64,000 bases of DNA from an uncultured Acidobacteriota bacterium (GTDB taxonomy: Bacteria; Acidobacteriota; Thermoanaerobaculia; UBA5066): NCBI GenBank assembly GCA_963779415.1, contig CAVZYA010000002.1:187291-251290 (forward strand). Direction: 5' to 3'. Below the pieces are notes generated by a model. That model had not been told where the DNA came from. It saw only the letters and a list, made by a program, of their open reading frames with translations, and ran no database searches. Every line of letters starts with the position of its first letter. The first letter of the stretch is position 1. Made by a program: the position numbers and the translations under genes. Below are positions 1-64,000 of this stretch, piece by piece.

Positions 1-590
1 TCGCAATCCGGACGCTCTCCACCCGGTACGGAACGAAGTCGCTCTGGCGCGGCTTCACCGTCAGCTGCTACCTCTGCCACAACGGGCCGGGGGGCGAGGG
101 GACCAGCCCGAACCATCCGCCGGTCGTGACGAATCTCGCCGTGACGGCGGCACCGAACGTCCCGAAGGCGATCGCCCTCTCGGCGACGGACGCGGACGGC
201 GACCCGTTGACCCTCCGGATCGTGAATCAGCCAGCGAGCGGAAGTTCGGGCCTCGCCGGAATGACGGCGACGTACCATCCTCCCGCCGGTTTCACGGGGA
301 TCGACACCTTCACCTACGCGGCGTGGGATGGTTCATCCGACTCGAATCTCGGCACAGTGACCGTGACGGTCGGCAGCCCGCCGGGACCGACGCCGACGCC
401 GACACCGGTAGCGACGAGGACGCCGACGCCCGGACCGACCGCGAGCCCCACCCGGACGCCAACACCCGGGCCGACGGCTACTCCCACCCGCACTCCGACG
501 CCCGCCCCCACGGCCACGAGGACCCCCAGGCCGACGCGGACGCCGACGGTCACGCCGACACCGACCCCGACGCACCGCCGCGACGACTGA
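1..590 (+). CDS. C-terminal part of a secreted protein whose 5' end lies upstream of the window. It has a CxxCH heme-c-like motif (SCYLCHNG), a cadherin-like/Ig-like repeat ([12 protein letters not shown]...FTYAAWDGS) and a Pro/Thr-rich linker
   Basis: The reading frame is open from nt 3 and stops at 588-590. The CYLCH motif is read at nt ~80-95. The tail encodes tandem '[10 protein letters not shown]' units. Confidence 0.5.
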
Positions 591-647
591 GGCTGATCCT
601 TCTCCCCCGGGCTTCCCCGCCCGGGCGGCCTGGCCGGGCCCGTGAGG

Positions 648-1571
648 TCAGACCGCTCGGGCTTCCATGAGAATGCGCTCGATCTCGGCGTCCTTGGCTT
701 CCCAGATTCTCCGGACGTCAGCCTGGATACGTTCGCGGAAGGCGGCATCCTCCTGGTAGTCACCCGTGAACCAGTCGGGCGGGATCGGAATCTCGCGGGC
801 GCGTACGACGACCCGAGGAACGCCACGCGAGAGCAGGTCCCAGACGGTCGGCCGGCCGCCGGGGTAAACGATCGTCACGTCGAGAAGCGAGCGGAGTGTC
901 GGACCCATCGCCGTCGCCGTGAAGGCGACGCCCCCCGTTTTCGGCGGGAGGAGGTGGCGGAAAACGTTCCCGGACCGCGCCTGCTTCTCGGGAGTGAAGC
1001 GGGTTCCTTCGGCGAAATTCAGGATGGAGACCGGAACGTCCCGGAAGCGCTCGCACGCCCGACGCGTCGTCTCGAGATCCTCCCGGCGCTTCTCCGGGTG
1101 CTTCTCGAGGAACTCCTTCGAATGCCGCTTCATGAACGGGAAGTCGAGGGCCCACCAGGCCGCCCCGAGGACCGGCACCCAGATCAGTTGTTGCTTGAGG
1201 AAGAAGCGAAGGAACGGGATCCGGCCGAGGAAGACCCGCTGGAGGACCGGGATGTCGACCCCGGACTGGTGGTTGGGAACGACGAGATAGGACGCGTCGC
1301 GCCGGAGGGACGAGGGCAGCTCGACCTCCCAGCGCGTCGGCTGTGTGATCGCGAGCCCCCACGAGTTCACGGCGATCCACGACTCGCCGATGGCGACGAG
1401 CCCTCGCGAGGAGAGCCGCCGCCAGGCCGGAACGGGGACGACGAGCTTCGCGAGCGTCAAGGCGAAGAGAAGCGCACACCAGAAGAGCGTATTCAAGACG
1501 AAGAGGAGAAACGTCAGCGACCCGACGAGAAGGCGGACGGGCGCTGGGGCGGGGCGGTACCCGGCGGACAC
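648..1571 (-). CDS. PlsC-family (lysophospholipid/lyso-lipid) acyltransferase
   Basis: HX4D motif 'VVPNHQSGVDIPV', second motif 'FAEGTRFTPEK' and an N-terminal transmembrane helix. Confidence 0.75.
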   Translation of the reverse strand: MSAGYRPAPAPVRLLVGSLTFLLFVLNTLFWCALLFALTLAKLVVPVPAWRRLSSRGLVAIGESWIAVNSWGLAITQPTRWEVELPSSLRRDASYLVVPNHQSGVDIPVLQRVFLGRIPFLRFFLKQQLIWVPVLGAAWWALDFPFMKRHSKEFLEKHPEKRREDLETTRRACERFRDVPVSILNFAEGTRFTPEKQARSGNVFRHLLPPKTGGVAFTATAMGPTLRSLLDVTIVYPGGRPTVWDLLSRGVPRVVVRAREIPIPPDWFTGDYQEDAAFRERIQADVRRIWEAKDAEIERILMEARAV

Positions 1572-1703
1572 TGCTCGCCAATCCTATCGAGATTCCCCTT
1601 CTATACTGACCTGAGAATGGCGCCCCGCCCTTACCAAAGCCCTCGCCACGGCCACAAGACGCTGCTGCGTCCGGCGCCTCACGTATCCCGAGGGCGACGG
1701 CGT

Positions 1704-2207
1704 TTGGAGGGTCGCTTCCTCGGGATCGTGGCGCTGTGCTCCGTTTTGGCGACGCTGGCCTGTCAGGACAAGTCGCCGACAGAGCCGGCGGCCGTGGCTC
1801 CGACGCCGACGTTCACGCCGACGCCGACAGCGGGATCCGCCTACACGCCGACGATCATTCCCGTCACACCTACGGCAACACCCGCGGGATCGCCAACCCC
1901 GACCCCGGCGGTCGGGAGTTCGCCTGCGACGCCGACTCCGACAGCAGCCGCGTCGACGCCGACGCCCGCAGGGTCCCTGACACCGACGCCGGCGATCTCT
2001 CCGACCTCGACGCCCGCCGGGACGCCGGTTTCGCCCACGGCGACGCCAGCCATCTCACCCACGCCGACCGGGCTCGTTGGTAAGGCGAGCCCCACGCCGA
2101 CGCCCGCGCCTTCGGTCACGGGGACGATCGCCCTGACGCCGACCGCGTACACGACGCCGACGGCGGGCGCCCCGGCCACGCCGACCGGCGGTGTCGGGAA
2201 AGGCTGA
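1704..2207 (+). CDS. Small Pro/Thr-rich putative lipoprotein with a non-ATG start; TTG at 1704 or GTG at 1728
   Basis: Lipobox-like 'LATLAC' after a hydrophobic stretch, followed by ~140 aa of PT/AT low complexity. It is the only coherent part of the long ORF 642..2207. Confidence 0.4.
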   Translation: MEGRFLGIVALCSVLATLACQDKSPTEPAAVAPTPTFTPTPTAGSAYTPTIIPVTPTATPAGSPTPTPAVGSSPATPTPTAAASTPTPAGSLTPTPAISPTSTPAGTPVSPTATPAISPTPTGLVGKASPTPTPAPSVTGTIALTPTAYTTPTAGAPATPTGGVGKG

Positions 2208-2221
2208 GCCGCAGGGTCTCT

Positions 2222-3517
2222 TCAGCCGAGGGCCACGTCGGCTTCGGCCCGGGCGATGAGGGCCCCGAGGTAACGCGACTTCACCTGCTCGCTCGCGAGA
2301 GCCCGCTTCACGGGCGGGAGCTTCAGGACCGCCCCGAGAACCGCGCCGAGGATCCGGTGGCTCGCGAGCGTCCGGTCGTCGAAGACGAGGTCGGCGAGCT
2401 GTCCTCTTTCGAGCGCCATGACGACCGTCCGGTGAACGGTGTCGAGGGGCGGAATCATCCGGCGCTCGCGCCGGACGAGACGGAGAGCCTTCGGGCGGCA
2501 GGTCGGGACGCAGACGCCGCAGCCGAGGCACGCGCTTTCCTCGAGGCGGACCGTCCGCTTCTTCGGCGCCTTCGGATCGTTCGCCGAGACGAGGCCCATC
2601 GCCTCGACCGGACAGGCGGTCGCGCACTTTCCGCATCCGTCGCAACGCTCGCGGTCGATCCGGGGAATGAAGCCCGTCGTGTGAACCGGCTTGAGAAATC
2701 CGAAGCGCCGCTGAGCGATCAGCGCCTCGCAGCAGCAGCCGCAGCAATTGCAGATGAACGCGGGGCGTTTCTGCACGTTCTCGCCGAACTGGACGAGGCC
2801 GCGCCCACGCGCCGCATGGAGGAGGTCGAGTGTCTCGGCCTCGTCCGCCCGCCGGGCGAAGCCGTGCCGGATGAGCGACGAGGCCGTCGTCCCGAAGGTC
2901 ATGCAGATCTCCATCGGGGCGTCGCAGGCGCGGCCGAGATGCTGCATCTTGTGCCGGCAGTAGCAGACACCGACGCCGATGTCCGAGGCCTCGCGGACGA
3001 CCTCCGACGCCCTCTCCCAGTCGAGCACTTCGAGCGCGTCCCCGTCTTCGAGCACTTCCTCGTTCACGAAGGTCCGCCCGAGCTGCGTCTCGCCGCGGGT
3101 GAAGAGGTCGCGGACGAACTCTTCCTCGACGTTCAGGTACCGGTAGAAAAGCTCCGCCAGCGCCTTCTGGTCGACGTCGCCGCGGACGCGCATCATCGAG
3201 AACTCGAAGAAGCCGGCCATCGGCGGCGGGAGGACCCAGCGCGTTTCGCCCCCTCGGACCGCGTCGACCAGAAGGGCCCTCCCGGCAAGAGCTTCGAGGA
3301 TCGGGCGGGCCTCGTCCGGCGTCATCTTCCACGCCCGCGCGGCCGTCCCGGCGGTGAAGGGCCGGATCGGGAGCCGGGCGACCAGCTCGGCCTCGCGCTC
3401 GCTGAAGAGGATCCGGAGGATCCGGAAGAGGAGGTCCGCCGGCGGGGCGCCCTGCGGGAACCGGTTCAGGCGGCCGACGAGATCGTGGTAGCCGGAGCGG
3501 GCCGTCGCGTGTGCCAT
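2222..3517 (-). CDS. Iron-sulfur protein with two ferredoxin-type 4Fe-4S motifs and an extra Cys-rich cluster
   Basis: CDGCGKCATACP and CLGCGVCVPTCRP (CxxCxxCxxxCP) plus 'FICNCCGCCCEAL'. The ATG (MAHATAR...) chosen inside ORF 2222..3658 is my choice; no RBS was checked. Confidence 0.65.
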   Translation of the reverse strand: MAHATARSGYHDLVGRLNRFPQGAPPADLLFRILRILFSEREAELVARLPIRPFTAGTAARAWKMTPDEARPILEALAGRALLVDAVRGGETRWVLPPPMAGFFEFSMMRVRGDVDQKALAELFYRYLNVEEEFVRDLFTRGETQLGRTFVNEEVLEDGDALEVLDWERASEVVREASDIGVGVCYCRHKMQHLGRACDAPMEICMTFGTTASSLIRHGFARRADEAETLDLLHAARGRGLVQFGENVQKRPAFICNCCGCCCEALIAQRRFGFLKPVHTTGFIPRIDRERCDGCGKCATACPVEAMGLVSANDPKAPKKRTVRLEESACLGCGVCVPTCRPKALRLVRRERRMIPPLDTVHRTVVMALERGQLADLVFDDRTLASHRILGAVLGAVLKLPPVKRALASEQVKSRYLGALIARAEADVALG

Positions 3518-3650
3518 GAAGCCCTCGGGTGCCCCCCCGGATCGTACCTCCGGCCGCACCACGATCGCCCTGCCTCGGGAACCCGGCCGACGTCGCCGAC
3601 GGAGGGGGCTTCCTCTGCTATCTTTCCGTTCGAACATCGAGGAAGACGGC

Positions 3651-4235
3651 ATGATCACGAAACTGCTCGACGGGAACCGTCATTTCGTCAAGGAGACGTT
3701 CGAGAAGGATCGCGAATTCTTCGCGTCCCTCGCCAAACGCCAGAGGCCGACCGTTCTCTGGATCGGCTGCTCCGACTCGCGCCTCACGGTCAGCACGATC
3801 ACGAACACGCGGCCCGGCGAGGTCTTCGTCCACCGGAACATCGCGAACATTGTCGCGACGAACGACTGGAACCTGAGCGCCGTTCTCGAGTTCACGATCA
3901 ACCACCTCCAGATACCCGACGTCGTCATCTGCGGCCATTACAACTGCGGCGGGATCGCGGCGCTCGACCGGGGCGACAGCGAGGACAGGTACATCCCGAT
4001 CTGGCTCATCAACGCCTCCGCCGCCATGAAGCGCGTCGACGAGAAGATCGAGGCGCTCCACACGGAGCTGGAGCCGGGACAGCGGCTCCGGCTGATCGTG
4101 GAGGAGAACGTCCGGCTCCAGCTCGAGCACCTGAGCGAGTACCCGTTCGTCAAGCGCGCCTGTGACGCCGGGAAGCTGACGCTACACGGCTGGGTCTACG
4201 ACATGGGGACGGGAGAGATCAGGATCCTGGCGTGA
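3651..4235 (+). CDS. Beta-class carbonic anhydrase
   Basis: CSDSR ... HYNCGG zinc-ligand motifs; ATG at 3651 (MITKLLDG). Confidence 0.85.
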   Translation: MITKLLDGNRHFVKETFEKDREFFASLAKRQRPTVLWIGCSDSRLTVSTITNTRPGEVFVHRNIANIVATNDWNLSAVLEFTINHLQIPDVVICGHYNCGGIAALDRGDSEDRYIPIWLINASAAMKRVDEKIEALHTELEPGQRLRLIVEENVRLQLEHLSEYPFVKRACDAGKLTLHGWVYDMGTGEIRILA

Positions 4236-6021
4236 CGGGGCGGACCACGAGGCGGAACTCGTCGCCCCCCGGTCGAAGGACGCGGAGCGCGACCGGCTTT
4301 CCGTCGACCCGCTCGAACGTGACGAAGACTCCAAGGACGCCGGCGACCTGAAACGCATCGGCCGAGACCGGCACGAGAACCAGGCTCGGCTCGCCCGGAA
4401 ACTCGATCCGGAGCTTTCCCTTCGCCTCGGTCACGCGCGCCTCGATCGGACGGCTCTCTCCCGCGTAGCGCCCGATGAATCGAGCCCGTTCCGCCTCGGC
4501 CATCGGAACGGCCTTCCGGATGGGGGAGATAAGGGTGAACGGAGGGCGGAGGATCTTCGAGAGGCACGAGACGTCCAGCTCCTTCGCGCTTCCCTTTTCG
4601 AGGAACTCACCGACGAGCGCTTCGAGGCAGCTCGCTTCCTCGAGCCCCTCGTGCCCGTGAGCCCCGTGCGGGACGACCAGCACGCGGCCGTTCGGGAGCG
4701 TCCGCGCCGCCTCCTCGGCCAGCGACGGGGGGGTGGCAGGGTCCCACTCTCCGACGACGAGGAGGGCCGGCGCTTCGGACCGAACCGCTCTGGCGTAGTC
4801 CTCGGGGACGGAGCCCCGAGGCCAGACGCCACATGCGGCACGCTGCTGCCGGAGGCGGTAGTCGCCGAGATAGGTTCCCTCGGCGGCCTTCTCGCCCTCG
4901 CCCGGCCTGATGAAGGGAAGGTCTTCCGCGCAGGTGACGGAGAGATACATCCCCATGCTCCCCGACGCCACGATCTCCTTCCGTGCGAAGAGGGCGAACG
5001 CGGCGAGCGCGTCGAAGTTCCCGCCGGCCGCTTCGTGGAGCACGACGGGGACGAGACTCGCCCACCACACCTGATACGTCATGTACCGGATCGCCTCGCC
5101 GACGATGTCCCGGGAGAGCGTGACCTTCACGGGATCGCCCGTCGCTGGGTCGTACGTCTCCGCGGGCAGCGGACCGGCGGCGGCGCGCCCGAACACGGCG
5201 GCCGCTTCGGCGGCCAGCTTCGGAAAGGCGCGGTGACAGGCCGGCTCGGCCGCGCATTCGGAGAGGACGCCGTCGAACGCCCGCTGGGCCTTCTTCGGAA
5301 TCGCAAGCGGCATGTGATCCGTCGTCGGCTCCACGCCTTCGAGGACCGCCGAGCGCACGTGCTCCGGATGGCGCCTCATGTAGACGAGGGCCGCCCTCGT
5401 TCCGTAAGACCCCCCCACGAGATTGATTCGCCCGTACCCGAGCGCGGCGCGGACGTCGTCCAGGTCGTCCATGGCGATCGGCGTCGTGTAGAGACGGAGG
5501 TCGGCGTCCTTTTCGAGAGTGGCCTTGCACTTTCGGACGGCCTCGATCGGGAGAAAGTCGCCAAGAAGGCGCTGAGGGTCGGCACTTCCTCCGAAGAGAT
5601 CGCAATCGAGCGGATGAGACGCGCCGGTGCCCCGCTGATCCACGAGGACGATGTCTCGCCGCTCCCGGATGGCAGCGAGCGCGAAGGCGAAACCGGCCGC
5701 TTCTTCCGTCGCCGCTGCCCCCGGCCCGCCGGTGAGGATGAAGAGAGGGTCGGGCGCCGCCGGCGGCTTCGTGGCGGGCAGGACGACGACCTTCAGATCG
5801 ATCGTTCTCCCCCGTCGCGCCGTCCGATCCTCGAAGACCGCCACCCTGCCGCAGAGCGCCTTCGTCGAGACGCCCGGAAGGTCGCACGGCGAAAGGGGGA
5901 CCGTCGGCGTCGCGCCCGCGGACTCGGTGGCGAGAATCCGGTCTCCGGGCCACGCTAGAGCGCTCGCGACGGCGAGGGGGAGAAGGATCGAAATCCGCAT
6001 CGTCGTCCTCCGGCTCTTCAT
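4219..6021 (-). CDS. Secreted alpha/beta-hydrolase (S33/TAP-like peptidase family) with a C-terminal extension
   Basis: Signal peptide MKSRRTTMRISILLPLAVASALA and nucleophile elbow 'GGSYGTR' (GxSxG). It is convergent with the carbonic anhydrase, with a 17-nt overlap. Confidence 0.7.
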   Translation of the reverse strand: MKSRRTTMRISILLPLAVASALAWPGDRILATESAGATPTVPLSPCDLPGVSTKALCGRVAVFEDRTARRGRTIDLKVVVLPATKPPAAPDPLFILTGGPGAAATEEAAGFAFALAAIRERRDIVLVDQRGTGASHPLDCDLFGGSADPQRLLGDFLPIEAVRKCKATLEKDADLRLYTTPIAMDDLDDVRAALGYGRINLVGGSYGTRAALVYMRRHPEHVRSAVLEGVEPTTDHMPLAIPKKAQRAFDGVLSECAAEPACHRAFPKLAAEAAAVFGRAAAGPLPAETYDPATGDPVKVTLSRDIVGEAIRYMTYQVWWASLVPVVLHEAAGGNFDALAAFALFARKEIVASGSMGMYLSVTCAEDLPFIRPGEGEKAAEGTYLGDYRLRQQRAACGVWPRGSVPEDYARAVRSEAPALLVVGEWDPATPPSLAEEAARTLPNGRVLVVPHGAHGHEGLEEASCLEALVGEFLEKGSAKELDVSCLSKILRPPFTLISPIRKAVPMAEAERARFIGRYAGESRPIEARVTEAKGKLRIEFPGEPSLVLVPVSADAFQVAGVLGVFVTFERVDGKPVALRVLRPGGDEFRLVVRPVTPGS

Positions 6022-6173
6022 ACGGACCGGACGCGCCTCCGGTTCCTGTTTCGATGGGATCTGCGGAAGGCCTTGACCCGCGCCGCGCCGAGGATCAGAC
6101 TCCGGATTCATCGCGTTAACGCTCCTGGGACGGCGCGGCCGCCTGGCGCTGGCGTTCACGGCGGGAGGTCTTC

Positions 6174-8099
6174 ATGCCCCGGGTTCTTCTCACGAGCGTC
6201 TGTCGCCCCCTCGGGGAGCGATACGGCGACGCCCCGAGCGTCGGCTATGAGCTTCTCTTCGGACAGGTGACGCGGGCGCAGGGGCTGTTCAGCCCGCGCG
6301 CCAACCACGTGCAGTTCTCCCTCGAGTACGTCGCGGAGAACCTCGACGCGCCCACGACGGTTCTTCACTACCCGAGCCGGCGCGAGCTGGCGAGGGAGCT
6401 CGCCAGGGGTTACGACGTCGTCGGGATCTCCTTCGTCCTCTCGACGTTCCACCGGATGAAGGAGGCCGTGGCTCTCGTCCGGAAGCACTCCCCGTCCTCG
6501 AAGATCGTCCTCGGCGGGTACGGAACCGTTCTCTCCGACGAGGTCCTCCGGCCGTTCGCCGACCACGTCTGCCGCGAGGAGGGCGCCGGTTTCATGCGGC
6601 GCCTTCTGGGCGAGCCGGCCGCGGAGCCGCCCCTGAAGCACCCGCTCGTCGTCAGCCGTCTCCGGCTCTTCGGCCGCGAGGTTTCGCGGACCGGCATGGT
6701 CTTCGCGGGCCTCGGGTGCCCCAACGGCTGCGACTTCTGCTGCACCTCCCACTATTTCAAACGGAAGCACATCCGCCTGCTTCCGACCGGACGCGACATC
6801 TACCGCGTCATCCAGCGGTACCTCGATGTCGAACCCGGCATGTCCATCGCCATCCTCGACGAGGACTTCCTCCTGAACCGGGCGCGGGCAATGGAGTTCC
6901 GGGAGTGCGTCCGCGAGGGGAACCGGCCTCTTTCGATCTTCGCCTTCGCGAGCGTGAAGGCCATCAGCCAGTACTCGGTCACGGAGATCCTCGAGATGGG
7001 AATCGACGGGCTCTGGATCGGGTACGAAGGGAGCCGATCGGGATATTCCAAGCAGTCGGGCCGTCCTGTGGAGGAACTCTTCGTGGAGCTGCGCGATCAC
7101 GGGATCAGCATCCTCTCCTCGATGATCGTCGGCCTTCCCTATCAGACGCCGGAGATCCTCGAAGCGGAGCTGTCGCACCTCCTGGACCTGAAGCCGACCC
7201 TTGCCCAGTTCCTGATCTACGGCCCGACTCCGGGAACGCCGTTCTTCGAGAGAGTCAAGAACGAGGGGCTGTTCCGTGAAGAGGTCGCGACGGATCCCGA
7301 AGGCTACTACCGGCGCTGCACGGGCTTTTCTTCCGTCGTGAAGCACCCCGCGATGACTGCGGCCGAGATCGAGGCGATCCAGGAGCGCTGCTTCCGGGAG
7401 GACCTCCGGCGGCTGGGTCCGTCGATCTACCGATCGCTCGAGACCTGGGCCCTCGGCTACGAGAAGCTGAAGGACTCCGCCAGCTCCCTCCTCAGACAAA
7501 AGGCCGATCTCTTCGCTCGCGAGATCCGGAAGGCCTACCCCGTCCTCCTCGCCGGAAGGTTGCTGGCCCCCGGGCGGGATGTCCGCCGCCGCATTGGAGA
7601 GCTCGAGGAACGGATCCATCGCGCGCTGGGGAGACCGACCCTCGTCGAGCGCATGCGGTCCGGCGTGGCCATCGCTCTCGCCGCGTGGACCGGCCTGATC
7701 CTCCGGCTCGGCCTTTTTCAGCACCCTTCGCTCACGCGGCACACGTTCCGGATACCGGAGGAGTCGCTTCCCTCCCGGGTCTGGCGCCGCCTGCGCGGGC
7801 ATGACGCTGAGGGCCATCGGGTAGAGGTCGAGCTGCGGCCCGAGGCGACCGTCTGGGTGACCGTCGCCGGCCGGCTGTCGCTTTCCGGAGCGGACCGGCT
7901 CGCCTCCGGGCTCCGGGATGGCCTGAATCGCCGGAAGGAGCGGCTCGTTCTGGATCTGGCGCGACTGGCGCAGGCGGAGCACGAGGCGCTCGAGGAGCTC
8001 GCGGAACGCCTGCGCGACTACCGGGGCCGGATTCGGGTCGTCCTCCCTCCCGCTGGGGAGTTCGCCACCCTGGCCGCCGTCTTCGCGCTCTATCACTGA
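6174..8099 (+). CDS. B12-binding-domain radical SAM protein with a C-terminal STAS-like domain
   Basis: N-terminal cobalamin-binding Rossmann-like region (KIVLGGYG) and the radical SAM cluster motif 'GCPNGCDFCC' (CxxxCxxC). The last ~100 aa match an anti-sigma-antagonist/STAS pattern (VWVTVAGRLSLSGADRL...LVLDLARLAQ). Confidence 0.75.
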   Translation: MPRVLLTSVCRPLGERYGDAPSVGYELLFGQVTRAQGLFSPRANHVQFSLEYVAENLDAPTTVLHYPSRRELARELARGYDVVGISFVLSTFHRMKEAVALVRKHSPSSKIVLGGYGTVLSDEVLRPFADHVCREEGAGFMRRLLGEPAAEPPLKHPLVVSRLRLFGREVSRTGMVFAGLGCPNGCDFCCTSHYFKRKHIRLLPTGRDIYRVIQRYLDVEPGMSIAILDEDFLLNRARAMEFRECVREGNRPLSIFAFASVKAISQYSVTEILEMGIDGLWIGYEGSRSGYSKQSGRPVEELFVELRDHGISILSSMIVGLPYQTPEILEAELSHLLDLKPTLAQFLIYGPTPGTPFFERVKNEGLFREEVATDPEGYYRRCTGFSSVVKHPAMTAAEIEAIQERCFREDLRRLGPSIYRSLETWALGYEKLKDSASSLLRQKADLFAREIRKAYPVLLAGRLLAPGRDVRRRIGELEERIHRALGRPTLVERMRSGVAIALAAWTGLILRLGLFQHPSLTRHTFRIPEESLPSRVWRRLRGHDAEGHRVEVELRPEATVWVTVAGRLSLSGADRLASGLRDGLNRRKERLVLDLARLAQAEHEALEELAERLRDYRGRIRVVLPPAGEFATLAAVFALYH

Positions 8100-8149
8100 A
8101 GAAACGCCCGCCGTCGGCATTTGCCGCAGCCCGGGCATATGATTTCCGC

Positions 8150-8746
8150 ATGAAGATCGCCGCGACTCTTCTCCTTGCCGCCGCCGTCGCGGGGACGGCA
8201 TCGGCCCAGGAGGCCGTGCCGACTCCCATACCGCAGAGCGTGGTCGTTCCGTCGCTCCCGGACCAGAGGAACAAGGAGACCAACGTCAAGCCGAGCGGCG
8301 CTCTCGCGACCGACGCCGCCGGCTGGGTCCGGAACGGTCCCGACGCGACGGGTGGAAGCACGACGACGCCGAATCCCCGGAACGCGCCCTCGAGGGTCTC
8401 TCCGGGCGGAGGCGCGGGAGGAGGCATCCCGGCCCCTCCGCCCGCTCCTGCTCCGAGCGGGCCGGCGATCGTCAACGCGGCCTACGTCTCGGTTCACGGC
8501 GTCGTGAAGGCGTACCGGCCGGGGACCTCGATCACCGTCGTCGATGCCTCGGGACGCGAGCGGACCGTTTCTCTCGCACCGAACGCGACCATCTACGAAG
8601 GGCTCCGGGCGGGAGACAAGGTCGTCCTCCGTATCCCGCTCGAAAAGCCGGCGAACGGCAAGTCAGCGGACAAGATCGAGAAGGAAAAGCCGAAGACGGC
8701 CCCGCCCAAGTCGAAGTTCGCGGCGGCGCAGGCGCCCGCAAACTGA
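8150..8746 (+). CDS. Secreted hypothetical protein with a Gly/Pro-rich middle and a Lys-rich tail
   Basis: Signal peptide MKIAATLLLAAAVAGTASA and no recognisable catalytic motif. Its first ~20 codons are duplicated at 11691. Confidence 0.55.
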   Translation: MKIAATLLLAAAVAGTASAQEAVPTPIPQSVVVPSLPDQRNKETNVKPSGALATDAAGWVRNGPDATGGSTTTPNPRNAPSRVSPGGGAGGGIPAPPPAPAPSGPAIVNAAYVSVHGVVKAYRPGTSITVVDASGRERTVSLAPNATIYEGLRAGDKVVLRIPLEKPANGKSADKIEKEKPKTAPPKSKFAAAQAPAN

Positions 8747-8775
8747 CCTCTCGCCGATAATCCCGGCGCACCGCC

Positions 8776-11652
8776 ATGAGCCTTGCCACCGGCACCCGGC
8801 TGGGTTCCTACGAGATCCTCGCGCCTCTCGGCGCGGGAGGGATGGGGGACGTCTACCGGGCTCGGGACCGAAAGCTCGACCGCGACGTCGCGATCAAGGT
8901 TCTGTCCGAATCTCTTGCCCGGAATCCGGACGCCCTGGCTCGCTTCGAGCGCGAGGCGAAGGCCGTGGCGGCTCTCTCGCATCCGAACATCCTGGCGATC
9001 CACGACTTCGGAAGCGACGCGGGCGTCTCCTACGCCGTGACGGAACTGCTGGAGGGCCGAACGCTCCGCGACCGGCTCGACGCCGGACCGATTCCCCTCG
9101 AGCAGGCCCTCGACTACGCGCTCCAGATCACCCGGGGGCTCTCGGCCGCGCACGAGAAAGGGATCGTCCATCGCGACCTCAAGCCCGAAGACCTCTTCGT
9201 CACCGATGACGAGCACCTGAAGATCCTCGACTTCGGCCTCGCGAAGAGGACCGAAGAGGAAACGCCGGGCGACGAGACGAGCGCGCCGACGGTCCTGCGC
9301 CAGACGCAGCCCGGGACCGTGATGGGGACGGCAGGCTACATGTCGCCGGAGCAGGTGCGCGGCCGGCCGGTCGACCTCCGGTCGGACCTTTTCTCGTCCG
9401 GTGCGGTCCTCTACGAGCTGGTCTCAGGACGGCGGGCGTTCCGGCGTGACTCGGCGGCCGACACGATGTCCGCAATCCTCCGGGACGAGCCGCCGCCGCT
9501 CTCCGCGTCGGACCCGCCCGTTCCCGATGCCCTCGCCGACGTCGTCCGCCGCTGCCTCGAGAAGGAGCCCGCCCGACGCTACCAGAAGGCCTCGGAGATC
9601 AGCGCCGACCTCCGGCGGCTCGTCCGGGGCGACCGCCCCGCCGCATCCGCTCCGGGAGACGGGAGCCGCCCCGCGGAGTCCCGGCCGGCGGGCGTCCGTT
9701 CCGAACGCAGCGCCGTCGGCAGTGGAGGGCGGCGCCTTCTCCGCGGCGGGTTGATCGCGGCCGCCGCGGCTCTCGCGCTCGCCGTCGGCAGCTTCTGGAT
9801 CGGGTCGCGCCGGGCCCCGAAGCTGACCAGCAGGGACACGATCGTCATCGCCGACTTTGCCAACTCGACGGGCGAGAGCGCCTTCGACGGCAGCCTCCGG
9901 CAGGCCCTGACGATCCAGCTCGAGCAGTCGCCCTACCTGAAGCTCCTCTCCGCCCAGAGCGTCCGGTCAACCCTCAAGCTGATGAACCGGCCGCCCGACG
10001 CGCCGCTCAACGCCGAGGCGGCCAGGGAGGTCTGCCAGCGCAGCAACTGCAAGGCCGTCGTGTCCGGCACGATCGACCGGATCGGGAGCCACTACCTCAT
10101 CGGGCTTCGCGCGCTCGACGCGCAGAGCGGCGACGCCCTCGCCAGCGCCGAGGCGGAGGCGACCGGGCGGGACGACGTCCTGCGCCGGCTCGCGGGCGCC
10201 GCCAACGACGTGCGTACGAGGCTCGGCGAGACTCTCGCGTCCGTGCAACGCCACTCGACGCCGCTCGGCCAGGCGACCACGTCGTCGCTCGACGCGCTGA
10301 AGGCCTACACGGAAGGGGTCCGCGTCCAGTGGACGCAGGGCGACGCGGCCTCGATCCCCTTCCACCGGCGGGCCGTCGAGCTCGACCCGGAGTTCGCGCG
10401 CGCCTACGCCACCCTCGGCATGGCCTTGTCGAACGTGGGGCGGACGGACGAAGCGAGCGAGAACTTCACGAAGGCCTTCCGGCTCCGGAGCCGCGTCAGC
10501 GATGCCGAGCGCTTCTACATCGAGGCGACGTACTACGGCTACGTGACGGGAGAGCTGGAGAAGAGCAACGACGTCTACCGCCAGTGGATCGCCGTCTACC
10601 CCGAGGTCACGACGCCCTACGTGAACATGGCCGTCAATCTCATGCTGATGGGGCGGTACGACCTCGCGGCCGACGGGCTTCGGAAGGCGATCCGCGTGAA
10701 CGCCGAGTCGGGCGGAGGCCTCCTGAACCTCGTGGAATGCGAGGTCAGCCTCGGCAGGCTGGATGAGGCGAAGACGCTTTTCGCGCAGTCGGTCTCGAGG
10801 TTCCCCGGCTCGAGGTTTCTCCACCTTCAGGGGTACGAGATCGGCTTCCTCCTGCGGGACGACGCCCTGATGCAGCAGCAGCTCGACTGGGCGCGCGGCC
10901 GTCCCGGCGACGAGGCGGCGCTCCTCTGGGCGCACTCGGAGACCGCTGCCTCCCGCGGCCGGGAGGCGGAGGCCCGCGCCCTCGCCGAGAGCGCCGTGAG
11001 GCAGGCGAAGGCCGCCGAGAACGCGGAGCAGGCGGCCCAGATGACGGCCTGGCTGGGCCTGCGGGAAGCGGACCTTGGAAACGACGCGACGGCGCGCCGG
11101 CGTGCCCCGGAGGCTCTCGCGATCCGGGACGGCCGCGACGAGAGGGTCGCCGCCTCGCTCCTCCTCGTCCGCGCCGGAGACGCCGCCGGGGGGCTGAAGA
11201 TCGCAGACGGGCTCGACCGGCAGTTCCCCGCCGACACGATCCTCCAGAACTACTGGCTTCCCACGATCCGCGCGTCCGCTGCGCTGGCGGCGCACCGGCC
11301 GGAGGAGGCGCTCGCGGCGCTGGAGCGGACGAGGCCTTACGAGACGGGCGACCAGGGCTGGGGCCTTCTCTATCCGATCTACGTCCGCGGGCTCGCCGAC
11401 CTCGCGGCGAAGCGGCCGGAGCCGGCCGCTGCCGAATTCGGCCGGATGCTCGCGAATCCCGGGATCCTGAGGAACTCCCTTCTCCGGCCTCTCGCCGAGC
11501 TGCAGCGCGCCCGGGCACGGAGAATGAGCGGCGACGTCGAGGCGGCGCGGACGGGCTATCGGGCCTTCCTCGATGCCTGGGCGGGAGCCGATGGGGACCT
11601 CACGGCCTTGAAGGAAGCGAAGGCGGAACTCGCGGCGCTGCCACGGCCATGA
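8776..11652 (+). CDS. Hanks-type Ser/Thr protein kinase with a transmembrane helix, a TolB-N-like periplasmic domain and C-terminal TPR repeats
   Basis: LGAGGMGDVYRA ... AIKVL ... HRDLKPEDL ... DFGLAK ... GTAGYMSPE, then a TM segment and TPR-like helical repeats. Confidence 0.85.
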   Translation: MSLATGTRLGSYEILAPLGAGGMGDVYRARDRKLDRDVAIKVLSESLARNPDALARFEREAKAVAALSHPNILAIHDFGSDAGVSYAVTELLEGRTLRDRLDAGPIPLEQALDYALQITRGLSAAHEKGIVHRDLKPEDLFVTDDEHLKILDFGLAKRTEEETPGDETSAPTVLRQTQPGTVMGTAGYMSPEQVRGRPVDLRSDLFSSGAVLYELVSGRRAFRRDSAADTMSAILRDEPPPLSASDPPVPDALADVVRRCLEKEPARRYQKASEISADLRRLVRGDRPAASAPGDGSRPAESRPAGVRSERSAVGSGGRRLLRGGLIAAAAALALAVGSFWIGSRRAPKLTSRDTIVIADFANSTGESAFDGSLRQALTIQLEQSPYLKLLSAQSVRSTLKLMNRPPDAPLNAEAAREVCQRSNCKAVVSGTIDRIGSHYLIGLRALDAQSGDALASAEAEATGRDDVLRRLAGAANDVRTRLGETLASVQRHSTPLGQATTSSLDALKAYTEGVRVQWTQGDAASIPFHRRAVELDPEFARAYATLGMALSNVGRTDEASENFTKAFRLRSRVSDAERFYIEATYYGYVTGELEKSNDVYRQWIAVYPEVTTPYVNMAVNLMLMGRYDLAADGLRKAIRVNAESGGGLLNLVECEVSLGRLDEAKTLFAQSVSRFPGSRFLHLQGYEIGFLLRDDALMQQQLDWARGRPGDEAALLWAHSETAASRGREAEARALAESAVRQAKAAENAEQAAQMTAWLGLREADLGNDATARRRAPEALAIRDGRDERVAASLLLVRAGDAAGGLKIADGLDRQFPADTILQNYWLPTIRASAALAAHRPEEALAALERTRPYETGDQGWGLLYPIYVRGLADLAAKRPEPAAAEFGRMLANPGILRNSLLRPLAELQRARARRMSGDVEAARTGYRAFLDAWAGADGDLTALKEAKAELAALPRP

Positions 11653-11690
11653 CGGCGACGCGGCCACAGCCGGCAACCCATGATTCCCGC

Positions 11691-11912
11691 ATGAGGATCG
11701 CCGCGACTCTCCTTCTGGCCGCCGCGGTCGCGGCGCCGGCGCTCGCTCAAGCTACGATTTCGGATTCCGGAAGATCGACCTCTTCGTTCCCGGAAACTCC
11801 CTCGTCAATTTCCTCCCCGCCGAAAGTCCCGAGGCGGGAGTCAAGCGCCTCTTCGCCGAGCAGACGCTCCGGCCCCTCCCGCCCCATTGAGACCGTATCG
11901 CATCTTTGGTAG
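11691..11912 (+). pseudogene. Remnant paralog of the 8150 gene start: a signal-peptide-encoding 5' fragment followed by a Ser/Pro-rich low-complexity ORF
   Basis: nt 11676-11765 are ~85% identical to 8126-8215 (MRIAATLLLAAAVAAPALA vs MKIAATLLLAAAVAGTASA). There is no conserved domain downstream. Confidence 0.3.
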
Positions 11913-12071
11913 ATTCCCGCCCGACGTGAGGCGGCCCTGGCCGTTCCGGTTCCCTCAGAGCCCGAGTGACGAAGGCGTGCGCGCCGAGAGGCTCGCGACC
12001 CCGAACCCGGTGACGTGAGTCACACGATGCCAACCCTCCCCCTCGGCACGCGTCTATCCGTTTCCCGGAGG

Positions 12072-14069
12072 ATGAGTCTCATGATGATTTCGAGCCCAGG
12101 GGCGCGGTCGTTCTTCCTGGCGGCGGCACTCCTCTCGATCGCGGGGACCGTGACGGCCGCTCCGACCGGGCCCGCAGGGCCGAAGCCGCCGGACGCAAAC
12201 CCGGAAAAATGGCCCCGGAAGATCCAGCTCGGGGAGATGAAGGTGCTCCTCGACGCCCCGGAGGCCGAGAGCCTCGAGGGGACGTCGCTGAAGGCGCGCG
12301 GCCCGCTCCGGGTGGAGGGCCCGGGAGAGACCGAGCCGTCTTTCGGGACGATCTGGTACGAGGCCGACGTCGAGATCAACCGGGCCCGGCGGATCGTCAC
12401 CCTCGTCTCCGTCCGAGTCCCCCGAGTGCAACTGGAAGGCGCCCCTCCGGCCCGGCAGCAGAGGCTGGCCACCCGCCTCAGCCGGGCCGTGACCCGTCTC
12501 CGGCTGAAGCTGTCCCTTGACGACGTCCTCGCCTCGGCCCGGATGGCACCCCTCCGCGAGGGGGAGCCCGCGAAGCTCGGCACCTCGCCTCCGAAAATCC
12601 TCTTCGAGACCGAGCCGGCCATCCTGGTCCTCTTCGACGGCGAGCCGCGCTTCCGCACCGTCGAGGGAACCGGGCTGGAACGGGCTCTCAACACCCCGTT
12701 CCTCGTCCTGCGCGAGCCCTCCGGGAGCGCCTTCTACCTCGACGGAGGCACCGTCTGGTTCCGGGCCCCCGAGGCCGCGGGACCCTGGTCGAAAGCCGAC
12801 CACGTCCCGCAGGAGGCCACGGGAATCGCCCGGCAGGACCGGAACGAGGCCGGAATCCCCGAGAAGGACGTCGACGAGGCGAAGAAGACGGCAGGAAGCC
12901 GCCTCCCGAAGATCCTCGTGGCGACGGAGCCGACGGAGCTGATCGTTTCCGAGGGATCGCCGGAGTGGAAGGACGTGGTGACGGGCGAGCTCGCCGCGAT
13001 GAGCAACACCGAAAGCGACGTCTTCCGGACACTCCCGGATCACCGGTTCTGGGTCGTCCTCTCCGGACGCTGGTACCGGAGCGATTCTCTCGGCGGGAAT
13101 TGGACGTGGGTCGAGCCCGACCAGCTCCCCGAAAGCTTCCGCCGCATTCCTAAGGACTCCACCAAGGCCGCCGTCCTCGCCTTCGTTCCCGGCACCGCGA
13201 CTGCCCGGGAAGCCCTCAAGGACGTGAGCACCCCCCGCACGGCGGCGATCCGCCGGAAGGACGCCCACGTGACCGTGACGTACGACGGCGATCCGAGGTT
13301 CGAAGCCGTTCCGGGAACGCATCTGGAGTACGCCCTGAACAGCCCGGAGCAGGTTCTCCGTATCCGCGGTCGCTACTACGTCTGTGACCAGGGCGTCTGG
13401 TTCACGTCCGGCACGCCGGAGGGTCCGTGGCATGTCGCGGATTCGATCCCCGAGGAGGAGATCCGGACCATTCCGCCCGAGAGCCCCGCCTACAACACCC
13501 GCTTCGTCACCGTCTACGACTCGACTCCCGACACGGTTTACGTGGCGTACACGCCTGCCTATCTCGGCTCTTATCCCTGGTACGGCACGGTCGTCTTCGG
13601 GACGGGTTGGTACTACCGGCCCTGGTGGGGCGCGTTCTACTACCCCAGGCCCTGGACGTGGGGATTTCATCCCTGGTACAGGCCGTGGGGTGGCTGGGGG
13701 TTCGGTCTCGGCTGGGGGCCAGCGTGGGCCGGGTTCCGATTCGGCTTCGGGCTCGGCTGGGGGGCCCGGTGGTGCGGACCGGGCGCGTTCTACCGGGCCG
13801 GCCTCGTGGCGAACGTGAACCGGAACGTGACTGTCAACCGGAACGTCTACAACTCGGGGGCGAACCAGTCCCGCGCCATGACGACACAGACCGCCACGTC
13901 GAAGACCCCGACTTCGAAGTCCGCGAGCGCAAGAAGCGCCGGCTCGAAGAGCGGCGCCAAGGGCAAGGGCGCGGGAGCGACACCGCACGGAAAGGGGGGC
14001 GCGAACTCGAAGGGGGCTGTGGCGCACGCCGCGAAGGGGGGACACGCCCATGGTGGCGGCAAGAAGTGA
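12072..14069 (+). CDS. Secreted protein with three ~70-aa internal repeats, a Trp/Gly/Tyr/Pro-rich C-terminal segment and a Lys/Gly-rich basic tail
   Basis: Signal peptide MSLMMISSPGARSFFLAAALLSIAGTVTA. Repeats at aa ~190-260, ~300-370 and ~410-480 (TEPxxLxxxxGxPxF..V.GT.LEYALN...VLR...G.YY...G.WF.......GPW). 'WYYRPWWGAFYYPRPWTWGFHPWYRPWGGWGFGLGWG' resembles YXWGXW-type repeats. Confidence 0.6.
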   Translation: MSLMMISSPGARSFFLAAALLSIAGTVTAAPTGPAGPKPPDANPEKWPRKIQLGEMKVLLDAPEAESLEGTSLKARGPLRVEGPGETEPSFGTIWYEADVEINRARRIVTLVSVRVPRVQLEGAPPARQQRLATRLSRAVTRLRLKLSLDDVLASARMAPLREGEPAKLGTSPPKILFETEPAILVLFDGEPRFRTVEGTGLERALNTPFLVLREPSGSAFYLDGGTVWFRAPEAAGPWSKADHVPQEATGIARQDRNEAGIPEKDVDEAKKTAGSRLPKILVATEPTELIVSEGSPEWKDVVTGELAAMSNTESDVFRTLPDHRFWVVLSGRWYRSDSLGGNWTWVEPDQLPESFRRIPKDSTKAAVLAFVPGTATAREALKDVSTPRTAAIRRKDAHVTVTYDGDPRFEAVPGTHLEYALNSPEQVLRIRGRYYVCDQGVWFTSGTPEGPWHVADSIPEEEIRTIPPESPAYNTRFVTVYDSTPDTVYVAYTPAYLGSYPWYGTVVFGTGWYYRPWWGAFYYPRPWTWGFHPWYRPWGGWGFGLGWGPAWAGFRFGFGLGWGARWCGPGAFYRAGLVANVNRNVTVNRNVYNSGANQSRAMTTQTATSKTPTSKSASARSAGSKSGAKGKGAGATPHGKGGANSKGAVAHAAKGGHAHGGGKK

Positions 14070-14076
14070 GGCCGAG

Positions 14077-16843
14077 GTGAGACACGCTCTCGCGTCGGCG
14101 ACTCGGGCGATTCCGGCTCTGATTCTCTCGATCGCCGCGTCGCAGCCGGGAGGTGCGCAGCCGGGCGCAGAGGTCCCGCAAGCAGCTCTGGCCGGAAGTG
14201 CCTCGAAGCTCGTCCCGATCGTCCTGGACCTTACGGCGCGGAGCGAGCACTTCACCACCGAGTTGACTCTGGCCAACCGGGGAACGACGGCCGCCGCCGT
14301 GCAGCTCACCTACACGCCCGCGACGTCTCTCGGTGCCTCCGGCGGCGGCACGGCCGGCCTCTCCCTCTCTCCCGGCCAGCAATTCGTCGTCTCCGACGCC
14401 CTCGCCTTCCTCCGCAGCCAGGGGCTGCCGATCCCCACCCCCTCCGCCAGCCAGGGCGGCACGCTCCTCGTCTCCTTCACCGGCCTCTCCTCCTCGATGC
14501 CGCCTTCGTCGGCGCCCGGACGACGACCCCCTCCGGAGCCGGAAGAGCCGGCCTCGCCTACCCGGGCATCGATCTCTCCGCGGCCCCCACGGGCCCCTCC
14601 TACCTCTACGGCCTTCGCAGCTCGCCTACGGATCGCTCGAACCTGGCGCTGGTGAACGCCGGAAGCTCGCCCGTCACCCTCCGCGTCACCCTCTTCTCCG
14701 GAACCGCCGGCGACAGCCGCTCTTACGTCCTCTCCCCCGACACGACCCTCGGCCCCTGGCAGTGGACCCAGATCGACCACGTCCTCGACCTTGCCGGCTA
14801 CACCGACGGCTACGCGCGGTCGAGCTCGTCTCCGGGACCGGGCCCTACGTCGCCTACGCCGTCTTCAACGACGACACGACCAACGACGGCTCTTACGTCG
14901 CCGCGGAACCGGCCTCGATGCCTCCGGAGATGCGGCTCCTCCCGGTCCTTGTCGAGAGCGGCTCCTTCCAGAGCGAACTCGTCCTGACGAATCCGCTCTC
15001 CGTGCCGCAGACGGCCTCGCTGACGTTCGTCGAGTCTTCCTCGCCGACGCTGGGGACGGGCGGCAGCCTCACGCTCAGCTTTCTGCCGGGCGAGCAGAAG
15101 ATCATTCCCGGCGCTCTCGACTACCTTCGCCAACACGGGGTCTCGATCGGGCCCAAGGGATCGGCCACCTACGCCGGAACCCTTTCGGTCACGTTCCAGA
15201 GCGGGACGAGCGTCTCGACAGGGTTCGTCGGAGCGCGGACGGCGACTCCCGTCGGCGGAACGGGCCCAGGGGAGTATGGTCTCTTCTATCCGGGGACGGG
15301 CCCGAGCTTCGCCGCCCTGAATGAGGCCTGGGTCTACGGCCTCCAGCAGAACGCCGGGAACCGCTCGAACGTCGCCGTCGCGAATCTCGGGGATGCCGGA
15401 GATTCGATCATCTACCGGATCGACGTCTACGACGGCGATACCGGACAGCTCGCCGGATCGATCTCCCCGCCGACGCTGGCCCCCGGCGGCTGGGCACAGG
15501 TCGGCGCGATCCTCCGATCCTTCAACGTGTCGAACGGCTACGCGCACCTCGTCAAGCTCTCCGGCAACAGCCACTTCCTCGCCTACGGCGTCGTCAACGA
15601 CGGCGGGGCCCCCGGCGAGGGGACCTCCGACGGAAGCTACGTCGCGGGACAGGTCGTTCCGGCTCCCGTCGCCCTCACCTGGATCCCCGGCTCCTCCGTC
15701 AAGGTGGAGCAGCTCCTCGGCGACTGCGACTGGCCCGACCTGGAGCAGCGAAGCGTCTGCACGCCGACGGCCAGCCAGACGATCACGAAGAACGATGTCG
15801 AGGGGACGGACCTCGGCTACTCGTTCGAGACTCCGAACGGGCTCATGTTCCTCTTCGGCGACACGATCGGGACGAAAACGCTCTATCACGCGGGCGACAC
15901 GACGGCCCTGAGCCAATCGACGGACCCCGCGGGAAAGGTCCTTCTCGATTTCCTGACGAACAGCGACGGGAGCACGTACCTGATCAAGCCCCCGGGAGTC
16001 GCGATGGGGGCGGACGACGTTCCGGACTCCGGAATTACCCTGAGCGGCCAGATCTACATCCTCTGCAGCACGGGCTCGGACACCAGCCTTCCGAACCCTC
16101 ACGTCAACGATCAGCTGATCCTGACGAAATTCGACCCTTCGACGAAGAACATCACGACAGGGCGGACGATCTCGACGATGCCGGAAGGGCACTTCGTCAA
16201 CATCGCGCTCCACGCCTCGGGAACCGACGTCCTGATGTTCGGACTCGGGCTCTACCGGGCCACCGACCTCTACCTTGCGTCGGTTCCGGCGGCCTCCTTC
16301 GAGAGCGGAATCGGGACGCGCTATTTCGCCGGCCTCATCGACGGCCAGCCGACCTGGACCGACCAGGAGTCGGGCGCGGTCCCGATCGTGGTCGACAACC
16401 CGCTCGGCCACACGCCACCGGATCCCCCCACGATCGGAAACGTCTCCGTCGTCTACTCGCAGGACCTCGGCCTCTGGCTCATGACTTACGACGGAGGGCG
16501 CCAGACCGAGGCGACGAACGGCGTCTACTTCTCGTACGCGTCGAACCCGTGGGGGCCCTGGAGTCCGCCCCAGCTCATCTTCAATGCAAAACGAGACCAC
16601 GCCCTCGGGGTCTTCATCCACGATCCGAGCCTCGTTCCGGACGACCTTCTGGACGGGCCCACCATCAACCCGACGAACAACCCCCCGGCGACCACCCGGG
16701 GAGGCGTCTACGCGCCCTTTCAGATCGAGCGATTCACGACGGTCGTCGGCGACACGCTGACGATCACCTACACGATGTCGACCTGGAATCCCTACACCGT
16801 CGTCAGGATGCGGTCTGAATTCACGATCGCGCACGCGCCGTGA
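14077..16843 (+). pseudogene. Frameshifted paralog of the downstream gene. It encodes a secreted protein with two copies of the novel ~200-aa domain and a DUF4185-like C-terminal domain, and needs two -1 shifts to read through
   Basis: The reading frame moves from frame 1 (14050 ORF) to frame 0 (14652 ORF) to frame 2 (14333 ORF). Comparison with the nt sequence at 17270-17600 shows single-base deletions near 14494-14499 and 14815-14830. Confidence 0.6.
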
Positions 16844-19587
16844 AAGTCGCTTCGGAAAGGCTTGCCTTGAGACGTTGGGCCTTGTCGCTTGCGGGCAGCC
16901 TGGTTCTCGGCCAGGGGGCCTTTGGGTCATCGGACCTGTCTGCACCGGCCTCGGTCTCCTCGGGGGCCAGCGCGACGAAGCTGGTGCCGATCGTCCTGGA
17001 CCTGACGGCGGGAAACGAGCACTTCACGACCGAGCTGACTCTGGCCAACCGGGGAACGACGGCCGCCACGGTGCAGCTCACCTACACGCCCGCGACGTTT
17101 CTCGGTGCCTCCGGCGGCGGCACGGCCGGCCTCTCCCTCTCTCCCGGCCAGCAATTCGTCGTCTCCGACGCCCTCGCCTTCCTCCGCAGCAAGGGGCTGC
17201 CGATCCCAACCCCCTCCGCCAGCCAGGGCGGCACGCTCCTCGTCTCCTTCACCGGCCTCTCTTCCTCCAACGCCGCCTTCGTCGGCGCCCGCACGACAAC
17301 CCCCTCGGCAGCCGGAAGAGCGGGCCTCGCCTACCCCGGAATCGATCTCTCCGCCGCTCCCACGGGCCCCTCCTACCTCTACGGCCTTCGCAGCTCGCCT
17401 ACGGATCGCTCGAATCTGGCGCTGGTGAACGCCGGAAGCTCGCCCGTCACCCTCCGCGTCACCCTCTTCTCCGGAACCGCCGGCGACAGCCGCTCTTACG
17501 TCCTCTCCCCCGACACGACCCTCGGCCCCTGGCAGTGGACCCAGATCGACCACGTCCTCGACCTTGCCGGCTACACCGACGGCTACGCTCGGATCGATCT
17601 CGTCTCCGGGACGGGGCCCTACGTCGCCTACGCGGTCTTCAACGACGACACGACCAACGACGGCTCCTACGTCGCCGCCGAATCGGCCTCGATGCCTCTG
17701 GAGATGCGGCTTCTCCCGGTCCTCGTCGAGAGCAGCTCGTTCCAAAGCGAGCTGGTCCTGACGAATCCGCTCTCCGTTCCCCAGACGGCCACCCTTTCAT
17801 ATGTCGAGTCGTACTCCCCGTCGGGCGGAGCAGGAGGAACGATCACCCTCGACTTCCAGCCGGGGGAGCAGAAGATCATCGAAAGCGCCATCGATTTTCT
17901 CCGCCAGAACGGGGTCGCCGTCGGGCCCAAAGGCGCGGCGACGTACGCCGGAGCGCTCTCCGTCACATTCCTGAACGCGGGCGCCCGGTCGACCGGCTTC
18001 GCCGGGGCGCGGACGGCGGCTCCCGTTGGCGGAACGGGCCCCGGCGAGTACGGCCTCTTCTATCCGGGGACAGGCCCGAGCTTCGCCGCCCTGAACGAGG
18101 CCTGGGTCTATGGCCTCGAGCAGAACGCCGGAAACCGCTCGAACCTCGCCGTGGCCAACCTCGGCGACGCGGGTGACTCCGTCACCTTCCGGATCGACGT
18201 CTACGATGGCAACACCGGACTGCTGGCCGGCTCCCTCACGCCCCCCGCTCTGCCCCCCGGCGGCTGGTACCAGATCAACTCCGTCCTTCAGAAATTCTCC
18301 GTCGCGAGCGGCTACGCCCACGCCGTCAAGCTCTCCGGCAACAGCCGCTTCCTCGCCTACGGCGTCGTGAACGACGGCGGCGCCCCCGGCCAGGGCACCT
18401 CCGACGGAAGCTTCGTCGCCGCTCAGGCGGTCGCCCCGATCACGTCGTTCTCGGTGGGGCCCGACATCACCCTGACCTACCCGAACCTTCCCGTCCTCTC
18501 CGACGAGCACACGACGGTCTTTCCGCCCGCGCAAGGCTCGGACAAGTACCTCATCTTCGCGGCCAACATGAAAAACGCGGGGAACCTCGCAGGTCCGGTC
18601 GTCCTCGAGACGACGGACCTTCGGACCTTCACGTTCGCCTCCGGGTACACGTCGCCGGTGATGACGGCCGCCTGGCCGTTCACGACGTGCAAACCGATGT
18701 ACGACCCGGAGTTCGACCTGAACTACGCGTCGCCGGGGTCCGTCGTGCAGGACCCGACGCGCCCCGCGGGGAACCTGATCATGATCTACGAGGCCGAAAA
18801 CCATTGCCCCGGGGCCGTCTGGCAGCACGACTTCTATGCCACGGTCGGGTTCGCCCGGTCGTCGGACTACGGGAAGACGTGGCCGACTCCCGTGGATGCC
18901 GAGCTGGGCGGGACCGACCGCTATCCCGTCCTGAAGCACCCGACGCCCGAACCGGCCACGCCGGAGAGCCCGCAGGTCGCGCTCGGCAACGCGATCCCGA
19001 GCGCCTTCGTCGACGGGACGAACCTCTACGTCACGTACGCGGCGCCGGGACCGACCTCCGACGGCATGGTCCGGGTCGCGCGGGCGCCGCTCGGCGAAGG
19101 CGGCACCGTTGCCTTCTCGAAGTGGAAGGACGGCGCCTTCGGCCAGCCCGGGATCGGCGGCCTCGACAGCGGCGTCCTCCCCGCGAGGGGATGCGCGGGT
19201 CACCAGGGGATGGGCCAGATCAGCCATAACGATGCGCTCGGCCTCTACCTCTTCACGTTCGTCTGTTCGGGGACGAGCGTGGGCGCCTGGTACTACTCGA
19301 CGGCGACGAGTCTCGACCATCAGAACTGGACGGCGCCGCAGCTGATCGAAGGCTCCCAGTATCCGGTCGTTTCGGGCTGTGCGAGCGACGGGACCGGGAC
19401 CTCGTTCGACGGATGGTACCCGTCGTTCGTCTCACCGGGCGTTCCGGCGGGCCACACGTCGGCGTCGGGATCGGTCCTCTACATGTACGGCTGTGACCGG
19501 GGAAGCCGGACCTTCCAGGCGAGGACCTTCACGATCGCGGCGCCTTCTCGGCCGTCGGCCACGGTTGGGAAGCCTCCGGCGCAGTAA
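16840..19587 (+). CDS. Secreted protein with two copies of the novel ~200-aa domain and a C-terminal DUF4185-like (glycosidase-like beta-propeller) domain
   Basis: GTG start overlaps the upstream stop (GTGA). It is an intact paralog of 14077..16843. The DUF4185 assignment is from memory of the family and is tentative. Confidence 0.75.
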   Translation: MKVASERLALRRWALSLAGSLVLGQGAFGSSDLSAPASVSSGASATKLVPIVLDLTAGNEHFTTELTLANRGTTAATVQLTYTPATFLGASGGGTAGLSLSPGQQFVVSDALAFLRSKGLPIPTPSASQGGTLLVSFTGLSSSNAAFVGARTTTPSAAGRAGLAYPGIDLSAAPTGPSYLYGLRSSPTDRSNLALVNAGSSPVTLRVTLFSGTAGDSRSYVLSPDTTLGPWQWTQIDHVLDLAGYTDGYARIDLVSGTGPYVAYAVFNDDTTNDGSYVAAESASMPLEMRLLPVLVESSSFQSELVLTNPLSVPQTATLSYVESYSPSGGAGGTITLDFQPGEQKIIESAIDFLRQNGVAVGPKGAATYAGALSVTFLNAGARSTGFAGARTAAPVGGTGPGEYGLFYPGTGPSFAALNEAWVYGLEQNAGNRSNLAVANLGDAGDSVTFRIDVYDGNTGLLAGSLTPPALPPGGWYQINSVLQKFSVASGYAHAVKLSGNSRFLAYGVVNDGGAPGQGTSDGSFVAAQAVAPITSFSVGPDITLTYPNLPVLSDEHTTVFPPAQGSDKYLIFAANMKNAGNLAGPVVLETTDLRTFTFASGYTSPVMTAAWPFTTCKPMYDPEFDLNYASPGSVVQDPTRPAGNLIMIYEAENHCPGAVWQHDFYATVGFARSSDYGKTWPTPVDAELGGTDRYPVLKHPTPEPATPESPQVALGNAIPSAFVDGTNLYVTYAAPGPTSDGMVRVARAPLGEGGTVAFSKWKDGAFGQPGIGGLDSGVLPARGCAGHQGMGQISHNDALGLYLFTFVCSGTSVGAWYYSTATSLDHQNWTAPQLIEGSQYPVVSGCASDGTGTSFDGWYPSFVSPGVPAGHTSASGSVLYMYGCDRGSRTFQARTFTIAAPSRPSATVGKPPAQ

Positions 19588-19605
19588 GGGATAAGGAGCC
19601 GTGCG

Positions 19606-22600
19606 ATGGAACCGAGCGTGACGAAATCAGGCTTGACCTGGTTGCTCCTCGCGATCGTGACGGCGGCAGCTCCCGGACTCGCCCAGTCGACGACGCCGAT
19701 CCCGCCGGAGTTCTTCGGCGTGGCCATGGTCAACGCGAAGGACCCTCCCGCGGTGCCGATGGGGACGATTGCCCACGGGGACTTCGCCTGGCAGCGGGTC
19801 GAGCAGCAGAAAGGGGTCTTCGACTTCTCGATCCTCGACGCGTACGTCGCGGCGGCGCAGGCGGACGGACTCGTGGACGCGGTAACGAACACGGCGAGCG
19901 TGGCGATCACGCTCGCCGCCGGGACGCCGGGGTGGGCGGTCGCGGACAAGAGCACGTGCGGGACGACCGGCGGCGTCGTCGTCTGCACGGCTCCGCCCGA
20001 CGACATCCAGGACTGGAAGGATTTCGTCACGGCTCTTCTCGCCCACTACGACGGCACGGCGCAGCCGCACATCCGGATCTACGAGCTTTGGAACGAGTTC
20101 AACGTGTCGCTTTGGTGGACCGGCACGAACGCCCAGATGGTCGCGCTCGCACAGGCCGCGTACCCGATCGTTCACGCGGACCCGAACTCGATCCTTCTTA
20201 CTCCGTCCGTCGCCGGCCCGGTCGGGACGGCGTCGCTGCACAGCGGCGTCACGCACATGACGTCCTACCTGCAGGCGGGCGGCGCCGCATACGCGGACGG
20301 AGGCGCCTTTCACGGGTACGTCGGGGCGCAGGGCGGCGTGAGCCCCTTCCCGATGCCCGAGGACGACGGGACTCCGGGGTGCACCCCGTTCGTGACCTGC
20401 TACGGTTCCATCGTCACCAAGGCGACGCAGATGCGTACCGTCTTCGATGACTACGGTCTCCTCGGCAAGCCGATCTACCAGACCGAAGGGAGCTGGGGGA
20501 ACAACACGGTCACCGACCCGGACACGCAGACGGCCTGGATCACGCGGTACACGCTTCTTCAGGCGGGGCTGCGTTCGTCGGTGAACCTCCAGCTGGCGGC
20601 GTGGTTCACCTGGGCGCCACCCGCCTTTGGCTGGGGGACCATCGAAGACTCGTCGGGCAACCCCACGCCCGCAGGCGCCGCGTACCGCGAGGTCTACCAC
20701 TGGCTCGTCGGGGCGACGCTCGCCCAGCCCTGCTCGAGCGGCGTGGACGGCACGTGGACCTGCTCGCTTACGCGTCCGGGAGGTTACGTCGCGAAGGCCG
20801 TCTGGAACACGAAAGGACCGGCGACGTATTCGCCGGGGACCGGCTATACGCAGCTGCGCGACGTCACGGGCGCCACGACGCCGATCCCGCCGGGGGGCTC
20901 GGTCGCGATCGGCGCCAAACCCGTCCTCGTCGAGGGGAGCACGCTCGCGCCCCCCGGCGCCCCGAACATCGTCCTGATCCTGACGGACGACCAGGACGTT
21001 CAGAGCGGGATGCTCGCGTACATGCCCCACCTGCAGGAGCTGCTCGTGGCCCGGGGGACGTCGTTCCCGAACAACATGGTCCCGCTCTCGCTCTGCTGCC
21101 CCTCGCGCACGACGATCCTGCGGGGCCAGTACCCGCACAACACGGGGGTCCTCGGAAACTCGCTGCCGAACGGCGGCTTCGAGAAGGCGTACAACGAAAA
21201 TGTCGAGGCGTCCACGGTCGCGACGCTCCTCCACGGGGCCGGTTACCGGACCGCGCTCTTCGGCAAGTACCTGAACGGCTATCCGGACACGGCCGACGGG
21301 TTCTACATTCCACCGGGCTGGGACGAGTGGTACAGCCCGATCTCCGGCGACCCGTACAGCGAGTTCAACTACGGCCTCAACGAGAACGGCAAGAAGTTCT
21401 CGTACGGCAGCACCGCCGCGGACTATGGGACGGATGTCTACCTCGGCAAGGCCGTCGACTTCATCCAGCGCGCCGCGTCGACGCCGAGCCAGCCGATCTT
21501 CGTCTACTTCGCGACGTACGCGCCTCACTCGCCCTATACGCCGGCGCCCCGCCACGCCGGCCTCTTCCCCGGCGTCACGGCCCCGCATTTCCCGTCGTTC
21601 AACGAGGCGGACGTGAGCGAGAAGCCGGCGTACATCAATACGAAACCGCTCCTGACGCCGGCGGACATCGCGGGCATCGACTCCGACTTTCAGGGACGCT
21701 TGCAGGCGCTCCAGGCCGTCGACGAGGCCATCGCGACGCTCGTCTCGACGCTCTCGGCCACCGGCCGCCTCGCGAACACGTTCCTCGTCTTCGCCTCGGA
21801 CAACGGTTACCACATGGGCGAGCACCGTCTCCTACCCGGGAAGTACACGCCGTACGAGACCGACATTCACGTCCCGCTCGTCATCCGAGGCCCCGGCGTC
21901 CCGGCGGGCGTGGCACGCAGCGAGTACACGGCGGACCTGGATCTCGCGGAGACGTTCGCCGATCTGGCCGGCGTCCCCCCGCTCTCCTTCTCGGACGGGC
22001 GCTCGCTCAAGCCGCTCCTGACGGGGCCGCCCCCGTCCGCATGGCGGCAGGCGTTCTTTCTCGAGGAGTTCGGGACCGGCGAGTTCGATCCCCCGGACGT
22101 CCTCGCCGGCACACCCCGCGAACCGCTCGACAAGCAGGATCTCGCGACGACGGTCCCGATTCCGAGCTATTACGGGTTCCAGGCGACCGGCTACAAGTTC
22201 GTCGCTTACAAGTCAGGAGAAAAAGAGCTCTACGTCGCCTCGGACCCGTACGAGCTGGCGAACGTCGCGTCGAAGGTCAGCCCGGCGATCGAAACTGCCC
22301 TCGCGTCCTACCTGAACTCGTTCGATGGCTGCGTGGGGGACGCCTGCCGAGCCGCCGAGGCCGTCGCCCCGCCCGCGCTCCTGACGGCGTCTTTCACCGT
22401 CACCCCTCCGGCGCCCCCGAGTGGGGCCGCCGTGACGCTCACGGCGACGGCGAGCGGCACCGCGCCCTACACATACGCATGGACGGTCGACGGCACGCCC
22501 CAGAGCGGCGCGAGCATCGTTCTCCATCCGTCCGACGGGAGTCACGGCGTGACGCTGGACGTTCACGACTCGATCGGGGCCGAGGCCATCGTCACTCAGA

Positions 22601-24309
22601 CGGTGACCGTCGGGACGCCTCCCGTCGTCCAGATCCAGACGCCCTCCGCCGACCTGAGCGTCGAGGCGGGCATCTCCGTCGCGTTCGGCGCCAGTGGCTC
22701 TCCTTCCGTACCGGGGGGGACCCTCGGCTACGCGTGGGACTTCGGCGACGGGATGCCCGGCGCCGCGGGAGCCTCCACGAGTCACCTGTACGGCGTCCCC
22801 GGGACGTACACGGTCAGGCTGACCGGCACCGACTCGCGTGGCGCCATCGCGACGGCGACCCGGACGATCGTCGTCACGCTGCCGACCCTCACCGGAGCTT
22901 CGCTTCTTCTCCCCGTCGTCGTCGAGACGCCCGGAGCGGGCGGAAGCTACTACACGTCCCAGGTGACGATCGGCTCGCGCCTGCCGTCGCCGGTCGACGT
23001 CCTCCTCGCTTACTCCGCATCGGACGGCGGCGGCTCCGGGTACGCGCGCCTCACGCTCGCGGCCGGCCAGCAGATGATCCTCCCGGGAATCCTCGGATGG
23101 CTGCGCGGCGCCGGCCTTCCCATCCCCTCCGACAGGGTCACGACACGAGCCGGGACCCTGACGGCCACCTTCTCGGGCGCGGCGACCACGGCGGGCCTCT
23201 TCCTCGGTGCCCGGACCTTCACGAACGACCCGGCGGGCGGCGCCGGAACCTTCGGTCTCTTCTACCCCGCCGCCCCGGTCGTCACCGACTCGATCACCAT
23301 CTTCGGGCTCCAGCAGGACCCGGCGCAGCGCTCGAACCTCGCTCTCGTGAACACGAGCGACGCGCCGATCACGCTCCGGACCCTCCTCTACGGTCCGACC
23401 GGCCTTCCGCTCTCCACCACGGACACCGGGCTTCCCCCGTTCGGGTGGACGCAGATCGGATCTCCGCTGAACGGGACCGGCGCGTCGTCCGGCGTGGCGA
23501 TCGTCTCGCGGCTCTCCGGCACCGGGAGCTTCTCGGCCTACGGCGTCCTGAACGACGCCGTCACCTCGGACGGCTCGTTCCTCCCCCCGCTCACGGCCGA
23601 CGCGTCGGCTCCCGACCGGATCCTCCCGGTCGTCGTCTCCGCCGCGGGCTACAGCTCCGAGCTGACGCTGACGAATCTGACCTCCTCGTCGCTCACGCTG
23701 ACGATGACCTACACGGCCTCGCCGCAGATCGGATCGGGGACCGGCTCCGGAACCGCGACGCTCACGCTCGGGCCGAACGAACAGAGGATCGGAGATGCCA
23801 TGACGACCCTTCGTCAGGCCGGCATCCCGGTTCCGACCACCGGCGACATCGGGGGATCCCTCGACCTCCGCGCCGGGGCCGGAAGCGCCTCCTCCTTCGC
23901 GGCCGGGGCCCGAACCTTCACGAGAGCGGACACCGGCGGCACGTTCGGGCAGTTCTACACGGGCCTCACGATCGCCGACTCCGCCACGTCGATCGCCTAC
24001 GTCGACGGGCTGCAGCAGAACGGCGTTCAGCGCTCGAACCTTGCCGTCGTCAACCGAGGCGACGCCGGCGACACGATCACGCTCCAGATCACCTACTACG
24101 GCCCCGACGGGTCCCAGGCCGGCCCCGTGAAGACCTACACGCTTTCGCCCGGCCAGTGGGCGCAGGACAACAAGCCGCTCCTCGCGCGCGGCATCTCCGC
24201 TGGCTCGGCGAAGATCCGGAAGATCTCGGGCAACTCGCACTTCGTCGCGTATGGCGTTCTCAACGACCAGACCAATTCCGACGGGAGCTACATCGCCATG
24301 AGCAATTAG
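19606..24309 (+). CDS. Giant secreted multidomain protein: clan-A-like GH domain, Cys-type sulfatase, two PKD domains and two C-terminal copies of the novel ~200-aa domain
   Basis: AAGGAG RBS 9 nt upstream and a signal peptide. 'IRIYELWNEFN' is GH-like. The sulfatase signature 'LSLCCPSRTTILRGQYPHNTG' (C-x-P-x-R) is at nt ~21094-21108. The PKD motifs are 'YTYAWTVDG' and 'GYAWDFGDG'. Confidence 0.8.
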   Translation: MEPSVTKSGLTWLLLAIVTAAAPGLAQSTTPIPPEFFGVAMVNAKDPPAVPMGTIAHGDFAWQRVEQQKGVFDFSILDAYVAAAQADGLVDAVTNTASVAITLAAGTPGWAVADKSTCGTTGGVVVCTAPPDDIQDWKDFVTALLAHYDGTAQPHIRIYELWNEFNVSLWWTGTNAQMVALAQAAYPIVHADPNSILLTPSVAGPVGTASLHSGVTHMTSYLQAGGAAYADGGAFHGYVGAQGGVSPFPMPEDDGTPGCTPFVTCYGSIVTKATQMRTVFDDYGLLGKPIYQTEGSWGNNTVTDPDTQTAWITRYTLLQAGLRSSVNLQLAAWFTWAPPAFGWGTIEDSSGNPTPAGAAYREVYHWLVGATLAQPCSSGVDGTWTCSLTRPGGYVAKAVWNTKGPATYSPGTGYTQLRDVTGATTPIPPGGSVAIGAKPVLVEGSTLAPPGAPNIVLILTDDQDVQSGMLAYMPHLQELLVARGTSFPNNMVPLSLCCPSRTTILRGQYPHNTGVLGNSLPNGGFEKAYNENVEASTVATLLHGAGYRTALFGKYLNGYPDTADGFYIPPGWDEWYSPISGDPYSEFNYGLNENGKKFSYGSTAADYGTDVYLGKAVDFIQRAASTPSQPIFVYFATYAPHSPYTPAPRHAGLFPGVTAPHFPSFNEADVSEKPAYINTKPLLTPADIAGIDSDFQGRLQALQAVDEAIATLVSTLSATGRLANTFLVFASDNGYHMGEHRLLPGKYTPYETDIHVPLVIRGPGVPAGVARSEYTADLDLAETFADLAGVPPLSFSDGRSLKPLLTGPPPSAWRQAFFLEEFGTGEFDPPDVLAGTPREPLDKQDLATTVPIPSYYGFQATGYKFVAYKSGEKELYVASDPYELANVASKVSPAIETALASYLNSFDGCVGDACRAAEAVAPPALLTASFTVTPPAPPSGAAVTLTATASGTAPYTYAWTVDGTPQSGASIVLHPSDGSHGVTLDVHDSIGAEAIVTQTVTVGTPPVVQIQTPSADLSVEAGISVAFGASGSPSVPGGTLGYAWDFGDGMPGAAGASTSHLYGVPGTYTVRLTGTDSRGAIATATRTIVVTLPTLTGASLLLPVVVETPGAGGSYYTSQVTIGSRLPSPVDVLLAYSASDGGGSGYARLTLAAGQQMILPGILGWLRGAGLPIPSDRVTTRAGTLTATFSGAATTAGLFLGARTFTNDPAGGAGTFGLFYPAAPVVTDSITIFGLQQDPAQRSNLALVNTSDAPITLRTLLYGPTGLPLSTTDTGLPPFGWTQIGSPLNGTGASSGVAIVSRLSGTGSFSAYGVLNDAVTSDGSFLPPLTADASAPDRILPVVVSAAGYSSELTLTNLTSSSLTLTMTYTASPQIGSGTGSGTATLTLGPNEQRIGDAMTTLRQAGIPVPTTGDIGGSLDLRAGAGSASSFAAGARTFTRADTGGTFGQFYTGLTIADSATSIAYVDGLQQNGVQRSNLAVVNRGDAGDTITLQITYYGPDGSQAGPVKTYTLSPGQWAQDNKPLLARGISAGSAKIRKISGNSHFVAYGVLNDQTNSDGSYIAMSN

Positions 24310-26289
24310 CCGGACGCGGGCCAGATCCTGTTGCTCTCCTCGAGATCCGCCAGGTAGCGCATCAGGCGCTGGACTCTCCAGAACTCCCTCGCGTGTCCGC
24401 CCAGCCGTCCCTTGCGGGCGATTCCGTTCCGGTCGACCAGGAAGAGATCCGTCCCGATCAAGGCGATGCCGGGCCCGCGATCGTGCCCGGCCTGCGAGGA
24501 GAAGATCGAGCGTCCGAGAAACGGGTTCGGCCTCTGGGGAAGGCCGAGCAGGTGGATCAGGGACGGCGCGAAGTCGACGGAGGTCCGGAACTCCGCGTCG
24601 AAGGTCTTCGGGAGCCGGTGTCCGGGCGAATAGATGACGAGCGGGATCGTATCGACGGGAATGCGAGGAAGGTCGGGGAAGTGCGGCCGGATGGCCTCCA
24701 TGTAGGTCCTCTCCGGATAGTGACAATGGTCCGTCGTGAAGACGACGACGGTGTTCTGTGCGAGAGGCGACCGGAGGAAGAACTCCAGGAACCGGCCGAA
24801 CGCGTGGTCGAAGCTGTGAACGGTGTTGAGGCTGTAGTTCCCGCCGTCACCATACTTCGGGCCATCGGCCGCCGAATCCTGGAAGGCATGGGTCTCGATG
24901 TTGTAGAGGCCGACGAAGAAGGGGCGCGCCCCGCGTCCGCGCCCCTGTCGCTCCTCGAGAAAACCGATGAGGGAGTCGAGGAGCTGGTGATCGGAAAGAG
25001 CGTCGCTCCGCAGCGGCTCCGCCCCCGCCAGATAGCGCGCCGAGAGGTCTTCCGCGGTCCAGACGTTCTCGAACCCGATCCGTCTCATCATCTCGTCGAC
25101 GCGGGCGGCCGGCCGCCGGTGCGTGTCGAGGAAGTCCGTCTCGTACCCCAGCTCGCGGAGGTAGTCGGCGAGGCTGAAGTAGCTTCTGACGCCCCCGCCC
25201 TCGGGACCCTCGAGCCAGGCATCCGACCCCTCGTCTTTCGGAAAGAGCGAGCAGAGCTGTCCGTGAAGACCCCGGTACGTCGCGAAACGAGTGGTTGTAG
25301 TAGTTCGTCACGACCATCGTCCTCGGGTCGGCGGCGAACCGGTCGAGATTCGGCGTGATCCCCGGGAACGGTGAGCCGTAGGGTCCCGTCAGACGCGCCG
25401 ACAGCCCCTCCGTGAAGAAGACGACGAGGTTGGGAAGGCGAGGCGCTCCCGGCTCCTTCGCGAAGGGTGGATCGCCTTCGTAGATCCACTCCTTCCGGAG
25501 CGGAAAGTCGCTCGACATCGAGATCTCGAAACCATATCGCTTCGCCGCCACGGCATCGTTCAGGGTGAACGCGCCCGGATCTCCCGCCGGTCTCCCGACG
25601 AGTACGTCGATCAGGGAGACGAAGGGGGACCGGTCCGTTATGTTGTTCCCCTCGTACAGCTCCTCCCGGATCCTGCGGGCGTTTTCCGGAAGTGCCCGGG
25701 GGATGACGCCGATGACGCCCGCGAGAGACAGCGCCGCGAGGGAGAGGGTTCCCGCTTCGCGCCAGCGGACGGCATTCCGCGCGCATTCCGTCAGGAGCGG
25801 CACGAAGAGCGCGACCGCCACCGCGACGGCGGCCGCCGCGACCCTCCTCGGGCTGAGGAGAAGCGTCACGTGGTTCGCGTTCTCGACCGCCAGCCTCGAG
25901 AGGTACTGGCCCGTCAGGTAATGTGAGGCGAGCTGAAAGACGTCCCCGAGAAACGGAACGAGAAAGACACCGTAGGCCAGAAGCCGCAGCGGGAGCCGGC
26001 CGTTGACCAGGAGGGCCCCCGCGGAGACGACGAGCAGGACGTCGATGACTTGACCGGCGAAGAACGTGCTAACGGCGAGAAAGGCCGGGAGAGCGGCGGA
26101 TCCGGTGGTCAGGGAGAGCTGGCACGCGAACCCTCCGAGGAGGAGGGCGTTCCAGACGAGGACGAGACCGACGAAGACGTACGGTCTCCTCGCCGTGCGG
26201 AAAAATGGCATCCGGAACTCGCCTCTCATCTCGAGGATCTCGAGAATGGCCTGCCAGAGCAGACGCGACCGGAACACTACTCCAGTCAT
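24306..26289 (-). CDS. LtaS/phosphoglycerol-transferase-like membrane sulfatase-family protein, with an apparent frameshift near 25255-25275
   Basis: N-terminal multi-TM region plus a sulfatase domain, split across ORFs 24847..26289 and 24306..25091. The join is 'NYYNHSFRDV' / 'RGLHGQLCSLFP'. Confidence 0.6.
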
Positions 26290-26494
26290 TCAGCCCCGAG
26301 CGACGTGAACCACGACCCGCGACTGGGGTCAGGCCTCAAGCACGAATCGCATGGCTGCTCGGCGGTACGATCCGCGGCTGTGCCGACGTCAAGGCCCGAA
26401 GCCTCCTCCGCGACATCGTCAAGCACCCGGCCGATGTCGAGGTCCCGTCGGACGAGGCTCGATGAGCTGGAGTGAAGGTGCTTCTCGGAGAAGA

Positions 26495-27892
26495 ATGAGG
26501 TGGGCCATGTTCCTCGCCGTGGTCCACGTGGCCTGCGGGAGAGGAGCATCAGACACCCGGGAGCAGACAGGGGACACGGCTCCGCGGGCGGTTTCCCGAG
26601 GTTCTGAAGCGGAGCGGATCGCGGCGATGGGGAGCCTTCCCTACGTCAACTTCGTCCCCATGGCACCGGGAGACCAGGGGAAGAAGGGTGTGACCACCGT
26701 GGATTACGAGCGGGTGGATCCGGGATACGTTCTCTTCGTCCCGAAACCGCGTTACGAAGCGCTGCTGGTCGACGTGAACGGCGATGTGGTCCATCGATGG
26801 GCCTCCGAGACGGGGCGTCTCACGGAGGCCCAGACGGCGCGGTGGCCCGACTTCTTCGCCGGTTGGCAGACCGTCTCGATGGCGCCGAATGGTGACCTCT
26901 TTGCGATCCTGAGTCGTCATGGTGTCCTGAAGCTGGACTGGAACTCGCGGCTGGTCTGGATGACGTCGATCCCGGCACACCACGACATCGCCGTTGCAGG
27001 AAACGGCGACATCTACCTGCTGGCCGAGAGCGTGCGCGTCGTGAAGAGCGGCGGTCGAGAAAGGGTCGTCCTGGATGACGGCATCGCGATCCTGCGCCCC
27101 GACGGCTCGATCCTGCGGCGTATTTCACTGTTCGATGTCTTCGCCCGGAGCGGGGACTGGTCGGCGAGGCTGGAACGCCGCATCGGCGAACGCTTCCGAG
27201 CTCTCGACGAACGAGGGCTCGAAGGCCTCCTGGCCCTGGGAACGGAATGGCAAACACGGTATCGAGACCGTGCCGACGTGGAACGTGCAGCTCGGCTGCT
27301 GTCGTCGGGTCGCGTCGAAGGGGATGAGCGGGAAGCCGTCGCGATGCTGCGCGCGATACCAGGCTCACCGTCGGATCTGTTCCACGGGAATACGGTCGTT
27401 CCCCTGAAGCGGGACGAACGAGGACTCTGGGAAGACGGCGACGTCATGGTGTCTCTGGCGAACTGGAACCTCGTCGCGGTGATCGACATGAAGCACGAGC
27501 GGATCGGGTGGAGCTGGGGACCCGGAGAGATCGAAGGGGCGCACCAGCCGACCGTGCTGGAGAACGGCAATATCCTCGTGTTCGACAACGGCACGTCCCG
27601 AAATCGCTCCAGAGTCGTCGAGGTCGATCCGGGCTGGAAGACGATCGTGTGGTCTTACGAGGCCCCTGGTTTTCTTTCCCCCAGCGAGGGCGGTTGCGAG
27701 GGACTTCCGTCCGGGAATGTCCTGATCACGGAAACGCGGACGGCACGGCTGTTCGAGGTCTCGAGGGAGAAACGGCTCGTCTGGGAGTACTTCAATCCCT
27801 TTTTCGATGAGGCCGGAGTTCGTCGTTCCGGCATCTATCGGACACATCACGTTTCTCCGGAGACGGCCACTCCCCTGTTGGCGAAGCGCTGA
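26495..27892 (+). CDS. Arylsulfotransferase (ASST) family beta-propeller protein, secreted or lipoprotein
   Basis: ASST-like repeats (NGDLF, NGDIYLL, NGNILVFDNG) and the signal sequence MRWAMFLAVVHVAC. Confidence 0.7.
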   Translation: MRWAMFLAVVHVACGRGASDTREQTGDTAPRAVSRGSEAERIAAMGSLPYVNFVPMAPGDQGKKGVTTVDYERVDPGYVLFVPKPRYEALLVDVNGDVVHRWASETGRLTEAQTARWPDFFAGWQTVSMAPNGDLFAILSRHGVLKLDWNSRLVWMTSIPAHHDIAVAGNGDIYLLAESVRVVKSGGRERVVLDDGIAILRPDGSILRRISLFDVFARSGDWSARLERRIGERFRALDERGLEGLLALGTEWQTRYRDRADVERAARLLSSGRVEGDEREAVAMLRAIPGSPSDLFHGNTVVPLKRDERGLWEDGDVMVSLANWNLVAVIDMKHERIGWSWGPGEIEGAHQPTVLENGNILVFDNGTSRNRSRVVEVDPGWKTIVWSYEAPGFLSPSEGGCEGLPSGNVLITETRTARLFEVSREKRLVWEYFNPFFDEAGVRRSGIYRTHHVSPETATPLLAKR

Positions 27893-28013
27893 TAGTCGTG
27901 GCGCGTTCCGCCACTGGCCGGGCGGCGGCCGGGGATCGAGGACGTCGCGAGAGAGCTGCGCCTCAGCTGACGGACGCTTCAACGGAGATTGACCGAGGAC
28001 GGCACCGGGATGA

Positions 28014-29081
<1,068 letters not shown>

Positions 29082-29156
29082 ACGGCGATGAAAGAAAGGC
29101 ATGCGCGCCACATGAACGGGGTCAGGTCTTGAGTCTGTATTCTGCCGGCGCCGCCG

Positions 29157-29657
29157 CTACCGCCCCATCTCCGGCGCGGGCACGATCGGCAGGTCCCAGT
29201 GCGCAAGGAGGATCTCGAAGCGGCGCTGCTCCTCGCGCGCGTAGCTCTCCTGATCCGGGAAGAGCTGCTTCTTCAGCGCTTCCTCCCCCGAGGCGTCGGC
29301 GGCCGCCGCCGCGTTCCGGAAGACGAGCGTGACGCGGTAGTCCCAGCGCCCCTCTTCGGTCGCGTGATATCGGGGCTTCTCGACCTCGATCTCGAGGATC
29401 CTGCCCGATTCGATCTGCTTTTTCAGAATCGGGAGGTGGTTCTTCGCGAAGAGCCGCGCGAACTCCTCCGCGAAGCCCCATTTCACCTTGTAGTAGTACT
29501 CGACGGCGAACGGGGTCTCGGCCGAGGTGGCGGGGTGCCGAGGCGTGGCCGGAGCTTGGGCTCCCGCCCGCGTCGGCGTCACGGCCACGACCGCGAGGAG
29601 AGCGGAGGCGCCGAGAGTCCAGAGACGAAACAAGGACTTGTGCCGAATAGTTCTCAT
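29157..29657 (-). CDS. Small secreted hypothetical protein
   Basis: Signal peptide MRTIRHKSLFRLWTLGASALLAVVAVTPTRAGA and no recognisable motif. Confidence 0.5.
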   Translation of the reverse strand: MRTIRHKSLFRLWTLGASALLAVVAVTPTRAGAQAPATPRHPATSAETPFAVEYYYKVKWGFAEEFARLFAKNHLPILKKQIESGRILEIEVEKPRYHATEEGRWDYRVTLVFRNAAAAADASGEEALKKQLFPDQESYAREEQRRFEILLAHWDLPIVPAPEMGR

Positions 29658-30310
29658 GAAGCCTCCCGGGTCGACCGTGTCTCGAACCGCCCTGCCGACC
29701 CTCTTCGGATTCATCGGGCTGACGACCTCGAAGGATACCGCCCTCCCGCGGACCGTCCCGCTGATGCTGCGGCGCCGATCGGACGGGACGAGACCTGCGG
29801 CTATCTTGAAAACTCGGTGGCTGTCGCTGAGATTTCAAGGTAGTAGTCGAGGTCTTCTTCTGGGCAGCGCTCGACGTGATTCACGGAGGCCAGGAAACAT
29901 TCCCGCTTGCTCCGAGAGTCCGTGCAGTCGCCGCTCACCGGCTCCTCGAGGCCATTCATCCGCTGGGCTAGACGCCGAAGAGGACGGGCTCCTGGCGAGC
30001 GAGAGAAGGGCCTGTCTTCGTTGATACGTATCGAACCCTGCCAAGCGATCCACCAAGGGACCTCCTGGACCTCTTTGACCGTTTTCTGGTAATCGATAGG
30101 GCCGTCTGACGGTATCCTCCGCGGGGGTCAGAATGTCCCCCCAGCCAGCGTTCCGAGGGCAGCAGGGACCCGAAGGATGCACATTCCAAGCCTCTCCCCC
30201 TGACGGCATAGAATCCCCGCAGTCGCACCACGACGGGCCGCCGGAACGAGCGCCGCCGCGCCGGGGGGCACGGACCCCGCCCCTTCCTCCGACCCGGGGA
30301 GGCAGCCACC

Positions 30311-32671
30311 ATGAGCCTCTCCGCGGGAACGAAGCTCGGCCCTTACGAGATCGTTGCCCCTCTTGGCGCTGGGGGCATGGGCGAGGTCTACGAGGCCCGC
30401 GACACCCGCCTCCATCGCTCCGTGGCAGTCAAGGTCCTTCCCGCGCAACTCGCCGCTGACTCGGACCGGCTGGCACGTTTCGCGCACGAAGCGCGAACAG
30501 CGTCGGCTCTCAATCACCCCAACATCGTCACCATCCACGAGATCGGCGAATGGGAAGGGACGCCTTACCTCGTGATGGAGCGCGTCGACGGAGAGACGCT
30601 GCGACGGCTCCTAGCCAAGGGACCCATCGAGAGCCGGCGGCTGCTCGATCTGGCCACGCAGATCGCCGAGGGCCTGGCGAAGGCCCACGCCGCTGGAATC
30701 GTCCACCGCGACCTGAAGCCCGAGAACGTGATGGTCACCGTCGACGGCTTCGTCAAGATCCTCGACTTCGGCCTCGCCAAGCTCCGGGGAGGGCCCGCAG
30801 GGGACCTGAGCCGCGAAGAGACCCTCCCGCGAACGGTCGAGGGGACCATCGTCGGAACCGTCGGCTACATGTCACCAGAGCAGGCCGCCGGGCGGCCGGT
30901 GGACATCCGGTCTGATCAGTTCGCGTTCGGCTCGATGCTCTACGAGATGATCGGCGGGCGGCGGGCGTTCTCCCGCGCCAGCGCGGCGCAGACACTGGCG
31001 GCCATCATCGAAGACGAGCCCGAGCCGCTCGAGCGCCTCTCCCCCTCCTTCCCGGCGCAGGTCCGAAGGATCCTCGCGCGATGCCTCGCCAAAGACCCGG
31101 CGAAGCGTTACACGTCGACGTCCGATCTCGCCCACGAGCTCCGCACCGTCCGGGACCAGATGTCGTCCTTTTCAGGGGCGGAGGCCGCACCGACCATCTC
31201 CGTGACGATGCCCCGGCGCCGCCCCGTCCGTGCTCCCGTAATGATCGCGGCGGGCGTGCTCCTCCTCGCGGCAGTCGCCGCAGGCGTCTTCAGGTTCTTC
31301 CGGAGCGCGTCCGGCTCCATCGCGGTCCTGCCCTTCAGGAACCTCACCGGCGACGCCGGTCAGGAATACTTCGCCGACGGAATCACCGACGGGCTGATCT
31401 CGCAGCTGGGGAGGATCGGCGCGCTGCGGGTGACGTCTCTCTATTCGGTAATGGCGTACAAGGACGGCAAGACGCCGCTCCGGGAGATCGCCCGGGCCCT
31501 CGGCGTGGCCACGGTCGTCGAGGGGACGGTCCTGAGGGTCGGAAGCGACGTGAGCCTGCGGGTCCGTCTGGTCCGGGCGCTTCCCGAGGAGCGAAGCCTC
31601 TGGGAGAAGAACTACGACCGAACCCTCGCCGACATTCTGGCAATGTACGGCGACATCGCGCTGGCCCTCTCCCGCGAGATGGAAGTCCCGCTGAAGCCGC
31701 GGGAGGAGAAGGGCCTCGCCTCGAGGCGCCCGGTAAACCCGGAAATCTACAAGTCCTATCTCAGGGGAATGGCTCTCGTGAACACCTGGAAGGACGAGGA
31801 GACCGAGCGCGGCCTGGCGGAGCTGCGGAAGGCCGTGGAGCGAGACCCTGCCGACCCGCTGGCGTACGTGGGCCTCGCCTATGGCTACGTCTCGCTCGGG
31901 CACGGGCCGAAATCCCCGCCGGACGCCTGGCAGCGGGCGCGGGAGGCGAGCCTCAGAGCACTGAAGCTGGACGACACGCTGGCCGACGCGTATGCGACGC
32001 TGGCCGACGTCAAGTCCTACTACGAGCGCGACTGGAAGGGGGCCGAGGAGAACTTCCTGCGGGCCATGGAGCTGAACCCCAGCCTGGCCATGAACCACTA
32101 CCACTACGCCTGGTACCTGGCCCTCTTCTCCCGCTTCGACGAGGCGATCGCAGAGCACAAGCGCGCCCAGGAGCTGGACCCACTCACGCCGCTCCACACC
32201 GCCTGGCTGGGCGGCCTCTACTGGTGCGTGGGCCGCTATGACGATGCCATTGCGGAAGCCCGGAAATGTCTCAAGCTGAACGGGGACGACGAGCTTGGTT
32301 GGCTCATCACGGGGTTCGGTTACGCCGGGAAGAAGATGTACACGGAGGCTATCGACGCCCACCGGAAAGCGGTCGCGGTCGACCCGGACTGGAAGTACGC
32401 CCTCGCCCGGACCTTCGCGCTGGCGGGGCGCACGGCCGAGGCCAGGGCCATCCGGGGCGAGCTCGAGAGCCAGCCGCTCACCTCGTTCGGCGCGTGGGGT
32501 CTCGCGATCACGGCGACGGCTCTCGGGGACAACGACAAGGCACTCGAGTATCTCCGATACGAGCCGGCCCACGGCTGGATCCCGTGGGCGAGGGTCGACC
32601 CGGAGTTCGAGCCCCTCCGCCGCGACCCTCGGTTCAAGGGCTTTCTCAGGAAGTACAACCTGCCCGACTAG
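30311..32671 (+). CDS. Hanks-type Ser/Thr protein kinase, paralog of 8776..11652, with a TM helix, a TolB-N-like domain and TPR repeats
   Basis: LGAGGMGEVYEA ... HRDLKPENV ... DFGLAK ... GTVGYMSPE; the C-terminal TPR-like repeats end LRKYNLPD. Confidence 0.85.
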   Translation: MSLSAGTKLGPYEIVAPLGAGGMGEVYEARDTRLHRSVAVKVLPAQLAADSDRLARFAHEARTASALNHPNIVTIHEIGEWEGTPYLVMERVDGETLRRLLAKGPIESRRLLDLATQIAEGLAKAHAAGIVHRDLKPENVMVTVDGFVKILDFGLAKLRGGPAGDLSREETLPRTVEGTIVGTVGYMSPEQAAGRPVDIRSDQFAFGSMLYEMIGGRRAFSRASAAQTLAAIIEDEPEPLERLSPSFPAQVRRILARCLAKDPAKRYTSTSDLAHELRTVRDQMSSFSGAEAAPTISVTMPRRRPVRAPVMIAAGVLLLAAVAAGVFRFFRSASGSIAVLPFRNLTGDAGQEYFADGITDGLISQLGRIGALRVTSLYSVMAYKDGKTPLREIARALGVATVVEGTVLRVGSDVSLRVRLVRALPEERSLWEKNYDRTLADILAMYGDIALALSREMEVPLKPREEKGLASRRPVNPEIYKSYLRGMALVNTWKDEETERGLAELRKAVERDPADPLAYVGLAYGYVSLGHGPKSPPDAWQRAREASLRALKLDDTLADAYATLADVKSYYERDWKGAEENFLRAMELNPSLAMNHYHYAWYLALFSRFDEAIAEHKRAQELDPLTPLHTAWLGGLYWCVGRYDDAIAEARKCLKLNGDDELGWLITGFGYAGKKMYTEAIDAHRKAVAVDPDWKYALARTFALAGRTAEARAIRGELESQPLTSFGAWGLAITATALGDNDKALEYLRYEPAHGWIPWARVDPEFEPLRRDPRFKGFLRKYNLPD

Positions 32672-32718
32672 CGAGCGCGGTCCGGGGCCGGTGTCGGACC
32701 CGACCGCGTAGAGAAGGT

Positions 32719-32795
32719 TGGCCTGCCCGGCCGGATTCGAACCGGCGACCCTCGGCTTAGAAGGCCGATGCTCTGTCCAACTGAGCTACGGGCAG
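32719..32795 (-). tRNA. tRNA-Arg (anticodon TCT)
   Basis: 77-nt cloverleaf folded by hand: acceptor CTGCCCG/CGGGCAG, anticodon stem TCGGC/GCCGA with loop CTTCTAA, T-arm GCCGG-TTCGAAT-CCGGC and an encoded CCA. Confidence 0.8.
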
Positions 32796-32809
32796 AGGCC
32801 GGGGAGAGT

Positions 32810-33583
32810 CTAGCGCCCGGCGCCGATTCTCTTCCGGAGGGCGGCGGAGACGGCGGCGCAGGAAGACTCTACCCGCGGCGCCACGGCCGCCGCGCAGTTC
32901 GGGCGGTTCGCCACGAGCCAGTCGCGCAGGGCCACCGCGTCGGCGAAGCAGGCGTCGGCGCCCGTCAGGCCGCAGAGGGCCGCGTCGTGCCGGAAGACAT
33001 AGCCCCCCACGACGATCTTCGTCCCGGGAGAGATTCTCCGGATCTCCTCCACCGTCTTGCCGCACTCGGCAAGGTGCGCGGCGAGCGCGAGCGACAGGCC
33101 CACGGCCGCCGGCCGGTGGAGCGCGATGAAACGGATCGCACACTCTCGGGGTGTGTTGGCGCCGAGCAGGTCCGCCTGCCATCCGGCCATCCGGGCCACC
33201 TCGGCCACGATCCGGACCCCCAGCTCGTGGAACTCGCCCGCCAGACAGGCCAGAAGGAGCCGTGGCGCACCAAGCGGCGGTGCGGGGAGCGCGGCCGCCA
33301 TGTGCGCGAACCCGTGGGAGACGAGCGCGCTGGCGAGGTGCTCTTCGGCGACCGAGACGTCTCCGGAACGCCACATCCGCCCCAGCTCCTCGAGGGCCGG
33401 CCCGATCAGGTCCCGGGCGACCTCGGCGAGGTCGGCCCCCCGTCGGGTCGCCTCCGCGAAGGAATCCTCGACGCCCGGCTCGTCCCCGGCCAGGAGCGCC
33501 ATCAGGAGCGGTCCGGCGAGACCGCTCGCGGCGGGCGCGGCCGCCGGGCCCGGGGTCCGCTCCTTCGTCTCTCTGGTCACCAT
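32810..33583 (-). CDS. Cobalamin (B12)-binding-domain protein
   Basis: B12-binding signature '[29 protein letters not shown]' (DxHxxG-type with E for D) followed by a GG-containing Rossmann segment (KIVVGG). Confidence 0.55.
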
Positions 33584-33652
33584 GCCTCGCTACGCGGGGC
33601 TCTTCCGAGCGGATTGTTCGGCGGCGGCGTCCGGCACGTCAATCGTGCAGGC

Positions 33653-34411
33653 TCATCCCTCGATCGCGACGTGCGTTCCGCCCCAGACGTCGAGGACCGC
33701 CCCGGTGATCGGGGCGGCGGCCGGCGACGCGAGAAAGAGGGCGGAGGCCGCGACATCTTCGGCGTTCAGCTTCTCCGAGAGCGGCGCTTCGTGGGGACTC
33801 GGCGACTCGTCGCGGGACCGGTTGTCCGTCGTGCCGGGGCAGATGGCGTTGACGGAGATTCCCATCCCGCGAAGCTCGGCCGAAAGCGCCTTCGTGAAGC
33901 CGATGAGGCCGAACTTCGCCGAGCAGTGGGCGACGACGTTCGCGCCGCCGACGGTGCCATGGATGGACGAGATGTTCAGGATCCTCCCGCGGGGCGCCGC
34001 CGAGAGCGACGGAATCGCGGCCCTGGCGAGGAGGTAGGCCGACTTGAGGTTCGTTCCGAGGATCCGGTCCCATTCGGTCTCCTCGAGGTCTGCTAGGGCC
34101 TTCCAGACGAAGACGCCGGCGTTGTTCACGACGATGTCGAGCCGTCCCGTCGCTTCGAGAGCCCGGCGGACGAGCGCCTCGGCGTCGGCTTTCCGCGTGA
34201 CGTCCGCCCCCTGGGCCACGGCAAGACCCCCCGCGCGCGCGATCTCCGCGATCGTCTCGTCGAGCTGCTCTTTCGTCCGCGAGGCGCAAACGACCACGGC
34301 GCCCGCCCCGGCGAAGGCATGGGCGATGGCGCGCCCGATGCCGCGCCCCGCCCCGGTGACGATCGCCGTCTCGCCCGAAAGGGGTCGCGGATCGGTGTCA
34401 AACGACGGCAC
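33653..34411 (-). CDS. SDR-family oxidoreductase (FabG-like)
   Basis: TGAGRGIGRAIA ... NNAG ... S-x12-YxxxK (SSIHGTVGGANVVAHCSAKFG) ... PGTTDN. Confidence 0.85.
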   Translation of the reverse strand: MPSFDTDPRPLSGETAIVTGAGRGIGRAIAHAFAGAGAVVVCASRTKEQLDETIAEIARAGGLAVAQGADVTRKADAEALVRRALEATGRLDIVVNNAGVFVWKALADLEETEWDRILGTNLKSAYLLARAAIPSLSAAPRGRILNISSIHGTVGGANVVAHCSAKFGLIGFTKALSAELRGMGISVNAICPGTTDNRSRDESPSPHEAPLSEKLNAEDVAASALFLASPAAAPITGAVLDVWGGTHVAIEG

Positions 34412-34456
34412 AGACCGAGGTTAGCAGGAGAGATACCGCCTGCCTAGAATGGCCGC

Positions 34457-35152
34457 GTGCCGACGCGCCCCCGGCTCCTCCTCTTCGACGTCGACGGGAC
34501 TCTTCTCTCGGCCGGGCCGGCCTCCCGGGTGGCGTTCGCGAGCGCGCTGATCGACGTCTTCGGGACGAGTGGCGACCTGTCGAATTTCGCTTTCGAGGGG
34601 AAGCTCGACCCCGTCATCGTCCGGGAGCTGATGCGGGAGGCCGGAATCGACGACAGGCTCGTCCTCGAGCGGCTTCCGGAGGCCCTCGCGCTCTATCTCG
34701 ACCGGCTGGAGGACGCCCTCGCCGTCGACCGGCCCCGGCTGAAGCCCGGCGTGCCGGAGCTTCTCGAGCGGGTCGCGGCCTCGCCGCTCGCGGTCCCCGC
34801 GCTCCTGACGGGAAACGTGGAGCGCGGTGCCCGGATCAAGCTCTCCGCGACCGGCCTCTGGCACCGCTTCCTCTTCGGTGTCTTCGGCGACGAGGCCCCG
34901 CGCCGGGAGAAGCTGGGGCCGCTGGCGATCGCCCGCGCGAAGGAGAAGACCGGAATCTCGTTCGGCGGTCGGGACTGCGTCGTGGTGGGCGACTCGCCGA
35001 GCGACGTGGCGTGCGGAAAGGCCATCGGGGCCCGCGTCGTGGCCGTCGCGACGGGCAAGACACCGGCCGACCGACTCCGGGCCGCCGGCGCCGACATCGT
35101 CCTTCCCGACTTCCGCGATCTCGACGCCGCCTCGGAGGCGCTCCTTGCGTAA
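34457..35152 (+). CDS. HAD-family hydrolase (phosphoglycolate-phosphatase-like)
   Basis: LLLFDVDGTLL motif I and VVGDSPSDVACGKAIGARVVAVATG motif III. Confidence 0.8.
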   Translation: MPTRPRLLLFDVDGTLLSAGPASRVAFASALIDVFGTSGDLSNFAFEGKLDPVIVRELMREAGIDDRLVLERLPEALALYLDRLEDALAVDRPRLKPGVPELLERVAASPLAVPALLTGNVERGARIKLSATGLWHRFLFGVFGDEAPRREKLGPLAIARAKEKTGISFGGRDCVVVGDSPSDVACGKAIGARVVAVATGKTPADRLRAAGADIVLPDFRDLDAASEALLA

Positions 35153-36248
35153 CGGCACCGCCCGGCTTCTTCTCTCTCTCGTCGCTCTGGCTGCTCTCCC
35201 TGCCCCCGCAGAGACGCCGCGAGCGGGGGGCGGCCCCCCGTTCGACGTCGAGGCCCGAACGCCGCACCGGATCACGGCGGAAATCGACACGCAGCCCGCC
35301 CGGGACGTTCTCACCCTGATCACGGGGTCCGACGGGGCGGCGGCGGCCCTCCGGCGCCTCAAGGCCTCGACCTCGGCGCGTGCCGCTCTCCGGGCGGGGG
35401 AGACGAATGCCGAGGATTTCTGGGGGCGGCTCGTCATGGCGGCCACGGGAACGCCGGACACCCTCTTCGCGGGCTACCGAAGCGAGGCTTCCGTCTTTCG
35501 CGCCATCCTCGACCAGGCGGATCACGACGCGCCGGCCGCCATTCCCATCCTCGCGGCACGCGTCGCTTCGCTCCTCCCCGACGAGCCTCCACTCTCCGCG
35601 GCGATCGTCGTCGTCCCCTTCATCGGGATCGGCGGCTTCCGTGAGATTTCGTCCGTGCGGGAAGGAGGGACGCTCACCCTCGTCGTGGACCTGCCTCGCC
35701 TCGCCGGAAACACGGGCGCGAGCCAGCCGCGCGAGGCCTTCCTGAAGATGCTGCGGGGCGCCGGAGCCGAGTCGTGGCGGATCCTCTTCGAGGCGTACGT
35801 GAGGAAGAGTCCCCCGTGGCCCCCCGCGGACGCGGCGAATCTGGACGCCCTTCTCGCCGCGACGGCCGCCGAGGGCCCCCGCGCCCTCTTCGAAATCCCG
35901 GACGAGTTCTTTCCGCTCGATCCTTTCTTCGCCGAGCCCGTCGCCCGCGCCTTCCTTCAGTGGAACGCCGTGGCGGAGAAGCTTCTCGAGCCCGAGACGA
36001 ACGTGGTCGCCCGGCGCGAACTCCTCCGGGAGGCGATGCACGGCGACTTCTGGGCGCAGTACCCCGCCGTCGTCGGCGCCCAGATGGCCGAAGTCCTCAT
36101 CCGGCAGAAGGGGCGCGCGGCCTACGCCGCAGCGCTCGCCGCCGGACCGCGCCCTCTCGCGCAGCTCTACGTCGAGACCGTGAAGGGGACGAAGAGGCCG
36201 GACTTCTCGAAGCGCGTCCGGAAGGCGATCGAGTCGAAGGGACCCTGA
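35145..36248 (+). CDS. Secreted hypothetical protein (TTG start inferred)
   Basis: An in-frame TTG gives MRNGTARLLLSLVALAALPAPA, overlapping the HAD stop. No known motif. Confidence 0.45.
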   Translation: MRNGTARLLLSLVALAALPAPAETPRAGGGPPFDVEARTPHRITAEIDTQPARDVLTLITGSDGAAAALRRLKASTSARAALRAGETNAEDFWGRLVMAATGTPDTLFAGYRSEASVFRAILDQADHDAPAAIPILAARVASLLPDEPPLSAAIVVVPFIGIGGFREISSVREGGTLTLVVDLPRLAGNTGASQPREAFLKMLRGAGAESWRILFEAYVRKSPPWPPADAANLDALLAATAAEGPRALFEIPDEFFPLDPFFAEPVARAFLQWNAVAEKLLEPETNVVARRELLREAMHGDFWAQYPAVVGAQMAEVLIRQKGRAAYAAALAAGPRPLAQLYVETVKGTKRPDFSKRVRKAIESKGP

Positions 36249-36251
36249 ACC

Positions 36252-36605
36252 TCAGCGGACGGGGAGCGTCGGAAGGACCGGTAGCGGGGGAAGCTCGGGA
36301 GGCCTCTCGCCCCACTCGCGCAGCTTCACGTACGGATAGAGCCCGTCCGAGTGCCCGTCCCCCCAGAAGATCTGGACGGCATATCCGCCCACCGGCGACG
36401 TACGGACGACCTCGAAAGACGAAGAGGTAAGCGGCCGCTCCGGCCCCTTCATGAGCCGCCCGAGGATGTCGCGCTCGCCCGCGCATCCCGCGCAGGGACA
36501 GAGACGCCGGAGCGTCGTGAGCTTCACGAAGCTCTCCGTGCCGTCGCTCCACGCGACGGCCAGCTCGTCGCCGATTGCGGTCACCTGGTTCGCGCGGAGC
36601 GCCAT
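36252..36605 (-). CDS. DUF971-family small protein (gamma-butyrobetaine-hydroxylase-like N-terminal domain)
   Basis: The pattern CPCAGC ... GGYAVQIFWGDGHSDGLYPYVKLREW is typical of DUF971. Confidence 0.6.
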   Translation of the reverse strand: MALRANQVTAIGDELAVAWSDGTESFVKLTTLRRLCPCAGCAGERDILGRLMKGPERPLTSSSFEVVRTSPVGGYAVQIFWGDGHSDGLYPYVKLREWGERPPELPPLPVLPTLPVR

Positions 36606-36627
36606 GTCGGGATCGTAGCGGAGAACG

Positions 36628-37897
<1,270 letters not shown>

Positions 37898-37905
<8 letters not shown>

Positions 37906-39118
37906 GGCGCAAGGCTTCTATGGGAGGGAGCTGCGACGCCTTCACGGCGGGGAAGACCCCCGCGATGAGGCCGGTGATCGTGGCGAGGACGAGGCCGGAG
38001 GTGACGAGTCCGGGCGTCACGCGGGCCGGCAGCGGCGAGAAGGCGTCGACGCAGAGGGCGATCGTCCAGCCGAAGAAGACGCCGAGCGCGCCCCCGCCGA
38101 AGGCGAGGAGGATCGCCTCGAGGAGAAACTGCCGAAGGATGTCGGTCTTTCGGGCCCCGACGGCGAGGCGCAGGCCGATCTCCTTCGTCCGCTCCACGAC
38201 GGAGACGAGCATGATGTTCGCGATGACGATCGCCCCGACGACGAGCGAGATCCCGCTGATGAAGACCAGGAGCGAGAAGGCCCCCGCGGAGATCGTCCGC
38301 CAGACCGCCATGATGGCGTCCGAGGTGACGAAGGCGACGGGGTCGGGCTCGCCCGGCTTCAGCTTCCGGATCGCCCGGAAGATCACCCGCATCTCGTCCA
38401 TCGAGGCCGGGACCCCCGGCACGCCTCCCCGGGCCCGGACGTAGATGGCGACGTTCCGGTTCCCGCCCCATGCCTTGCAGAGCGCCTCGCGCGGGATGTA
38501 GACGACGTTGTCCTGGCTCTGCCCGAGGACCGACCCCTGCTTGACGAGAAGCCCGATCACGCGGAAGGGGATCCCGCCGATCAGGATCGTCTTTTCGATC
38601 GGGTCGAGGCGGGGAAAGAGCTGCTCCTTCACCTCCGAGCCGATGACGGCGACGTACGCGCGCCGGTCGTACTCGTTCTCCGTGAAGAAGCGCCCTTCCT
38701 CGAGGTCGAGGTTCCTGAGATCGGCGACGTTCGGCGTCACGCCGCTGATCGAGACGTCGGCGAGCCGCTTGCCCTCCCGCTTGACCGGGAGATTGATGCC
38801 GGAGAGCAGCCCGACCGCCTCAGCCGTTCTCGAGAGCCGGCCGACCTCCTCGGCCTCGCGCTTTTCGATCCGCTTCCTCTTGAGCGCCTGGAGAAACTGT
38901 TCGCGAGACGTGATGATCCCGAAGCGCGTCACCGCGTAGACGTCCGGCGCGACGGTGAAGAGCTTCGTCGCGACGTAGTTGTTCATTCCGGAGATGACGG
39001 CCACGACGGCGATGACCGTCATGACGCCGATGATGACGCCGAGAAGGGTCAGGAACGACCGGAGCTTGTGCGCCGCGACGGCCCGCCATGCAACCCGGAG
39101 AAGCTCGCCGACCAGCAC
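37898..39118 (-). CDS. ABC transporter permease, FtsX/MacB-like (second copy)
   Basis: Same architecture. It overlaps the downstream permease by 8 nt, consistent with an operon. Confidence 0.85.
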
Positions 39119-39125
39119 GGGATCC

Positions 39126-40421
39126 CTACGACTTGCCCGCCTCGGGCGCGGGGACGGCGTTGTCGACCTTCACCCGGTCGCCGATCCGGAGCGACCGGAG
39201 GGCCTTGAAGGGCCCCGTGACGACCTCGTCTCCCTCGGCGAGCCCCTCGACCACCTCGACCTTCAGCTCGGCCGTGATCCCGGTCTTGATCTTCCGGAAT
39301 TCGATGGTCCCGTCCTTCTTCACGACGAAGACCCCTTCGACCTCCTTCTTCTTCCGGTCGACGAGTGGGTCGGACTTCTCGTCCTTCGCGACCGGCGTCG
39401 GCGTCGGGGTCTTCCCCTTCTCGGGGCGCCGGAGCGTCGCCTCGTCCGCCATGATGAGCGCGGGAATCGGGATGGCGAGGGCACCGGGGCGCCGATCGGT
39501 CTCGATCAGCCCCGAGACGGAGAAGCCGGGGCGGATGTTCTTCGGCGGCTCGAGGACCTGGACCTTCACCTTGAAGTTCACGGCCGAGGAGTCGGTCCCG
39601 AGGGCCGACTTCGTGATGGGGCTCCCGCCGATCTCCGTCACCTTCCCGTCGTACTTCTTCTCGGGGTAGGCGTCGAAGGAGAGCTTCGCCTTTTGTCCGA
39701 GCTTGACGTGGGGAATGTCGGTCTCGTCCACTTCCATCTCGGCGTCGACCACCGACATGTCGGAGATGGTCAGAAGGACGGTCCCCGGATTGTTCATCGT
39801 CCCGATGATGGCGTTCTCCCCCTGCTCGACGGGGCGCGCTGTGACGACGCCGTCGATCGGGGCCACGAGCGTCGTCTTCTGGAGCGAGTCCTTGTTCGCG
39901 AGGAGGGTCTGCCGGGCCTGCTCGATCCGGCGATCGTCCGCCTTCTCGTTGGCGACCGCCGAGTCGAGCGTCAGCCGGGCCTTCTGGAGGTTCTGCTCGG
40001 ATTCGATCTTCGCCTCGAAGTTCTTCTCCTCGCGCTCCCAGTCGCGTTCGGCCTGCTCGCGCGTGAACCGGTCCGATTCGCGCTGGGCAAAAAGGGCGTC
40101 GAGGGCGGCCTGCTGTGCCTTCGCGTTGGCGTCGTACTGGGCCTTGTCGATCTGGATGAGAAGGTCGCCTTTCTTGACGATGTCCCCCTCCCGGACGGCC
40201 AGCGTGACGATCTGCCCCATGACCTGGGAGGAGATGTCCACCTTGACGCGGGCCTGGATCCGGCCGTTGCAGGAGACGGTCGAGACCAGTTCTTCCTTGG
40301 CGGCCTTCGCCGTCGTCACCTTCACGACGTTCTTGTCGCGGGCCTTGATGGACGCGACGACGACGACCCCGAGGATGGCGACGACGCCGATCCCGATCGC
40401 CCATTTCACCGTTCGGCTCAT
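39126..40421 (-). CDS. HlyD/MacA-family periplasmic adaptor (membrane fusion protein)
   Basis: N-terminal TM, biotinyl-lipoyl-like segment (GDIVKKGDLLIQID), coiled coil, and beta-barrel/MPD. Confidence 0.85.
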   Translation of the reverse strand: MSRTVKWAIGIGVVAILGVVVVASIKARDKNVVKVTTAKAAKEELVSTVSCNGRIQARVKVDISSQVMGQIVTLAVREGDIVKKGDLLIQIDKAQYDANAKAQQAALDALFAQRESDRFTREQAERDWEREEKNFEAKIESEQNLQKARLTLDSAVANEKADDRRIEQARQTLLANKDSLQKTTLVAPIDGVVTARPVEQGENAIIGTMNNPGTVLLTISDMSVVDAEMEVDETDIPHVKLGQKAKLSFDAYPEKKYDGKVTEIGGSPITKSALGTDSSAVNFKVKVQVLEPPKNIRPGFSVSGLIETDRRPGALAIPIPALIMADEATLRRPEKGKTPTPTPVAKDEKSDPLVDRKKKEVEGVFVVKKDGTIEFRKIKTGITAELKVEVVEGLAEGDEVVTGPFKALRSLRIGDRVKVDNAVPAPEAGKS

Positions 40422-40518
40422 GCTTCTTCACTCCGGGACGGCGAGACCTTTCCGGGCCCCGGCCTGTCTTTCTTACGGCTAAACGCTTTTCCGGGTTTCA
40501 CTTCGAAGGGGGTATCCA

Positions 40519-40606
<88 letters not shown>

Positions 40607-40695
40607 GACCTGTCATTACAGCACGCCGATCTGGGGGGTCCGGGGGGAAGGACAGGGGTGGGGCCCCATCGTTCACAGCCAAGCTCCCCAGCGAA

Positions 40696-40789
<94 letters not shown>

Positions 40790-40833
40790 GCGACGGGGGG
40801 CGGAAGTCTAGCAGGAGGCCGCCCGGTCCGGCG

Positions 40834-44742
<3,909 letters not shown>

Positions 44743-44746
<4 letters not shown>

Positions 44747-45693
44747 GCGTGTCGCGCGTCGCGGCCGTCATCGTCGCGTGGAACTCGGCCTCGCACGTGG
44801 CCGCCGCCATAAAGTCGGTTCCAGGAGGCGTTCCCGTCGTCGTCGTCGACAACGCGTCGGCAGACGGCTCGGCGGAGGCGGCCCGGCAGGCGGGGGCGCG
44901 CGTCGTCGAGTCGGGCGCGAACCTCGGCTTCGGCCCCGCCTGCAACCTCGGCGCGGAGCTCTCCGCCCCTTCGGAGACGATTCTCTTCCTGAATCCGGAC
45001 GCGGCGCTCCTCGACGGGGCCGGCGCTCTCGCGGAACTCCTCGCCGCTCTCGATTCCGATCCCGTCCTCGCGGCGGTCGCGCCGGCGCTCTCCGGCGACG
45101 GGCAGGAGACTTTTCACCTCCGGAAGCTCCCGACGCTCGGCTCGCTCGCGCGGGAGTTGCTTCTCGTCAACAAGCTCTTTCCGAAGAACCCCGGCTTTCT
45201 CGACGAGCGGTATCTCGGCCGGCCGCGCGATGTGCCGTTCGACGTCGAGCAGCCGGCGGGCGCGGCCCTCCTCGTCCGCCGCGACGTCTTCGATTCGCTT
45301 CGCGGTTTCGACCCGGCCTTCTCGCCGGCATGGTTCGAGGACGTCGACCTCTGCGCCCGGATCTGGAAATCGGGGCGCCGGATCCGGTACGTTCCCTCCG
45401 CCGGCGCGACGCACGTCGGCGGCACGACGATGAACGCGCTCGCCTATCGCGATTTCCTCCCGCTCTACGACCGGAACCTCCTCCGGTATCTCCGAAAGCA
45501 TTCGGGGATCGCGACCCGGCTCTCCGCCCGCGCGCTCCTCCTCGCCGGGACGCTTCTCCGGCTCGTCCTCCTCCCGTTCGTCCGGGGGGACCACGCAAGG
45601 CGCGATGCGGCCGCGGCGTACGTCCGCGTCCTCACGGGTCTCCTCGGCTTCGGGTGGAGATCGGCTCTTCTTCCGTCGCGGACGGGGGCGTGA
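44743..45693 (+). CDS. Family-2 glycosyltransferase
   Basis: VVVVDNASADGS ... NLGFGPACN. Its start overlaps the upstream stop (operon). Confidence 0.8.
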
Positions 45694-46715
45694 TGCCGAA
45701 GGTCGTCGTTTCCCTCGTGACGCACAACGAGTCGCGCGACGTGGAGCGGCTCCTCCCGTCCGTCTTCGCCCAGACGTTCCGCGATCTCCGGGTCGTCGCC
45801 GTCGACAACGCCTCCGAGGACGGGACACGCGCCGCGCTCGCCGCGTTCGAGAAGGTAACGCCCGTCCCGATGACGGTGATCCCCTCGCGCGAGAACCTCG
45901 GATACACGGGGGGACACAACCTCGGGATCTCGAAGGCGCTCGAGGCGGGTGCCGACTGGGTTCTCGTCCTGAACGCGGACGTCGTTCTCGACCCGGCGTT
46001 TCTCGAGCGGCTTCTTTCGGAGGCCGACTCCCCGGCCCGCCGCGATTTCGGCGCCTTCACCGGAAAGGTCCTCCGGGCCGAAGGGGCCGGGCTTTCCCCG
46101 ACCCGCGTTCTCGACTCGGTCGGGATCCGGATGACGCGAAGCGGCCGGCACTTCGACGTGGCCGCGGGCCTTCCCGACGACGGGCGCTACGACCGGCCAG
46201 CCGAGATCTTCGGCGTTTCCGGCTGCATCGCCCTCTTCCGGACGGCGGCGCTCGCCGACGCGAAGATCTCCACCGGCTTCTTCGACGACGACTTCTTCGT
46301 CTACCGCGAGGACGTGGATCTCGCGTGGCGCCTCCGGGGGCGCGGCTGGCGTGCTCTCTGCGTCCCCTCGGCTGTCGCCTGGCACCGCCGCCGGAACCTC
46401 CCCGAACGGCGGCTGGTCATGTCCCCGGTCGCGAACATGCACTCGGTCAAGAACCGCTTTCTCCTCCGCGTCAACAACGCCGGGGCCGGGCACCTTCGCT
46501 CCACGTTCCCCCGGACGTTTCTTCGCGATCTCGTCGTCGTCGGCGGCTGCCTGACCGTCGAGCGGACGTCTCTCCCCGCCCTGAGGTGGCTGGCGGAGAA
46601 CCGGGCCCGGCTCCTGTCCAAGAGGGAGGAGATCCAGAAGGGGCGCCGCGTTTCCGACCGGGACCTCCTCCGCTGGTTCGGAGAGGACCCGGATGGGGCG
46701 AGGATCTTGTCGTGA
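45693..46715 (+). CDS. Family-2 glycosyltransferase
   Basis: VSLVTHNESRDV ... VVAVDNASEDGT ... NLGYTGGHN. ATG overlaps the upstream TGA (TGATG). Confidence 0.8.
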   Translation: MPKVVVSLVTHNESRDVERLLPSVFAQTFRDLRVVAVDNASEDGTRAALAAFEKVTPVPMTVIPSRENLGYTGGHNLGISKALEAGADWVLVLNADVVLDPAFLERLLSEADSPARRDFGAFTGKVLRAEGAGLSPTRVLDSVGIRMTRSGRHFDVAAGLPDDGRYDRPAEIFGVSGCIALFRTAALADAKISTGFFDDDFFVYREDVDLAWRLRGRGWRALCVPSAVAWHRRRNLPERRLVMSPVANMHSVKNRFLLRVNNAGAGHLRSTFPRTFLRDLVVVGGCLTVERTSLPALRWLAENRARLLSKREEIQKGRRVSDRDLLRWFGEDPDGARILS

Positions 46716-47812
46716 AGCTGGCGATCATCGGGACGCGGGGAATCCCGGCGGCCTACGGCGGGTTCGAGACGCTGGCCGAGGAGCTTTCGACCCGCCTCGC
46801 GGAGCGGGGGCACGAGGTGACGGTTTACGCGCGCCCCGCATCCGTCGGGGCGAGAGTGCCGACGCACCGCGGTGTTCGCGTCGTCCATCTCCCGACGATC
46901 CGTCACAAGTACTTCGACACGGTCGTCCACGGCGTTCTCTCCGCCCTTCACGCGTCCGGAGGCGGTTACGACGCGGTCCTCGTCTGCAACGCGGTGAACG
47001 CGCTCGCCGCGCGCCTCCCGCGCCTCCTGGGGGCATCGACGCGTGTCGTCCTGAACGTGGATGGCCTCGAGCGGAACCGGCGGAAATGGAACGCCGCCGG
47101 CCGGCTCGTCTACGCCCTCTCGGAGCGCCTCTCGTGCGTCCTTCCCGACGCCACCGTCACGGACGCGCGCGTCATCGAGGAGTACTACCTCGCGCGGTAC
47201 GGCGCGGCGACGACCTTCATCCCGTACGGGGCCGATCTCCCCCGCCCCTCGGGGACCGCGACGCTCGAGCGGCTCGGCCTCGTTCCCGGGCGCTATCTCC
47301 TCTACGTCTCCCGGTTCGAGCCCGAGAACAACCCGGACGCCGTCGTCCGGGGTTTTTCGCGTTTCACCGGGGAGCTGAAGCTCGCGCTCGTCGGCTCCGC
47401 GCCCTACGCCGCGGGCTTCATCGAGTCGGTCCGCGCGGAGGCGGCCCGGGACGGACGCGTCGTCGTTCCGGGGCCCGTCTACGGAGAGGGATACCGCGAG
47501 CTTCTGGCGAACGCGGCAGCCTATCTCCACGCGACGGAGATCGGCGGGACGCATCCCGCCCTCCTCGAGGCGATGGGCTTCGGCCGCCCCCTCCTCGTCC
47601 ACGACACCCCGGAAAACCGCGAGGTCGCCGGCGACACGGCGATCTACTGGGACGCGCGCCGCCCGGAGACGCTCGCGGAAGGGCTCGCCACGCTTCTCTC
47701 CGACCCCGACGGGTTGCGCCGGCGGGGCGAGGCCGCACGGGCGAGGGCTTCGGCCCTCTACCGCTGGTCCGACGTTACCGACGCCTACGAACGACTCCTT
47801 TCGGGGTCATGA
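46712..47812 (+). CDS. Family-4-like (DUF1972/GT4) glycosyltransferase
   Basis: GTG start overlaps the upstream stop (GTGA). N-terminal 'KLAIIGTRGIPAAYGGFET' and a C-terminal GT-B EX7E-like region (GGTHPALLEAMGFGRPLLVHD). Confidence 0.75.
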   Translation: MKLAIIGTRGIPAAYGGFETLAEELSTRLAERGHEVTVYARPASVGARVPTHRGVRVVHLPTIRHKYFDTVVHGVLSALHASGGGYDAVLVCNAVNALAARLPRLLGASTRVVLNVDGLERNRRKWNAAGRLVYALSERLSCVLPDATVTDARVIEEYYLARYGAATTFIPYGADLPRPSGTATLERLGLVPGRYLLYVSRFEPENNPDAVVRGFSRFTGELKLALVGSAPYAAGFIESVRAEAARDGRVVVPGPVYGEGYRELLANAAAYLHATEIGGTHPALLEAMGFGRPLLVHDTPENREVAGDTAIYWDARRPETLAEGLATLLSDPDGLRRRGEAARARASALYRWSDVTDAYERLLSGS

Positions 47813-47880
47813 CGCCCCCTCCGGCGGGGCATCCCCTTTGCTAGGATGACCGACCGGGCCCCGGACGCCCCGAATCGCCG

Positions 47881-49324
47881 ATGCTGAAACAGCAGGCGCG
47901 CGCCATCGCCGCACTCTCGTATGCCACGGACCTCGGCGTCACCCTCGCCGCGATCCCGGTGGCGTGGTGGCTTCGAAGCGACGTCTTCCCGAAGCTCTTT
48001 CCGCGCCTCTATCCGACCGGCCTTCTGGACCTCTCCCTCTATCTCGTCCTCGCGGGACCGGTCGTCGTCCTCTGGTCTGCCCTTCTCTTTCTCTCCAGCG
48101 CCTACCGGAGCCGGCGGACGCTCGGCCTCAAGGACGAGGTCTCGATGGTCGCGCGAGTCTCGTTCCTGGGGACCCTCTCCCTGACGCTCGTCATCTACGC
48201 GGCGCGCTGGGCCTTCCTCTCGCGCTCGTTCCTCTTCGTCTTCTTCTTCGTCAACCTCTTCTTCCTCGTCACGGCGCGCGTCACGATCCGCCTTTTCGCA
48301 AGGCGGGTCCGGAAGCTCGGCTTCAATTTCCGGACGGTCGTCCTCGTGGGGGACACGCCGAGCGCCCGGACGATGGCGCGCCTCATCCACGAGCACCCGT
48401 GGTGGGGCTTCCGGCTCCTCGGCCTGATCCGCGAACGCCCTGCAGCCGGCGGCAAAGGGACGACGGCGAACGGCCTCCCCGTCCTCGGGACGCTCGCCGA
48501 GTTCGAGACGATCCTGAAGTCGGTCCAGGTGGACGAGGTCCTCCTCGCCGTCGACCGCGGGGACCTGCCGAAGCTCGAGGACATCTTCCTCCTCTGCGAA
48601 GAGATGGGGATCCGGACGCGGCTCGTCCTCGACTTCTTCCCGCACGTCCTCGCGCGGGTCGAGCTGGACGAGTTCCAGGGGAAACCGCTCCTGACCTTCT
48701 CGACGACCCCGGACGACCCGACGGCGCTCTTCCTGAAGCGCGCCGCCGACGTCTTTCTCTCCGTCGTCCTTCTCGCCGCGTCGGCCATTCCTCTGGCCGC
48801 CGCGGCGCTTCTCATCAAGCTCACGTCGCGCGGCCCCGTCCTCTTCCGCCAGACCCGCTGCGGCCTCAACGGGCGCCCCTTCACCCTTCTCAAGCTCCGG
48901 ACGATGGTCGAAGGAGCCGAGGAGCGGATCGACGAGGTCGCCCACCTGAACGAGCACGAAGGGCCGGTCTTCAAGGCGGCCAACGACCCGCGCCTCACCC
49001 CCGTCGGACGCCTCATCCGGCGCTTCTCCTTCGACGAGTTCCCGCAGCTCCTGAACGTCCTCCGAGGCGAGATGTCGCTCGTCGGGCCCGCGCCCCCCCC
49101 TCCCGCACGAGGTGGCGCGCTACGAGCGGTGGCAGCGCCGCCGGCTCTCCATGAAGCCGGGCGTCACCGGCCTCTGGCAGGTGTCGGGGCGCAGCGACAT
49201 CCGGAACTTCGAGGAGTGGATCAACCTCGACCTCTCCTACATCGACAACTGGAGCCTCTCCCTCGACGCCAAGATCCTCCTCCGCACGATTCCCACGGTC
49301 CTCTCCGGCCGCGGGGCGCGGTAG
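47881..49324 (+). CDS. WbaP/WcaJ-like polyprenyl-phosphate hexose-1-phosphate transferase (EPS priming enzyme); apparent +1 insertion in an 8-C run at 49093-49100
   Basis: 4-TM N-terminal domain and the sugar-transferase C-domain (PVLFRQTRCGLNGRPFTLLKLRTM ... EFPQLLNVLRGEMSLVGP). The conserved tail 'RPPLPHEVARYERWQRRRLSMKPGVTGLWQVSGRS' sits in the next frame, at 49112..49324. Confidence 0.7.
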
Positions 49325-49376
49325 GGCAAATTCTCCCGATCGCAACTTGTCAGCTGACGCGAGTTGCCCCGCCGTC

Positions 49377-49736
49377 ATGAACCCCGTCAACCTCAAGGAG
49401 AAGTTCGCGCTCTTCTCGACGCACTGGGACCCGAAGATCGTGGGGGAGCTGAACGGGCAGCAGGTCAAGCTGGTCAAGTTCCAGGGCCCGTTCGTCTGGC
49501 ATCGGCACGAGAACGAGGACGAGTTGTTTCTCGTGATCGAGGGTGAGTTCGTCATGGAGTTCCGGGATCGGACCGTCCCCGTCCGCGAAGGGGAGTTCCT
49601 GATCGTCCCCCGGGGCACGGAGCATCGGCCCATCGCCGAACGCGAAGTGCACGTTCTTCTCTTCGAGCCCACCTCCACCGTGAACACCGGAAACGCGGGG
49701 GGCCCGCGGACCGTGGCTCACCCCGAGAAGCTCTGA
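49377..49736 (+). CDS. Cupin-domain protein
   Basis: HRHENEDELFLVIEGEFVMEF ... EFLIVPRGTEHRP cupin motifs. Confidence 0.7.
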   Translation: MNPVNLKEKFALFSTHWDPKIVGELNGQQVKLVKFQGPFVWHRHENEDELFLVIEGEFVMEFRDRTVPVREGEFLIVPRGTEHRPIAEREVHVLLFEPTSTVNTGNAGGPRTVAHPEKL

Positions 49737-49833
49737 CGCCGTCCCCGACACCGACCCTCTTGCGCCGGCCACTGTTCGCGATATCGTCATGGGGCTACGG
49801 ACTGCATCGGGGGAAGACGGGGGGAACCGGAAC

Positions 49834-50250
49834 ATGTCCGAATCCGAGAATGCGGCTCTCGCGCGTCGTTTCATCGACGAAATCTGGAACCGCGGACGCT
49901 CGGAGGCGGTTCGCGAGCTGGTCCACCCGCAGGCGGTCGGGCACCTCGAGGGATTCGAGGTGCGCGGCCCCGAGGGGGTCCTTCCCGCCTGGGCCACGCT
50001 GCTCGGCGCGTTTCCCGACCTGAAGATCATCATCCAGGACCTCGTGGCGCAGGGAGACAACGTCGTCGTCCGGTGGACGGCATCCGGCACGCACAAGGGG
50101 CCGCACCTCGGCTTTCCTCCCACCATGAAGCTGGTCGGGTTCCGTGGCATCACCTGGCTCCGCTTTTCGGAGGGCCGGATCATCGAAAGCTGGGATTCGT
50201 GGAACCAGGGACGGCTCTTCAACGAACTTCAGGCCCCGCGAAAGGGGTGA
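49834..50250 (+). CDS. SnoaL-like/NTF2-fold ester-cyclase-like protein
   Basis: ARRFIDEIWNRG ... LVAQGDNVVVRWTASGTHKG pattern of SnoaL-like polyketide cyclase family. Confidence 0.65.
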   Translation: MSESENAALARRFIDEIWNRGRSEAVRELVHPQAVGHLEGFEVRGPEGVLPAWATLLGAFPDLKIIIQDLVAQGDNVVVRWTASGTHKGPHLGFPPTMKLVGFRGITWLRFSEGRIIESWDSWNQGRLFNELQAPRKG

Positions 50251-50936
50251 GCCCCCTCATCGCGCCCGCCTTTCGGGCATGGGCCGAGGCGTGGGGAGAT
50301 TCCGGATTCCGGATCCGTCTGGTCGCGACGATTGCGGGGCTCGTCGCCGTCCTTTCGGTCCTGACCCGCTTTCTCGATCGGGTGGAGGGACGGCCGGGGG
50401 TGGTCCTCCCCGACCCGGTTCTCGCGCTCGTTCCCGCACGTGACCTGACGTGGTTGATCTTCGGGCTGATCTACGCCGGCCTTCTCTACGGCGTGGCGAG
50501 GCTCTCCAGGGAGCCTCTCCTCCTCGTCGCGACCCTGCAGGCCTACGTCGTGATGGTGCTGCTCCGAATGGCCGCCATGTGGGTGACGCCGCTCGAGGCC
50601 CCGCCCGGAATGATCCCGCTAGAGGACCCGCTGGTGCGGCTCTTCGGACAGGGAAGGCTCCTGACGAAGGACCTCTTCTTCTCCGGCCACACGTCCACGC
50701 TCTTCCTGCTGTCGCTCGCGGTTCCGGGCCGGCGCTCGAAGGCCTTCTTCCTCTTCTGTACCGCGGCCGTGGCGGGATGCGTCCTCTGGCAGCACGTTCA
50801 CTACACGGTGGACGTCCTGGCGGCACCGCTCTTCGCGTACGCGAGCTACCGGCTCGTCGTCATCCTCCAGCCGGGCGCGTCTCCATTAGGACCCGCCGGA
50901 TCTGGCCGAGGTGCTTTCCCTCGTGCCCCGCGATGA
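50247..50936 (+). CDS. PAP2-superfamily membrane protein with sphingomyelin-synthase/AUR1-like motifs
   Basis: GTG start overlaps the upstream stop. Four or five TM helices. 'FFSGHTSTLFLLSL' (SGHT) and 'HVHYTVDVLAAPLFAYASY' (HYTxDV...Y) correspond to SMS motifs D3 and D4. Confidence 0.55.
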   Translation: MSPLIAPAFRAWAEAWGDSGFRIRLVATIAGLVAVLSVLTRFLDRVEGRPGVVLPDPVLALVPARDLTWLIFGLIYAGLLYGVARLSREPLLLVATLQAYVVMVLLRMAAMWVTPLEAPPGMIPLEDPLVRLFGQGRLLTKDLFFSGHTSTLFLLSLAVPGRRSKAFFLFCTAAVAGCVLWQHVHYTVDVLAAPLFAYASYRLVVILQPGASPLGPAGSGRGAFPRAPR

Positions 50937-51411
50937 ACCGGAACCAGTCGAGGCCGTGGAACCGGCCGAGGACGAAATGCGGAAGGAGAATCTTCCGGAA
51001 CTCCTCCTCGCCGACCCTGTCGGCGAACGCGAGGAGAGCCGCGCGTGACTCCTTCAGCTTCGCGAGGACCTCCCGTGGGTTCACCTCGGCGCGGGGGCGC
51101 GGTCGAACCGGCTTCGGGGCCCGAAAGCGGATCCGCGAGAAGACGAGACTCATCGGGAGCCGGTACCACCAGGCCTGGCGCGGGATCTTCAGCGGCTCGC
51201 CCCGTTTCTGTGCCTCGAGGCCGCGGACGAGCCCCCCCTCGGCCCTCCGAAGGTGGTCGAGCACCTCGGCCGCGGACCAGCCGCCATCCGCGGGAGGAGC
51301 GAGAAGCTCGTCGTCGCTTCTTCCCTCGACGGCACGGTAGATCTCTTCTCGGACGGCGTTCATACGGGTACGGGCTTCCGTAAGGTCGTTCCCGCTCATA
51401 ATCGCGATCAT
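50860..51411 (-). CDS. DinB/YfiT-like metal-dependent hydrolase-fold protein
   Basis: W..AEVLDHL ... FIAGHEGKHLGQI pattern of the DinB_2 family. Confidence 0.65.
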   Translation of the reverse strand: MIAIMSGNDLTEARTRMNAVREEIYRAVEGRSDDELLAPPADGGWSAAEVLDHLRRAEGGLVRGLEAQKRGEPLKIPRQAWWYRLPMSLVFSRIRFRAPKPVRPRPRAEVNPREVLAKLKESRAALLAFADRVGEEEFRKILLPHFVLGRFHGLDWFRFIAGHEGKHLGQIRRVLMETRPAGG

Positions 51412-51435
51412 CTCAAAGCCCGAGGAGGATTCCTG

Positions 51436-52711
51436 ATGAGACGCTTCTCCCCTCCCTTTCTTTCTCTTCTCCTCGCCGCATCCCTCCCCCTCGCCGCCCA
51501 GCCGCTCGTCGTGAAGTGCGGAAAGCTCCTCGATCCCAGCGACGAAGAGCGTGAAGACGAACGTCGCCGTCGCGATCGACGGGCGGGGGGTCGTCGCGGC
51601 CGCGCCGGCGGGGGCGAAGGTCGTCGACCTCTCGGCCTACACCTGCCTCCCCGGTCTCATCGACGCGCACGAGCACCTCCTCCTCCAGGGAGACGCGACC
51701 TCGGCGGAATACGACGAGCAGGTCCTGAAGGAATCGATGCCTTACCGCGCCCTCCGCGGGGCCGCCGCCGGACGGATCGCCCTCGAGCACGGCTTCACGA
51801 CGGTGCGGGACCTCGGGACGGAGGGGGCCGGATTCGCGGACGTCGACCTGAAGAAGGCCTTCGCTCTCGGAATCCTCCTCGGGCCGCGGGTCTTCACGGC
51901 CGGCCCGGCGATGGGTACGACGGGAAGCTACCCGCTTCTCGGCTTCTCGTGGGAGCGGAAGATGCCGGACGGAGTCCTGAAATGCGACGGCGCCGACGAC
52001 TGCCGGAAGGCCGTCCGGTACCAGGTCCAGTATGGCGTCGACTGGATCAAGCTCTACGCGGACCGGTCGTACTACCGGACGCCGGACGGCGGCTGGGCCT
52101 CGATCGCGAACTTCACCCCCGAGGAGATCCACGCCATCGTCGACGAGGCGCACCGGCTCCGGAAAAAAGTGGCCGCCCACTCGATGACGCCGACGGGCCA
52201 CCACTCCGCCCTCGCGGCGGGGGTCGACTCGATCGAGCATGGCGACGTTCTCGACGACGAAACCGTGAAGACCATGGCGGCCCGGCACGTTCCCTACTGT
52301 CCGACGATCACCGCGCTCGACTTCGTCCGGGGGCCGCGCTCGAAGACGAACCCCGTCTGGGACCAGCTCTGGGCGGCCTCGGAGAGTTCGTTCCGGCGGG
52401 CCTATGCGGCCGGTGTCCCGATCGCCTTCGGGACCGACGCGGGGGGGTTCGACTGGGACAAGCGGAACGAGGCAGAGGAGTTCTCGTTCATGGTCGCATG
52501 GGGGATGTCGCCTTGGGACGCGATCCGGTCGGCGACGACCGTCGCGGCAGAGCTGCTCGGGCCGTCGCCGGACGGGAAGCTCGGCTGCCTCGATCCGGGC
52601 TGCGCGGCCGACCTCGTCGCCGTCGCGGGCGACCCGCTCGCGAACGTGAAGGTCCTGGAGGACGTGAAGGCCGTCGTCGCCGCCGGGAAGGTCGTCAAGT
52701 CCCCGCGCTGA
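51436..52711 (+). CDS. Secreted amidohydrolase-family enzyme (imidazolonepropionase/prolidase-like metal-dependent hydrolase); apparent 1-nt frameshift at ~51545-51552
   Basis: Good RBS (GAGGAGGA) before ATG 51436. The signal peptide MRRFSPPFLSLLLAASLPLAAQP ... LVVKCGKLLD is in one frame; 'KTNVAVAIDGRGVV ... LPGLIDAHEHLL ... HSMT ... FGTDAG' is in the next. Confidence 0.7.
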
Positions 52712-52718
52712 GGCGACG

Positions 52719-54127
52719 TCAGAAGGCGGAGTCGTTCGGGACGCCCGGCACCGGCATCGGCTCGGCCGGCGGAATCGGGCGGGAGAGCCTCGGGACGGGG
52801 GGAGCGGCCTCGGACGGCGCGCTCTTCAGGATGACGTCGTCATAGAGGCCGAGCCCGCGGATCTGAACGCCCGCCCACCCCTCGCTGAAGGCGCCATCGT
52901 GAACGAAGAGCGTCTCGACGCCGTTCACGGAGACGGAGATCCGGTCGCCCACCCCCGCGAGGGTCAGCCTCACCGGCCAGACCTTCGGTGAGAGGCCCGT
53001 CCGGGCGACGAGGCGGAGGCCGATCGACGGTGCGTCGAGCTCCACGTCGCCGTTGGCCCGGAGAACGGCCCGGTAGCCGCTCGTCTCGCCGCCGTCCGTC
53101 ATCGCCGTCGTGCGCCCCAGGACACCGACGAAGCCCTGCGAATTCCCCCCGTCGTCCTCGAGCCTCACGAGGCTGCTGATCTCGAAGTCCGTCACCCGCG
53201 CGTCGCTGATCTTGGCGACGAAGCCGGGAACGGTGTTTCCGAGGCGTCCGTTCACGAGTGTTTCGCCGCCACCGGGGAAGGCCCATCGATAGAAAGCGGC
53301 GCTCCAGGTGCCGGAGAAATGATCCAGAAAGAGCGGCGGATGCGGCTCGGTCTCCTCGAGATTCTGCGAGAGGAGCCTCGCTCCCGGCTTCCACGCGAGG
53401 TTCGCCCGGAGGAGGCCGGAGTCTCCCGCCGGAACGCAGGTGGCGCAGTCGACGAGCTCGTAGAAAAAAAGGCCCGTCACGCGCGCCTCCGACCCGAAGA
53501 TCTCGAATGTCTGCAGGACGTCGTATCCGTTCCCCGAATCGCCCCCTCCGGCGCCCGGACGGAGCCGCTCCACGAGCCCGAGAGATCCGGGGCCGCGACC
53601 CGCGCCGACGGATCCACCTCGCGGATCACCGTTGCCGCCGGGACGAGAAGCGCGTCGACGTACGTGAGCCCGTCGCCGTGCCAGAAGTCCGGCTCGTCGG
53701 GCTCGTTCCAGATGCCGTAGACCGCGATCGCTCCGCGATAGCGGGCCGCGACGGCGCGGACGAAACGGGGAAAGAGCCCGTCCCGCGGAACGCAGGCACC
53801 CGCGCCGACCGGGTCGCCGTCACGGCAGGCCCACGCCGGCGTGCTCGTCAGGTTCGCGTAGATCCGGAGGCCCCTCGACACCGAGGCCTGGACCTGCCGG
53901 TCGACGTCGTCCCAGAAATACCGGCCGTCCGACGTCTCGACCGCGCTCCAGAAGAGGTCCATCCGGACCCAGTTGAGATGCATGAGCGGCACGGCGTCGA
54001 GCTCGGCTCCGATTGCCGAGTGGACGTTCACCCCCCGGGCGGGGATGTCGACGCGTCCCTGGGCGCCCGCGGGAAGCGCGGCCCCGAGCACGAAAGAGAG
54101 GAACAGCAATCGGGCGCGGTGCATCAA
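52719..54127 (-). CDS. Secreted clan-A glycoside-hydrolase-like (GH5/GH39-like) protein with a C-terminal lectin/jelly-roll-like domain; apparent frameshift at ~53560-53600
   Basis: Signal peptide MMHRARLLFLSFVLGAALPAGAQG and the acid/base-like 'IAVYGIWNEPDEPDFW'. It is split between ORFs 53477..54127 and 52719..53573, which overlap by ~100 nt. Confidence 0.5.
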
Positions 54128-54185
54128 AAGAAGAGAACCCCCCGCCGCAGTGCCGGAAGGGGGCTCGAACGTACCCGACCTTGCG

Positions 54186-55632
54186 TTACTTCTTCGCCTT
54201 TTTCGCCTTCTTCGCGGCCTTCGGCGCCGGCTTGGCGTAGTACCCCTTCGGGCCGATCTTTCCGAGCGCGGCGACCTCCTCGAAGTACTTCGCGAAAGCG
54301 ATCATGCCGCCTTCCGCCTGCTCCCAGTCATAGTTTTCGTTCGGGGCGTGGTAGCCGTGCTCCGGGAGCGAGAGGCCGAGGAAGAGGACGGGGGCCCTCA
54401 GCACCTTCTCCATCGTGAGGACGGCGCCGATGGAGCCCCCCTCGCGGACGAAGACGGGCTCGCGGCCGAACGCGAACTTCACCGAGCTCCGGACGCTGTC
54501 GGCGAGCGGGCCGGTCGTGATTCCCTGATACGGGTCGAGCCGGTTCTCGAGCGAAACCTTCACGTCGGGGTTCTTCGACTTGACGAACTTCGTGACGAGC
54601 TTCGCGATCTTCTCGCCGTTCTGCTTCGGCACGAGGCGGCAGGAGACCTTGAACTCGGCGCGCGGCGGGATGACCGTCTTGATCCCGGGCCCCGTGTAGC
54701 CGCCGACGATGCCGTGCAGCTCGAACGTGGGCATCGCCCAGATCCGTTTCATCACGTCGAGGGCGTCCTTCGTCCGGATCGACTTGAAGAGATGGTCCCC
54801 CATGAACCCCTTCACCGTGAAGCCCGAGCGCGCGAAATCGGCGAGCTCGGCCTTCGTGGGGGGGATGACGTCGTCGTAGAAGCCCGGGATCTTCACGCGC
54901 CCCGTCTGTCCGTCGAAGCACTCGGAGACGACCTTCACGAGCTCGGAAAGCGGATTGCGCGCGGCGCCCCCCGTGACGCCCGAGTGCTGGTCGGTCGTCC
55001 CCGTCTCGAGCGAGAAGGTGAACCCCTGCAGGCCGCGGAGGCCCGCCGGAGACGCCGGCTTGCCGCGGGCGATCCAGATCGTGTCGGAGACGATGATGGA
55101 ATCGGTCGCGAGCTGGGAGGCGGCCGCCGAGATTCCCTTCTGGAAGCTGGGGGACCCGATCTCCTCCTCGAACTCCCAGAGAACGCGAAGGTTCACGGGG
55201 AGCTTCGCCTCGGCCGCCGCCTTGATCCCGAAGAGGGCCGACAGCGCGGGCCCCTTGTCGTCCGTCGAGCCGCGGCCGTAATACCGGTCCCCCTTCTTCG
55301 TGAAGACGAAGGGCTCCGTCTCCCACGGCTCGGTCTCCTTCGACGCCGGCTGGACGTCGAGGTGGTTGTAGACGGTGACGGTGGGCCAGGCGGGGTTTTC
55401 TCCCCACGCGCCGTGGACGATCGGGTTTCCGGTCGGTCTCGAGGATCCCCGGGCTCCCTCCGAAGGCACGGATCGTGTCGGCGGCGAGCTTGGCGCACTC
55501 GTGGATCGCGCCCTTCATCGTCGGATCGGCGGAGATGGACGGAACCTCCACGAAGGTCTTGAGGAGGCTCTCGAAGGGCTCCCGATTCTTCTGGGCGAAG
55601 GAAAGGAGCTTTTCCTTTTCGAAGTGCTTCAT
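54186..55632 (-). CDS. M20-family metallopeptidase (dipeptidase-like) with a Lys/Ala-rich C-terminal tail; apparent frameshift at ~55430-55470
   Basis: The N-terminus 'MKHFEKEKLL ... TFVEVPSISADP' is in ORF 54328..55632; the rest, 'NPIVHGAWGENPAWPTVTVYNHLDVQP ... GSTDDKG ... EEEIGS', is in ORF 54186..55469. The C-terminus is KPAPKAAKKAKKAKK. Confidence 0.7.
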
Positions 55633-55656
55633 GCCGGGAAGTCTACCCCCGGCCCG

Positions 55657-56106
55657 TCACTCCGCGGCGGGGGTCCCGGGCTCGGACGGGGGGCGTCTGC
55701 GCTGCGCCTGCCGCTCCCGCCGGCGAAGCTGCCGCTCCTCCTCCTGCTTGAAGAGGTACTTGATCGCGTGCTTCGGAATCAGGAGGTTCGGCGCCCCCTC
55801 GCGGTTCACCTTGAGGACGTCCTTGTCGTACCACTCGATCCAGCCGCGTATCTCCTCGCCGTCGACGAGCCGGACGACGATCGGCGTCCGGGCCTGCATC
55901 TGCTTGAGGTAGTAGAAGGCCTCGGCGTTCGTCTGCTCGGGGGGAGCCATCTTGCGGGAGGACGGGACGCGCAGCCCCTGGTCGCGCCGGATTTCGGACA
56001 GAGAGGGCCGGATCAGCTTGCGCGGCCCCAGCTCGGCGGTTGTCGGAGCGGCGGGCAGGGGAGCGGGGGGGTCTCCCCCGGACGGCGGTTTGCGGACGAT
56101 GGCCAT
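55657..56106 (-). CDS. Hfq-like Sm-fold protein with long N- and C-terminal extensions (tentative)
   Basis: AGGAG RBS 8 nt upstream of ATG 56106. The core 'FYYLKQMQARTPIVVRLVDGEEIRGWIEWYDKDVLKV ... LIPKHAIKYL' matches the Hfq Sm1/Sm2 ([YF]KHAI) pattern. Confidence 0.45.
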   Translation of the reverse strand: MAIVRKPPSGGDPPAPLPAAPTTAELGPRKLIRPSLSEIRRDQGLRVPSSRKMAPPEQTNAEAFYYLKQMQARTPIVVRLVDGEEIRGWIEWYDKDVLKVNREGAPNLLIPKHAIKYLFKQEEERQLRRRERQAQRRRPPSEPGTPAAE

Positions 56107-56187
56107 ACGTTATCTCCTACGAAATCCGCGGCCGGGGAGTTTACGGCGCGGAGTGTAGACCGCTCTCCCGAAAGAGGCGAGAGCCCG

Positions 56188-56988
56188 TCAGGCTTCGAGC
56201 GGCGCGGGGGGCGGCGGAACGGACGGAGGGGCGGGAGGAGCCTGAGAGGCACGCTTCTCGCCTCCGTGCCCGAGGCGACGGGCCGCCTCGATCCCGCCAT
56301 CCAGCTCGTAGGCTACGCAACACTTGAGCCGGCCACAATGGCCGGTCAGCTTCGCGGGATTCGGCGTGATCCCCTGCATCTTCGCCATCTTGATGGCGAC
56401 CGGATGAAAGGCCCGAAGCCAGGTGGAGCAGCAGAGCGTCAGGCCGCACGACCCGATCCCGCCGAGGAGCTTCGTCTCGTCGCGGACGCCCATCATCCGG
56501 ACGTCGACGCGCATCTCGAACTTCTCGGCGACGGCGCGGGCGAGGTCCCTGGTCTCGACCTTCTTGTCGGCCGTGAAGAGGAGGACGATCTTCCGCCGGT
56601 CGAACCCGACCTGTGCCTTGACGACGTTCAGGTCGAGATGGCGCTCCTCGACGACAGAGTCGGCAAAGGCCTTCGCCTCTCTCTGAAGGTCGAGGCGCTC
56701 CGAGTAGTCCGCGTACTCGGAGTCGGAGGCGAGGCGGAGGAAGCGGCGCGCCTTCCGCGCCGAGCAGGCTTTCGGGAGGCCCGGAGAGGTCGTCGTGACC
56801 TCGGCGAACTCGGGGCCGCCGTCCGTCTCGACGAGGATGCGCTCCCCCGCTTTCACCTGGACCTCGCCGGTGAAGACGAGCGTCGTCTTGCCGTCCTCGG
56901 CGTCCGCGAGGCGGACCCCCACGTAGTTCCCTCCCGGGTTCGTCCACGTCCCGATCGAGCAGCTCGTGCAACCCCCCATCGGTGGCAT
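56188..56988 (-). CDS. PSP1 C-terminal-domain protein (RicT/YaaT-like)
   Basis: Conserved '[13 protein letters not shown]' and '[13 protein letters not shown]' cysteine motifs of the PSP1/YaaT family. Confidence 0.7.
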
Positions 56989-57035
56989 TGTGCCGACCGG
57001 ACCCGGACTCGGTCAAATGTCCGACTGGTGGTCTA

Positions 57036-58670
57036 ATGGATCATCGTCAAAGGAGGCCCAGCGTGTCCGGCACCTCGTGGCTCCGCTATCGCGCCCTTTC
57101 GCTCCACCTTCCGGCGGCGGGCGTGGCTCTCGATCTCTCGAAGGCGTCCCTCCCCGACGACGCGATCAAGTGGGACCCGCTCGTCTTCCGCGGGTTCCCC
57201 GAGGCGTTCGCCGCGATGGAAGCCCTCGAGCGGGGGGCCATCGCGAACCCGGGAGAGAACCGGATGGTGGGCCACTACTGGCTCCGCGCGCCACAGCTCG
57301 TCCCGGACCCGGCGATCCGGGCCGTCATCGAGGCCACCGGCAAGCAGGTCCGCTCGTTCGCGGCCGACGTTCATTCCGGAAAGATCGCGCCGCCGAAGGC
57401 GCCGCGCTTCCGGAATCTTCTCGTCGTCGGCATCGGCGGCTCGGCGCTCGGCCCGCAGCTCCTCGCCGACGCCCTCACGACGCCGAACGACCGGCTTCAC
57501 CCCTTCTTCTTCGACAACACCGACCCGGACGGGATGGTGCGCGAGCTTTCGCGGATCGCGATGGCGGGGGGGCTCGCGACGACGCTCACGATCGTCATCT
57601 CGAAGTCCGGAGCGACGAAGGAGACGCGGAACGGGATGCTCCTCGCCGAGGAGGCCTACCGACGCGCGGGGCTCGACTTCGGGCGCCACGCGGTGGCCGT
57701 TACCGGCGGCCGGAGCGACCTGGACGGCGTGGCGAGCCGGGAACGATGGCTCGCCCGATTCCCGATGTGGGACTGGGTGGGGGGCCGGACCTCCGTGACG
57801 TCCGCCGTCGGGCTCCTCCCCGCCGCCCTGCAGGGGATCGACGTCGCCGAGTTCCTCGCCGGAGCCGCCGCGATGGACGAGGCGACCCGGGTCCCGCGCG
57901 TCGCGGAGAATCCCGCAGCCCTCCTCGCCCTCGCGTGGTACCGCGAGACGGAAGGGCGCGGACGGAAGGACATGGTCGTCCTGCCTTACAAGGACCGTCT
58001 CCTCCTCTTCACGCGCTATCTCCAGCAGCTCGTCATGGAGTCGCTCGGGAAGGAGACGGACCTCTCGGGACGAGTCGTGGAACAGGGAATCTCCGTTTAC
58101 GGAAACAAGGGCTCGACCGACCAGCACGCCTTCGTCCAGCAGCTGCGCGACGGCCTCGCGAACTTCTTCGTCACCTTCATCGAGGTCGAGAAGGACCGGG
58201 GAGACGGCTTGCCGACGTTCCCCGTGGAGCCCGACGTGACGCCGGGGGACTACCTGCTCGGATTCCTCCTCGGGACGCGCAAGGCGCTCGCCGAGAAGGG
58301 GCGCTCGTCGATCACGATCACCCTCGGCGACGTCTCGGCGCGCTCTCTCGGCGCGCTCATCGCCCTCTACGAGCGGACGGTCGGCCTCTACGCCTCCCTC
58401 ATCGGCGTCAACGCCTACGACCAGCCCGGCGTCGAGGCCGGGAAGAAAGCCGCGGCCGCCGTCCTCGAGCTGCAGAAGAAGGTTCTGACCGAGGTTCGCG
58501 CCAAACCGAAGGAATTCCGGACGGCCGAGGAGATCGCACGCGCCATTCAGGCGGAGGCCGAGACGGAGACCGTCTTCCGTATCCTCCGTCACCTCGGGGC
58601 GAACCCCGAGCGGGGAATCCTCCGGCAGGACGCCGCAACCCCGTACGAAGCGCGGTTCGGCCTTCCGTGA
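57036..58670 (+). CDS. pgi: Glucose-6-phosphate isomerase
   Basis: SIS-domain motifs [40 protein letters not shown]; the C-terminal '[14 protein letters not shown]' is typical of PGI. Confidence 0.85.
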
Positions 58671-58691
58671 AAGAGCGCGGACGCGAAGGCG

Positions 58692-59235
58692 CTACGGGGA
58701 CTTCTTCAGGCTCTTGAGCAGCGCGTCGAAAGCGGCCTTCTCTTTTCCGACTGTCTTCTTCGGTCCGGTCATCTTGAAGAAGACCGACCCGCGCGGCCCC
58801 TCCGCGATCGCCCCTTCCAGGGCATAGCCCTTCATCGGGCCGGCCGATGCCCCGCCCATTCCCATTCCGCCCGAGTACGTTCCCTCGGCCGCGCAGATCG
58901 TGACCGGGACGTCGCCGATCTTCATCTGCGACCGGGAGGGCTTCTTCGACCCGGCCTCCGGCGTCATCTGGGCGAACCAGCGGTCGACGTTCGCGTCGAC
59001 TCCCCCTCCCTGCCCCTGTCCGAAGTAGAAGATGGCGAGTTCCGCCCCTTCCTTGTCGCCGGGGGCCACGGGGGTCCGGTACGTGGCGACGCGCATCGAG
59101 GAGCCGGCCACGGCTGTCCACTCCTTCGGGACGATCCACGAAAGGCCGCCGGCGGAAGTGGGGGAAGCCGTCAGCGCCGTGGCGCCGTGGGAAGAGGCGA
59201 GCTGGGCGAGGAGGACGAGAGCGGTGAGCGTCATA
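58692..59235 (-). CDS. Secreted hypothetical protein
   Basis: Signal peptide MTLTALVLLAQLASSHG; Gly/Met-rich region; no known motif. Confidence 0.45.
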
Positions 59236-59299
59236 CCCCCGATTCTTCCATACTCCCGCCGCGAGTTCCGTCCGGAAGAGAGAGGCGCGCCGTGCGGAA

Positions 59300-60609
59300 T
59301 CAGCGGAGGAACGCGCCCGAACGCTCGCGGAGGATCTCGAGAGCGCCCTTGCCGATGTCGCGGCGGAAGTGTCTTCCTTCGAAGCGGATCTTCGCGGCCG
59401 CGTCGCGGGACTTCGCGAGGGCCGTGGAGAGGGAGCGCCCGCGCGCGCAGACGGAGAGGACGCGGCCGCCGGCCGTGACGAGCTTTCCGTCCCGGTCGCG
59501 TGCCGTCCCGGAATGAAAGACGACGACGTCCGGGTCGGCCGACGCCTCCTCGATCCCCTCGATGACGCGCCCTCGTTCGTACGGGCCGGGGTATCCCTCG
59601 GCGGTCACGACGACACAGGCCGTCGCCTCCCGCCGCCAGGCGATCTTCCCCGCGTCCTCGAGCCGCCCCTTCGCGGCGGCGACGAGGAAGGGAAGGAGGT
59701 CGCTCTCGAGCCGGATCAGGATCGACTGCGTCTCGGGGTCGCCGAAGCGGACGTTGTACTCGAGGACATAGGGGTTCGTCCCCCCCTCGAGCATCAGCCC
59801 CACGAAGAGAACGCCGCGGAACGGACGCCCTTCCACCGTCATTCCCTTGAGTGTCGGATGGACGACGTACGTCAGGACGTCCGCGGCGGTCGCCGCGTCG
59901 AGGACGACGGACGGGGAGTGGGACCCCATCCCGCCCGTGTTCGGGCCACGGTCCCCCTCGAAGACCTTCTTGTAGTCCTTCGTCGTCGCGAGCGGAACGG
60001 CGAGCGTGCCGTCGCAGAGACAGAGGAAGCTGACCTCCTCGCCGGCGAGGAACCGCTCCACGAGCACGCGGTCCCCCGCCGTGCCGAAGACCCGCTCCTC
60101 GAAGAAGAGTCGGAGCGCCTTCTCGAACTCGTCGGCCGTCGTCGCGATGACGACGCCCTTTCCCGACGCCAGTCCGTCCGCCTTCAGGACGCACGGGAGT
60201 CCGATCCGCCGGACCGCCGCCTGCGCTTCGGCACGCGTGAGGCAGACCTCCGCCTGCGGGGTCGGAATGCCGTATTTCTGCATGAAGGACTTCGAGAAGA
60301 CCTTCGATCCCTCGAGCTCGGCGGCAAGGCGGTTCGGCCCGAAGGCGAGGAGCCCGCGGCTGGTCAGCTCGTCGACGAGACCGAGCGCGAGGGGAAGCTC
60401 GGGGCCGACGACCGTCAGGTCGACGGACATCGACTCGGCGAAATCGGCGATCTCGACGACGTCCTCGGCGCCGATCGGGATGCAGGTGGCTTTCTCGGCG
60501 ATTCCGGGATTCCCCGGCGCGCAGAAGAGTTCCGTGACCTGCGGCGACTGGGAGAGCTTCCAGACGAGCGAATGTTCCCGTCCCCCCCGCCGATCACCAA
60601 CACCCGCAT
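59300..60609 (-). CDS. purD: Phosphoribosylamine--glycine ligase; apparent 1-nt deletion in a 7-C/G homopolymer at 60583-60589
   Basis: The N-terminus 'MRVLVIGGG' (ORF 60415..60609) becomes 'VIGGGGREHSLVWKL...' only if one more G is added to the run. The rest (ATP-grasp, GGMGSHSP, LEYNVRFGDPE) is in ORF 59300..60430. Confidence 0.85.
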
Positions 60610-60769
60610 GATGAGCGGATCATAGGACAGCTGTGAGGTCCCCCTTGAATTCCCTGGCTGAAGGGGTCTAAGCTCCTCGGCAGGCTCTCGAGGCCGAAAT
60701 GTCGTGGTGCCTTCCGGTTCCGCCCTTGACCGCCATGGAGAAGACGCGGTGAGCGTGCCGCTTCCTCAG

Positions 60770-61684
60770 ATGGCGGATGCTGCTCGAAAGGCGGCCGAGG
60801 AGGCGCGTGAGCAGGGGATCGCCCACGGGGAACGAGGCGACTTCGCCGCGGCCCTCTCCCACTTCGACACGGCGCTTTCGCACGCGCGCGAGACGGGCGA
60901 CGAGACTTTCATCGACTGGATCTTCGTCTCCCGCGCGGCCGCGGCGGTCGAGGTGGGGGCCTCCGAATCCGACCTTCTCGAGCTGAAGGAGATCCTCCTC
61001 AGGCGGACCGATCCCAGGATCGCTCTCCGGGCCTCCTCGTCGCTCTCGGTGGCCTTCGACCTTCAGCGCGACACCCGGAAAGCCCTCTTCTACGCCCGCA
61101 TCGCCCGGCGCCACGCCGAGGAACTCGCGGATCCTGCCCATCTCTCGGCGACCGCGAATCATCTCGGCGCCATCCTCGCGGCCTCCAGCCGTTTCGACGA
61201 GGCCGCGGAGGCGTTCCGGACCGCCCTCGACTGGAACGCGAAGGAGGCCGGGGACTCGGAGGTCTGGCGGGCCCAGGCGAACGACAACCTCGGGTACTGC
61301 CTCATCGCCCTCGACCGGATCGAGGAAGGAATGCCGCTCGTCCACGGGGCGCTCGAGACGCTCCGGAAGAAGAATGCGACGGGCTTCCTCGTCTACCCGC
61401 TCATGGACCTCTGCTTCGGCTACCTGAAGCAGGACCGGTACGCGGAGGCCCGGTTCTTCGGCGAGGCCGCCCTCGAGCGGCTCGAGACCGGCGGCCCGAC
61501 GGCCGACCTCGCCGTCGAGAAGAACCTCCTCTACCTCCTCGGCGAGGCGTGCCAGCTCGCCGGCGACGAGGACGAGGCCGAGGAATGGTTCGCGCGCCTC
61601 GCCCGCCACTATCCCGAGTTCAAGAACCTCCGGACGTACCTCGAGGTCTTCGACCTCAGGAACGTCATCAACCTCAGGACCTGA
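60770..61684 (+). CDS. TPR-like helical-repeat hypothetical protein
   Basis: Repeated 'A...F..AL......G' helical hairpins; the start is uncertain (ATG 60770, or earlier GTG/ATG from 60704). Confidence 0.45.
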   Translation: MADAARKAAEEAREQGIAHGERGDFAAALSHFDTALSHARETGDETFIDWIFVSRAAAAVEVGASESDLLELKEILLRRTDPRIALRASSSLSVAFDLQRDTRKALFYARIARRHAEELADPAHLSATANHLGAILAASSRFDEAAEAFRTALDWNAKEAGDSEVWRAQANDNLGYCLIALDRIEEGMPLVHGALETLRKKNATGFLVYPLMDLCFGYLKQDRYAEARFFGEAALERLETGGPTADLAVEKNLLYLLGEACQLAGDEDEAEEWFARLARHYPEFKNLRTYLEVFDLRNVINLRT

Positions 61685-61687
61685 CGA

Positions 61688-62781
61688 ATGAGCCCCCGCG
61701 TTTTCCGCCTCCTCCGCCTTCTTCCGGCCCTCGCGCTCGTGGCCGGGCTCGCGGTTCTTCCGCAGGACGGTATTCGCGGCATCGGCGGTTCTCGCCAAGG
61801 ACGGAACGCTCTACGAGGTGTTCTCGACGACCTACGGCACGGCGATCGGCAACGCGGCCGACCCCAACGCGAACCTCCCGGTTCTCGCCCTCCGGACGAC
61901 CCCGTCCGGCAGGCACCCCGACCCTGCAGGTCGTGGAGGGCTCGCTCGACGGCGAGGTCGAGGGGTCCGAGTCGATCGAGTTCGAGGAAGAGACGCAGAC
62001 GGTCTTCCTCGTCTTCACGAAGCAGCAGACCATCTATCAGGGCGTCACGGTGTCGCTCCTCCAGAACGGCGTCTGGTCGACGCAGCAGGTCCTCCCGGCG
62101 TCGGGCGGCGCGGCGGTGATGAACCCGCAGATGGTCCTCACCCGCCAGCAATATCTCGATACGTCGGCGGCGGACCCGGCGGCCTGGACCGAGAAGTGGC
62201 GTTCGATTGTCTCCGTCGTCTGGTGGGAGGAAGGGACGCTCCTGCAGGCGGAATACGCCGTCCTCTTCGTGGAGGACGGGGTCCTGAACACCAGCTTCAT
62301 CGCGGGGTACAACCTGAACGAGCTCGCCGCGGCGTCGGGACCGACGTCACCGGCGGGGCTCGCCCCCTCGATCTACCGGTTCCCGGCCGTCCAACGCGAT
62401 TTCGCGGGGGACGGAGGCGTTCTCGTCTCCTTTGCGAACCTCTCCACGCAGCGCCAGATGGTCGGTTCGATCTCGTTCGTAAGCAGCCCGGTCGCGGGTC
62501 CCGGCATCAGCGGGCCTGTGGCCTACTCCCGGCACCGCCCCATCTTCGCGACGATGGGCGACGGTTCCCTGCCGGGCACCGGCGCCATCCAGGCCGCGAG
62601 CCTAGGCACGATCATCTCGCCCTCCGGTGGCTCGACGTTCTGGTGGATAGACGGTTCCACGATGAAGGTCCTTCCCGCGGGAGCGGCAAAAGACGCCGTG
62701 CCGCTCTCGATGCCGATCCGGCCCGACTTCTCCGTCGACAAGGCGCTTGCGGTCATCCGCGAGATGGCCGAAAAGGAGTAG
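61688..62781 (+). CDS. Secreted hypothetical protein with two apparent frameshifts in the first ~250 nt
   Basis: Signal peptide MSPRVFRLLRLLPALALVAGLAVLP is in frame 2. 'AVLAKDGTLYEVFSTTYGTAIGNAADPNANLPVLALRTTPSG' is in frame 0. The remainder, 'TLQVVEGSLDGEVEGSESIEFEEETQTVFLVF ... MAEKE', is in frame 1. Confidence 0.4.
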
Positions 62782-62884
62782 ATCTTCCTCGCGGTGCGGC
62801 CGGAGGATGCGTCGAGCGGGGCCGAGCAGAGGTTGACCACCGCGCCCCTTCGTCTCCGAAGGGGCGTTTTCGTCTGACGACGGC

Positions 62885-64000
62885 ATGACGAGGCACGACA
62901 TCCTCGAGAAGCTCCGGGAGAGCGTCCTTCTCGCCGACGGCGCCGTGGGGACGCTGCTCGTCTCGCGCGGCGCGCCGCCGGACGGGCCCCGCTCCCCGCT
63001 CTGCGTCTCAGCGCCGGACCTTGTCCGCGAAGTTCACGAAGACTACGTCGCGGCCGGCGCGCAGATCCTGACGACGAACACATGGGACGCGAACCGGGCG
63101 AAGCTCGCGAAGTTCGACTGGGCGGACTCCCTCGAGAAGATCAACCGCGAGGGCGTCCGCCTCGCGCGCGCGGCCGCCGAAGGGGAGTACGTCCTCGTGT
63201 CGGGGGACATGGGGCCTCTCGGGCAGCTCGTGAAGCCTTACGGGCCGCTCACGAAAGGGCAGATCCGGGAGATCTTCACCGAGCAGGCCCGGATCCTCCT
63301 CGAGGAAGGAGTCGACCTGATCGGCCTCGAGACGTTCTCCTCGGAGCTCGAGATCCTCGAGGCGATCCGCGCCGTCCGATCGCTCTCGGACGGGATCCCG
63401 ATTCTCGCGTCGCTCACCTTCCTCGCCGACGGAAAGACGAGCTTCGGCGACGAAGCCGCCCGGGCGCTCCACGCCGCTGCCGAGGCGGGCGCGGACATCG
63501 TCGGGATGAACTGCACGATCGGCCCGCAGGAGTCTCTCGACATCTTCATCCGCGTCGCGGGAACGCTCCCCGTCCCCGTCTCCGTGATGCCGAACGCCGG
63601 CTACCCGTGGACCGTCTCCGGGCGGACGGTCTACCCCGCCACGCCCGACTATTTCCGCGAGGTGGCCCGCGACTTCGTCAAGACGGGGGCTGCCATTCTC
63701 GGCGGCTGCTGCGGCACCGGGCCCGAGCACATCGCGGCGATGGCGCGCGAGGTCGTCGGGAAGAAGCGGTTCGTCGCCGTCCCGTACCGGGCCGCCGTCG
63801 AGGTGGAGCGGATCTCGCGCCCCGCGGAGGCCCCGCTCGAGACCTCGGCGCTGAAACGGAAGCTCGCCGACCCGGCCTCCTTCGTCGTGACGGCGGAGGT
63901 CGAGCCGCCGAAGGGGACGGACGTCTCCTCGGCGGTGGAAGGAGCGCGCCGGCTGAAGGCGCTCGGCGTCGACGGCGTCAACGTCACCGACAACCCGATG
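62885..64000 (+). CDS. Bifunctional homocysteine S-methyltransferase/methylenetetrahydrofolate reductase (YitJ-like), N-terminal part; continues past the window end
   Basis: Hcy-methyltransferase pterin-binding-barrel motifs (ADGAVGT, ILTTNTW, GMNCTIGP, GGCCGTGPEHI), followed by the start of an MTHFR domain (VTAEVEPPKG). Confidence 0.8.
   Translation, partial: MTRHDILEKLRESVLLADGAVGTLLVSRGAPPDGPRSPLCVSAPDLVREVHEDYVAAGAQILTTNTWDANRAKLAKFDWADSLEKINREGVRLARAAAEGEYVLVSGDMGPLGQLVKPYGPLTKGQIREIFTEQARILLEEGVDLIGLETFSSELEILEAIRAVRSLSDGIPILASLTFLADGKTSFGDEAARALHAAAEAGADIVGMNCTIGPQESLDIFIRVAGTLPVPVSVMPNAGYPWTVSGRTVYPATPDYFREVARDFVKTGAAILGGCCGTGPEHIAAMAREVVGKKRFVAVPYRAAVEVERISRPAEAPLETSALKRKLADPASFVVTAEVEPPKGTDVSSAVEGARRLKALGVDGVNVTDNPM

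Follow-up and report, generated by a model that had tools for sequence, protein, structure and literature searches.

The window (the whole stretch of DNA analyzed, 64,000 nucleotides in length) was found to carry a complete gene that encodes a radical SAM enzyme with a STAS domain at its C-terminus. The features of this gene, together with a lipid-related gene upstream, are as follows.

648 to 1571, minus strand: YihG-family 1-acylglycerol-3-phosphate acyltransferase (LPAAT; NF058536, 382.9 bits compared to a cut-off of 260)
6163 to 6168, plus strand: Shine-Dalgarno-like GGGAGG, read directly from the sequence and ending 5 nt before the ATG
6174 to 8099, plus strand: complete ORF from ATG to stop (641 aa), radical SAM enzyme of the class-B type that ends in a STAS domain
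6174 to 6623, plus strand: N-terminal cobalamin-binding-like Rossmann-type domain (residues ~1-150)
6711 to 7163, plus strand: radical SAM core, partial TIM barrel (residues 180-330)
6717 to 6740, plus strand: CxxxCxxC, radical SAM [4Fe-4S] cluster site (C182, C186 and C189)
7164 to 7628, plus strand: helical C-terminal extension of the class-B radical SAM type (residues ~331-485)
7662 to 7718, plus strand: most hydrophobic segment, GVAIALAAWTGLILRLGLF, candidate membrane anchor (residues 497-515)
7809 to 8096, plus strand: STAS (SpoIIAA-like) domain (residues ~546-641), with H603 at the equivalent of the SpoIIAA phospho-serine

The start codon was also backed by an N-terminus, M-x-R/K-V-L-L-T-S, that is conserved in homologs. 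An antisense ORF at 6156 to 8201 represents a GC-rich shadow of the radical SAM/STAS gene, the strand of which has a GC3 of 0.87. Scanning the window with Rfam detected no RNA element or riboswitch upstream of the gene, the only matches being three tRNAs. A protein identical to the ORF product is present in NCBI/ENA records.

The catalytic part was assigned by Pfam analysis. As the preliminary description of this DNA had claimed, the N-terminus is a cobalamin-binding-type domain (PF02310, residues 73-143, 34.6 bits compared to a cut-off of 32.1) and the core is of the CxxxCxxC radical SAM type (PF04055, residues 180-330, 30.1 bits compared to a gathering score of 29.5). The cysteine motif quoted in that description, GLGCPNGCDFCC, corresponds to residues 179-190, and its C182, C186 and C189 were invariant in 40 family members down to 26% identity. 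An insert of ~35 residues (12-48) within the Rossmann-type domain was highly conserved and of low confidence in the AF2 model, which is only moderately confident over its full length (pLDDT 70.8). Cobalamin use by the enzyme is regarded as putative: among solved structures its closest relative is AprD4, a diol dehydratase that acts on an aminoglycoside and is not a methylase, and the presence of a B12-binding domain is, therefore, no proof of cofactor use. AprD4 is not known to use cobalamin. Together with the class B enzymes TsrM, TokK, Mmp10 and CysS, AprD4 shares ~15% identity with the window protein and, unlike the latter, has neither a STAS domain nor the hydrophobic helix.

The region after the core was modeled by AF2 as helices between residues 356 and 485, and DUF4070 was matched weakly over the equivalent of this extension in relative P0127. 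The preliminary description had raised the alternative that the C-terminal region is a BtrN-like auxiliary region, which did not hold: only two cysteines (C382 and C406) follow the core, so the extension has no SPASM/twitch motif, no such family was matched, and the STAS domain lies past the class-B helical extension. The hydrophobic segment at 497-515 gave the maximum Kyte-Doolittle 19-residue mean of the protein (1.84) with a low hydrophobic moment, coincides with a helix in the AF2 model (490-512) and is followed by a conserved linker, FQHP...R..T.R.P. Taken together, these results revealed one polypeptide of five parts (Rossmann domain, SAM barrel, helical extension, hydrophobic helix and STAS domain) that is a member of a large uncharacterized clade of class-B radical SAM enzymes.

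The STAS fold of the C-terminal tail

A STAS-like domain at the C-terminus had been proposed from the window sequence, and the family profile, the AF2 fold, the Foldseek matches and the tail of a relative were all found to agree with it. When the window tail was analyzed alone (last 94 aa), STAS_2 was aligned over 77 of the 80 model positions at a sub-threshold score (21.9 compared to 29.2 bits, E 2e-4). A profile built of 23 homologous tails and searched against PDB detected SpoIIAA at E values of 3.2e-7, 5.7e-7 and 8.9e-6 and TM1442 at 1e-4. The homologous tail of P0147 scored above both Pfam cut-offs (31.7 compared to 29.2 for STAS_2 and 29.9 compared to 22.6 for STAS). In the AF2 model the tail has a beta-beta-alpha-beta-alpha-beta-alpha topology that is superposable on solved STAS domains, and nearly all of its top Foldseek matches in PDB were STAS proteins. 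Thus, the STAS assignment is confirmed far beyond chance.

Elsewhere, STAS domains have been described in anti-sigma antagonists, in SLC26 transporters and in MlaB. With SpoIIAA, RsbV and RsfB the window tail shares the fold and sequence homology along the whole domain; these are, however, single-domain STAS proteins, whereas the window STAS is fused to an enzyme and has its phospho-serine replaced. Non-phosphorylated STAS domains, namely MlaB of the Mla phospholipid transporter, the C-terminal domain of SLC26/SulP and YchM with ACP (PDB 3ny7), were all among the Foldseek matches. These are accessory or C-terminal domains that act by protein contact on a membrane-associated machine and offer lipid and ACP precedents, but their matches were weaker than that of SpoIIAA, their machine is a transporter where here it is an enzyme, and a link to ACP or an ATPase would be by analogy.

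Distribution of the family and optional nature of the tail

The preliminary description did not know the fusion as a described architecture. This stands for the literature searched, in which no relevant STAS/radical SAM paper was found, but not for the databases, in which the fusion is common: precomputed Pfam listings pair PF13466 or PF01740 with PF04055 and PF02310, and some members carry the automatic IMG label 'radical SAM superfamily enzyme YgiQ/anti-anti-sigma regulatory factor'. Among curated families, no NCBIfam model covers radical SAM/STAS proteins. More than 2,900 database homologs of the protein were detected, a clustered search gave 284 clusters (50% identity) at E < 1e-30, and at least 590 stretches of species-representative genomes encode a relative.

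We examined 87 loci, comprising the 80 best from the genome scan, six found by exact protein look-up and the window. The STAS tail was present in 79 of these, at 56-89% identity and in at least eight phyla, with the fusion found in Acidobacteriota, Planctomycetota, Verrucomicrobiota, Gemmatimonadota, Binatota, Ignavibacteria, Elusimicrobia and Chloroflexota. The nearest named relatives were Thermoanaerobaculia MAGs (85-89% identity), and identity between different phyla was 56-75%. No cultured host was detected: in the top 120 matches of two database searches and in the 80 best-scoring genome loci, all records with a named organism are MAGs. Seven complete ORFs with a core identity of 60-73% were found to stop just past the hydrophobic helix and to have no STAS domain; such STAS-less relatives terminate 20-30 residues past the hydrophobic-segment/linker motif. 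In a neighbor-joining tree of the core, the STAS-bearing members fell at four or more places. The tail is, thus, an optional module, yet under purifying selection.

Dispensability in evolution would suit a tail that is a mere structural or oligomerization add-on, which would stabilize the enzyme or set its quaternary state and carry no ligand, partner or regulatory information. Also consistent with such a role are the lower conservation of the tail compared to the catalytic core (mean pairwise identity of 60% versus 80% among 26 homologs) and the presence of RsbS among the fold matches, as STAS domains build the oligomeric scaffolds of the stressosome. We consider this explanation improbable, as the tail is kept over the identity range and phyla given above, its invariant residues include R555, E557, W561, G566, D594, R619 and R621, and a ligand-binding SCP2 domain occurs at the same position in another branch.

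The relatives with other add-ons share ~30-35% identity with the window protein over a catalytic core of ~500 residues. In P0179 the SCP2 domain takes the C-terminal position of the STAS domain (27 bits compared to a cut-off of 21.3), whereas P0203, P0210, P0250 and P0260 have a multi-pass Caroten_synth/CruF-like membrane domain (24.4 bits, just below the cut-off of 25) and P0216 is fused to an alpha/beta hydrolase of the haloalkane-dehalogenase-like type. An apolipoprotein-like tail, also found among the relatives, was a very weak match. The core of the SCP2-, CruF-like- and hydrolase-fused relatives is homologous to that of the window protein, but their accessory domains differ and they are equally uncharacterized.

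Gene neighborhood and partner switching

For the 87 loci, all ORFs in flanks of ±8 kb and ±3 kb around the gene were clustered, and no conserved operon partner was detected by this approach. Similarly, a Pfam census of the 145 nearest flanking genes matched 226 families, none of them more than five times. Lipid-related neighbors were observed, each confined to a few lineages. The YihG LPAAT of the window has an ortholog (82% identity) as the adjacent divergent gene at locus L001, while at L002 the radical SAM/STAS gene is preceded, at a distance of 1 kb, by a PF01553 gene; this neighbor is limited to close relatives, and the evidence for the LPAAT as a possible functional neighbor is weak. PlsA/Ger-type ether-lipid genes adjoin family members at L058, L063, L039, L069 and the distant L089, the Ger architecture being as in PMC13159169. 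Beside the CruF-fused member lie three additional B12-radical SAM genes and a transporter of the MMPL/sterol-sensing type.

Other neighbors were of a different kind. The divergent alpha/beta hydrolase adjacent to the gene (4219-6159) was rejected as a Rosetta-stone link, as it has no similarity to the hydrolase domain of P0216. Cold-shock-type neighbors (RRM protein, IF-1, DEAD-box helicase and CSD) were found in a few lineages and were set aside as a weak, phylogenetically clustered signal. The second B12-associated gene singled out in the preliminary description is real, encoding a CarH/AerR-like corrinoid protein (32810-33589), but it lies on the other strand, 25 kb from the radical SAM/STAS gene, and no link between the two was found.

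Coupling of the enzyme to a partner-switching input, also suggested at the outset, was not supported. Such coupling would have a remote SpoIIAB/RsbW-type kinase and a PP2C phosphatase act on the tail, or the tail sequester the kinase, so that stress signaling is tied to radical SAM activity. By sequence, the tail is indeed closest, among solved structures, to true anti-sigma antagonists (SpoIIAA at E 3e-7, TM1442, RsbV and RsfB). By contrast, no conserved phosphorylatable Ser or Thr (DSSG motif) was found where helix 2 begins: the window protein has His at position 603, and Ser or Thr occupies the site in 24 of 208 family members (12%), Arg, Pro and Val being the commonest residues, with Ala also found. 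Scanning of window genes detected no cognate anti-sigma kinase or PP2C phosphatase, and across the loci neither type of enzyme is a conserved neighbor. Among the 145 flanking genes, SpoIIE/PP2C was absent from the 25 most frequent Pfam families, and HATPase_c was matched twice, equal to HisKA. Of the 87 loci, 9-13 have a Hanks-type kinase in the vicinity of the gene, the window included; these were rejected as STAS kinases, since an estimated ~8 such loci are expected by chance in these kinase-rich genomes and the window alone has two per 64 kb. Since close relatives have, in addition, lost the tail, we judge a partner-switching role highly improbable.

Candidate substrate and proposed function

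The window protein and 39 relatives were compared to the NCBIfam equivalogs HpnJ, HpnR, BchE, AprD4, PhpK, ApyD and the ladderane enzyme, and all of these were rejected at scores far below cut-off. The best match of the window protein was HpnJ (50.2 compared to 577.6 bits), which was also the top, far sub-threshold match for 37 of the 40 family members. The sub-threshold matches included lipid enzymes (HpnJ, HpnR and the ladderane B12/radical SAM enzyme) as well as non-lipid enzymes (BchE, ApyD and PhpK). Identity to Tes/GDGT-MAS or to bacterial Mss was likewise rejected, and no PDB sequence match or fold similarity to solved Tes (PDB 7TOL) was obtained.

The three-part catalytic architecture is the same as that of HpnJ/HpnP/HpnR, the ladderane enzyme TIGR04072 and archaeal GrsA/B, Gmm, Cgm and Ted, none of which is reported with a STAS domain; the archaeal enzymes were compared by description only. 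In these lipid-tail B12-radical SAM enzymes a C-terminal helix is reported or predicted to serve in membrane attachment or substrate binding, and the archaeal ones are described as membrane-bound through this helix (bioRxiv 10.1101/2025.10.20.683597; PMC13459092). For the window protein, a candidate membrane-lipid substrate is inferred indirectly from the hydrophobic helix, from the SCP2, CruF-like and hydrolase fusions of its relatives and from the occasional PlsA/Ger, LPAAT and MMPL neighbors.

The best explanation, which we favor tentatively, is that the protein is a membrane-held radical SAM enzyme of lipid tails with a docking STAS domain that is not a switch. The hydrophobic helix would hold the enzyme to the membrane on its cytoplasmic side, where SAM-derived radical chemistry would be directed to a membrane-lipid tail, at a carbon that is not activated. 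The likeliest reaction would be C-methylation, since most class-B radical SAM enzymes methylate; desaturation, cyclization or C-C cross-linking, as in archaeal Ted, Grs and Gms, are alternatives. Rather than taking part in a phosphorylated partner-switch, the STAS domain may dock a partner (acyl carrier protein, lipid, redox partner or second subunit are candidates) or present a ligand, in parallel to the SCP2 lipid-binding domain at the same position in the related branch, or it may instead gate the active site. Several findings count against parts of this explanation. There is no conserved operon, the lipid neighbors are found in few lineages, and the fusions that suggest lipid occur only in relatives at ~30-35% identity. 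The dehydratase activity of AprD4 counts against methylation and cobalamin use. Furthermore, a truly membrane-spanning helix would place the STAS domain on the non-cytoplasmic side, a location that has no known precedent and does not fit docking.

A soluble small molecule, cofactor or peptide/protein could instead be the substrate, as with AprD4, BchE, PhpK and the RiPP enzyme ApyD, in which case the hydrophobic helix would be buried or form a dimer interface and the STAS domain would bind an anion or nucleotide or oligomerize. The best PDB match, the aminoglycoside-acting AprD4, would fit this, as would the similarly weak NCBIfam matches to BchE, ApyD and PhpK, the solitary position of the gene, which in most genomes is not part of a lipid operon, and the known association of SLC26/SulP STAS domains with anion transport. 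However, no precursor-peptide or natural-product cluster is conserved around the gene, the accessory modules (SCP2, the carotenoid-hydratase-like membrane domain and the very weak apolipoprotein-like tail) are lipid-oriented, and the PlsA/Ger, LPAAT and MMPL neighbors recur in independent lineages. A non-lipid substrate is, on this evidence, rather unlikely.

Class-B radical SAM enzymes catalyze alkylations and rearrangements that are chemically demanding, and a function has been assigned to only a minority of their families. The high conservation across phyla, the several hundred species-level genomes and the MAG-only records of the present family suggest that soils and sediments devoid of oxygen probably harbor, in this family, an activity of significance that no one has studied. 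Should the membrane-lipid explanation be true, the enzyme would be an addition to the short list of bacterial proteins that modify inert lipid tails without O2 and would bear on how bacteria make branched and membrane-spanning lipids. A much bolder extension, to which we assign a slim chance, is that it represents the first member of a widespread type of enzyme that remodels membrane-lipid tails independently of oxygen in uncultured bacteria, alongside Ger/PlsA ether-lipid synthesis, with Thermoanaerobaculia, Pedosphaerales, Planctomycetota, Gemmatimonadota and Binatota of soil, peat, groundwater and sediment as hosts. Alkyl chains would then be methylated or cross-linked, the enzyme would bear, in its STAS domain, a novel kind of module for gating or for docking of lipid or ACP, and the reaction could be one of the missing steps in the formation of brGDGTs, which serve as palaeoclimate proxies, and of other bacterial lipids that are branched or span the membrane. 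No earlier analysis of a STAS domain on a radical SAM enzyme was found, and a role in this setting would widen the known uses of the fold.

The radical SAM gene and the anatomy of its product

The window protein is encoded on the plus strand by an ORF (6174-8099, 641 aa) that starts with ATG and is preceded, 5 nt 5' of this codon, by a GGGAGG ribosome-binding site as read from the sequence. Third-position GC of the ORF was 0.87, like that of other real genes in the window (69% GC). An antisense ORF (6156-8201, minus strand, 681 aa) covers the entire gene and was rejected as a GC-rich shadow, because codon-position GC favours the plus strand.

In Pfam searches, residues 73-143 matched B12-binding (34.6 bits vs. 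a cut-off of 32.1) and residues 180-330 matched Radical_SAM (30.1 vs. 29.5 bits), both above cut-off, in agreement with the cobalamin-binding and radical SAM assignments of the preliminary description. The motif quoted there, GLGCPNGCDFCC, was found to be residues 179-190, and C182, C186 and C189 did not vary among 40 relatives, the most distant of which are 26% identical. The protein was divided as follows.

Domain anatomy of the window protein (residue numbers).
1-150, Rossmann/B12-type domain, containing a nearly invariant insert (12-48) that was modelled poorly
151-355, radical SAM barrel (Pfam)
356-485, helical extension of class-B type; DUF4070 matches the same region weakly in the relative P0127
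490-515, helix in which hydrophobicity over 19 residues reaches its maximum for the whole protein (497-515; mean Kyte-Doolittle value 1.84, hydrophobic moment low)
516-545, conserved linker FQHP...R..T.R.P (alignments of homologs)
546-641, STAS (profile, fold and Pfam evidence)

Since arginines lie on either side of the hydrophobic helix (490-515), an in-plane or monotopic membrane anchor is favoured over a true membrane span.

The C-terminal domain and its distribution

When the last 94 residues of the window protein were searched alone, PF13466 (STAS_2) was matched end to end at a sub-threshold score (E 2e-4, 21.9 vs. 29.2 bits). The assignment was therefore tested by independent means. A profile of 23 homologous tails (23-82% identical to the window tail), searched against PDB sequences, matched Geobacillus and Bacillus SpoIIAA (E 3.2e-7, 5.7e-7 and 8.9e-6) over residues 5-104 of the 119-residue chain, TM1442 (1e-4) and then RsbV, MlaB and RsfB. 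AlphaFold2 modelling of the same alignment gave a beta-beta-alpha-beta-alpha-beta-alpha fold (pLDDT 79, core about 90), for which the top Foldseek matches in the PDB were nearly all STAS domains (SpoIIAA, RsbV, RsfB, RsbS, SLC26, MlaB and the YchM-STAS/ACP complex). The homologous tail of the relative P0147 exceeded both Pfam cut-offs (STAS_2, 31.7 vs. 29.2; STAS, 29.9 vs. 22.6), and those of P0132, P0140 and P0155 gave weaker PF01740 matches. By sequence profile and predicted fold, the C-terminal domain is thus a STAS domain, as had been proposed. The alternative of a BtrN-like auxiliary-cluster region was ruled out, as the window protein has just two cysteines beyond the core and the STAS domain begins beyond a helical extension that is usual for class-B enzymes and reaches to about residue 485.

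The family is large, with more than 2,900 homologs in the protein database; when representatives at 50% identity were searched exhaustively, 4,331 clusters matched at E < 1e-3 and 284 at E < 1e-30. The best 120 of the more than 2,900 homologs were all about 640 aa long, shared 68-100% identity and came from MAGs of Thermoanaerobaculia, Polarisedimenticolia and others. When one genome was scanned for each GTDB species, at least 590 stretches were found to code for a relative; the 80 best were 56-75% identical and all from MAGs (Acidobacteriota, Planctomycetota, Verrucomicrobiota, Gemmatimonadota, Binatota, Ignavibacteria, Elusimicrobia and Chloroflexota). Together with the window and six loci located through exact protein look-up, these 80 formed a set of 87 loci, 79 of which carry the STAS tail. 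Seven complete ORFs (60-73% core identity) end 20-30 residues past the FQHP motif, and many relatives of 520-550 aa align just to residues 1-527 and hence lack the STAS domain. P0132, P0140, P0155 and P0157 are a mere 33-38% identical to the window protein, yet keep a homologous STAS tail. A rough tree of the core, built by neighbour joining, had STAS-bearing proteins at four or more positions, and mean identity within the close family was 60% for the tail vs. 80% for the catalytic domains. Taken together, the seven tail-less ORFs, the tree positions and the tail identity indicate, at the level of sequence, that the STAS tail is an optional module, repeatedly gained or lost and selected where present.

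Other domains are added in more distant members. P0179 has a SCP2 lipid-binding domain at its C-terminus, in the same position as STAS (27 bits vs. 21.3). P0210 has an N-terminal multi-pass membrane domain of 265 residues that is Caroten_synth/CruF-like (24.4 bits, just below the cut-off of 25), in P0216 (902 aa) the added part is a haloalkane-dehalogenase-like hydrolase (E 4e-48), and P0220 has an apolipoprotein-like helical tail by a very weak match (17 bits vs. 90). Many plain radical SAM(-STAS) proteins (P0004, P0005, P0057, P0078 and others) bear the IMG label 'haloalkane dehalogenase', a misnomer that probably spread from genuine hydrolase fusions such as P0216 (L089 8001-10709).

The fusion had been put forward as an undescribed architecture. 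Full-text literature searches found no paper on it, and STAS is unmentioned in a review from 2026 on radical SAM enzymes that modify lipids; automated annotation, by contrast, already shows the fusion, in precomputed Pfam hits and in the IMG name 'radical SAM superfamily enzyme YgiQ/anti-anti-sigma regulatory factor' of some members. The fusion is of moderate interest now, and would be of higher interest if a lipid role were confirmed.

Proposed partner-switching and the possible role of the STAS tail

A partner-switching input to the enzyme had also been proposed. In the profile alignment, M-D-S-S-G of SpoIIAA is aligned to A-E-H-E-A of the window protein, and the equivalent of the phospho-serine is therefore H603. 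Among 208 STAS-bearing members this position was Arg (40), Pro (39), Val (26), Ser (17), Ala (15), Asp (13), Gln (12), His (10), Glu (10), Gly (9), Thr (7) or Lys (6), with Ser/Thr in 12%. A Pfam census of 145 proteins encoded by the nearest flanking genes gave 226 distinct families, each counted at most five times; SpoIIE/PP2C was absent from the 25 most frequent, and HATPase_c was counted twice, as was HisKA. No partner-switch components were detected among the window genes scanned. Hanks kinases were found near the family gene in 9-13 of the 87 loci, with about eight loci estimated by chance, and the window itself encodes two.

Window genes for Hanks-type Ser/Thr kinases, each with a long TPR tail.
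8776-11652, plus strand
30212-32671, plus strand

In a genome this rich in kinases (two in 64 kb), one adjoining the STAS gene is uninformative. Thus, the residues at position 603 and the neighbouring families argue against the proposed coupling, and a classical phospho-dependent partner-switch is unlikely; partners might still be encoded elsewhere in the genome. Our best guess is that the STAS tail would serve, without being phosphorylated, as a module for docking, ligand presentation or gating, because it has no phospho-site, is optional and is substituted by SCP2 in another branch. Precedents, each of them among the fold matches, are MlaB, SLC26 and the ACP-bound YchM-STAS, in which a non-phosphorylated STAS domain makes protein contacts on membrane machines.

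Genomic context and candidate substrate

The window protein was not assigned to a curated family, as its best NCBIfam matches (HpnJ, BchE, ApyD, PhpK, AprD4, HpnR and ladderane B12/radical SAM) were far under their cut-offs; AprD4 was its sole PDB sequence match. No conserved operon was detected in the 87 neighbourhoods or in the Pfam census of 145 flanking proteins. The evidence, which is indirect and not proof, leans towards a membrane-lipid substrate, based on the hydrophobic helix, the SCP2, CruF-like and apolipoprotein-like fusions, and the ether-lipid, MMPL and LPAAT neighbours. The helix has a parallel in the C-terminal helix, for membrane or substrate, that is reported in archaeal lipid B12-radical SAM enzymes (bioRxiv 10.1101/2025.10.20.683597; PMC13459092).

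Proteins of about 1,400 aa with two acyl-CoA-dehydratase-activase domains, and in the L089 copy also DUF2229, adjoin family genes; their architecture is that reported for PlsA/Ger ether-lipid proteins (PMC13159169).

PlsA/Ger-type genes at loci with family genes.
L058 4510-8754 and L063 3161-7408, same strand as the family gene and directly upstream (Planctomycetota)
L039 1585-5796 and L069 2508-3575, within about 4 kb; family genes there resemble those of Verrucomicrobiota
L089 13756-17928, 3 kb from a distant hydrolase-fused member

Chance was estimated to give roughly 0.3 such loci if a genome has about one copy of the gene, and a link to anaerobic ether-lipid synthesis is possible. The CruF-fused member (L087 97-15837) adjoins an MMPL/sterol-sensing transporter, three further B12-radical SAM genes, a large aminotransferase, an acetyltransferase and a metallo-beta-lactamase-fold protein, an arrangement suggestive of an uncharacterised gene cluster for a lipid or natural product. 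In the window, gene 648-1571 encodes a YihG-family LPAAT (382.9 bits vs. 260); in L001 the gene adjacent to the family gene, and divergent from it, is orthologous to this LPAAT gene, and in L002 a gene with PF01553 is found 1 kb upstream. Two single cases were a complete arnB-arnC-arnA-arnD-arnT-like lipid A aminoarabinose operon (arnBCADT) preceding the family gene (L006 582-7256, from the MAG that encodes the STAS-bearing P0140, 35% identity) and a geranylgeranyl-reductase-like flavoprotein gene and NnrU gene near that of L093. Candidate reactions are methylation, desaturation, cyclisation and cross-linking.

Cold-shock-regulon-type genes (RRM-type RNA-binding protein, IF-1, DEAD-box helicase and CSD protein) were observed just upstream of the radical SAM-STAS gene in several lineages (L002 2444-9471; L005 326-2076; upstream regions of L037, L038, L042, L045 and L049; L050; L084), a weak and partly phylogenetically clustered signal that may hint at temperature-linked expression.

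Several further window genes were noted.

Other features of the window.
2222-3658, minus strand, 478 aa, two-[4Fe-4S] ferredoxin domain (residues 331-390) after a 330-residue N-terminal part without family match
8150-8746, plus strand, 198-aa proline-rich protein without family match, with its own promoter-like site (8114-8143)
11970-24309, plus strand, four very large ORFs in a row: 684 aa, no detectable family; 836 aa, DUF4185; 922 aa, no detectable family; 1,573 aa, sulfatase and PKD
32722-32795, minus strand, tRNA adjoining the corrinoid gene
32810-33589, minus strand, stand-alone corrinoid protein (B12-binding_2 and B12-binding)
36628-40427, minus strand, two MacB/FtsX-type ABC permeases and an HlyD-family adaptor (efflux or lipoprotein-release-type system)
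40522-40606 and 40699-40789, minus strand, two tRNA genes after the permease/HlyD set

The ferredoxin-domain gene is placed between the LPAAT and radical SAM genes, and its product could in principle be an electron donor. The proline-rich protein is conserved in L001 at 63% identity, where it likewise follows the radical SAM-STAS region. The second B12-associated gene of the preliminary description does encode a real corrinoid protein (32810-33589), but it lies 25 kb away on the opposite strand and nothing ties it to the radical SAM gene; among NCBIfam models it matches CarH, a light-sensing repressor, best, but it has no DNA-binding domain, and it is therefore AerR/CarH-like.
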